From a bacterium (GTDB lineage Bacteria > Bdellovibrionota_C > UBA2361 > SZUA-149): DNA of 21,585 nucleotides. The notes under the pieces were generated by a model that did not search any database, had not been told where the DNA came from, and worked only from the letters and a program-made list of their open reading frames with translations. The DNA lies in assembly GCA_030433295.1 (NCBI GenBank), contig JAUIMJ010000041.1, forward strand, positions 1-21,585, written 5' to 3'. The number at the start of each line of letters is the position of its first letter. Positions within the stretch are counted from its first letter, which is position 1. A program made the position numbers and the translations under genes. Positions 1 to 21,585 of this stretch are shown here, piece after piece.

Positions 1-22
1 CTTCTCTCTGCTGCTGTCGGGC

Positions 23-874
23 TTGAGCCTTTTTGCGAAAGGCCTGACGAACCTTACGAAAACCGTTTTCTCATACTTCGTATACCACCCCAGCCATGCC
101 ACAATTATAATCGCTTTGACGCTGGTAATTTCTCTTCTGACAATCACCGGCACTCAGGTGCACGAACAATTGATGCTCTCTCGGATCTCCGAGCAAAGCA
201 TCAACGCTATCGTCCTCGGTTCTCGATTCACCCGTGAATATACCCCGGAAACCGCGCGCAGACGTGGCTCTCAGGAATTCCTCAATGTCGGAGCACCCGA
301 GTGGATGCAGAGAGAATCGATCAAAGCGGTATTGTATCAGGCTCGACGATACGGACTGGGAGTTATCGACCAGGCAGTATTACTGGCAACTGTGGAAATA
401 GAGTCGGGTTTTAACTCTATGGCCCGAGCACCGACGACAACGGCATGCGGTCTGTTCCAGTTCGTACGGGCAACGGGTGAAATGTATGGCCTGCCACACA
501 ACGAGTGCATGGACCCCATGAAGAACGCTGAAGCCGGGGTGCTTCACTACATCGAAAATTACCAGAACTCAGTAGCCCGACACGTCCAAGGCCTTACTGG
601 TCCCGAGCGTTTGTTTGCGGTGTTTGAAAGAACCTATTACCTGCATCACGACGGACCATTCAGTTCCAATCCCTCGCCTGAGCTCAAAGCCACCGTCCTT
701 TCCGGTGTCGGCTTTCTCTTCAGAGCCTATGAGGTTTTACTGGAGGATGAGGCTCGTCAGAAACAACAACCGGGATTTCTCGACAGATTTTCAGCCGAGT
801 TTTGGAGAATAGTCGACACCATCGCCGTTCGCGTATCCGCCCTCGGATTCTCTCTGAGCCTCCCACCGCTCTAG
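23..874 (+). CDS. Membrane-anchored lytic transglycosylase (SLT / lysozyme-like domain) protein. The frame is open back to position 2, so the true 5' end may lie upstream of the window (the ORF-track start is a TTG).
   Basis: N-terminal hydrophobic helix (IIIALTLVISLLTITG). Central region carries the SLT catalytic signature (VEIESGFN ... ACGLFQF ... GVLHY). No in-frame stop between window start and 23. Confidence 0.6.
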   Translation: MSLFAKGLTNLTKTVFSYFVYHPSHATIIIALTLVISLLTITGTQVHEQLMLSRISEQSINAIVLGSRFTREYTPETARRRGSQEFLNVGAPEWMQRESIKAVLYQARRYGLGVIDQAVLLATVEIESGFNSMARAPTTTACGLFQFVRATGEMYGLPHNECMDPMKNAEAGVLHYIENYQNSVARHVQGLTGPERLFAVFERTYYLHHDGPFSSNPSPELKATVLSGVGFLFRAYEVLLEDEARQKQQPGFLDRFSAEFWRIVDTIAVRVSALGFSLSLPPL

Positions 875-1037
875 CTCCCCCTGTTACTTACATAGATATA
901 AGTGTGCGTAATAACGTCACTATTCTGCAAAAGAACGACATATCCCCTCCTTGTCCAATGCCGCCTAAAAATGGTAGAAATCTAAGCGAAAAAGGTAGAG
1001 CAGCCACCAAGGATTGCTAATCAGACTGCGTCAAACG

Positions 1038-1063
1038 CCCTGGGAACGCACGACTTCCCAGGG
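1038..1063. promoter_or_regulatory. Perfect 9-bp inverted repeat (CCCTGGGAA-N8-TTCCCAGGG) in the gap between the SLT gene and the SPFH gene. Could be an operator or a Rho-independent-like stem without a U-tract.
   Basis: Read directly from sequence: left arm 1038-1046, right arm 1055-1063. Confidence 0.25.
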
Positions 1064-1111
1064 GTATAACGTTTGGCATGAGTGTAATGCATAAGCACAG
1101 AGAGCGTGAGC

Positions 1112-2122
1112 ATGGGACTTTGGGACACCGTAAAAGGGCAACTTCGTTCAGTAATAGAATGGGAGAACGCTCACCAGGAGAATCTGTTTGAACTCTGGAG
1201 TATCAACGGAGACGAGATTAAGGACGCCTCCAAGCTCATCGTAAAGCCCGGACAGGGGGTGCTGTTCCTGTATGAGGGGCAAATCGAGGCGGTTCACCTA
1301 GAAGAAGGTCTCTACGATCTCAGTACCGACAACGTCCCCTTCCTCACCACACTCTCTAAATACATGCAGGCCTTTGAGAGTGAGCATAAAGTCGGGATCT
1401 ATTTCTTCTGGCAGACAGAGTTCCTCAATCAGAAATGGGGCACCCCTACCCCGGTAAAATACGACGACCCCGTGTACAAATTTCCGGTGGCGTTACGAGC
1501 GCACGGGAACTTCAGCTTCCGCATCACGCGCCCTGAATCTTTTTTCGTGAATGTCGTTGGTTCGCGTCCGGTCTACACCCTGCAGGACGCCAAGCGAGTA
1601 ATTGTAGATCGTTTCCTCCAGCAGCTCACGGATCTCTTCGCCGAGCAGGGACTCAGCTATGCCGAGATCGACAAGAATCGAAACGAACTGGCACAGGCGC
1701 TCACCACCCACTGCGCAGCCGAATTTGAACCCCTTGGATTCGAACTCACTGACCTTCGAATTGAGGGCACCGATTTTGATGAAGAGACAAAAGCGCGTAT
1801 CGCCCGCATCGCGGATATGACTGCCGAGGCAGAGGCTGCCAAGCGAGCTGGACTGAACTACGCGCAACTTCAACAGCTTGAGGCAATGAGAGAGGCTGCG
1901 AGGAATGAAGGTGGGATGGCCAGTGCGGGTGTGGGACTGGGAGCAGGACTGGGCCTGGGTCAGGCGTTCGCTTCTGGTATGACCAATATGCAGGCGGGTG
2001 CACCGGCTGCCGCAGACGATCCCACCGCTCGACTACAGAAGTTGAAGTCCATGTTCGAGGCGGAACTCATCTCAAAGGAAGAGTACGACAAGAAGAAGGC
2101 TGAAATTCTTGCAGACCTTTAG
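1112..2122 (+). CDS. SPFH/Band-7 superfamily protein (Band_7_1 / YdjI-like) with a C-terminal SHOCT-like tail.
   Basis: N-terminus MGLWDTVKGQLRSVIEWEN...LIVKPGQGVLFLYEGQ is typical of the YdjI-type SPFH family. Gly/Ala-rich linker. C-terminal ARLQKLKSMFEAELISKEEYDKKKAEILADL matches the SHOCT pattern (L..LK.L.d.G.Is.eEYe.KK..iL). ATG at 1112 preferred over the GTG at 1106. Confidence 0.8.
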   Translation: MGLWDTVKGQLRSVIEWENAHQENLFELWSINGDEIKDASKLIVKPGQGVLFLYEGQIEAVHLEEGLYDLSTDNVPFLTTLSKYMQAFESEHKVGIYFFWQTEFLNQKWGTPTPVKYDDPVYKFPVALRAHGNFSFRITRPESFFVNVVGSRPVYTLQDAKRVIVDRFLQQLTDLFAEQGLSYAEIDKNRNELAQALTTHCAAEFEPLGFELTDLRIEGTDFDEETKARIARIADMTAEAEAAKRAGLNYAQLQQLEAMREAARNEGGMASAGVGLGAGLGLGQAFASGMTNMQAGAPAAADDPTARLQKLKSMFEAELISKEEYDKKKAEILADL

Positions 2123-2162
2123 AGCAGCTTGCAAGAACACAATCAGATAGGACTTTTCCACA

Positions 2163-2786
2163 ATGAGTGAATTTGCCTTCTCCTGCCCCTCGTGCGGTGC
2201 CACACTCGAAATAGAGAACAGATTTTCAAAAGTGGTCATGTGCGTCTATTGCGGACAATCGTCTGCGATAAGTCCTGCTGGCCTCGACCCCACAGGTGAA
2301 AAGGCACTCCTTGCCGACTCTCCGTCGATATTTTCCATCGGCGCAAGCGGAAGCATGGTACTGGCTTCAAAAGGAAGACTGTCGTTTAAGGTGCTTGGTA
2401 GACTACGGTATAAATACGATGGCGGCTTCTGGGATGAGTGGTTTCTGGAATTTACAGATGGACAAAAGCTCTGGCTTCAGGAGGATGAAGGCGAGTTCAC
2501 CGCTTTTGAAAAAGAAAGCCTTACTTCCCCTCTACCCCCATTCGAACAGATATCCGTTGGAAGCGTCATTCCGATAAATGGCTTATCCGTGTTTGTTACA
2601 GAGAAAAGCACCGCGGTAATTGCCGGTGGGCAAGGCGAACTTCTCTTTAAGACAACCCCAGGCATGAGCGCCAAGTGCGTAGATGGAAACGCAGGAGGTA
2701 AGCTCGTCAGTATTGAGCAGACCCCGGAAGAGATTTGCCTCTCCGTCGGAGAGGAAATTGATATTTCGTCTATACAATTTGCATGA
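2163..2786 (+). CDS. Zinc-ribbon protein with DUF4178-like core (YdjG/YdjH-like partner of the SPFH protein).
   Basis: N-terminal CxxC-x17-CxxC (FSCPSCGATLEIENRFSKVVMCVYCG). Core GRLRYKYDGGFWDEWFLEFTDGQKLWLQEDEGEF shares the W/D/E-rich pattern with the next ORF. 40-nt spacing after the SPFH gene. Confidence 0.65.
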   Translation: MSEFAFSCPSCGATLEIENRFSKVVMCVYCGQSSAISPAGLDPTGEKALLADSPSIFSIGASGSMVLASKGRLSFKVLGRLRYKYDGGFWDEWFLEFTDGQKLWLQEDEGEFTAFEKESLTSPLPPFEQISVGSVIPINGLSVFVTEKSTAVIAGGQGELLFKTTPGMSAKCVDGNAGGKLVSIEQTPEEICLSVGEEIDISSIQFA

Positions 2787-2830
2787 GCGCATGACTGGAA
2801 TCTGCGAACCGAGTAATTGAGAGCTTCGTT

Positions 2831-4348
2831 ATGAGCGATTCAGGGCCAGTCTCTGAAGAAAAGATTGCACAGGAAGTGCGCTCCATGATTGCGATGGGGC
2901 AGTTTGATAGAGCTCGCGTGCACGCAAAGCAGCTCGTAGCGGACCCCACTCTGCGTCAATCCGTTCTCGAAGAAATTGAAGCGGCGCAGAATCGAATGAA
3001 CGTCGGTTCAAGCAGTGCATCGGAAAGCTTCTCCGTAGAAACCCTTCAGTGCCCAAGTTGTCGGGGCTCCTTGTCACGCGCTATCAGTGAATCAGAAACA
3101 CTAACCTGCCCGGCCTGTGGCGCGGTGATTGACATCAGCAAACACCCTTTCTCTGTTCTCGATCAACAAAAACCAACGGCATACGCACCGGCGTCGTTCA
3201 TATCGCTGGGAATGCTCGGCACTTTTGAAAACGAAACGTATCAGGTGATTGGTCGGATCTGCTACTCCTCCTCGATGCAGGAATGGGATACAGAAGACAA
3301 TCAGTATTACCCCGAAACCTGGGTCTATGACACATGGATCCTCCTGGGAGAGAGCAAACGCTACCTCTACATTTCAGAGGATCGCGAGGGGTATAGCCTG
3401 GCAAAACCATTTACTCCGACCAGTCCTGCCCTTCCCGAAGGACAGTCTCAGCTTGCGCTGATGACTGACCACGTTCCACAGCGGGTTATCGAATACGGCA
3501 CAACCTCGGTAACCTACTTTGAGGGCGAATTTACCTGGCTACCCCGCGTAGGAGAGAAAGGAAAATTTGCAGAGTATCGGTACGGTGCTTACACATACAG
3601 CACTGAAGCCCGGTTGAAGAAAGGAGCTAAAGAAATAGCTGAAGTTGAGTTCTACGAAAGCCGCTCGATCAGCAAACTCGAATTAGCACGCGCTTTCGAT
3701 ATCAAGGAAATCATTCTGGAAGAGGCGGCCCTTGCTCGGAAAGAAGGAGAACTGAGAAGGTTGTCGTATCTTTCATACGCGGTCGGTGGAATCCTTACTC
3801 TTCTGTTTTTTGGCTCCTGTTCTGTTGGCAGTACGGCCGTAGCCTCGTATGAAGTTGACTTCACCAGACTTCCGGAGTCGGGACTGACAAAAGGCCCGAT
3901 AGAACTAAGCGAAGAGGGCTCGATCTACCAGCTCACGCTGAGTACGAGCATTCCGGACAATTCCTACTCCTGGGGCGCCATCGAGCTTCTCGACGAAAAG
4001 AAAGCGCCGATTAACGCATTCGAGGGGGATTTCTGGCGTGAATCAGGCTACGATTCGGACGGAAGGTGGTCCGAATCCTCAGTCAGCACAAGTCACCTCT
4101 TCAAACTTGAAACTCCGGGTACATACTATGTCCGTTTTTTCTCAGAAAAGGGAACCGCCAGTCGCGGGAAACTGCGCTTTGCTTTATCTGAGGGCATCAG
4201 TCTTTCCCGCTACTACTTTATCGGACTACTTGGGGCCTTCGGCTTCGGCTTTTCAATGAGAAAATATAAGTCGGCCAATCCCTTTTATATGCTGATCGGA
4301 ATTTTTGCCATCGCAGGAATAATCATTTCTTCTATGGGAGACGACTAA
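2831..4348 (+). CDS. Zinc-ribbon + DUF4178-like protein with C-terminal transmembrane helices (YdjH-like).
   Basis: LQCPSCRGS...TCPACGAV zinc ribbon. EWDTEDNQYYPETWVYDTWILLGESKRYLY core resembling the previous ORF. Hydrophobic segments AVGGILTLLFFGSCSV and GLLGAFGFGF...MLIGIFAIAGIIISS. 44 nt after the previous gene. Confidence 0.7.
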   Translation: MSDSGPVSEEKIAQEVRSMIAMGQFDRARVHAKQLVADPTLRQSVLEEIEAAQNRMNVGSSSASESFSVETLQCPSCRGSLSRAISESETLTCPACGAVIDISKHPFSVLDQQKPTAYAPASFISLGMLGTFENETYQVIGRICYSSSMQEWDTEDNQYYPETWVYDTWILLGESKRYLYISEDREGYSLAKPFTPTSPALPEGQSQLALMTDHVPQRVIEYGTTSVTYFEGEFTWLPRVGEKGKFAEYRYGAYTYSTEARLKKGAKEIAEVEFYESRSISKLELARAFDIKEIILEEAALARKEGELRRLSYLSYAVGGILTLLFFGSCSVGSTAVASYEVDFTRLPESGLTKGPIELSEEGSIYQLTLSTSIPDNSYSWGAIELLDEKKAPINAFEGDFWRESGYDSDGRWSESSVSTSHLFKLETPGTYYVRFFSEKGTASRGKLRFALSEGISLSRYYFIGLLGAFGFGFSMRKYKSANPFYMLIGIFAIAGIIISSMGDD

Positions 4349-4351
4349 GGG

Positions 4352-4591
4352 ATGAGTTTGTTTACCAAGCTTTTGGCGCTCATGACGATCTCATGCCTGC
4401 TGATTCTCCCCTATGCTGCCAGCCGAGGCGGATGGGGTATCGGGAGTGAAAAAAACCCGATCATTCTAAAGGGCGCCTCTGAATCATGCCCGGAATATCA
4501 ACGTTCTCTGAACGGAACATGCAGACGAAGAATTAGAAGTTACTACTACGGTCGAAGCTATGTCGGGGGGGGACCCCGCTATGGTAAGTAA
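4352..4591 (+). CDS. Small (79 aa) secreted/membrane peptide with signal-peptide-like N-terminus and a Gly/Tyr/Arg-rich C-terminal tail.
   Basis: Starts 3 nt after the upstream stop and ends 15 nt before the next gene. Hydrophobic N-terminus LLALMTISCLLILPYAASRG. Operon position is the main support. Confidence 0.4.
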   Translation: MSLFTKLLALMTISCLLILPYAASRGGWGIGSEKNPIILKGASESCPEYQRSLNGTCRRRIRSYYYGRSYVGGGPRYGK

Positions 4592-4606
4592 TGCAAGGAG
4601 AAACCC

Positions 4607-4927
4607 ATGAACACACGGAAGATTTATTCACTTCGCAAGGCTATCCACGTTGGGGCAGCCACTCTGAGCATGCTCGCGCTTCCGGCCTCTGCCATCGCTG
4701 AGGTTCCGCAGTTTACCGGACATCAGGTAGCTGATGGCGTTTTGGCCACGATTCTCTACAGTGCGATCGGAATAGTTATGGCGTTCATCGCCTATCGAGT
4801 TGTTGACCTTCTTACACCGGGAAATCTCGGTAAAGACATTGCCGACGGAAACACGGCTCTCGCTATCCTTGCGGGATTTAAAATACTTGGCGTTTGTATA
4901 ATTATCGCGGCCGCTATCGTCGGCTAA
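4607..4927 (+). CDS. DUF350 family small inner-membrane protein (E. coli YjfL-like).
   Basis: Strong SD (AAGGAGAAACCC-ATG). Two long hydrophobic helices and a conserved-looking ...DLLTPGNLGKDIADGNTALAI... segment typical of DUF350/YjfL. Confidence 0.75.
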   Translation: MNTRKIYSLRKAIHVGAATLSMLALPASAIAEVPQFTGHQVADGVLATILYSAIGIVMAFIAYRVVDLLTPGNLGKDIADGNTALAILAGFKILGVCIIIAAAIVG

Positions 4928-4996
4928 GGGCATCACCCTGAGGCTATTGGGCCAGCGTTTCCTGGTCCGCTTTTCGGGCCCGCCTTTTTGGGCCCA

Positions 4997-5134
4997 ATTT
5001 TCCGGGATACCACTTTTTCGCCACGGTGGTCTTGGCTTCCCGGGATACGTGCACAGGCGAATCTTAGAAAAAGTAGTTGATGTTTGTTTCCGCGCAGCCA
5101 GGCACGTAACAAACAGCGGTAGCTGCTTGCAGCT
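4997..5134 (+). promoter_or_regulatory. Repeat-rich putative promoter/operator region upstream of the membrane-fused spermidine synthase gene.
   Basis: 221-nt gap. Direct repeats CCGGGATAC (x2) and TTTTNGGGCCC (x2). Inverted repeat TGTTTGTT-N19-AACAAACA (5081-5115). Palindrome AGCTGCttGCAGCT (5121-5134). Followed by SD AGGTGA-N5-ATG. Confidence 0.3.
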
Positions 5135-5148
5135 CGCCAGGTGATGCA

Positions 5149-6720
5149 ATGAAAAACACTGGTGTCGATGATTCCGAGGCAGAATGGCCCGGTACTGAAG
5201 GCAGACCGTATCTGAGCAACAAGCAGGTGTGCATACTTGCCACCTCGATACTCATTACGTCGCTCTGCGCCCTTGTATATCAGTTACTGATAAGCAGCCT
5301 GTCTTCCTACCTTCTTGGTAGTAGTATACTTCATTTCTCCCTCACTATCGGCTTCTTCATGTTCTTCATGGGAGTCGGATCCTACGCCTCGAAGTATCTC
5401 GTCAAAAATCTCGTAGAGCAATTTATCCAGATTGAAATAGCGATAGGATTTGTTGGCGGCATTTCCGCTGCGCTTCTCTACACGAGCTTTAGTCTCAGTA
5501 AGTATTACTACATCAGCGCACTTCTTATCATAGCAATCATTAGCTGCCTCATAGGCCTGGAAATTCCTCTCGTCGCTCGTATCCTCAGAGCGCGCAGCGA
5601 ATTAAAAGATACACTCGCTAACATTCTCGCGGTTGACTATCTCGGTGCGCTCTTCGCCTCGATTATCTTTCCCTTGATTCTGGTCCCCTATCTTGGACTG
5701 ATGCGCACCGCCTTCATGATTGGCATCCTCAACACGGCCATCGCTCTGGTCACCCTGCGAGCATTTCTGCCTTATGTTGTCAGGGCAAAGAGATTATTAT
5801 TTCTGGGCATTGCGGTAATTTCACTGCTTAGCGTTGGTCTGGTGTTTTCCTTTCGCCTCATTGGCTATCTTGAAGGCTTTATTTATCAGGACCCAATAAT
5901 CTACTCGGCAGAGAGCAGCTACCAGCGCATAATCCTGACCAAGCATAAAAACGATATTCGTCTATTTCTCAATGGCAACATTCAGTTCAGTTCCATCGAT
6001 GAATATCGCTACCATGAACCCCTGGCACATATAATTCTTCCCAAATTGCCCTCTCGTGAACAGGTCCTGATTCTCGGAGGGGGTGATGGATTGCTCGCAC
6101 GTGAGGTTCTCAAGTACAAAGATGTGAAGACGGTGACAATCGTCGACATCGATAAACGCATGACAGACCTCGGGCAGAAAAACCCTATCTTCCAAAAGCT
6201 CAATGATTCATCGATGAACGACCCTCGGGTACGCATTGTTAATGAAGATGCCTTTGGCTTTATCCAGGAGTCCGTCGAGCGCTTCAATGCCGTTTTGATT
6301 GACCTGCCGGACCCCAATGACCTCGCAATAGGAAAGCTCTACAGCGTGGAATTTTATCAGGCGATAAAGAAGCGTCTTACGGCTGATGGTATGCTGATTA
6401 CCCAGGCATCATCACCGTTTTTTGCCCGTGCGGCATACTGGTGTGTTGCCAGCACGCTTGAAGAAGCCTTCGACCACGTCACCCCGCTTTGGGTCTATGT
6501 ACCCTCCTTCGGACCCTGGGGCTTTCACATCGCCTCTTCGGTTTCCTACTCTCTTCAGGATGGCGACATACCGGTTTCCACCCAGTATCTGACTCCTTCG
6601 GTGGTTCCCTCACTCTTTGTGTTTGATGCCGACAGCGAACGAGTTCCGACTGACGTCAATCGCCTCGATAACCAGAAGCTCGTCGAGTATTATGAGGCTG
6701 GCTGGAACGAGTGGAACTAG
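5149..6720 (+). CDS. speE: Polyamine aminopropyltransferase (spermidine/spermine synthase family) fused to an N-terminal ~7-helix membrane domain.
   Basis: C-terminal half has the canonical motifs LILGGGDGLLAREV ... VTIVDID ... VLIDLPDPND...LYSVEFYQ ... QASSPF. N-terminal 230 aa are almost entirely hydrophobic helices. Good SD. Confidence 0.85.
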   Translation: MKNTGVDDSEAEWPGTEGRPYLSNKQVCILATSILITSLCALVYQLLISSLSSYLLGSSILHFSLTIGFFMFFMGVGSYASKYLVKNLVEQFIQIEIAIGFVGGISAALLYTSFSLSKYYYISALLIIAIISCLIGLEIPLVARILRARSELKDTLANILAVDYLGALFASIIFPLILVPYLGLMRTAFMIGILNTAIALVTLRAFLPYVVRAKRLLFLGIAVISLLSVGLVFSFRLIGYLEGFIYQDPIIYSAESSYQRIILTKHKNDIRLFLNGNIQFSSIDEYRYHEPLAHIILPKLPSREQVLILGGGDGLLAREVLKYKDVKTVTIVDIDKRMTDLGQKNPIFQKLNDSSMNDPRVRIVNEDAFGFIQESVERFNAVLIDLPDPNDLAIGKLYSVEFYQAIKKRLTADGMLITQASSPFFARAAYWCVASTLEEAFDHVTPLWVYVPSFGPWGFHIASSVSYSLQDGDIPVSTQYLTPSVVPSLFVFDADSERVPTDVNRLDNQKLVEYYEAGWNEWN

Positions 6721-6851
6721 AGCAGTCTTCGGATAAAGATAGTACGATTTTATCCTACGACTGCTCTAGTTTTTCTTCTCCCGCACGGACAGACGTCCGT
6801 GCTCGAAAGCATTTTTCGCTGCGCTCTTAAAAAAATGCTGCGGAGCAGTCT
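6719..6851 (-). repeat. Inverted-orientation copy (~1.1 units) of the three-hairpin intergenic repeat family that is tandemly arrayed at 19004-19340. Starts on the TAG stop of the speE-like gene. Candidate terminator / REP-like element.
   Basis: The reverse complement of 6719-6851 aligns with ...AGCATTTTTc..GAAAAATGCT...GCACGGAC-N4-GTCCGTGC...AGAGCAGTCGYAGGATAAA-N10-TTTATCCGAAGACTGCTCT of the 19-kb array. Confidence 0.7.
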
Positions 6852-7047
6852 CCCCTCTCCCTCACAGACCTGTGTCGGCTCTCTAAAGCGGCGCCCCCTC
6901 GTAGCTCGCTAAGGATGCGGAAGGGCTCACCTCTTTATAATTAGCGGCGCTTTAAGGCTTCGGAGCACCTTCCCTGCTTGACCTGCTGGCCGCTATTTGG
7001 GATCTTCTATCGAGTAACGATGTATTAACAAGTCCCTTCGGATTCCT

Positions 7048-8343
7048 ATGACTTTGCGCATTCTTTGCTCTGGGGATATTCACCTGGGCCGCCTTCCGAC
7101 GCGCGTACCCTGGGATTCCTTGCATGATGAAAACCAGAAGTATTCCCTTACGCAGGAAGCAGCGCTTGAACGCCTTGTGCAACATGCTATCAGCGAAAAG
7201 GTCCATGCGGTCATGCTCAGCGGTGACATCATCGATCAGGCAAATGCGTACTTCGAGGGCGTGGCTGCTCTGGAGTCCCAACTCCGAAAGCTTGAAGCAG
7301 CCGGGATACCGGTATATGCCGTAGCCGGAAATCATGACTGGAAAATACTCTCCGACTTTGCCGACAATGTTGCGGGATGTACCCTCCTGGGAAGAGACGG
7401 CACCTGGGAGTCGCGCGAGCTAGTACACGAGGGCAACACTCTTGCGTACCTGCATGGTCGCTCGTTCACCGAACGTTTTTTCTATGGCGACCCCACTGAG
7501 GGACTTGTCGTTACGAGGAACGATATCCCAAATATCGTTCTGCTCCACGCCGACGTTGGTGCACCAGCAGACTCTTCCTATGCACCCGTTTCGCTACAAC
7601 GCTTGAAACAATACAATGATTGTAGCTGGCTGCTCGGACACATACACAAACCACAAGTGCTGAGCGAGGACCCCCTGATTTTCTATCCGGGATCTCTTCT
7701 TCCCCTCGATCCGGGGGAAACCGGCTCTCATGGCGCGAGCCTCCTCACATTTCCCGACGGACAGACGCCTCGTCACAGGCATCTGCCCCTTGCATCCCTT
7801 CGCTACGAGAGTATTGAAATCGATCTGGGAGGCGCCGAGGAAGGGGAATCACTGGATCCGGTAGTTCACAAAACTATAAAAACCTGGATTGAAGAGAACA
7901 GGACGGACCTGCAGGGGACAGAACGAGTACTTGCACGACTGCAATTGACCGGAAGAGTTCCCTCACTCCATGAGATCGAACAATATCGCATTGAACTAAG
8001 TGAGCGTCGGGAAATCCACATCGATACGCTTGCATTCACCATTGACTCGATTGTCAATCGATGTGAGCTGAAGATCCCTCTCGAGGAGCTTTCCGAATCG
8101 CAAACGCCACCCGGATTACTTGCTCAGAAAATTCTGATACTTAAGCACAGGCAGCCAACAGATGCCTATGGAGCCCTGCTTTCTTCAGGCAAAAAGCGGG
8201 TCCAGCGAGAAATCGAACGTTCTCACGGGGCAGCAGTGGATCTTCGACCCTGGGAAGACGAAGAAACCGTGCGCGAGCTTCTCCTCGAAAGCAGTTTTCT
8301 GCTTCTCGATGCATTCCTCCGGCAGAAGGAGGAGACGGCATGA
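7048..8343 (+). CDS. SbcD/Mre11-like calcineurin-type metallophosphoesterase (DNA repair exonuclease family; B. subtilis YhaO-like).
   Basis: Phosphoesterase motifs in order: GDIHLG, LSGDIID, GNHD, LLHAD, LGHIHKP. Stop overlaps the start of the next gene (ATGA). Confidence 0.8.
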   Translation: MTLRILCSGDIHLGRLPTRVPWDSLHDENQKYSLTQEAALERLVQHAISEKVHAVMLSGDIIDQANAYFEGVAALESQLRKLEAAGIPVYAVAGNHDWKILSDFADNVAGCTLLGRDGTWESRELVHEGNTLAYLHGRSFTERFFYGDPTEGLVVTRNDIPNIVLLHADVGAPADSSYAPVSLQRLKQYNDCSWLLGHIHKPQVLSEDPLIFYPGSLLPLDPGETGSHGASLLTFPDGQTPRHRHLPLASLRYESIEIDLGGAEEGESLDPVVHKTIKTWIEENRTDLQGTERVLARLQLTGRVPSLHEIEQYRIELSERREIHIDTLAFTIDSIVNRCELKIPLEELSESQTPPGLLAQKILILKHRQPTDAYGALLSSGKKRVQREIERSHGAAVDLRPWEDEETVRELLLESSFLLLDAFLRQKEETA

Positions 8344-11300
8344 AACTTCTCGACCTCTCTATTGTACGCATGCCGGGGATCGAGCGGCCGATACGCATAC
8401 AGTCCCTTGACGACACATTCAACATAATCCTCGGTGCAAACGCCTCTGGGAAATCGAGCATGTGCCGTGCCGCCCAGGCTCTGCTCTGGGTCAATGCAAT
8501 ACCGAAAGACTCCTATTGGGAGGTGCATAGTCATTGGAGCCAAAAGAACCCCAGTATCTCCGGCCAGACCGAAGACTCTGATGAACGGGCAAACATTGAG
8601 ATCCGTATCAAAGGACAGGAACACCAGGTGCTCCAGTTTGGCACAGAGCGCGAAGCACTTAACGTGCCCTCTGAAGCCCTCCGGGCGTGCTATCTGATTA
8701 CCCTCGAGGATCTTTTTGTATCTGACGGCTCTGATCTTGCTGCGATGATGGCTAATGAAATGGCCGGTGGATTCAACATACACGCTGTTAAGGATAAACC
8801 GCCCGTTCGAGCAAAACGCGTCCACCACGAGTCAAAACAACTAAAACTCGCGCAATCGAACTTCAGAAAAATTGATGCGCAGCAAAAATCACTGAAGCAG
8901 AGCGAGGTCAAACTCGCCCAGCTCAAGGACGACATAGAAAAGTTGCAGGCCAAAGCAAACCTGAAGGACAGTATACAACAAGCGATTGAGCTATACCGCT
9001 TAACCCAGGAAGACGAGGTTCGCACACAGCGACTCTCCAGCTTCCCCAAAGGACTTGAGAGTCTGTATGGCAATGAGCTTTCTGAACTCGATGAACTGCA
9101 GCAAGAGCTAAAGAGGCTTGAGAAAAACGCGCTTGATTACGAGCGACAAATAGAGGAAGCAAAGCTCCAGATCGCGGAACAATCTCTTCCCGAGGATGGG
9201 GTTTCTGACTCAGAAATGGAGGTTCTGCGAACCCTCATCTCGAGCCTGTCCCCCGTTGACCACGCGGTTACGCAACAAAAACAGAAGATACGAAAATGCG
9301 AACAGGCTCTTTCCATTGATGCTCTGGCAGACTCCGCTGACCTGCTGAATGGTCAGGATCCTCGCCCCGAACTCCTGCAAAGACTTTCCGCCCAGGCCTA
9401 CGCCCTGGAAGAAGCCAGTAGTAGAGAAGCACGACTCAGTGCCGAGTTTTCCTTGCTCGAGCGGCGCCTTGATGCGAATCCCCTTGGTGATTTTTCGAGC
9501 ACTGACTACGAGAATGCCCTGAACCTGCTCAACGAGGTGATTGAACAGCATCAGGAGCTCATCAGGAACAGAATCTCCACCGTCACCGTGATTTCTTTCT
9601 TGCTCTTGTGTGTGCTGGCTCTTGCCGGCGGCCATTTCGTTCATCCAGTATTGTACGGGATGGCTGCACTCGGCCTAATAAGCCTCACGCCAGTATGGCA
9701 GGCCATGCGAGGAGCGAGAATAAAACTCGCTGCATGTGAAGAGGCATGTTTGCAGAACTCATTACTGGCAGGGCGTACGGACATCAATGTCGATGAGCCT
9801 GAAACGCTCCGAAACTCTGTCGCGACGCTGAGCACTGAGAAAGCAAAACTTTTAGTAATCGAAGAGCGCAGACAAGGCGAAGAACAACAGTATCAGGTTC
9901 TTGAGCACGAATTCGCAGAAGCGAAGAAATTGACGGCCGGGATTCGCCGTGAGTGCTCCGCTCTCCTTGCGGATCTCGGAGTGCAGTCCGCAGAAGATAG
10001 CTTTTCAATCTCGTTCCTTTCCCGAGACCTGAACCAGCATGCTGAGCGGACCGCGGAACTGCGTGAGGCAGTTTCTTCCTATCGGGCTCGCCTCACTGAG
10101 CGTGAGGAGATCCTTGAGCGAATATCTGTCGTTCTGAAGCCCTTCGGCTATGCCGCTTGTCTCACGACAGAGGAAGCACAGGCTCACGGAAACGCTCTAC
10201 AGAAAAGACGCGACCTTCAGCAAAAGGCTGTTGAACTGCGCAGCAGGGCTCTCAGCGGCCAGAATGAGACAAAGCGTGCTCAGGAGCGATTGGCGAGCAA
10301 GTTTGAGGAACTGTATCGACGGGCAAATTTACCCTCCGGTGCGCGCAGTGAGTTGGAATCCCGCATGAACATGCTTCAGGAATTCAGGGAAACAAAAAAC
10401 GAGGAGGCCGCCGCGCGGGGCACTATACAACATCTTACTGAAAAACTTCGCAGGGAAACTCCGGAACTACTGGAACGCTCACTTCTCGACCTCGACCGTA
10501 ATGCAGTCGAGGCGGAGGCAGCGCTGACTGAGTATCATGAACTTCGTGATGAAGTAGTTAGAATTGAAACGGCGATTGCGGCCACGCGATCCGAACGCTC
10601 ACTGGAAGTGGCGGCCGAAAGTGTTCGGGCCGCAGAAGAACAGCTCAGAGAAGCAGCCCTTGAGAACGCCAAATCTGAACTCTGCTCGCTGCTTCTCGAA
10701 GACATTCAGGCTGAGCACCTGCAAAAGAACCGACCTGAAGTATTTACCAGAAGTTCCCAACTGTTTTCGCAGTTCACCCACGCTCGATATACACTCTCCG
10801 ACATAGCGCCGGACAAACATGGTGCCAGCTTTCGGGTATTCGACGCTCAACAGGGTACGTCCCTGGAACTCTCGCAGCTCTCCTCGGGAACCAAAGCGCA
10901 GATCCTGCTCGCGTGTAAGGTTGCCTTCGCCCAGTCGGCAGAGCGCGGGGATCCAATTCCGCTGTTTTTCGATGAGGCGCTGTCCACCAGTGATCCGCTT
11001 CGCTTCCAGGCCGTTATTGACGCGCTATGCTCCCTCGCTCGTGGCGGCAGGCAGATTCTCTACTTTACCTCTCAACCCAAAGACACACAGGTCATCGCTG
11101 ATCTCTGCGAAAAACAGTCATGTTCGGTAGCGCTTCATACCATCTCTAAGGATATGGAGAGAACGGATGCATCGCTGCTCATCTCGAGCCCACTGTTTGC
11201 GTCTGTTCCTGAGCCGGGTGGCCTGTCGTACGAAGAATATGTGAGAGAACTCAATATCGAACCTCTATCACTCTCCAAAGGCAGTGCCGCAATTCACCTG

Positions 11301-11846
11301 GCGCATCTCACCGATGATAAAGAATTACTGCATTCCTTACTCGAAATGCACATTCAGACATTCGGGCAATTAAAAACGTTGTATGAAAGCGACAGCGGTT
11401 CTGTCTATGTCCCTGATGCGGCATATACTCGCTTGGCTGCTCGGCATCGATTGATCAGCGCCTCATTTGAGCAATGGAAGATTGGTCGCGGGGAGCCGCT
11501 GACCCCGGAAATTATTCAGGAGGCCCTGCCCAAAACGAAGCATCGCGAGAGCATTCTCGATATCTGGAGAGAAACCAGAGACACTATTCGCTTCCTCGAT
11601 GCGATCGATCCCAACAAAGGGAAAGCAGTCTCCAGGTTCAAGGTCTCGCAGTTTGAACAGTTGAAAGATGCTCTGGTCGAACGAGGAAACTTCAGTGAAA
11701 CTCCCCCGCTTTCCGAAGAGGAGTTCCACCGCAACGTTCTGGGTGAAGTGTCAGCAGAGGTTGAAGCAGGCGCACTCAGCACATCTGAGGCGGCTAAAAT
11801 GTCACACGCGCTCTGGGAGCAACTTTCAAACGCCACACTGTATTAG
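8340..11846 (+). CDS. SbcC/Rad50-like ABC-type ATPase with very long coiled coil (B. subtilis YhaN-like). A predicted transmembrane hairpin sits mid-coiled-coil.
   Basis: Walker A GANASGKSS at N-terminus. ~700 aa of heptad-like, charged, Leu/Glu/Arg/Gln-rich sequence. Hydrophobic pair VTVISFLLLCVLALAGGHFV / LYGMAALGLISLTPVW at ~aa 410-457. C-terminal signature LSQLSSGTKAQ and Walker B PLFFDEALS. SD AAGGAGGA upstream; 4-nt overlap with the SbcD-like gene. Confidence 0.8.
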   Translation: MKLLDLSIVRMPGIERPIRIQSLDDTFNIILGANASGKSSMCRAAQALLWVNAIPKDSYWEVHSHWSQKNPSISGQTEDSDERANIEIRIKGQEHQVLQFGTEREALNVPSEALRACYLITLEDLFVSDGSDLAAMMANEMAGGFNIHAVKDKPPVRAKRVHHESKQLKLAQSNFRKIDAQQKSLKQSEVKLAQLKDDIEKLQAKANLKDSIQQAIELYRLTQEDEVRTQRLSSFPKGLESLYGNELSELDELQQELKRLEKNALDYERQIEEAKLQIAEQSLPEDGVSDSEMEVLRTLISSLSPVDHAVTQQKQKIRKCEQALSIDALADSADLLNGQDPRPELLQRLSAQAYALEEASSREARLSAEFSLLERRLDANPLGDFSSTDYENALNLLNEVIEQHQELIRNRISTVTVISFLLLCVLALAGGHFVHPVLYGMAALGLISLTPVWQAMRGARIKLAACEEACLQNSLLAGRTDINVDEPETLRNSVATLSTEKAKLLVIEERRQGEEQQYQVLEHEFAEAKKLTAGIRRECSALLADLGVQSAEDSFSISFLSRDLNQHAERTAELREAVSSYRARLTEREEILERISVVLKPFGYAACLTTEEAQAHGNALQKRRDLQQKAVELRSRALSGQNETKRAQERLASKFEELYRRANLPSGARSELESRMNMLQEFRETKNEEAAARGTIQHLTEKLRRETPELLERSLLDLDRNAVEAEAALTEYHELRDEVVRIETAIAATRSERSLEVAAESVRAAEEQLREAALENAKSELCSLLLEDIQAEHLQKNRPEVFTRSSQLFSQFTHARYTLSDIAPDKHGASFRVFDAQQGTSLELSQLSSGTKAQILLACKVAFAQSAERGDPIPLFFDEALSTSDPLRFQAVIDALCSLARGGRQILYFTSQPKDTQVIADLCEKQSCSVALHTISKDMERTDASLLISSPLFASVPEPGGLSYEEYVRELNIEPLSLSKGSAAIHLAHLTDDKELLHSLLEMHIQTFGQLKTLYESDSGSVYVPDAAYTRLAARHRLISASFEQWKIGRGEPLTPEIIQEALPKTKHRESILDIWRETRDTIRFLDAIDPNKGKAVSRFKVSQFEQLKDALVERGNFSETPPLSEEEFHRNVLGEVSAEVEAGALSTSEAAKMSHALWEQLSNATLY

Positions 11847-11932
11847 CCTAAAGAAATTAGCCCAGAGACATTAACCCAATGAATGTACGCCGGAGACACA
11901 GGTAGTAATCACCGCCAGACTTGGTGTCGAGG

Positions 11933-12331
11933 TCAGTAACTCGGTTTTTGATTGAACTCCGGGTCATTCCAAAGAGAAAATCGATACCAGCACATAAGAA
12001 TCACCAGGAGGACGAGAATACCGCCGACAAACTGCTGCCGATCTGACTTCTCCCCCCTCCCGGAGGCAAAGAACAGTAGAAACATACCCGCACTTCCGGC
12101 AAGAACCATAATAAGACTGGCCGCAGGATGCGTCATGAGGCGCTGAAAAAGCGTCGGCCCACCAATGCTTTCGACCGCGTAGGCTTCATCACCCCATTGG
12201 GCGGACACAGGTTCCACAGCCAGAATAAGCGCTCCAAACACGGCAAGTGAACAACGCAAATAACACTCTGAAAGGAATTGTAAGGGCTTTCGAGGAAAAC
12301 CGTATCGAGCCATTTCTCCTTCCTCCTTCAA
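11933..12331 (-). CDS. Hypothetical small membrane protein (2-3 predicted helices).
   Basis: Hydrophobic stretches LAVFGALILAV, LIMVLAGSAGMFLLFFA, VGGILVLLVILMCWY. No recognisable family. Confidence 0.4.
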   Translation of the reverse strand: MKEEGEMARYGFPRKPLQFLSECYLRCSLAVFGALILAVEPVSAQWGDEAYAVESIGGPTLFQRLMTHPAASLIMVLAGSAGMFLLFFASGRGEKSDRQQFVGGILVLLVILMCWYRFSLWNDPEFNQKPSY

Positions 12332-12423
12332 TTCTTATGTCCGCCCCGGAAAAGGGTACCGGATAAGGGTTCAAGGATACGTTCACAAAGGATACCATCG
12401 CGAATGTCTATCCAGAGACTGCT

Positions 12424-12957
12424 CTAGGCACGAGGAAACAGGCGCGCATGCCATGATTCAGAAAATGGACGGGCAAAGTCACCCAATCTATCGGTGGTAT
12501 CAACGGTGGTATCAAAAACGGTTATATCCGGCGAGAACTCATCCGATTTCACGTAGCTCGCAAAATCTGCTCTGTTCATCTGCTCGACCTCAGCCCCACG
12601 CAAAAAGAATATATCGGAAAGGTCGGCCATCTCATTCCCCCCTGCCGAGAGTTCCTGCCGAACTGCCCCAAACAGAGAGTCTATGGAACAACCGGAGACC
12701 GCTGCCGATTGTTTATCAGCTCCGACCAACACAAAACGTCCATACGCCACCTCGAGCGCCCCTGAAACCGCAGCGCCATGAGCCTCCCAGCCCGCAAGAA
12801 ACGAAGAAAGCCGTGAACTGAGCTCGGCACAACGCGGGTCCGATTTCGACAATGAGGCTCGTAAGGGAAACACCCATAGACGAGAGCCTGGGGCGAGAGT
12901 GGCAAGGCCGGGAAAGGAAGCTCCGGCGTCCTTAGCGGAAATTTCTACATGATCCAT
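12424..12957 (-). CDS. Hypothetical protein (177 aa), family not recognised. Immediately downstream of the AdoMetDC-spermidine synthase fusion on the same strand.
   Basis: Intact ORF with protein-like composition, same strand as and ~100 nt after the speH-speE fusion. No motif I can name with confidence. Confidence 0.45.
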   Translation of the reverse strand: MDHVEISAKDAGASFPGLATLAPGSRLWVFPLRASLSKSDPRCAELSSRLSSFLAGWEAHGAAVSGALEVAYGRFVLVGADKQSAAVSGCSIDSLFGAVRQELSAGGNEMADLSDIFFLRGAEVEQMNRADFASYVKSDEFSPDITVFDTTVDTTDRLGDFARPFSESWHARLFPRA

Positions 12958-13061
12958 TTTTCATTCCCTATGGTGGCACATCGCAAACGACATACGATTG
13001 CAACGCCTGTGTTGATCTTCCGTAAGAATTCGGCCGAACTTCATCAGCACGCTTCGCCGAA

Positions 13062-14141
13062 CTATCCTTTCCGAGCGCTGATAAATCGCCATCGACCAAA
13101 AGCAGATGGTAAATATACCAGTTTTGATCGTATATCAGAAAAATGTGCTGTAATCATTTCCTCAAGCAAGTCGTTGGTGACGCGATCGAACTCTGAACAA
13201 CATTGCAGCACAATCACTCCGCCGTCCGCTAATGACTCAGAAATCCTGTGGAACATCTCGCGAAGATACGTCTCACGGGGCACCTGAGTAAAAGCCTCCG
13301 GATGCATACTAAGGTCGACCACAACGCAGGAATACTCTCCTGGCGAAACGCGAGCCAAAAAGGCCACCACATCGTCATACGTAAGCTTGACTCGAGAATC
13401 ACTAAAGGCGTCACCGCAATGTTCCGGCAGGTATTGCTGGCTCAGAGACACGACCCCCTCATCAATTTCAACCAAGGTTATTGATGCGGGATCATGCTCC
13501 AGCAAGGTCTTCAGAACACCGCCATCCCCACCTCCTAGCAACAAAACATTGGCAAGGTCAGCAGATCGTTCATTGAGCATTTCAAGCATTACCTGACTGT
13601 AACGCTCGGCATCCAGTTCTGCGACCTGCAAATCATCATCCAACACCAGCATTCGACCAAAACGAGTGCTGTCTGCGATACATACTCGCTGGAATGCGGT
13701 AGCGCCGTTATAAATGGTTTTCTCTATCGGCACCCGATGATCCACGCCCTCAGCAGAACTCAGACAGATACTATCTGTTCGCTGAACATCCAGAACATCG
13801 CCTCGTTGAATCAAAGCCCTTCTCACATGGGCGGGAGCAAGGTACGTTACAAAGTGATCGACAATACTCCGTGATTTTTCGGGCTCAGGCGAGCAGGTAA
13901 ATATATCCACGGAAGCATGGGCTGCCTCGGGATACGTGTGAATAACAACGTGAGATTCGCTGATTATCCCCAGAACCGTCAGCCCATGAGGCTCATACGA
14001 ATGGGAGTGAAGGGAGATAAGGCCGAAGCCGGCGCTCTCTATCCCCCTGCGCAAAATCTCGAGCATCCCATCGGCATCACCCAACATTCCCGCAGCACAT
14101 CCCTCAAGTTCTGCCAGAATTTGACTGCCTGCCGGTTTCAT
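13062..14141 (-). CDS. speH-speE: Fusion protein: pyruvoyl-dependent S-adenosylmethionine decarboxylase proenzyme (SpeH/SpeD class 1b, N-terminal ~125 aa) + spermidine synthase-family aminopropyltransferase (C-terminal).
   Basis: N-terminus LAELEGC...LISLHSHSYEPHGLTVLGIISESHVVIHTYPEAAHASVDIFTC closely matches Bacillus-type SpeH, including the ES self-cleavage site. C-terminus has LLLGGGDGGVLKTLLEH...ITLVEIDEGVV...VVVDLS... aminopropyltransferase motifs. Confidence 0.85.
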   Translation of the reverse strand: MKPAGSQILAELEGCAAGMLGDADGMLEILRRGIESAGFGLISLHSHSYEPHGLTVLGIISESHVVIHTYPEAAHASVDIFTCSPEPEKSRSIVDHFVTYLAPAHVRRALIQRGDVLDVQRTDSICLSSAEGVDHRVPIEKTIYNGATAFQRVCIADSTRFGRMLVLDDDLQVAELDAERYSQVMLEMLNERSADLANVLLLGGGDGGVLKTLLEHDPASITLVEIDEGVVSLSQQYLPEHCGDAFSDSRVKLTYDDVVAFLARVSPGEYSCVVVDLSMHPEAFTQVPRETYLREMFHRISESLADGGVIVLQCCSEFDRVTNDLLEEMITAHFSDIRSKLVYLPSAFGRWRFISARKG

Positions 14142-14471
14142 TTCGCATTCTCAGGTTTACTAGGGCCCCGCGTATACTTGCTTCGGCCAGAGGACATAAC
14201 ACGGACCGAGGAAAGATCCATGCCCAAAACTTAGATAAACTACACGGTTATTCCTGCCGACGCTACCGCTAAGCCCAGCTTTTACGGTTGCTGCCCCTGG
14301 CACAAACCTGTACCATTACCGTAGTTTATCAGACATCTGTGACCACCCGCGTGGATGATGCTTTGGAAGCCTGCCCATCGACTGGCTTAAAGCCCGGGCG
14401 GATGCTGTGTAATTCGCCGCTTTTGGAGTGCTCGAAACTTGGCGCAAAACAGAACAAGTGACAGAACGACC

Positions 14472-15212
14472 ATGCCCTTGCGGGCCTGCACCCTGCTGAT
14501 GCTTATCTCGGTGCTCTTCCCCCTCAGCGCCTGCAAGGAGGATGTGTATCTTGGTACCAGCGCGGAGCGGGTTGCCAGTGGTGGCGGTACTGACGGCAGC
14601 GGAACCTCAAGTGGAGGGGATGCGGACGATGACGCCGACGCTCTGAGCAACGAAGTAGAGGAGAGTTTCGATCTCGACCCCCGCAAAGCTGACTCTGATC
14701 ATGACGGCATCGCAGACGGACTTGAGTTTGTCGGTGACGGCGGAGATCCACTAAATGGCAGTGCCACACCCAATTCCCTAAACAGAGTTAAAGTGCTGAG
14801 TAGCTCGGACATCGTTCTCAATGACCCGGACCGGGACGGCGATGGTCTGGGGAGTATTTTTGAAGACGAGAATGACCTCGACGATACTGATCCGGATATC
14901 GACGACGACGGGTATAGTGATGGCATTGAACTCGTCGCCAATTCGAACCCCTTTCTCGCCGACGACAGACCGACCAGGGATGCACCTCCCGCAAGCGATG
15001 GCATAGACCGGACAGGTAGCGCCCCGGTCGACTCAGATGGTGATGGAATTTCTGACCAGCTGGAATCTCTTAATGGTACGATTTCCACGCAGCAGGACAC
15101 GGACAGTGATGGATTCAGTGACGGGATCGAGCTGCTTATGGGCAGCGACGAGACGGACAACGCAAGCGTGCCAAATTTTGGGGTTCCCGCCAGACCGGAG
15201 AGCCTTAGTTGA
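14472..15212 (+). CDS. Lipoprotein with multiple thrombospondin-type-3-like calcium-binding Asp repeats.
   Basis: Signal peptide plus lipobox (LFPLSAC). At least five DxDxDGxxDxxE-type repeats: DSDHDGIADGLE, DRDGDGLGSIFEDE, DIDDDGYSDGIE, DSDGDGISDQLE, DTDSDGFSDGIE. ATG at 14472 preferred over the upstream TTG (14439). Confidence 0.7.
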   Translation: MPLRACTLLMLISVLFPLSACKEDVYLGTSAERVASGGGTDGSGTSSGGDADDDADALSNEVEESFDLDPRKADSDHDGIADGLEFVGDGGDPLNGSATPNSLNRVKVLSSSDIVLNDPDRDGDGLGSIFEDENDLDDTDPDIDDDGYSDGIELVANSNPFLADDRPTRDAPPASDGIDRTGSAPVDSDGDGISDQLESLNGTISTQQDTDSDGFSDGIELLMGSDETDNASVPNFGVPARPESLS

Positions 15213-15316
15213 GACCGATCGACCGCGGAGAACATCCAATACTCAGGTATACTCCCATACGTCGCCGAACACGAAGATCAAAGTTTTAGAACGGAAGGAA
15301 CAGAAACGGTATTATC

Positions 15317-16162
15317 ATGATTCTGCGAAAAACAATTGTAACCTGTGCTTTACTTGGCTCTATGAGTGTCTTTGCGCCAACGCCCGTAACTGCAGAAACT
15401 ACGGATTTTGGTGGATACCCGGATCGCTTCCGGGCAGGCGGTGATCAAACACCGCCTCGGTGCCAGATTGACGCCCCGCGCTCAGCCACTTCCTCGTTCT
15501 TTGTGCAGTGGGATTGTGACGATGATGTAAGTCCGGACGATGAAATACGGACCGAACTCTGGTTGTTGCGTCGAGGCGCCCCAACCACGGTCAAGATTGC
15601 CGACTTTCTCGGATTCCCGGCCTCGGTCCAAATCAATGAAGCAATTCTTCAGTCTGAAAGCTTTACCGATGGGCTTCCGATTACGCTTCGTCTCCTCGCT
15701 CGAGACAGAGCAGGAAACGGCTCGCTGTCACCCTTTTTAACTATCCTCGGTCAGGACAACTCAGTCGATACCTGTGATCTGGTCTTGCTGACAGACACCA
15801 CCGAGTCTGATGGCGGAACGACTGGCCTGCCTTCCATGTCGGTAGTCCTCGACAACGCCATGGTAAGCAGTCAACAAAGCAGCAATGTCGATCTACGAAT
15901 ATCAACACCAATCGCAGCAACCGCAGACCCCTGCGAAATCGACAGCGTATGCTCTGACGGTTCAGTTAACTTCGTAGCAACGATTCTTATCGATGACGAT
16001 AACAATGCCACCGCGAGCATCAGTATTACGCCCGGCTCAGTACTGGCCAACGTCAGTGGCAGCGCGGTAGTAAACGGTACTGACCTGTCGAGTTTAAGCC
16101 TTCAGGGCACGACCGTCATCGATAACGTGGTTACCAGCGTCTCTCTGAGCTGTCAGCAGTAG
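15317..16162 (+). CDS. Secreted hypothetical protein (signal peptide, Ser/Thr/Asp-rich, several Cys).
   Basis: N-terminal signal peptide MILRKTIVTCALLGSMSVFAPTPVTA. No recognisable catalytic motif. Co-directional with and 104 nt after the TSP3 lipoprotein. Confidence 0.55.
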   Translation: MILRKTIVTCALLGSMSVFAPTPVTAETTDFGGYPDRFRAGGDQTPPRCQIDAPRSATSSFFVQWDCDDDVSPDDEIRTELWLLRRGAPTTVKIADFLGFPASVQINEAILQSESFTDGLPITLRLLARDRAGNGSLSPFLTILGQDNSVDTCDLVLLTDTTESDGGTTGLPSMSVVLDNAMVSSQQSSNVDLRISTPIAATADPCEIDSVCSDGSVNFVATILIDDDNNATASISITPGSVLANVSGSAVVNGTDLSSLSLQGTTVIDNVVTSVSLSCQQ

Positions 16163-16229
16163 CTATATACTTCAGACTCTGTACTTCTGCATTCTCTGCT
16201 TCCTCACTCCCAGGGGTAGTGGCGAAGGT

Positions 16230-16260
16230 GCGCGCTGCGTTCAGTGCCTGAGAAGCGCGC
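16230..16260. terminator. GC-rich hairpin (GCGCGCT-N17-AGCGCGC) between convergent genes (secreted protein on +, lgt on -). Possible bidirectional terminator, but no U-tract.
   Basis: Inverted repeat read from sequence. Overlaps the lgt stop codon. Confidence 0.3.
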
Positions 16261-17036
16261 TAGCGAACGTCTCCTCGCTTGAAATACATAAGCGCCAGGC
16301 CGGGCAGGCAAATCGCAATAGCGACAATTTGGGCCTGCGTGAGAGGCCCAAAAATGCGCGGCTCAATGCGAATAATTTCTACGAGGAACCTGGCAAGAGA
16401 CGAAAGAAACAGATACAGGCCGAACAACTGCCCGGCACCTGGCAGGATACGACGAGTTGCCGGAGATAGCAGAATAAACGCGATGCAGAGGGCCCCGAAA
16501 CTTTCATACACAGGGGCCGGATGATGTAGGACTCCGGGCTCGGTAGGTATCACTCCGTGGACATACTGCATGCCCCAGGGCAGCTGCGTTGGCCCACCAT
16601 AATCCCCGTCCCCGGATAATTGGCAGCCAATCCTCCCTACCGCATAGCCACCCGCAAGTGATGGTGCGGCGAGGTCCCCGAAAACGACAAAGTCCTTTCC
16701 CTCTCTACGCAGGAGAAGCCAGACACCAAGAGCACCACCGATAAAACCACCATAGAAGACAAAGCCAGCTCCCCCAAAAAGAGTCGCAAGGGGCGCATCA
16801 AAAAATGCCTGGGGATAGCTGATGATATACCCCACACGGGCGCCAACAATACCCCCGACCGCTGCCCAGGTGACCATGTCTTCGGCCAGCTCACCGGGCT
16901 CACCGGCCGCAAGCAAACTCAGCTGCAGTCGTCGCCAGGCCGCCAGAAACGCACAAACCATCATCAGGCCAAAGCTATGCAGCGGGAGTGCGAAATCAAG
17001 CAGTGGAAGAGGAATTTCAAAAAGAGTAGGTATCAC
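16260..17036 (-). CDS. lgt: Prolipoprotein diacylglyceryl transferase.
   Basis: Multi-pass membrane protein with the Lgt signature region GRIGCQLSGDGDYGGPTQLPWGM and N-terminal FGLMMVCAFLAAW resembling WYGLMY. GTG start overlaps the upstream tlpA-like stop (GTGA). Confidence 0.85.
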   Translation of the reverse strand: MIPTLFEIPLPLLDFALPLHSFGLMMVCAFLAAWRRLQLSLLAAGEPGELAEDMVTWAAVGGIVGARVGYIISYPQAFFDAPLATLFGGAGFVFYGGFIGGALGVWLLLRREGKDFVVFGDLAAPSLAGGYAVGRIGCQLSGDGDYGGPTQLPWGMQYVHGVIPTEPGVLHHPAPVYESFGALCIAFILLSPATRRILPGAGQLFGLYLFLSSLARFLVEIIRIEPRIFGPLTQAQIVAIAICLPGLALMYFKRGDVR

Positions 17037-17596
17037 GATGCTTCTCCGAGTAGTCGGCTCACCTCTTCAACAAACGCAGGCTTATCCCAAACGCGATCGC
17101 TGATTATTCGAACCAGAGAAGTCCTGGTTTCAGGATCTTCAAAGTCGAGAAACACTCCCTCTCGGCTTATGAAAAAAGACTCGGGAAAGCCTTCGAGTCC
17201 GTATTTTTGTGAAATCTGTAATTGGGGATCGAGCAAAACGGGGAATTCGATATTGTTTTTGGCTACAAATTTCTCCACCTCGGAACGAGCCCCCGGTGGA
17301 TCTACATTAACCGCGATAATCTCAAATCCACGGTCCTTGAGTTTGGTCCGCAGATTCTGCATCGAAGGCATTTCAGCAACACAGGGGGCACACCACGTCG
17401 CCCAAAAGTTCAGCATCACCACCTTCCCACGAAAATCGGCCAGCGCCACGTCCTGCCCCTTCAAATCGGGAAGAGAAAAACCCAGCGCAGGTGCTCCGGC
17501 AGAAAAACGACTTTCACGTAACTCTTTCGTGTTGTCACACGCCAGAATGAAAAAGCATCCGAGCAGCATGACAAACTGAAAATACCTGTTCATCAA
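17033..17596 (-). CDS. TlpA/ResA-like thioredoxin-fold thiol:disulfide oxidoreductase lipoprotein.
   Basis: Signal peptide plus lipobox (FFILAC). Thioredoxin active site FWATWCAPCVAEMP. Typical TlpA family length and architecture. Co-transcribed with lgt. Confidence 0.8.
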   Translation of the reverse strand: MMNRYFQFVMLLGCFFILACDNTKELRESRFSAGAPALGFSLPDLKGQDVALADFRGKVVMLNFWATWCAPCVAEMPSMQNLRTKLKDRGFEIIAVNVDPPGARSEVEKFVAKNNIEFPVLLDPQLQISQKYGLEGFPESFFISREGVFLDFEDPETRTSLVRIISDRVWDKPAFVEEVSRLLGEAS

Positions 17597-17846
17597 CCCC
17601 CTGCGCGATACGCGCTATCTATCATTGAAACATACTCACCAGACTTCGTTAGCAGGAGTACGAGCTTTTTCAAATAAAAGCGAGGGATGGGTGAATGTTG
17701 ATATAGCCAATACACCTGAGAAGTACGTGGGTTATGAGAATTAGTCGTTGAGCACAAAGCCCCCTATACACACACCAAATTGCCCAACAATGGAGCGGTT
17801 AAGCCTTCGCAACTCGAGCTATTCTATAGCATTTCAAAATTTCCCT

Positions 17847-17863
17847 AGCATTTCAGAAATGCT
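17847..17863. promoter_or_regulatory. Perfect 17-bp palindrome AGCATTTCaGAAATGCT in the tlpA / lpxL divergent promoter region (preceded by a TAGCATTTCA direct repeat).
   Basis: Read directly from sequence. Confidence 0.3.
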
Positions 17864-17947
17864 CTATTTAACCTATACATTAGCCCCGAACTCGGGAAGG
17901 GCCCCTGCCCTACACGTAACCTACTATTTTACTAATATAGACTGATT

Positions 17948-17983
17948 TACTGGCACAGACTGAACTACTGGCACAGAGTGAAC
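17948..17983 (+). promoter_or_regulatory. Tandem 18-bp direct repeat TACTGGCACAGA(C/G)TGAAC x2, ending on/overlapping the GTG start of the LpxL-family gene.
   Basis: Read directly from sequence: 17948-17965 and 17966-17983 differ at one position. Confidence 0.3.
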
Positions 17984-19006
17984 CTCAACGAAAACATAGT
18001 GTCCTTTGGCGCTAACATTCTCAAAATTATCTCTCGTATCCTGCCCCTGCGCCTGTGGCTATGGCTCTGCCGAAACATTCTGGGCCTGATTGCTCGCTTC
18101 AGAAAGCGCGAATTGGACATCTGCATTGCGCAAATGCGCTATGCAAACGAAAGAGGCTCCGGCGACGCACCCTTTGTTGAGAAAAATGATTATCGCGAAA
18201 TGAGTATACGGGTGTTTCGCCATCTCGGCGAATGCATCGGGGAACTCTTTGTCATTGATAGACTGTTCAAAGAAGTAGCGGGCCCCGCACTGGCTCCCAA
18301 GCCGCCATTGGACGAACTCCCTACTGCATTTGAGCACTTTAGCTCGGATGGATGGTTACCCGTTCGCGATTTGATAAACCAGGGTAAAGGCGCGGTAGTG
18401 CTAAGCGGGCATATCGGATGTATTGAGCTTCTTGCTGCGTATTACACTCGATGTGGTGTTCCCCTCACGGTCGCCGGACGACTGCCAAACTCATCGGGCT
18501 TTGCCGGATGGCTCGAGAAACTTCGAGAATCCTATGGAGTTGAAACGATGTGGCGTGAGGATCCGGGAAGTTCGAGGAAACTACGCAATGCACTTAAGGA
18601 GGGGCGCTTTATTGCGGCGCTCATCGATCAGGACACCAAATTAGAGAGCGGGTACGCCCCATTTTTTGGCATGGATGCCGCTCACCCAATCAGTCCCATC
18701 CAAATGGCGGTAAAGTTTAAGCTCCCGGTATTCTCCTCCTTTATTGTGCGGGACGGGCCCAACCACCACCATATGCACACCGAACAAATTCACTACGAAC
18801 CGAAGGATCCCAAAGCGAAACAGAAGATCCTCGATATCTTCAGCGAACGCCTTGAGCAGATGGTACGGCAGTACCCCGAACAATGGGTCTGGTGGCACAA
18901 ACGCTGGCGTCGCCGACCGGAAATCAATTACGAGGAACACCCGGAAAAACTCCAGGGAAGCGCGGCATATGTCGAGTGGGTAGATGCGCAGCGAAAAACG
19001 CTTTAG
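17978..19006 (+). CDS. lpxL: Lipid A biosynthesis late acyltransferase (LpxL/LpxM/HtrB family lysophospholipid acyltransferase).
   Basis: N-terminal membrane anchor LPLRLWLWLCRNILGLIA. C-terminal family hallmark YPEQWVWWHKRWRRRP. The GTG start (17978) is the first in-frame start; the upstream frame closes at 17933. Confidence 0.75.
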   Translation: MNLNENIVSFGANILKIISRILPLRLWLWLCRNILGLIARFRKRELDICIAQMRYANERGSGDAPFVEKNDYREMSIRVFRHLGECIGELFVIDRLFKEVAGPALAPKPPLDELPTAFEHFSSDGWLPVRDLINQGKGAVVLSGHIGCIELLAAYYTRCGVPLTVAGRLPNSSGFAGWLEKLRESYGVETMWREDPGSSRKLRNALKEGRFIAALIDQDTKLESGYAPFFGMDAAHPISPIQMAVKFKLPVFSSFIVRDGPNHHHMHTEQIHYEPKDPKAKQKILDIFSERLEQMVRQYPEQWVWWHKRWRRRPEINYEEHPEKLQGSAAYVEWVDAQRKTL

Positions 19007-19340
19007 AGCGCGAACGTAAGTCCCCTCGGGAGAAAAGGATTTAGAGCAGTCGCAGGATAAAATCGCACTTGTTTATCCGAAGACTGCTCTAGAGCATTTT
19101 TCAAAAAAGCGAAGCGAAAAATGCTTTCGAGCACGGACGCAAGTCCGTGCGGGGAAAAAGAATTTAGAGCAGTCGTAGGATAAAATCGTATCAGTTTATC
19201 CGAAGACTGCTCTAGAGCATTTTTCAAAAAAGCGAAGCGAAAAATGCTTTCGAGCACGGACACAAGTCCGTGCGGGAAAAAAAAATTTAGAGCGGTCGCA
19301 GGATAAAATCGTATCAGTTTATCCGAAGACTGCTCTAAAA
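19004..19340 (+). repeat. Tandem array (~3.3 copies, 123-bp period) of a three-hairpin repeat unit filling the convergent intergenic space between lpxL (stop 19006) and the LDLa lipoprotein gene (stop 19335).
   Basis: Unit starts at 19040, 19163 and 19286 (period exactly 123). Each unit has three stems: AGAGCAGTCGYAGGATAAA-N10-TTTATCCGAAGACTGCTCT, AGCATTTTTC-N13-GAAAAATGCT, GCACGGAC-GCAA/ACAA-GTCCGTGC. A degenerate partial unit lies at 19004-19039. Copies are >95% identical. Confidence 0.85.
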
Positions 19341-20534
19341 CGGAATCGCCTGGCAGCCGTTCAGGAAGTCATCCTGATCGCATTGCTGATTCGCACCACA
19401 ACAGCAGCAGGTAGGCGCGCAGCTTCCCGCACTCTCCATGGGGCAACCATTAGAAGCGATACAGCAGAGGACCTCTGCGGTGCAGATGCTTCCCGATTCG
19501 TCCGCCGCGTTGGCGCAATCAATATTTCCGTCGCAGAGGTTTTCCCGACAGGTCAGACCGCCGTCACCACACTGGAAGACACCCTTAGCGCAGTTGGGCG
19601 TCATCACCTGATCATCTCCGCCATCAGTCGTACCTCCTGTGGTGTCGGGAACCGCTGTAGGCTCAGGAGTTGGCGTTGGCGGGGCGAGCACGGAAGTTAT
19701 TGTGGGGAAATTTGATACGATAACATCATTCAGCTCGGATGAGACATTCAGAGCACAATCGCTCGCATCTTCAAAGCGTCCCAACCAACCCGGCGCGCTA
19801 AAGTCACAGGAACTTCTTTCGCTTAATCCCTCGACAATCCGCGATTGGATCTCCTGATCGTCGTCAGAGCTGGTAACAATTCGCAAAACATCCAGCAGAA
19901 GTGAGCCACAGGCAGAAGCGGTGATCTGTAAAAACTCTGACGGAGCTGCATCGATGTTTGCCGCATCCTGACCGGCACAGCCGAACGTTCTGACAGCAAT
20001 GATAACGCCCAGCAGCAATCGCCGGACAACTTCGACTGATTCAACTCGGTTGAGACGGGAGCTCGTAAGCAACTTTACCGTTTCCTCCGGGAGCACTACG
20101 GTTTGCTGTCCCCCGGCCTGCACAACACCGTCTTCCCGGATGAAGGTAAGCACAACGTCAATAGTCGTGCTGGTAGCATTGAGGAAAACAGCGGTGACAT
20201 TACCCGTTTGCGCGCTCACGGGGAGACCGTCCTCACCCACGGTAACTCGGGCTACCTGCTTCTCCGGGGAGACGTAGAGCACATGTGAAATAGACGTGGA
20301 GCCGGCTTCAGTGTTGAGAACAATAACGCTCTCTCCGGTATTCAGGCCGGCAGTCGTTGCGACTGGGCTCAGAGGCGACTGAGTCTGTCCGAGCATCAGG
20401 CTTTGAAAGGCACGAGAGACCCGTCCGACTGGCGGTGTATCGTCGCGCTCAACACCCTTGCAGCCAGAAGAAAAAACGATACTTACCGTAAACAAGGCCA
20501 GGCATACGGCTTGCAATTTTTTCATGGGGCCCAT
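19335..20534 (-). CDS. Cys-rich lipoprotein with a C-terminal LDL-receptor class A (LDLa)-like calcium-binding module.
   Basis: SD GGAG 5 nt upstream of ATG. Signal peptide plus lipobox (VSIVFSSGC). C-terminus CAKGVFQCGDGGLTCRENLCDGNIDCANAADESGSIC fits the six-Cys LDLa pattern (C-x6-C ... CDGxxDC...DE..C), followed by a CC/CCCC-rich tail. Pro/Thr linker PPTPTPEPTAVPDTTGGTTDGG. Confidence 0.7.
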   Translation of the reverse strand: MGPMKKLQAVCLALFTVSIVFSSGCKGVERDDTPPVGRVSRAFQSLMLGQTQSPLSPVATTAGLNTGESVIVLNTEAGSTSISHVLYVSPEKQVARVTVGEDGLPVSAQTGNVTAVFLNATSTTIDVVLTFIREDGVVQAGGQQTVVLPEETVKLLTSSRLNRVESVEVVRRLLLGVIIAVRTFGCAGQDAANIDAAPSEFLQITASACGSLLLDVLRIVTSSDDDQEIQSRIVEGLSERSSCDFSAPGWLGRFEDASDCALNVSSELNDVIVSNFPTITSVLAPPTPTPEPTAVPDTTGGTTDGGDDQVMTPNCAKGVFQCGDGGLTCRENLCDGNIDCANAADESGSICTAEVLCCIASNGCPMESAGSCAPTCCCCGANQQCDQDDFLNGCQAIPF

Positions 20535-21090
20535 GCGTACTCCAGAAGCGCTTTCGCTGCTTGTTTGATTCCTTCAATAATTTCGACAGCCAGCCACTAC
20601 TGGTTCCGAACTCATTGGGGATTCTCACAATCCGAGGTCTATCAGTCAAGATTTCCCGAGACTGAGCAGATTAGATTGTATGATTCGGTAGAAAGCAGTG
20701 AACGAGTTGCCCCACCTAAGGCGACACGGGTGATGGGCAGAGCAGCCATAGATTCTGAGCCGATCCGCTTCCCCTAGTAATTTACTACGTTAATGCGGGG
20801 GATACTCAAGATTCAGTGAGGCTGCGCATACTCAGTGAGCCGCCGAATGTCGGAAGGGAGCGGCAATTCAGCGGCCATCGACAGAAGCCGATAGAGCAGC
20901 GAAATCGCTAAGACCTTGCCAGAAAAGATACCGCAAGATAGTCAAAAAGGGGAGAAAAAGTCGTAGCGCAAGCCACTGGCCTTCCCCTTTGATTTCCTCG
21001 AAACTCCCTGTTGTTTGCCTTGAGAATAGAGTACATTTGAAATTCCCGGTTTTCGATTGAATACAGCCCAGCCTTTGAAACAATAGATTT

Positions 21091-21585
21091 ATGCGAAACT
21101 TACCTGCACGTTTCAACACGAGAAACTTCCCTACGGGATGTCTTACTATTGGGCGACTACTCCCCCTGTTTGCTGTGCTTATATTTGTGGCTTTAGTCCC
21201 CGACCCCGCCAGCGCTCAGACCGTTGCGAAACTATACTCGCGTTCCGGAAATGTGGAATCTCGGGAACGAGCCAGTGTCACCTGGGAGGATGCGAAGAAA
21301 GGACACCCCTTCGATGTTGGAGACGGCGTGCGAACCCTTGCGCATAGTCGGGCGGGAGTTAAGTTCCTGAGTGGTTACCTGGTGCGACTCAGTCCTCGTA
21401 CCACCATCACCTTCACTGAAAAGGACCCGGGTAAGAAGAAGGAAGAGGCAAAAACCAGCATTCTCGGTGGGATTGTGCACTTTTTTTCAAGAAAGCCAAA
21501 GAAACTACCTAAAGTCGTAACCCCGCAGGTCAGTGCATCGGTGCGCGGTACTGAATTTGTCGTTGAAGTCACCGATGAGCGCACC
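21091..21585 (+). CDS. FecR-domain protein (sigma-factor regulator / signal-transducer-like), 3' end beyond window.
   Basis: ORF open to the window end. N-terminal signal/anchor GRLLPLFAVLIFVALVPDPASA. Then WEDAKKGHPFDVGDGVRTLAHSRAGVKFLSGYLVRLSPRTTITF...ASVRGTEFVVEV matching the FecR-domain pattern (G..v.t...a.v.f.dg..v.l.p.t...f ... v.v.GT.F.v). Confidence 0.55.
   Translation, partial: MRNLPARFNTRNFPTGCLTIGRLLPLFAVLIFVALVPDPASAQTVAKLYSRSGNVESRERASVTWEDAKKGHPFDVGDGVRTLAHSRAGVKFLSGYLVRLSPRTTITFTEKDPGKKKEEAKTSILGGIVHFFSRKPKKLPKVVTPQVSASVRGTEFVVEVTDERT

Follow-up and report, generated by a model that had tools for sequence, protein, structure and literature searches.

A PspA-free, SPFH-SHOCT-containing operon around a predicted membrane-embedded aminopropyltransferase

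Introduction

Operons combining a seven-transmembrane (7TM) spermine synthase protein with DUF350, DUF4178 and a small lipoprotein have been described as a conserved group exemplified by Shewanella oneidensis SO_3765 (Ravi et al. 2024, PMC11237479, supplement). This 7TM-SpeE neighborhood is usually joined to CesT-PspA, and replacement of PspA by a Band-7 plus SHOCT protein has been described for a sister operon type (PMC11237479). E. coli yjf belongs to an ATP-grasp group, whereas the 7TM-SpeE/DUF350/DUF4178/lipoprotein operon forms a separate group, and B. subtilis YdjH is a TPM-phosphatase-domain protein (PMC11237479). Here we analyzed a 21,585-nucleotide stretch of bacterial DNA (the window) containing a six-gene operon that shares the core of the described PspA-linked operon and carries an SPFH-SHOCT gene in the place of PspA. 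An initial annotation had read this locus as a recombination of ydjGHI with yjfIJKLMC in which an aminopropyltransferase replaces the polyamine-conjugating YjfC. The window does share a YdjI-type Band_7_1 protein with ydjGHI, but YdjH is not the DUF4178 protein it was taken for and the 7TM-SpeE/DUF350/DUF4178 set already constitutes its own operon group; because the groups are separate, the aminopropyltransferase is no replacement of YjfC. The annotation's statement that the gene set lacks experimental characterization holds in the literature we searched, where no experimental study was found and a single work mentions DUF4178.

Results

Inspection of open reading frames recovered all six genes (g1–g6) at the positions first reported, co-directional on the plus strand with spacers of 40, 44, 3, 15 and 221 nt. 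A 231-nt non-coding gap after an SLT gene (875..1105) is the presumed promoter region, although a simple scan of this interval found no sigma-70-like site. The order SPFH, DUF4178, DUF4178-TM, mini-protein, DUF350 and SpeE recurs in related loci L001, L002/3/7, L004/5, L006 and L010 with unrelated flanks, bearing out the proposed linkage, and g3 identity to the window falls from 81% in L001 to 49% in L002/3/7 and 37% in L004/5. Since the flanking genes differ in L002 and L004, the block appears to begin at the 875..1105 region. Downstream, a terminator-like hairpin over the g6 stop codon (6716..6785, followed by UUUUUCUUCU) has a predicted folding energy of −25.9 kcal/mol (z −5.25; 0 of 200 shuffles equally stable) and likely marks the 3′ end of the operon. 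Judged from sequence, the conserved gene order within unrelated flanks and this strong hairpin identify the six genes as one real, conserved operon. The 221-nt g5–g6 spacer (4928..5148) contains a weak hairpin and T-run at 4964–4990 that a scan scored as terminator-like, and g6 could thus be driven by its own promoter; the spacer hairpin folds no better than shuffles (z −1.2), the spacer sequence is not kept in L001, the 78–81% identical relative, and the spacer has no match in Rfam.

Profile searches with Pfam and NCBIfam models recovered each of the SPFH, SHOCT, DUF4178, DUF350 and aminopropyltransferase domains originally called. Gene g1 (1106..2122) encodes an SPFH (Band_7_1, 2.7e-39) and SHOCT (3.7e-6) protein; at 26.9 bits the SHOCT match falls just short of the cut-off of 27, and PF09851 is present in the precomputed Pfam list for the protein. 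The annotated ATG at 1112 corrects the open reading frame start at 1106 and yields 336 aa. The protein combines a hydrophobic Gly-zipper stretch (NEGGMASAGVGLGAGLGLGQ) with an Ala/Pro linker and, at the C-terminus, two SHOCT helices; its C-terminal pattern is kept in relatives, and g1 is predicted to be a membrane scaffold on the cytoplasmic face. The g1 family comprises 2198 proteins from many phyla at E ≤ 1e-10, and SPFH-SHOCT members also occur without any SpeE, beside Tim44 plus zinc-ribbon, PLD or unknown proteins; the tie of this family to the TM-SpeE enzyme is facultative.

The next two genes are paralogous (BLASTP 5e-6). Gene g2 (2163..2786) encodes a soluble 207-aa zinc-ribbon and DUF4178 protein (DUF4178 1.1e-8; zinc-ribbon matches weak), and g3 (2831..4348) encodes a membrane-spanning protein whose DUF4178 match (1.7e-4) lies under the cut-off. 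Read from its N-terminus, g3 begins with a helical region and continues with a CxxC...CxxC ribbon, DUF4178 and a first TM helix; a beta-sandwich and, at the C-terminus, a pair of TM helices follow. The membrane anchoring originally assigned to g3 stands, but the structure prediction (pLDDT 88) indicates more than a simple anchor, with three TM helices and a 120-aa beta-sandwich (residues 335–454) bearing the conserved motif FWRESGYDSDGRWSE; the helical region, ribbon and DUF4178 are predicted to be cytoplasmic and the beta-sandwich periplasmic. Several g3 homologs carry PF13785. DUF4178 pairs of ~205 aa and ~450–500 aa lie upstream of TM-SpeE in 18 loci, and the shorter gene directly follows the SPFH gene in L001–L007 and L010. 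In Myxococcota and Dechloromonas, DUF4178 proteins of 630–700 aa consist of two ZnR-DUF4178 repeats and by domain content are the fused equivalent of g2 plus g3.

Gene g4 (4352..4591) encodes a mini-protein of 79 aa, predicted to be exported or anchored at its N-terminus. The N-terminus is hydrophobic, and the protein has a GWGxGxE(K/R)N motif, a conserved pair of Cys and a basic Gly/Tyr/Arg/Ser-rich tail ending in an invariant Gly-Lys. Conservation in L001, L002 and L004, where gene callers missed the open reading frame, indicates that g4 is a real gene. All 32 small relatives found among 1.84 billion representative proteins end in GK, and in ~40 loci from several phyla TM-SpeE is preceded by related mini-ORFs that likewise end in Gly-Lys. 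A lipobox-like Cys is present in several mini-proteins, and the subfamily of the window has the two conserved Cys. Gene g5 (4607..4927) encodes a small YjfL-family membrane protein (DUF350 9.8e-14, profile positions 3–66 of 133) with a signal-like N-terminus and a single 2-TM DUF350 unit.

Gene g6 (5149..6720) encodes a 7-TM polyamine aminopropyltransferase that matches family PRK03612 over its full length (NF002956, 1.1e-174) and Pfam Spermine_synth at 1.4e-38. The fusion of membrane and enzyme domains is not unusual, since NCBI curates it as a family and at least 7995 relatives exist. An AlphaFold2 model (pLDDT 91.3, pTM 0.80) contains seven TM helices, with a TM domain at residues 24–245 and a catalytic domain at residues 250–523; the closest solved structures are soluble aminopropyltransferases that match the catalytic domain only. 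Conserved features include GGGDG (D313), D333/D335, D367, D385-L-P-D388-P and Y288-H-E, and the catalytic motifs are invariant in 45 homologs. The TM domain is also highly conserved and includes the intramembrane acidic residues E96, E138 and D163. An acid in GxG(D/E)G marks users of decarboxylated SAM (dcSAM) (PMC10349129), and from its retention in g6 and from linked AdoMetDC genes we infer that g6 uses dcSAM. The two aspartates that line the acceptor site in classical spermidine synthases (D385 and D388) are both retained, which leaves room for a free diamine or polyamine as acceptor. A fungal 7TM plus SpdS-like enzyme acts on secreted proteins (PMC10349129).

A likely source of dcSAM lies 6.3 kb from the operon, where a minus-strand gene (13062..14141) encodes a soluble 359-aa fusion of AdoMetDC (SpeD; AdoMet_dc 2.4e-24) and aminopropyltransferase (Spermine_synt_N; Spermine_synth 2.7e-26). 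In L007, the fusion gene (38% identity) and a 172–177-aa partner gene keep their synteny close to the operon, and in L004 a stand-alone AdoMet_dc gene directly follows TM-SpeE. AdoMetDC-aminopropyltransferase fusions make spermidine and spermine (PMC11107197). A passage of PMC12803844 citing Li et al. 2019 states that bacterial homologs of a membrane/APT-like fusion are not involved in Spd/Spm synthesis; the 'MFS-SpdSyn' fusion of Li et al. 2019 is presumed to be the PRK03612 family, and g6 scores only 40.7 bits on the NCBIfam model MFS_SpdSyn.

Loop charges and the signals of neighboring proteins were used to orient the enzyme. Across 61 TM-SpeE homologs, mean K+R counts for the N-terminus and then loops 1–2 to 6–7 are 3.15/0.00/2.25/0.05/3.20/0.11/2.66. 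By the positive-inside rule, this pattern and seven helices predict an N-in/C-out topology, and the g6 catalytic domain would therefore face the periplasm. Amine oxidases of sister operons carry a twin-arginine motif in 25 of 25 distinct proteins and a lipobox-like Cys in 21 to 24 of the 25, and by these signals are Tat lipoproteins. An exported aminopropyltransferase would need dcSAM outside the cytoplasm, and we know of no precedent for this.

A survey of 86 TM-SpeE loci from many phyla identified DUF350 in 59, in each adjoining TM-SpeE, DUF4178 in 57, amine oxidase in 27, AdoMetDC in 20, and Band_7_1 and PspA in 15 each; profile matches confirmed partner-cluster representatives as PspA_IM30, CesT_Tir_1, DnaJ and Amino_oxidase. 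About 25 of the 86 loci (Dechloromonas/Azonexus) have no partner gene nearby. Band_7_1 and PspA never occurred within one operon among these loci, and SPFH-SHOCT in the window occupies the position of CesT-PspA in homologous operons. No PspA gene was found in the 21.6-kb window, as initially reported; in L007 a PspA gene lies ~8 kb beyond the operon. This comparison of gene content shows a conserved core of the g4–g5–g6 trio and zinc-ribbon/DUF4178 proteins, and a scaffold module that swaps between lineages, being Band_7_1-SHOCT in this operon and CesT-PspA(-DnaJ) in others. Further lineages have AdoMetDC together with an amine oxidase, the latter sometimes alongside a scaffold module.

Discussion

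The locus is probably best read as a PspA-free, SPFH-scaffolded envelope operon around a membrane-embedded aminopropyltransferase. In this model dcSAM would be the donor for g6, and the N-in/C-out arrangement would place the g6 catalytic domain and the g4 tail on the periplasmic side. The conserved TM domain, with its intramembrane acidic residues, would probably bring in a cationic substrate, for example dcSAM. Protein g3 would cross the membrane and join its periplasmic beta-sandwich to the cytoplasmic ZnR-DUF4178 module, which with the soluble paralog g2 and the SPFH-SHOCT scaffold g1 may organize the complex, or regulate it, on the cytoplasmic side. Most likely the system carries out dcSAM-dependent aminopropylation of an acceptor amine on the outer side of the inner membrane, and the role would be envelope maintenance or stress rather than housekeeping spermidine synthesis.

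We regard as unlikely the initial interpretation of a stress module that recombines ydjGHI with yjf and synthesizes or modifies free polyamines at the cytoplasmic membrane face. Recovery of all domains, intact catalytic residues including both acceptor aspartates, and the occurrence of YdjI-type Band_7_1 and YjfL-type DUF350 in PspA-linked operons (PMC11237479) agree with it. The TPM identity of YdjH and the separate, known DUF4178/DUF350/7TM-SpeE/lipoprotein operon group argue against the recombination, and local polyamine synthesis is made doubtful by the loop charges that put the catalytic domain on the non-cytoplasmic side, the Tat-lipoprotein amine oxidases of sister operons, the soluble fusion in the window, and the passage in PMC12803844 reporting homologs without a Spd/Spm role. 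The initial interpretation is partly supported.

Less probable still is that g6 is the plain membrane-anchored spermidine synthase of the cell, with neighbors that are unrelated or serve only polyamine export. The NCBI name 'polyamine aminopropyltransferase' and the canonical catalytic motifs would suit such an enzyme, but across phyla the enzyme gene stays linked to genes for DUF350, DUF4178 and the mini-protein, the window encodes a separate soluble fusion of a type that makes both polyamines (PMC11107197), the TM domain with its acidic residues is highly conserved, and the cited passage (PMC12803844) places bacterial homologs outside Spd/Spm synthesis. An anti-phage defense system, in which the SPFH protein and enzyme act beside an SbcCD-like nuclease/ATPase pair, is highly improbable: g6 matches PADLOC mad2 (8.1e-17) through the methyltransferase fold only and a 1168-aa neighbor weakly matches mad3, AriA and LmuB, but g1–g5 have no PADLOC matches, g6 is a full-length PRK03612 member, and L002 and L004 keep the operon while lacking the SbcCD-like pair.

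The preferred reading of an SPFH-scaffolded envelope operon adds to the described systems a topology predicted from loop charges, the Tat-lipoprotein amine oxidases, the Gly-Lys ending of the mini-protein and the nearby AdoMetDC fusion. The operon is a PspA-free, SPFH-scaffolded variant of a widespread, uncharacterized envelope system, in which a membrane-scaffold protein is linked with an enzyme of the polyamine type embedded in the membrane and with a very small exported protein.

Results

The six + strand genes of the operon (window 1106–6720) encode an SPFH-SHOCT protein (g1), two zinc-ribbon/DUF4178 proteins (g2 and g3), a mini-protein (g4), a DUF350 protein (g5) and a membrane-fused polyamine aminopropyltransferase (TM-SpeE, g6). 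They lie where the initial annotation had placed them, with spacers of 40, 44, 3, 15 and 221 nt, and Pfam and NCBIfam profile searches recovered every domain it had predicted. Relatives at 81%, 49% and 37% g3 identity preserve the six-gene linkage in the same order, namely SPFH-SHOCT, DUF4178 (~205 aa), a g3-like protein, a "gap" of 260–350 nt, DUF350 and Spermine_synth, and the gap of each relative contains an uncalled g4 homolog. The closest relative alone has the flanking genes of the window (an SLT gene upstream, an SbcCD-like pair downstream). An AdoMet_dc gene follows SpeE in locus L004, and in locus L002 a helicase-PLD gene is inserted ahead of SpeE. This inserted gene (L002 10050–13223, also in L003 and L007), placed between DUF350 and TM-SpeE, encodes a 1,057-aa protein with AAA_11/AAA_12 helicase and PLDc_2 domains and belongs to one Bdellovibrionales lineage. 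Directly 3′ of g6, RNA folding against shuffled sequences identified a hairpin with a U-run (−25.9 kcal/mol, z −5.25); in a sigma-70 scan the region ahead of g1 gave no promoter, and sites overall were no more numerous than in shuffles. A riboswitch or attenuator in the 221-nt g5–g6 spacer is unsupported, since an Rfam search of the window, this spacer included, returned no RNA family, the spacer sequence is not conserved in the closest relative and its hairpin is no more stable than those of shuffles. A 173-aa antisense ORF across g5 and the g5–g6 spacer (4628–5149, − strand) was regarded as fortuitous, given that it runs antiparallel to the conserved g5.

We scanned a TM-SpeE protein alignment against one genome per species and obtained 80 loci from many phyla, which together with five contig loci of g3 homologs and the window gave 86 loci; all ORFs were searched with HMMs built for this analysis, the AdoMetDC model from domain-only seeds. 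DUF350 occurs in 59 of the 86 loci and DUF4178 in 57, followed by amine oxidase (27), AdoMetDC (20), Band_7_1 (15), PspA (15) and CesT (9). Band_7_1 and PspA never occur in one operon. The window-type layout of SPFH, two DUF4178 genes, mini-protein, DUF350 and SpeE, with SPFH absent or downstream in some cases, is found in Bdellovibrionales-like, Pseudomonadota, Granulosicoccaceae, Microscillaceae and Anaerolineales loci. A PspA-type layout in Gastranaerophilales-like loci runs (DnaJ-)CesT-PspA, DUF4178, 8-TM DUF350, DUF4178, mini-lipoprotein, SpeE, and Latescibacteria and Vicinamibacteria carry DnaJ-CesT-PspA, amine oxidase, SpeE, DUF4178 and DUF350. Myxococcota, Hymenobacter and Elusimicrobia share DUF4178, mini-protein (in most), DUF350, SpeE and amine oxidase, preceded by AdoMetDC in Myxococcota and Hymenobacter. 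About 25 SpeE loci of Dechloromonas/Azonexus (within L019–L068) have no adjacent DUF350, DUF4178, mini-protein or other partners; they have other, unannotated conserved neighbors in common, and L020 and L038 carry an SPFH-SHOCT gene and a gene for a 643-aa double-DUF4178 protein ~6–7 kb upstream of TM-SpeE.

The leading gene g1 (1106–2122, +; annotated start at ATG 1112) matches Band_7_1 (PF13421) at 135.4 bits (E 2.7e-39, gathering cut-off 24) over profile positions 8–209 of 211. Its C-terminal tail is conserved in homologs, and residues 309–335 score 26.9 bits (E 3.7e-6) against SHOCT (PF09851, cut-off 27), a domain in the precomputed Pfam list for the g1 protein (P0141) and for most of 120 homologs. 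The SPFH-SHOCT family (2,198 proteins at E ≤ 1e-10) is not tied to SpeE and elsewhere adjoins Tim44 plus double-zinc-ribbon proteins, a PLD enzyme or unknown proteins. For close g1 homologs in Chlorobiaceae and another genome, the DUF4178 partners are replaced by 644–662-aa Tim44-like proteins with a double zinc ribbon (L086 8017–9951 and L089 5000–6988), pairs that may represent a general dyad of SPFH-SHOCT and a zinc-ribbon partner. In some gammaproteobacterial loci a Band_7_1 gene lies downstream of TM-SpeE (L042 10719–12029, L056 12941–14041, L084 2068–3285), and its product ends in GYF_2 and a proline-rich tail, not SHOCT.

Both following genes encode zinc-ribbon proteins. The product of g2 (2163–2786, +) scores 35.8 bits against DUF4178 (PF13785; E 1.1e-8, cut-off 25). 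That of g3 (2831–4348, +) combines an invariant CxxC...CxxC ribbon with a DUF4178 match under the cut-off (22.2 bits, E 1.7e-4); it is a paralog of g2 (BLASTP E 5e-6 across ribbon and DUF4178), and PF13785 is carried by its homologs P0005, P0008 and P0009. Homologs of g3 are rare, with 20 matches, one of them from a Bdellovibrionales MAG; MAGs of this order are the nearest relatives of the window. The AlphaFold2 model of g3 (pLDDT 88) is arranged as a helical N-terminus, the ribbon, a beta-rich DUF4178 domain, a TM helix, a beta-sandwich at residues 335–454 in which an acidic motif, FWRESGYDSDGRWSE, is conserved, and finally a C-terminal pair of TM helices. DUF4178 proteins of 630–700 aa contain two ribbon–DUF4178 repeats, which makes g2 and g3 a conserved doublet. 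Within the literature library searched, DUF4178 appears in no work besides Ravi et al. 2024.

The mini-protein gene g4 (4352–4591, +) is a real gene encoding 79 aa; its product has no Pfam match, and neither has the PspA-type mini-protein. A search among 1.84 billion cluster representatives defined a window subfamily of 32 small relatives (77–83 aa) with a hydrophobic N-terminus, a GWGxGxE(K/R)N motif, two conserved Cys residues and a basic tail rich in Gly, Tyr, Arg and Ser, ending in Gly-Lys in 32 of 32. More distant mini-ORFs of 50–85 aa immediately precede DUF350 or SpeE, in the same orientation, in ~40 loci from several phyla, PspA-type and Myxococcota operons among them, and end in Gly-Lys or, rarely, His-Lys or Ala-Lys. 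Several have a lipobox-like Cys, and PspA-type loci include lipobox-bearing relatives of the mini-protein. At most loci examined here, gene callers missed the genes for these 50–85-aa proteins. The distant mini-ORFs are probably counterparts of the "LipoSIG + Ctha_1186 + low-complexity" protein of the Shewanella operon. The adjoining g5 (4607–4927, +) encodes one 2-TM DUF350 unit, matching DUF350/YjfL (PF03994) at 52 bits (E 9.8e-14, cut-off 26) over half the profile (positions 3–66 of 133).

The last gene, g6 (5149–6720, +), encodes a Spermine_synth domain (E 1.4e-38) and matches PRK03612 over its full length (E 1.1e-174), with residues 23–522 aligned to positions 15–521 of 522 of the profile NF002956 ("polyamine aminopropyltransferase") at 581.8 bits against a cut-off of 472. 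The NCBIfam model MFS_SpdSyn gave 40.7 bits only. This 7TM family is very large, with at least 7,995 relatives at E ≤ 1e-30 (all but 5 of 8,000 scored), and its members, from many phyla, are everywhere annotated as polyamine synthases. An AlphaFold2 model (pLDDT 91, pTM 0.80) contains seven TM helices followed by the catalytic domain. Users of decarboxylated S-adenosylmethionine (dcSAM) were recognized by two sequence features, one of them the D-x-x-D-P acceptor/catalytic motif known from spermidine synthase structures. The other is the acidic residue in GxG(D/E)G, which separates dcSAM users from SAM users (PMC10349129). The corresponding residues of g6, G310-G-G-D313-G and D385-L-P-D388-P, show no variation in sets of 4 and of 45 homologs, and D333/D335 and D367 are also kept in all 45 aligned homologs. 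By sequence, g6 thus has the signature of dcSAM-dependent aminopropyltransferases, and aminopropyl transfer itself is predicted. The TM domain is conserved as strongly as the catalytic domain and includes the intramembrane acids E96, E138 and D163, which suggest a passage for a cationic substrate, for example dcSAM.

Topology prediction places the catalytic domain of g6 on the periplasmic side. Across 61 homologs, mean K+R counts alternate from 3.15 at the N-terminus to 0.00, 2.25, 0.05, 3.20, 0.11 and 2.66 in loops 1-2, 2-3, 3-4, 4-5, 5-6 and 6-7, and this alternation together with seven helices leads us to infer an N-in/C-out orientation. Independent support comes from amine oxidases with predicted Tat export, from the export signals and Cys pair of the mini-proteins and from the fungal enzyme NHMT, which has the same architecture and modifies secreted proteins. 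A twin-arginine motif begins all 25 distinct amine oxidases that adjoin TM-SpeE in sister operons, and 21 to 24 of the 25 have a lipobox-like Cys; these predicted Tat-exported lipoproteins imply that amine oxidation is periplasmic. The Tat flavin amine oxidases occur in loci L032–L080 (for example L050 10551–12194 and L044 7332–8984) of Myxococcota, Hymenobacter, Latescibacteria, Elusimicrobia and Vicinamibacteria.

The window also contains a gene (13062–14141, −) for a 359-aa protein in which AdoMet_dc, Spermine_synt_N and Spermine_synth are fused; this gene is syntenic with the operon in relatives. AdoMetDC–aminopropyltransferase fusions are functional polyamine synthases (PMC11107197). In the window fusion the sequence VVDLSMHPE stands where classical enzymes have D-x-x-D-P, so that another residue apparently takes the place of the second acceptor aspartate. 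Synteny in L007 extends to the fusion and a 172–177-aa unknown protein (window 12424–12957), and the latter also recurs in L001–L003.

Discussion

The system to which this operon belongs is already known from comparative genomics, and the present locus is distinguished by SPFH-SHOCT in place of CesT-PspA and by a DUF4178 pair split over two genes, one of them for a trans-membrane protein. The initial annotation had presented the operon as a recombination of B. subtilis pspA-ydjGHI and E. coli yjfIJKLMC and had assigned DUF4178 to YdjH; both points are wrong in light of Ravi et al. 2024, who describe the core operon and a Band-7 variant and identify B. subtilis YdjH as a TPM-domain protein (PMC11237479). 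What the window operon has in common with pspA-ydjGHI is a Band_7_1 SPFH protein beside zinc-ribbon proteins in an envelope-stress context. The B. subtilis operon has PspA, the TPM-domain YdjH and a ZnR/NTF2-like YdjG and lacks DUF4178, DUF350 and an aminopropyltransferase, whereas the window operon has no TPM or PspA match and shares only Band_7_1 and the zinc ribbons. E. coli yjfIJKLMC likewise places DUF350 (YjfL) in a polyamine-linked PspA-family operon, but of its components, which include the DUF2170/CesT-like YjfI, PspA-like YjfJ, DUF2491, DUF1190 and the ATP-grasp GSP-synthetase-like YjfC, DUF350 alone is found in the window operon.

The closest described relative is the "second group" operon of Ravi et al., exemplified by Shewanella oneidensis SO_3765/SO_3766, which contains PspA-CesT/Tir, a 7TM-spermine synthase, YjfL/DUF350, a Ctha_1186 lipoprotein and DUF4178 (PMC11237479); we recovered this type in Gastranaerophilales-like loci. 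Both operons combine a 7TM + Spermine_synth enzyme with DUF350, DUF4178 and a small protein that bears a signal and has a low-complexity tail, and both have the local order mini-protein, DUF350, SpeE. In the window operon, however, the CesT-PspA dyad is absent and Band_7_1-SHOCT leads instead; two separate ZnR-DUF4178 genes are present, one membrane-spanning with a predicted periplasmic beta-sandwich; the DUF350 protein has a signal-like N-terminus and is of a short 2-TM type rather than the 8-TM one; and the mini-protein has no consistent lipobox. A "third group" variant offers a precedent for the exchange, with the CesT-PspA dyad replaced by Band-7 + 2TM + SHOCT in an ATP-grasp/polyamine operon, the sister operon to which the E. 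coli yjf type corresponds (PMC11237479). It resembles the window operon in that, in a polyamine-linked, DUF350-containing setting, CesT-PspA gives way to an SPFH protein that has a hydrophobic segment and a C-terminal SHOCT, but it carries a glutathionylspermidine-synthetase-like ATP-grasp ligase, AdoMetDC and polyamine oxidase where the window operon has the 7TM aminopropyltransferase and DUF4178 proteins. The earlier statement that PspA is missing proved correct for all 21.6 kb of the window: eight non-operon ORFs searched with Pfam gave no PspA_IM30 match, and no window ORF was matched by a PspA HMM for which confirmed genes from sister loci had served as the source. An SPFH protein standing in for PspA is consistent with published comparative genomics (PMC11237479). 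"PspA-less" describes the operon and not necessarily the genome, since in L007 a 211-aa PspA homolog (17761–18396) is encoded ~4.5 kb beyond the SpeD-SpeE fusion and ~8 kb past the SPFH-type operon.

Membrane-fused enzymes of this kind have two further points of comparison. Fungal NHMT (A. nidulans AN4663; Batth et al. 2023) joins seven TM helices to a spermidine-synthase-like domain, requires its TM domain for activity, modifies secreted proteins in a periplasm-equivalent compartment and, with Ile at the acidic position of GxG(D/E)G, uses SAM (PMC10349129). It is likened to g6 by its 7TM + SpdS-like architecture, and its site of action fits the predicted N-in/C-out orientation; g6 differs in having Asp (D313) rather than Ile and in its linkage to AdoMetDC, so aminopropyl rather than methyl transfer is expected. 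Bacterial fusions of a membrane protein to a spermidine-synthase-like domain, reportedly linked to AdoMetDC and DUF350, were described by Li et al. 2019, who are said to have called the membrane part MFS-like. They resemble g6 in combining a membrane domain with an aminopropyltransferase-like domain and in this AdoMetDC and DUF350 linkage; although g6 is of the 7TM PRK03612 type, with its low MFS_SpdSyn score, the two are probably one family. Citing Li et al. 2019, Michael and colleagues (PMC12803844) state that bacterial homologs of the fungal membrane/APT-like fusion were found experimentally to have no part in Spd/Spm synthesis.

From sequence, predicted structure and gene neighborhood, on which all functional statements about the operon are based, the operon most likely serves to aminopropylate an acceptor on the outer side of the inner membrane, in a reaction coupled to a membrane scaffold. 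The acceptor could be a polyamine in free form, an amine of a lipid or of the cell wall, or the lysine that ends the mini-protein. The beta-sandwich of g3, predicted to be periplasmic, would be joined to a cytoplasmic ribbon-DUF4178 module, with g2 and the SPFH-SHOCT scaffold as putative cytoplasmic-face partners.

A bolder reading, which we consider unlikely, is that 7TM-SpeE is not a polyamine synthase but an extracytoplasmic dcSAM-dependent aminopropyltransferase of a macromolecular amine, with the mini-protein lysine as the most economical acceptor. The aminobutyl side chain of lysine is similar to putrescine, and its modification would leave a spermidine-like group tethered to a protein on the outer side of the inner membrane. 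In this scheme dcSAM would cross the membrane by way of the 7TM domain, the Tat-exported amine oxidases of sister operons would process the product, and SPFH or PspA scaffolds would tie the reaction to membrane state. Braun's lipoprotein Lpp is likewise a very small envelope protein with an invariant C-terminal lysine that is needed for function; its epsilon-amine is joined to peptidoglycan. Lpp is a coiled coil and shares no sequence similarity with g4, which has a Cys loop and a Gly/Tyr/Arg tail and, unlike Lpp, is always encoded beside an aminopropyltransferase. Against the lysine as acceptor, g6 keeps the second acceptor aspartate, D388, which in D-x-x-D-P normally binds a distal positive amine that a peptide lysine does not have. 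If true, this reading would make 7TM-SpeE a bacterial counterpart of NHMT and would explain the absence of spermidine synthesis by these enzymes.

An anti-phage defense system is not indicated, with no meaningful PADLOC match for the operon (none for g1–g5, and for g6 only a mad2 methyltransferase-fold region). Downstream, overlapping + strand genes encode an SbcD/Mre11-like phosphoesterase (7048–8343) and a 1,168-aa SMC/ABC-type ATPase (8340–11846) with weak PADLOC similarity to mad3, AriA and LmuB ATPases; L001 and L006 also have this pair after the operon, whereas L002 and L004 do not. Further envelope genes in the window encode an SLT-domain transglycosylase (23–874, +), a TSP3-repeat protein (14439–15212, +), prolipoprotein diacylglyceryl transferase (Lgt; 16260–17036, −) and a lipid A biosynthesis acyltransferase (17978–19006, +).

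For the family as a whole, the conserved partners of the 7TM enzyme are DUF350, zinc-ribbon/DUF4178 proteins and an overlooked Gly-Lys-ended mini-protein. The membrane-scaffold part is interchangeable between PspA-CesT and SPFH-SHOCT, which suggests a membrane-integrity context, and the predicted outside-facing catalytic domain together with the predicted Tat-lipoprotein amine oxidases makes the periplasm the likely site of the chemistry.

Follow-up and report, generated by a model that had tools for sequence, protein, structure and literature searches.

Two aminopropyltransferase modules, one membrane-fused and one an AdoMetDC fusion, as neighbours in a single bacterial lineage

The window, by which we mean the whole 21,585-nt stretch of DNA analysed, contains a membrane-fused polyamine aminopropyltransferase (APT; ORF A) and an AdoMetDC-APT fusion (ORF B), both present at the positions and on the strands listed in Table 1. 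They are probably two separate APT modules, both of types known from earlier work, with the activities proposed at the end of this text. The original prediction had called both architectures unusual. This view must be abandoned: ORF A falls within an NCBIfam equivalog family and has more than 7,995 homologues, AdoMetDC-APT fusions have already been functionally characterised (PMC12803844, PMC11107197), and both proteins are members of large, described families. The sole unusual point is that the two types neighbour each other, and they do so in one lineage only.

Table 1. Features of the two modules and of the small ORFs downstream of ORF B
Feature	Position	Strand	Basis or remark
Band7/SPFH protein with C-terminal SHOCT (Band7 variant), first gene of the operon	1106..2122	+	Pfam Band_7_1 E 2.7e-39; SHOCT E 3.7e-6
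Zinc-ribbon and DUF4178 protein, 207 aa	2163..2786	+	Pfam DUF4178 E 1.1e-8; zinc-ribbon matches weak; operon-conserved
Large DUF4178 protein, 505 aa, hydrophobic segments	2831..4348	+	Pfam DUF4178 E 1.7e-4
DUF350 (YjfL-family) small membrane protein	4607..4927	+	Pfam DUF350 E 9.8e-14
ORF A, 523 aa, 7TM (MFS-like) domain and polyamine APT	5149..6720	+	NF002956/PRK03612 member
ORF A membrane domain, seven TM helices, residues 24-232	5218..5844	+	Hydropathy and AF2 model
ORF A APT catalytic domain, residues 250-463	5896..6537	+	Aligned to human SpdSyn and T. maritima SpeE
ORF A DLPDP, residues 385-389	6301..6315	+	Alignment; counterpart of DSSDP/DSTDP in canonical spermidine synthases
u132, small protein with 3 TM helices, at the end of the ORF B gene string	11933..12331	-	Hydropathy
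u177, orphan soluble protein of 177 aa, immediately downstream of ORF B	12424..12957	-	Same position after the fusion in L001-L003 and L058
ORF B, 359 aa, class-1b AdoMetDC, central beta domain and APT	13062..14141	-	Pfam, homologues, structure match
ORF B central beta domain (131-175) and APT domain (181-353)	13083..13751	-	Pfam and alignment
ORF B DLSMHPE, residues 276-282	13296..13316	-	Aligned with hSMS D276-LTAVP and hSRM D173-SSDP
ORF B AdoMetDC domain, residues 1-118	13788..14141	-	Matches A. aeolicus 2III (E 4e-19) and T. maritima 1TLU (E 4e-12)
Predicted proenzyme self-cleavage site, E62/S63	13953..13958	-	In register with, and numbered as, E62/S63 of T. maritima AdoMetDC

The membrane-fused enzyme and its operon

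Pfam, hydropathy and NCBIfam NF002956 agree with the original prediction that ORF A joins a spermidine-synthase-type domain to a polytopic membrane domain. The NF002956 profile (curated cut-off 472 bits) aligns residues 23-522 with its positions 15-521 of 522 at 581.8 bits, while residues 286-462 match Pfam Spermine_synth (E 1.4e-38). The protein thus resembles the 7TM-fused SpeE proteins of NF002956/PRK03612 in its full-length match, its seven TM helices (hydropathy; AF2 model, mean pLDDT 86.4), its MFS-like fold and its canonical APT motifs. The intramembrane residues E96, E138, R144 and D163 are kept in all 112 sequences compared; unlike its relatives, ORF A has Q45 where an intramembrane Glu is near-invariant (109/112).

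The APT motifs, namely Y258-Q259, D284-E-x-x-Y288-H-E290, G310-G-G-D313-G, D333, D367 and D385-L-P-D388-P, consist of residues that show no variation in alignment A2. D385 and D388 correspond to D173/D176 of human SpdSyn and D170/D173 of the T. maritima enzyme, and DLPDP is kept in 119 of 120 close homologues, so that its proposed equivalence to DS[ST]DP holds. Canonical SpeE proteins (TIGR00417/NF002010; T. maritima 1INL, human 2O05) share the Rossmann-type APT fold and dcAdoMet motifs with both ORF A and ORF B, yet both lie far under the SpeE equivalog cut-offs. ORF A retains all canonical APT residues, among them both Asp of DSxDP, and differs from SpeE by its membrane domain and by 60 additional residues at its C-terminus. 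A loss of transfer activity in the APT domain, with ORF A acting as a pseudoenzyme, sensor or transporter, is therefore very improbable, since the catalytic and dcAdoMet-binding residues are all present and invariant family-wide, and most 7TM-APT operons embed functional AdoMetDC genes; what speaks for it is that related membrane-APT fusions failed to complement an E. coli speE mutant, according to what PMC12803844 relays of Li 2019.

ORF A is the last gene of module 1 (1106-6720, +), the order being Band7/SHOCT, ZnR-DUF4178, DUF4178, DUF350 and 7TM-APT. Conservation of this operon was surveyed in 80 metagenome 7TM-APT loci, 20 of which were well flanked (at least 8 kb on each side). DUF350 lies immediately upstream of the 7TM-APT gene in 65/80 loci (19/20 when well flanked), DUF4178 is found in 63/80 (20/20), and a Band7 gene occupies the equivalent position in 20 of the 80. 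The DUF350-DUF4178-7TM-APT operon was described by Ravi et al. 2024 (PMC11237479 section 19), which cites Li et al. 2019 (Biochem J 476:2579) for a link of membrane protein-SpdSyn-like fusions to AdoMetDC and DUF350. The operon in the window has the same Band7/SHOCT, DUF4178 and DUF350 partners as those of NF002956/PRK03612 relatives, but differs from them in the unusually long gap of 221 nt between DUF350 and ORF A, which holds a terminator-like hairpin, and from most of them in having no stand-alone AdoMetDC gene.

The AdoMetDC fusion and its acceptor

ORF B was predicted to carry a SpeH-type (class 1b) AdoMetDC N-terminal to an APT, and this is confirmed by Pfam matches to AdoMet_dc (8-114, E 2.4e-24), Spermine_synt_N (131-175) and Spermine_synth (181-353) and by TIGR03330, the B. 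subtilis-type AdoMetDC model (80.2 bits; cut-off 75.65). Homologues number 182 at E <= 1e-10; among the 120 listed, nearly all share its three-domain layout, a few truncated entries differing. AdoMetDC-SpdSyn fusions were reportedly first reported by Green et al. in 2011. The bacterial class-1b AdoMetDC-spermine synthase fusions include MCK4773364 of Ca. Krumholzibacteria and the deltaproteobacterial MBW2649524 (Li et al. 2025, PMC12803844). ORF B shares their domain layout, length, intact ES/H/C AdoMetDC site and DL[ST]M[HY]PE motif; it is 43% identical to MCK4773364.1 (P0012) at 99% coverage, a protein for which both AdoMetDC and spermine synthase activities were shown experimentally (PMC12803844).

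In the AdoMetDC half, alignment A1 shows no variation at E11, S63, H64, H68, E72, D79 and C83. The anticipated ES processing site is intact, with E62, S63, H68 and C83 in register with T. maritima AdoMetDC, and cleavage between E62 and S63 would convert the Ser to a pyruvoyl group. Foldseek places the AF2 model (pLDDT 89.8) closest to human spermine synthase (3C6K, E 1.1e-26, ~370 aligned columns), which, with 3C6M, is the best structural match to the modelled ORF B over all three domains, albeit at only ~21% sequence identity. Human D201/D276 correspond to D206/D276 of ORF B, and the DLxxxP loops are of the same length and both lack the second Asp. In human spermine synthase the N-terminal domain is a dead AdoMetDC; that of ORF B has retained the processing Ser along with the catalytic His and Cys.

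The central beta and APT domains carry Q151, Y181, G203-G-G-D206-G, E225, D257 and D276. Compared with canonical SpeE, ORF B has, besides the extra AdoMetDC, a remodelled gatekeeper loop. DLSMHPE keeps the catalytic Asp276, replaces the second Asp and has a conserved Glu282 after the Pro. The absence of the second Asp, taken earlier as a hint of a different acceptor specificity, was thus correctly seen, but it is no peculiarity of ORF B: DL[ST]MHPE is the consensus of the fusion family (117 of ~190 sequences) and so marks membership in it, the equivalent motif being DLTMYPE in MCK4773364 and DLTAVP in human spermine synthase.

This bears on the division of labour first proposed, in which the cytosolic fusion makes spermidine and the membrane enzyme uses the fusion's dcAdoMet to extend it to a longer or different polyamine. 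We consider this improbable. The missing Asp cited for it is common to spermine synthases, characterised ORF B homologues are themselves spermine synthases, and membrane-APT fusions are reported to lie outside spermidine/spermine synthesis, with an acceptor other than putrescine or spermidine (PMC12803844 citing Li 2019, as far as that account goes; the proteins tested may not be of the NF002956 type). Some features do favour it: ORF A keeps both acidic residues and all dcAdoMet-binding motifs, among solved structures it is closest to the polyamine APT of T. thermophilus, an enzyme for longer substrates or agmatine, 7TM-APT operons in general have AdoMetDC genes linked to them, and ORF B has G349 at the site of human SMS E353 (E347 in MCK4773364).

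The same site belongs to a substrate-pocket loop, PSAFGRW, that is unique to the window's lineage; the family reads PS[FY]C[E/T/S]xW and the class-1b AdoMetDC-spermine synthase fusions PSFCENW, so that ORF B lacks both Glu and Cys, and A347 stands where others carry Phe or Tyr. Given this divergence from validated relatives, the product of ORF B may differ from theirs. Such an enzyme might make spermidine only, or aminopropylate a different substrate (agmatine or 1,3-diaminopropane, for example), an explanation which we regard as rather unlikely. Phe150 in place of Tyr in the YQ motif and the common promiscuity of bacterial APTs (PMC11107197) are in keeping with it. Against it are the full-length identity to a validated spermine synthase and the fact that both the Glu site (S/T/A/V) and the YQ-motif Tyr already vary within the family.

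Adjacency and dcAdoMet supply

ORF A and ORF B are convergent and 6.3 kb apart, with an SbcCD-like pair between them. Two APT-domain genes less than 10 kb apart are uncommon: a second, weak APT-like ORF occurs near the 7TM-APT gene at one of the 80 7TM-APT loci, none of the 80 has a fusion beside its 7TM-APT gene, and 79 of 80 fusion loci have no 7TM-APT nearby. Fusions at other loci are monocistronic and have unrelated neighbourhoods, whereas ORF B, the enzyme of module 2 (13062-14141, -), is followed by two lineage-specific small ORFs and sits beside a 7TM-APT operon. One of these, u177, has only 15 homologues, those outside this lineage are not near polyamine genes, and it accompanies the fusion only here; u132 was seen only in the window and in L001-L003.

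The adjacency may be plain lineage synteny. That it involves no functional coupling, the 7TM-APT drawing dcAdoMet from another AdoMetDC gene or the general pool, is given somewhat less than an even chance. The rarity of the pairing and the convergent arrangement favour this, as does a Bdellovibrio sp. MAG (L071) whose fusion has no 7TM-APT within the available 7.6 kb and 10 kb flanks. Conversely, a Bdellovibrionales MAG (L058) likewise has the fusion adjacent to a 7TM-APT cluster, despite identities to the window of 38% (fusion) and 54% (7TM-APT) and different genes in between.

Supply of dcAdoMet is relevant here. A stand-alone class-1b AdoMetDC homologue lies in or beside the operon at 14 of the 20 well-flanked 7TM-APT loci (~70%), whereas no AdoMetDC besides ORF B is present in the window, the ORF A operon included. 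This makes it plausible that the AdoMetDC domain of the fusion is the dcAdoMet source for the 7TM-APT in this lineage, a suggestion we offer tentatively, at rather under even odds. The other six well-flanked loci (~30%) also have no AdoMetDC nearby, and its lack is thus no proof of dependence on ORF B. Moreover, judged by the charge bias of its membrane loops, ORF A would have its APT domain on the non-cytoplasmic side, which fits poorly with simple use of cytosolic dcAdoMet.

Proposed activities of the two modules

At the membrane, ORF A would most likely use dcAdoMet to aminopropylate an amine acceptor, within an envelope-associated system. ORF B would cleave itself to generate its pyruvoyl cofactor and decarboxylate AdoMet, and its C-terminal domain would aminopropylate putrescine and probably also spermidine. 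By analogy with MCK4773364 its products would be spermidine and, most likely, spermine, making module 2 a putatively self-sufficient polyamine-synthesis enzyme. As DL[ST]MHPE marks membership in a family that includes a validated spermine synthase, the fusion rather than the membrane enzyme is the likely maker of the longer polyamine, and the division of labour originally envisaged is probably the wrong way round.

Two aminopropyltransferases of known families

Translation recovers both aminopropyltransferase (APT) genes of the original prediction at their positions and on their strands, each with the motif quoted for it (Table). In the product of ORF A, Pfam Spermine_synth spans residues 286-462 (E 1.4e-38) and is preceded by seven hydrophobic helices in the hydropathy profile; the AlphaFold model (mean pLDDT 86.4) places helices across residues 24-232. 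This N-terminal polytopic, seven-helix, transporter-like membrane domain is shared with NF002956 (PRK03612, "polyamine aminopropyltransferase"), a curated NCBIfam equivalog that ORF A matches at 581.8 bits (cut-off 472), with residues 23-522 covering profile positions 15-521 of 522. The match to the related family NF037959 ("fused MFS/spermidine synthase") is partial and reaches 40.7 bits (cut-off 40), the AdoMetDC-linked relatives of ORF A scoring 34.6-50.2 bits; NF002956 is the better home. ORF A misses both SpeE models, TIGR00417 (140.4; cut-off 249.55) and NF002010 (170.7; cut-off 260). A protein search returned at least 7,995 homologues at E <= 1e-20, and, among the matches listed, those named by their source bear the label polyamine aminopropyltransferase or spermidine synthase. 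Given this abundance and the NF002956 membership, the membrane-fused architecture, proposed as unusual, is therefore common and catalogued.

Alignment to human spermidine synthase (SpdSyn; hSRM) and Thermotoga maritima SpeE (TmSpeE), the sequences of which were both checked against PDB, reveals that ORF A keeps every canonical SpdSyn residue. Its Q259, Y288, D313, D333, D367, D385 and D388 correspond to Q49, Y79, D104, E124, D155, D173 and D176 of the human enzyme, and the motifs YQ, DExxYHE, GGGDG and DLPDP, together with D333 and D367, align to both references. The predicted equivalence of DLPDP (residues 385-389) to the canonical DS[ST]DP thus holds, since both Asp are kept, and the motif recurs in 119 of 120 close homologues. 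The canonical APT residues are invariant across 16 diverse family members, and the amine-binding residues as well as the dcAdoMet-binding ones, on which the original prediction had rested its pseudoenzyme check, are all retained relative to both references and invariant in the family. The possibility that ORF A is a pseudoenzyme was therefore rejected.

ORF B encodes AdoMet_dc (residues 8-114, E 2.4e-24), Spermine_synt_N (131-175) and Spermine_synth (181-353, E 2.7e-26) domains; AdoMetDC, central beta and APT domains thus lie in one chain, as is typical of its family (about 355-380 aa). A total of 182 homologues were found at E <= 1e-10, and nearly all of the 120 listed have the three-domain architecture, a few truncated entries excepted; hosts among the matches listed include Syntrophales, Krumholzibacteria, Latescibacterota, Nitrospirota, Aenigmarchaeota and other groups. 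One of these, Ca. Krumholzibacteria MCK4773364.1, aligns with ORF B at 43% identity and 99% coverage (E 1e-88). Li et al. 2025 (PMC12803844) expressed this protein, found it to have both AdoMetDC and spermine synthase activity, and proposed that animal spermine synthase descends from AdoMetDC-APT fusions of this kind. Pelagibacter AdoMetDC-APT fusions yield spermidine and spermine or thermospermine (PMC11107197). The fusion is accordingly a catalogued architecture with biochemically validated relatives, and here too the label "unusual" falls away. A second validated spermine synthase, MBW2649524, was not found in 20 cluster look-ups, leaving MCK4773364 as the sole anchor.

The best PDB match of the ORF B AlphaFold model (pLDDT 89.8) in Foldseek is human spermine synthase (3C6K/3C6M, E 1.1e-26), with ~370 aligned columns versus ~245 for ordinary spermidine synthases. 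The AdoMetDC domain aligns with T. maritima AdoMetDC (1TLU) with no register shift, so that the predicted processing site, E62-S63, as well as the catalytic H68 and C83, fall at the T. maritima numbers; these residues are invariant in the fusion-family alignment. ORF B passes TIGR03330 (80.2 bits versus 75.65) and misses TIGR00417 (118.4; cut-off 249.55) and NF002010 (136.1; cut-off 260). Its AdoMetDC domain is 44-50% identical to fusion-family domains versus ~30% to the stand-alone type linked to ORF A-like operons. An independent derivation of this domain from the operon-type stand-alone AdoMetDC was considered and rejected on these identity values.

The gatekeeper motif of ORF B, DLSMHPE (residues 276-282), had been read as lacking or shifting the second Asp and as hinting at a different amine acceptor. 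Alignment with hSRM and with human spermine synthase (hSMS), the latter sequence also verified beforehand, bears out the first part: relative to the canonical SpeE motif DS[ST]DP, of which ORF A keeps the two Asp, the second Asp of ORF B is replaced, and the conserved E282, directly after Pro, occupies its position, for which "shifted" is fair wording. The catalytic D276, which corresponds to D276 of hSMS and D173 of hSRM, is invariant. The second part needs recasting. ORF B conforms to the family gatekeeper motif DL[ST]M[HYF]PE, and among ~190 fusion sequences DLTMHPE is found in 102 and DLSMHPE, the second commonest form, in 15; because DL[ST]MHPE is the family consensus, the "missing" Asp marks family membership. 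The validated spermine synthase MCK4773364 (DLTMYPE) and hSMS (D276-LTAVP) share the DLxxxP loop, so that the motif, if related to specificity, points to a longer acceptor for the fusion (spermidine to spermine).

The pocket loop is less conventional. It has a private form, PSAFGRW or PSTFGRW, in ORF B and the relative 68% identical to it, against PS[FY]C[E/T/S]xW in the family, the ORF B form PSAFGRW contrasting with PSFCENW in MCK4773364. In this loop Gly stands at the position of hSMS E353, to which a functional role has reportedly been given, and Ala or Thr at that of hSRM Y241. By analogy with its validated homologue ORF B would produce spermine; owing to the private loop, this assignment stays uncertain.

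Coordinates of the features discussed, in the window and in the Bdellovibrionales MAG locus L058
Feature	Coordinates	Strand	Remark
Band7/SPFH protein with SHOCT domain	1106-2122	+	upstream of ORF A
Zinc-ribbon DUF4178 protein	2163-2786	+	upstream of ORF A
Large DUF4178 protein	2831-4348	+	upstream of ORF A
DUF350/YjfL protein	4607-4927	+	upstream of ORF A
ORF A, 523 aa	5149-6720	+	N-terminal membrane domain and C-terminal APT domain
Metallophos nuclease	7048-8343	+	between the two polyamine modules
SMC/AAA ATPase, 1168 aa	8340-11846	+	SbcCD-like pair with Metallophos nuclease
3-TM protein, 132 aa	11933-12331	-	3' of fusion gene
u177, soluble orphan, 177 aa	12424-12957	-	3' of fusion gene
ORF B, 359 aa	13062-14141	-	AdoMet_dc, Spermine_synt_N and Spermine_synth
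TSP3-repeat protein with N-terminal hydrophobic segment	14439-15212	+	divergent from ORF B
Orphan, 281 aa	15317-16162	+	divergent from ORF B
DUF2130 gene	L058:11677-12858	+	between u177 homologue and 7TM-APT
Mokosh MkoC gene	L058:15236-18493	-	950.9 bits; between DUF350 and 7TM-APT

The operon of ORF A and its AdoMetDC partners

The DUF350 and DUF4178 operon typical of NF002956 enzymes, which may or may not include Band7 or AdoMetDC, is present upstream of ORF A (genes 1106-4927). Ravi et al. 2024 (PMC11237479) described a 7TM transporter-like domain joined in one protein to a spermidine/spermine-synthase-like domain (7TM-APT) and associated with DUF350 and DUF4178, as well as operon variants with a Band7-SHOCT protein in place of the PspA dyad; the window operon is exactly of this kind. 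In a passage of the same paper, AdoMetDC linkage of such operons is credited to Li et al. 2019. A survey of 80 metagenomic loci, carrying ORF A relatives of 40-49% identity, reveals a strongly conserved gene order, which in most is the same as in the window: DUF350 occurs in 65, DUF4178 in 63, Band7 in 20 and a stand-alone class-1b AdoMetDC homologue in 34. Twenty of the loci are well flanked, by 8 kb or more at each end; all of these have DUF4178, 19 have DUF350 and 14 have AdoMetDC. The AdoMetDC gene mostly comes first (AdoMetDC-DUF4178-DUF350-7TM-APT), and a frequent place for it in Band7-type operons is immediately 3' of the 7TM-APT gene. The AdoMetDC-linked 7TM-APTs themselves fall in NF002956 (595-691 bits), and TIGR03330 recognises their partners. 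The window operon is of the Band7 type without an AdoMetDC gene of its own, and a search for AdoMetDC domains across the window found none besides that of ORF B.

Among the operon-linked stand-alone AdoMetDC homologues upstream of the 7TM-APT gene (comparison loci L095, L099, L102, L104, L122, L130, L144, L149 and L161), one subset carries "[FY]LSN" versus the canonical "FTC", that is, a change of the catalytic Cys83 to Ser, and another subset carries "NLYCCR". Judged by these motifs, not all may be genuine AdoMetDCs; neofunctionalised SpeD homologues (PMC10407285) offer a comparison.

DUF350 and ORF A are separated by an unusually long gap of 221 nt (4928-5148), against <100 nt in most related loci. 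It contains a GC-rich hairpin (4964-4980, +) followed by a T-run (GGTCCGCTTTTCGGGCC...TTTTT), possibly an attenuator or terminator inside the operon. Rfam yielded no RNA element in this gap or anywhere else in the window, and a promoter scan of the window gave matches below shuffle expectation.

Neighbouring genes and the relationship between the two modules

The juxtaposition of the two modules is a rare, lineage-specific arrangement. We consider it possible, if somewhat doubtful, that the 7TM-APT operon and the AdoMetDC-APT fusion are functionally coupled. Such coupling would accord with the usual presence of an AdoMetDC gene in 7TM-APT operons and its lack in that of the window, with full synteny in the relative nearest to the window (identities of 68% and 77%), and with the convergent, adjacent modules of the distant L058 (fusion 38% and 7TM-APT 54% identical), where adjacency is found despite different intervening genes. 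However, a 7TM-APT gene lies within 10 kb in only one of 80 species-representative fusion loci, and nearby in one of the 27 flanked by 8 kb or more at each end, while the fusion is found in none of the 80 surveyed 7TM-APT loci. In other phyla the fusions are monocistronic: in Syntrophales, Latescibacterota and Nitrospiraceae they lie among unrelated housekeeping genes, and a conserved context sought there was not found. Furthermore, AdoMetDC is missing from the surroundings of the 7TM-APT in six of the 20 well-flanked loci, and the AdoMetDC domain of ORF B groups with the fusion clade (44-50% identity), not with the stand-alone type linked to the operons (~30%).

The SbcCD-like pair between the modules has weak PADLOC matches (mad3, LmuB, AriA); it is kept in the 68%-identical relative and absent from L058. 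In view of the L058 insertions (Table), the modules and the stretch separating them resemble a variable insertion spot for defence-like genes. In the closest relative the two small ORFs are tightly packed behind the fusion gene, with gaps of 11-17 nt. The soluble orphan u177 had no match in Pfam, NCBIfam or PADLOC, and its family comprises only 15 homologues. Those of other phyla adjoin an AI-2E transporter gene or other non-polyamine genes, the homologue in Gemmatimonadota lying behind the AI-2E transporter gene; on account of these neighbours u177 was rejected as a general polyamine partner. The TSP3-repeat protein and the 281-aa orphan are also found beside the fusion in L058 (52% and 45% identity).

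Proposed roles and membrane topology

Judging from its validated homologues, ORF B would process itself, make dcAdoMet and then aminopropylate putrescine, probably also spermidine, in the cytosol. ORF A is predicted from its residues to be a catalytically competent, membrane-anchored, dcAdoMet-dependent APT, which would act on some acceptor within the Band7/DUF4178/DUF350 envelope system. According to a passage of PMC12803844 citing Li 2019, bacterial membrane protein-APT fusions have experimentally no part in spermidine/spermine biosynthesis, the subfamily tested being possibly other than that of ORF A. The division of labour originally envisaged, with a triamine made in the cytosol and a longer polyamine at the membrane, is unsupported as stated, the validated homologue of the fusion being a spermine synthase. 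Both proteins belong to known families, the finding is mostly ordinary, and the earlier interpretation is partly supported.

The membrane loops of the ORF A family carry ~10 Lys and Arg on the N-terminal side versus ~2 on the other, in 112 of 112 members. By the positive-inside rule this bias, together with seven helices, predicts an N-in/C-out orientation with the APT domain outside the cytoplasm, which fits poorly with a cytosolic supply of dcAdoMet. Within the ORF A membrane helices (5218-5844; residues 24-232), E96, E138, R144 and D163 are invariant, and Q45 stands where 109 of 112 homologues have Glu. The predicted topology may be an artefact or something truly interesting. That the APT domain faces the periplasm and receives dcAdoMet across the membrane to aminopropylate an envelope amine strikes us as improbable; on that reading the source of dcAdoMet in the window lineage would be the neighbouring fusion, and its passage would probably be via the MFS-like domain of ORF A with the invariant E96, E138 and D163. 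If true, a periplasmic APT would represent extracytoplasmic transfer of an AdoMet-derived group tied to an envelope-stress operon. The topology question spans the entire 7TM-APT family, beyond ORF A, and deserves a direct test.

With the usual dedicated AdoMetDC missing and a self-sufficient AdoMetDC/spermine-synthase fusion adjoining, the window lineage is a natural experiment, convenient for asking whether the 7TM-APT system needs dcAdoMet only or also the polyamine made next door. The residual value lies in the question of what the widespread 7TM-APT/DUF350/DUF4178 system aminopropylates.

What the first reader, a model, noticed from the sequence alone, without database searches (positions are those of the whole stretch)
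19004..19340. 123-bp three-hairpin repeat family: tandem x3.3 array here, inverted single copy at 6719-6851, both fused to stop codons
The repeat period is exactly 123 bp, three units, >95% identical. Each unit folds into three strong stems:
- a 19-bp interrupted stem, AGAGCAGTCGYAGGATAAA / TTTATCCGAAGACTGCTCT;
- a 10-bp AU-rich stem, AGCATTTTTC / GAAAAATGCT;
- an 8-bp GC stem closed by a GNRA-like tetraloop, GCACGGAC-GCAA-GTCCGTGC.
The array occupies the whole space between two convergent genes and begins on the TAG of lpxL. The second locus (6719-6851) is in the opposite orientation and begins on the TAG of the membrane speE. So the element lands immediately 3' of ORFs in either orientation, like REP/BIME or MITE-like terminator-insulator elements. 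No transposase is nearby and the unit does not resemble CRISPR (no unique spacers). It could be a family-specific structured RNA element (terminator, mRNA 3'-stabiliser or small-RNA reservoir), or a mobile miniature element with target preference for stop codons (TAGAGC).
Basis: seen in the sequence. Interest (0 to 1): 0.6.

Follow-up and report, generated by a model that had tools for sequence, protein, structure and literature searches.

The report
Stop-codon-abutting palindromic repeat family (REP/MITE-like)
A lineage-specific family of small hairpin-forming DNA repeats sits at gene ends in this uncultured Bdellovibrionota-like bacterium, donating TAG stop codons and terminator-like hairpins; this is a new example of a well-known kind of bacterial "junk-turned-useful" repeat, not a new kind of system.

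Summary
A 123-bp unit of three hairpins (H1, H2, H3) is repeated 2.9 times at 18986-19338, and an inverted copy lies at 6717-6890.

- Only units 2 and 3 are 95% identical; unit 1 is about 75% identical to them.
- The GNRA loop is not conserved.
- The 6717 locus carries a second, degenerate unit.
- Two further loci exist: a partial H1 at 12389-12427 and a remnant near 975-1012.

A diverged copy lies on another NCBI contig and is seen only as a translated protein, P0123.

Three orthologous sites in a relative (72-78% amino-acid identity) lack the element. At one of them the relative has the same native TAG stop on which the window's element begins.

Four genes use a TAG inside the element as their stop codon. 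Three of these TAGs are termini of H1. The fourth, lpxL's, lies in the degenerate first unit.

In the direction of the abutting gene, H1 (dG -20 to -28 kcal/mol) is followed by a T-tract, so it looks like an intrinsic terminator.

I found no transposase in the window, no Rfam match, and no copies in about 1.1 Mb of relatives' DNA or in the public DNA collections.

Best reading: a REP/BIME- or TA-flanked MITE-like dispersed palindromic family, probably co-opted as gene-end terminators or 3' hairpins. REP termini that supply TAG stops are already documented (PMC3733652). Structural covariation and genome-wide copy number could not be tested, because only this contig is available.

The parts
18986..19338 (-). 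Tandem array, period 123 bp, 2.9 units. Read on the minus strand (orientation A) it runs H1c - T9 tract - H3 - H2 - H1b - T tract - H3 - H2 - H1a - degenerate T tract/H3'/H2'. It fills the whole spacer between the convergent lpxL-like and 399-aa genes.
   Evidence: TRF; the repeat finder D1; sequence; fold z = -13; unit identities of 95% and 75%.
19288..19337 (-). H1c, the outermost H1 hairpin. Its terminal TAG (19335-19337, minus strand) is the stop codon of ORF 19335-20534(-). On that strand it is followed by AAATTTTTTTTTCCC, which makes it terminator-like.
   Evidence: dG -19.6 kcal/mol and tail score -6.07.
19165..19214 (-). H1b hairpin (TAGAGCAGTC...GACTGCTCTA).
19042..19091 (-). H1a hairpin.
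19093..19125 (-). H2, the AT-rich 10-bp stem AGCATTTTTC/GAAAAATGCT. A second copy lies at 19216-19248. The H1/H2 junction is the 12-bp palindrome TGCTCTAGAGCA.
   Evidence: dG about -10 to -11 kcal/mol.
19131..19150 (-). H3, the GC-rich 8-bp stem GCACGGAC/GTCCGTGC with a variable tetraloop. A second copy lies at 19254-19273. The copy in unit 1 (about 19008-19030) is broken.
   Evidence: dG about -15 to -16 kcal/mol.
19004..19006 (+). TAG stop of the lpxL-like ORF 17978-19006, inside degenerate unit 1 (TTTAGAGCGCG). The last ~4-7 codons (AQRKTL) lie in register with H2 of the repeat.
   Evidence: C-terminal tails of homologues are variable. The relative has TGA and a tail 6 aa longer.
6717..6890 (+). 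Second locus, in orientation A on the plus strand. It runs H1 (6718-6768) - TTTTTCTTCTCCC - H3 (6783-6802) - H2 (6808-6839), then a degenerate second unit: truncated H1 start GGAGCAGTCTCC, then H3' CACAGACCTGTG, then CTCTAAAGC.
   Evidence: CM R1 scores 140.7 bits. The degenerate tail aligns to the unit with 0 of 300 shuffles reaching the score.
6718..6720 (+). TAG that is both the stop of the polyamine aminopropyltransferase (speE-like) ORF 5149-6720 and the first three bases of H1. The relative has the same ...TGG AAC TAG but no element.
12389..12427 (-). Partial H1: left arm CTAGAGCAGTCTCTGGATAG plus a short inner stem, with the right arm lost. Its TAG (12424-12426, minus strand) is the stop of ORF 12424-12957(-). 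It lies in a 92-bp spacer where the relative has 11 bp.
   Evidence: Alignment score 39, with 0 of 200 shuffles reaching it.
975..1012 (-). Degenerate remnant (right half of H3, linker, left half of H2, with TAGAGCAGCC on the plus strand at 996), in the spacer between ORFs 23-874 and 1106-2122.
   Evidence: Alignment score 28, with 0 of 200 shuffles reaching it.

Best explanation
The feature is a lineage-specific family of non-coding, dispersed palindromic repeats of the REP/BIME or TA-flanked MITE kind.

**Anatomy**
- The basic module is a hairpin bounded by TA-GAGCA...TGCTC-TA.
- Three versions differ in their inner stems: H1 (50 nt), H2 (33 nt) and H3 (20 nt). Together they make a 123-bp mosaic.

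**Origin and spread**
- The mosaic, or H1 alone, was copied to several gene ends in this lineage. It is absent from the same sites in a relative.
- The 123-bp tandem array probably arose by unequal recombination or slippage between the H1 copies that flank each H2-H3 module.

**Consequences for the host genes**
- The element's end reads TA-G on either strand. A gene running into it in frame therefore terminates on the element's TAG.
- Insertion at, or just upstream of, the native stop replaces a short and variable C-terminal tail.

**Likely function**
- When transcribed with the upstream gene, H1 followed by its T-tract acts as an intrinsic terminator and as a 3'-end protective hairpin.
- It looks strong in orientation A (toward the speE-like and 399-aa genes) and weaker in the opposite sense (toward lpxL). 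A5/T5 tracts on both sides give it a bidirectional-terminator layout.

**Shown versus inferred**
- Shown: the sequence family, the hairpins, the stop-codon sharing, the empty orthologous sites and the terminator-like features.
- Inferred: mobility and its mechanism, termination in vivo, and how the array formed.
For: **It is a dispersed family**
- Four loci in 21.6 kb align significantly to the unit.
- TAGAGCAG occurs 11 times against 0.65 expected.
- P0123, from a different 4.9-kb NCBI contig, translates one diverged unit: 65-70% amino-acid identity, E = 4e-20 in the pairwise comparison.

**It is absent from orthologous sites in a relative**
- The syntenic relative is covered by L001 and L070, with 64-78% amino-acid identity in the compared proteins.
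- Its spacers are far shorter: 54 bp against 328 bp, 11 bp against 92 bp, and 104 bp against 327 bp.
- Neither covariance model finds a copy in the relative.

**Its boundary coincides with stop codons**
- The speE-like gene ends ...TGG AAC TAG in both genomes, and the element starts on that TAG.
- Three TAG termini of H1 and one TAG in the degenerate unit are the stops of four genes.
- The base before TAGAGC varies (C, T, C, G, T, A), so conservation begins at TA.

**It looks like a terminator**
- H1 has dG of -20 to -29 kcal/mol.
- The tail scores are -3.8 toward the speE-like gene and -6.07 toward the 399-aa gene. I scored tails with the TransTermHP formula; from memory, that program's default tail cut-off is -2.5.
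- Toward lpxL the score is only -2.16.

**It does not code for protein**
- One-nucleotide indels between copies shift the one open frame.

**There is precedent**
- REP termini often provide the TAG stop to flanking ORFs, and REP clusters are reiterated in tandem (PMC3733652).
- Bacterial MITEs commonly carry a terminal TA and overlap gene 3' ends by a few bp (PMC5896051).
Against: - No transposase (RAYT or DDE) was found in the window. The rest of the genome is unavailable, so mobility is inferred only from presence/absence against a fairly distant relative.
- A target-site duplication cannot be told apart from an extension of the palindrome.
- The 5' tag is YTAG and base-paired. It is not the unpaired GTAG that defines the classic REP super-family.
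- H1 is longer (50 nt) than classic REPs.
- The three hairpins are arranged head-to-tail, not in the alternating orientation of BIMEs.
- There is no expression or 3'-end data, and the interior and lpxL-facing copies have only weak T-tracts.
- No copy was found in the genome, metagenome or viral DNA collections, or in about 1.1 Mb of relatives' loci. Genome-wide abundance is therefore an extrapolation from one contig.
Confidence: 0.62

Rival explanations
1. It is a functional structured RNA: a cis-acting 3'-UTR element or a tandem sRNA array. On this reading the three hairpins are selected at the RNA level, including the conserved G-N-A/G-A-A 3x3 internal loop of H1 on the array's plus strand.
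For: - The predicted folds are very stable, with z = -13 and -11.
- The internal-loop bases of H1 are the same in all full copies.
- One obligatory compensatory change, G-C to A-T, occurs in H3 of the P0123 copy.
- There is a G.U-compatible change on one strand in H1c.
Against: - Rfam gives no match, even at E <= 10.
- No promoter-like site was found inside the elements scanned (1-20000).
- The copies are too few and too alike for covariation to be tested.
- The wobble evidence conflicts between strands.
- The H3 loop, including the supposed GNRA, varies between copies.
- H1 in P0123 has lost its TAG and carries an obligatory mismatch.
- Degenerate and truncated copies (12389-12427, 975-1012, 6840-6890) behave like decaying repeats.
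- One compensatory pair among 37 is expected by chance in roughly 10-20% of cases (my estimate).
Confidence: 0.12
2. It is a DNA-level protein-binding or uptake signal. The conserved 20-bp arm TAGAGCAGTCnnnGGATAAA would be recognised as double- or single-stranded DNA, for example as a DNA-uptake sequence, or as a nucleoid, gyrase or IHF site as in BIMEs. On this reading the hairpin potential comes from inverted pairs, as it does for DUS/USS pairs that double as terminators.
For: - The arm sequence, including its unpaired triplet, is conserved between loci.
- The 8-mer is over-represented.
- Inverted pairs lie at gene ends.
- It is established, from my own knowledge, that Neisseria DUS and Pasteurellaceae USS occur as inverted pairs in terminators. 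only lists the Kingsford 2007 title among its references.
Against: - No isolated arm lies inside a coding region of the window. The one apparent case at 5414 is conserved coding sequence also present in the relative.
- The arms are always part of the larger mosaic or of its remnants.
- No candidate binding protein or competence context was found.
- The 123-bp mosaic with H2 and H3 is not explained by this reading.
Confidence: 0.1
3. It is a purely local duplication or an assembly artefact with no family behind it.
For: - The window is a short-read MAG contig, and tandem copy number in such assemblies is unreliable.
- No copy was found in any public DNA collection.
Against: - Copies lie at four separate loci on the contig, in both orientations and with 75-95% identity.
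- Another copy sits on a different contig.
- The unit junctions with genes are exact and differ at each site.
Confidence: 0.03
4. It is a protein-coding repeat. One frame of the unit is open (41 codons), and P0123, a deposited NCBI protein, is a translation of a copy.
For: - The minus-strand frame is open across the unit, and 123 = 41 x 3.
- P0123 exists as a deposited protein.
Against: - One-nucleotide indels between the 6717 copy and the array shift the frame.
- No homologous protein family turned up. An exhaustive phmmer search of 1.84 billion representatives finds only P0123 plus two unrelated repeat proteins.
- In the array the ORF is antisense or overlapping to nothing, and it has no ribosome-binding context.
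Confidence: 0.02

Closest known systems
GTAG-tagged REP elements and their clusters (E. coli REP/BIME, Pseudomonas REP/REPIN, Stenotrophomonas SMAG; Di Nocera et al. 2013, PMC3733652)
   Same: - Short dispersed extragenic palindromes lying mostly downstream of genes.
[quoted passage not shown]
- Several stem variants sharing one tag.
- Clusters 'reiterated in tandem along with flanking DNA'.
- Species-restricted families.
   Different: - The tag here is YTAG (C or T; once G, once A) and it is base-paired with CTA. It is not an unpaired GTAG.
- H1 is 50 nt with a 3x3 internal loop, against 20-40 nt for REPs.
- The hairpins are head-to-tail, not mostly head-to-head or tail-to-tail dimers.
- No RAYT gene is seen, although only 21.6 kb of the genome is available.
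TA-flanked bacterial MITEs (Correia/NEMIS, RUP, ERIC; Coxiella QMITE1/2, PMC5896051; Delihas review, PMC2229807)
   Same: - Non-autonomous, about 50-170 bp, with terminal inverted repeats ending in TA.
- They fold into long hairpins when transcribed.
- They are intergenic, overlap the 3' ends of functional genes by a few bp, and alter C-termini.
- They show presence/absence differences between relatives.
   Different: - No parent IS with matching inverted repeats is known.
- The target-site duplication is not demonstrable.
- An exact 123-bp tandem array of the unit is unusual for MITEs.
- The unit is a mosaic of three hairpins that share the same 5-bp base (GAGCA/TGCTC).
Pneumococcal BOX elements and E. 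coli BIME-2 arrays (modular mosaics with variable tandem modules). This comparison rests on my own knowledge; the BOX paper PMC3049150 appeared in the search results but was not read.
   Same: A mosaic of distinct hairpin modules, an internal module repeated a variable number of times, and a location in 3' UTRs or intergenic regions.
   Different: There is no sequence similarity, and the module grammar differs (A-Bn-C for BOX, Y-s-Z-l for BIME-2). BOX and BIME functions (mRNA stability, gyrase or IHF binding) are untested here.
Intrinsic (Rho-independent) bidirectional terminators
   Same: A stable hairpin immediately followed by a T-tract, with an A-tract on the 5' side, placed between convergent genes.
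   Different: - The stem is unusually long (19-21 bp with an internal loop and an 11-12-nt loop).
- The sequence is shared between loci, where ordinary terminators are idiosyncratic.
- The lpxL-facing side has only a T5 tract 5 nt from the stem.

Membership tests
REP / BIME (GTAG-tagged REP super-family, REPtron system) | Short (20-40 bp) imperfect palindrome, extragenic, repeated many times in the genome | tested here: inconclusive
   H3 (20 nt) and H2 (33 nt) fit, but H1 is 50 nt. All loci are extragenic except for small overlaps with gene 3' ends (stop codons; about 20 nt of the lpxL end). There are 4 loci in 21.6 kb plus 1 on another contig. A genome-wide count is impossible because only this contig is available.
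REP / BIME (GTAG-tagged REP super-family, REPtron system) | Conserved unpaired GTAG (or CGTC) tetranucleotide at one end of the stem-loop | tested here: not met
   The base before TAG is C, T, C, G, T or A. The TAG pairs with CTA at the other end of H1. There is no CGTC tag at the stem ends.
REP / BIME (GTAG-tagged REP super-family, REPtron system) | Associated RAYT (IS200/IS605-like Y1 HUH transposase) flanked by the repeats | not testable with these tools
   Pfam finds no Y1 transposase in the 20 window ORFs scanned. The rest of the MAG is not retrievable.
MITE (non-autonomous DNA transposon) | Terminal inverted repeats | tested here: met
   The H1 arms are 19-21 nt and 91-100% complementary (I10-I14). 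The array as a whole is bounded by inverted TTAGAGC at 19003 and 19338.
MITE (non-autonomous DNA transposon) | Target-site duplication flanking each copy | tested here: inconclusive
   TA flanks both ends of every H1, and the speE empty site reads AAC-TA-GGT against AAC-TA-GAGCAG...CTGCTC-TA-G. However, TA...TA is also simply an extension of the palindrome.
MITE (non-autonomous DNA transposon) | Presence/absence at orthologous sites (empty sites) | tested here: met
   Three orthologous spacers in the syntenic relative lack the element. Both covariance models are negative on L001 and L070. The relative is distant (72-78% amino-acid identity), so these are not recent events.
MITE (non-autonomous DNA transposon) | Autonomous parent IS with matching inverted repeats and transposase | not testable with these tools
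   None is present in the window. Exact-pattern scans of the genome, metagenome and viral collections found nothing real.
Intrinsic terminator | Stable GC-containing hairpin followed within 0-2 nt by a T/U-rich tract | tested here: met
   This holds for H1 at 6718-6768 on the plus strand (dG -28, tail TTTTTCTTC) and for H1c on the minus strand (dG -19.6, T9). Interior copies and the lpxL-facing side are borderline or weak, with tail scores of -2.1 to -2.5. The built-in scan missed them because its loop limit is 8 nt.
Intrinsic terminator | Transcripts end at the site in vivo | not testable with these tools
   There are no RNA data for this MAG.
CRISPR array | Short direct repeats separated by unique spacers of similar length; cas genes nearby | tested here: not met
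   The units are contiguous with no unique spacers, and no cas domains were found.
Integron attC site / gene-cassette array | R''/R' core sites (RYYYAAC ... GTTRRRY) bounding an imperfect palindrome after each cassette ORF; intI integrase | tested here: not met
   By inspection, the unit sequence has no GTTRRRY/RYYYAAC pair at the hairpin ends. The units are tandem with no cassettes between them, and there is no integrase.
Known RNA families (Rfam 15) | Covariance-model score at or above the family's gathering threshold | tested here: not met
   There are 0 hits at gathering thresholds over the window. At E <= 10 the only matches are chance-level hits of 7-19 bits to eukaryotic and viral families and one bacterial sRNA family (isrF), all far below their gathering thresholds.

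The most novel reading that the evidence does not exclude
The element may be a portable 'stop codon plus bidirectional terminator' cassette. On this reading a non-autonomous element integrates at the TA of stop codons, and its first base G regenerates TAG at the junction. Its H1 hairpin, flanked by A5/T5 tracts, would then take over transcript 3'-end formation for a large fraction of this lineage's genes. H2 and H3 would be sibling hairpins recognised by the same, still unknown, enzyme through the shared TA-GAGCA/TGCTC-TA base. A related possibility is that the conserved G-N-A/G-A-A internal loop marks a specific RNA-protein recognition site.
Probability: 0.15. Interest if true: 0.55.

Novelty: new member of a known kind. 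Interest (0 to 1): 0.3.

Why it matters
If the reading is right, this adds a REP/MITE-like family from a poorly sampled, uncultured lineage. The nearest GTDB relatives of its lpxL are Bdellovibrionales or Bdellovibrionota MAGs at 46% identity or less.

It also gives a clean example of a selfish palindromic repeat rewriting gene ends. The repeat trims variable C-terminal tails, donates TAG stops to genes on both sides, and installs terminator-like hairpins where a relative has only short spacers.

There are practical consequences:
- Such arrays produce spurious protein calls. P0123 is a deposited 'protein' that is a translated repeat.
- They break or collapse short-read assemblies.
- They could serve as strain-typing (VNTR) markers.

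It does not open a new category of biology. REP termini that supply TAG stops and tandemly reiterated REP clusters are already described.

Tried and rejected
- **Exact-pattern scans.** I scanned for the H1 hairpin (GAGCAGTCnnnGGATA...TATCCnnnGACTGCTC) in genome contigs and metagenome contigs, and for the H3-H2 junction in metagenome contigs and viral contigs. All four returned 0 hits.
- **Half-site scan in viral contigs.** This gave 6 single matches. The unit model (R1) found nothing in those contigs, so I take them as chance.
- **Covariance models.** R1 (whole unit) was run over L001-L070, about 1.1 Mb from relatives plus the six viral contigs; R2 (H1 alone) was run over the window and L001. 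Neither found anything outside the window.
- **Retrieving the source MAG or P0123's contig.** These are not on record, and the cluster look-up gave no accession or name.
- **Translating the array to find other copies.** One real hit, P0123. The exhaustive phmmer search added only P0124 and P0125, which are unrelated repeat proteins.
- **Rfam.** No family matched.
- **Apparent H1 fragment inside the speE coding region (5414, TAGAGCAATTTATCC).** Rejected. It is conserved coding sequence, LVEQFIQ, also present in the relative.
- **TAGAGC stubs at 2120, 20892 and 868.** These are not significant by alignment shuffles. I keep them only as an 8-mer excess.
- **TTATCCGAAG 10-mer in the relative's orthologous lpxL spacer.** Matches of this size occur at E of about 4 across L001, so I do not accept it as a relic.
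- **CRISPR, attC, a type III toxI-like array and a coding repeat.** All considered and rejected; see the membership tests and rival explanations. The toxI idea fails because no toxin gene lies downstream of the array.
- **TAG-rich stop usage as a product of the element.** Rejected. The relative, which lacks the element, also uses TAG in 9 of 21 genes.
Full report
**1. The observation**

The window is a complete 21,585-bp contig of an NCBI MAG. TRF reports one array at 18986-19337 with period 123, 2.9 copies and 90% matches.

- H1 is TAGAGCAGTC-nnn-GGATAAA / TTTATCC-nnn-GACTGCTCTA, 12+7 bp around a 3x3 internal loop, with a 10-12-nt loop.
- H2 is AGCATTTTTC / GAAAAATGCT.
- H3 is GCACGGAC-4 nt-GTCCGTGC.

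The 361-nt region folds at -150.8 kcal/mol, against -88.9 +/- 4.8 for dinucleotide shuffles (z = -13). The opposite strand gives z = -10.9. A reverse-complement copy starts at 6717.

Several details need correcting:
- Units 2 and 3 are 95% identical, but unit 1 is only 75-76% identical to them. The 6717 copy is 84-86% identical to units 2 and 3.
- The H3 loop is GCAA, ACAA or GTCT, so no GNRA loop is conserved.
- The 6717 locus continues to about 6890 with a second, degenerate unit (0 of 300 shuffles reach the alignment score).

**2.

Within the window there are two further loci:
- A partial H1 lies at 12389-12427. Its alignment score is 39, and 0 of 200 shuffles reach it.
- An H3/H2 remnant lies at about 975-1012 (score 28, 0 of 200 shuffles).
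- An H2-like mini-hairpin at 17838-17866 is marginal (2 of 200 shuffles).

The 8-mer TAGAGCAG occurs 11 times against 0.65 expected.

All three hairpins begin with the same bases: H1 with TA-GAGCAGTC, H2 with TA-GAGCATTTTTC and H3 with TC-GAGCACGGAC. The H1/H2 junction is the 12-bp palindrome TGCTCTAGAGCA. The base before TAGAGC varies (C, T, C, G, T, A), so conservation starts at TA.

H1 is not a perfect palindrome. Its unpaired triplets (TTC opposite TAC or TGC) and the loop end ACGATT keep the same polarity relative to H3 and H2 at both full loci. The mosaic was therefore copied as a unit.

**3. Relation to genes**

Pfam and NCBIfam confirm three annotations:
- a polyamine aminopropyltransferase, the membrane speE-like gene (5149-6720; NF002956, 582 bits);
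- an LpxL-type acyltransferase (17978-19006);
- no transposase, integrase or cas domain in the 20 window ORFs scanned with Pfam.

Four genes stop on a TAG that lies inside the element:
- the speE-like gene (6718-6720);
- ORF 12424-12957(-);
- ORF 19335-20534(-);
- lpxL (19004-19006), whose stop lies in the degenerate first unit, TTTAGAGCGCG.

The array therefore supplies the stop codons of both convergent genes.

**4. Comparison with a relative**

The closest available relative is a Logan assembly (SRR12363488 and SRR12363486; loci L001 and L070). It is syntenic, with 72% (lpxL), 78% (speE) and 64% (177-aa protein) amino-acid identity. It has no copy of the element by pattern search, by blastn or by either covariance model.

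Its orthologous spacers are much shorter:

| Spacer | Relative | Window |
|---|---|---|
| lpxL / convergent gene | 54 bp | 328 bp |
| 177-aa gene / next gene | 11 bp | 92 bp |
| speE-like / sbcD-like | 104 bp | 327 bp |

At the speE site both genomes end ...TGG AAC TAG. The window's element begins exactly on that TAG, reading AAC-TA-GAGCAG... where the relative reads AAC-TA-GGTAAAC.

At the other sites the picture is mixed:
- At two sites the relative uses TGA or TAA and has a C-terminal tail 6-9 residues longer.
- At the 399-aa gene it has TAG one codon later.

So the element sits at, or just upstream of, the ancestral stop and replaces a short tail. In lpxL homologues that tail is variable.

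TAG is common in the relative too (9 of 21 genes, against 9 of 17 in the window). TAG-rich stop usage is therefore a property of the lineage, not a product of the element.

**5. Distribution outside the contig**

Exact-pattern scans of the GTDB representative genomes, JGI metagenomes and IMG/VR returned nothing real. The nearest GTDB lpxL loci are Bdellovibrionales, Bdellovibrionota or Oligoflexia MAGs at 46% identity or less. R1 finds nothing in 62 such loci.

Translating the one open frame of the array retrieved P0123, an 89-aa NCBI 'protein' from a 4.9-kb contig. An exhaustive phmmer search of 1.84 billion cluster representatives added only two unrelated repeat proteins.

The most parsimonious back-translation of P0123 shows a diverged copy with about 12% substitutions:
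- Its H3 stem changed GGAC/GTCC to GAAC/GTTC. Both changes are forced by Gly to Glu and Ser to Phe at second codon positions. This is one compensatory pair.
- Its H1 has lost the TAG and has at least one obligatory mismatch.

I estimate that one compensatory pair among 37 would arise by chance in 10-20% of cases. This is a hint, not proof, and covariation remains untestable with the available copies.

**6. Likely function**

On the strand I call orientation A, H1 is followed by a T-tract. At both full loci this orientation points the same way as the gene whose stop is the H1 TAG.

| Hairpin and direction | dG (kcal/mol) | Tail after stem | Tail score |
|---|---|---|---|
| H1 at 6717, toward speE-like gene | -28 | TTTTTCTTC | -3.8 |
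| H1c, toward 399-aa gene | -19.6 | T9 | -6.07 |
| Interior copies and lpxL-facing side | -22 to -26 | weak T-tracts | -2.1 to -2.5 |

I scored tails with the TransTermHP formula; from memory, that program's default tail cut-off is -2.5. The interior and lpxL-facing copies are therefore borderline or weak.

H1 is flanked by GAAAAA on one side and TTTTTC on the other (I7), which is a bidirectional-terminator layout. The built-in terminator scan missed these sites because it allows loops of at most 8 nt.

I therefore infer that H1 acts as an intrinsic terminator and 3'-protective hairpin, and that H2 and H3 are sibling hairpins of the same repeat class.

The exact 123-bp period is most simply explained by unequal recombination between the H1 copies that flank each H2-H3 module. 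This is an inference. Because 123 = 41 x 3 and one frame is open, gene callers can mistake arrays for proteins. However, 1-nt indels between copies shift that frame, so the unit is not coding.

**7. Comparison with known systems**

Di Nocera et al. 2013 (PMC3733652) describe most of the pattern seen here:
- REP families with a terminal GTAG;
- a predominant location downstream of genes and between convergent genes;

Bacterial MITEs typically carry a terminal TA and overlap the 3' ends of functional genes by a few bp (PMC5896051; PMC2229807). REPs within 15 nt of a stop codon can stall ribosomes in E. coli (PMC12306157).

Membership is not clean for either class:
- For REPs, the tag is YTAG and base-paired instead of an unpaired GTAG, H1 is longer than a REP, and no RAYT can be checked.
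- For MITEs, inverted repeats and empty sites are met, but a target-site duplication cannot be separated from the palindrome, and no parent IS is known.

CRISPR, attC, type III toxI-like arrays and every Rfam family are excluded.

**8. Verdict**

Structural covariation, genome-wide copy number, the mobilising enzyme and in vivo termination remain untested, because only one contig of this genome is accessible.

This is a new family of a known kind. Interest is modest (0.3). The most novel reading still open is a stop-codon-TA-targeting 'stop plus terminator' cassette, or a specific RNA-protein recognition motif in H1. I give it about 15%.

Noticed in passing
window, all ORF ends; L001 and L070: TAG is the commonest stop codon in this lineage: 9 of 17 genes in the window and 9 of 21 in the relative that lacks the element. 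In the relative it is often followed by A (TAGA). This is unusual for a genome of about 52% GC and does not depend on the repeat family.
   Followed up: partly
window 7048-11846 (+): An SbcD-like phosphoesterase (sub-threshold TIGR00619 match) and a 1168-aa SMC/SbcC-like ATPase lie immediately downstream of the 6717 palindromic element. SbcCD cleaves DNA hairpins, so the adjacency to a long palindrome is curious, but the same gene order exists in the relative without the element.
   Followed up: partly
window 17939-17983: A separate 18-bp tandem repeat (AGACTGAACTACTGGCAC, 2.5 copies, 88% matches) lies directly upstream of, and overlaps, the GTG start of the lpxL-like ORF. It is unrelated to the 123-bp family.
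   Followed up: no
window 17820-17866: An H2-like mini-hairpin (CTAGCATTTCAGAAATGCTCTA), preceded by a direct repeat of TAGCATTTCA, lies in the divergent promoter region between the AhpC/TSA-like gene and lpxL. Its similarity to the unit is marginal (2 of 200 shuffles).
   Followed up: partly
L001 10999-11008: The relative's 54-bp lpxL/convergent-gene spacer contains TTATCCGAAG, an exact 10-mer of the H1 right arm, at the orthologous position of the array. Within that spacer alone the chance is about 0.01, but matches of this size occur at E of about 4 over the whole locus. It could be a relic or a coincidence.
   Followed up: partly
window 2120-2127, 20892-20899 and 868-874: TAGAGCAG stubs occur at the stop codon of the SPFH-domain gene (1106-2122) and in the spacer at 20892. 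The SLT-domain gene 23-874 ends in ACCGCTCTAG, which resembles an H1 right-arm end. None is individually significant by alignment shuffles.
   Followed up: partly
P0123 (NCBI, 4.9-kb contig) and window 19003-19263 (-): A deposited 89-aa 'protein' (P0123) is a translated copy of this non-coding repeat, and an 86-aa ORF spans the array in the window. These are probably spurious gene calls caused by the 41-codon open frame of the unit.
   Followed up: yes
P0124 (274 aa, source unknown): A weak phmmer hit consists of four 52-aa tandem repeats. It looks like the translation of a different 156-bp DNA repeat array in another organism. It is not related to this family.
   Followed up: no
window 5149-6720 and 13062-14141: The contig carries two polyamine genes: a membrane-fused aminopropyltransferase and an AdoMet-decarboxylase/spermidine-synthase fusion. 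Both are conserved in the relative.
   Followed up: no
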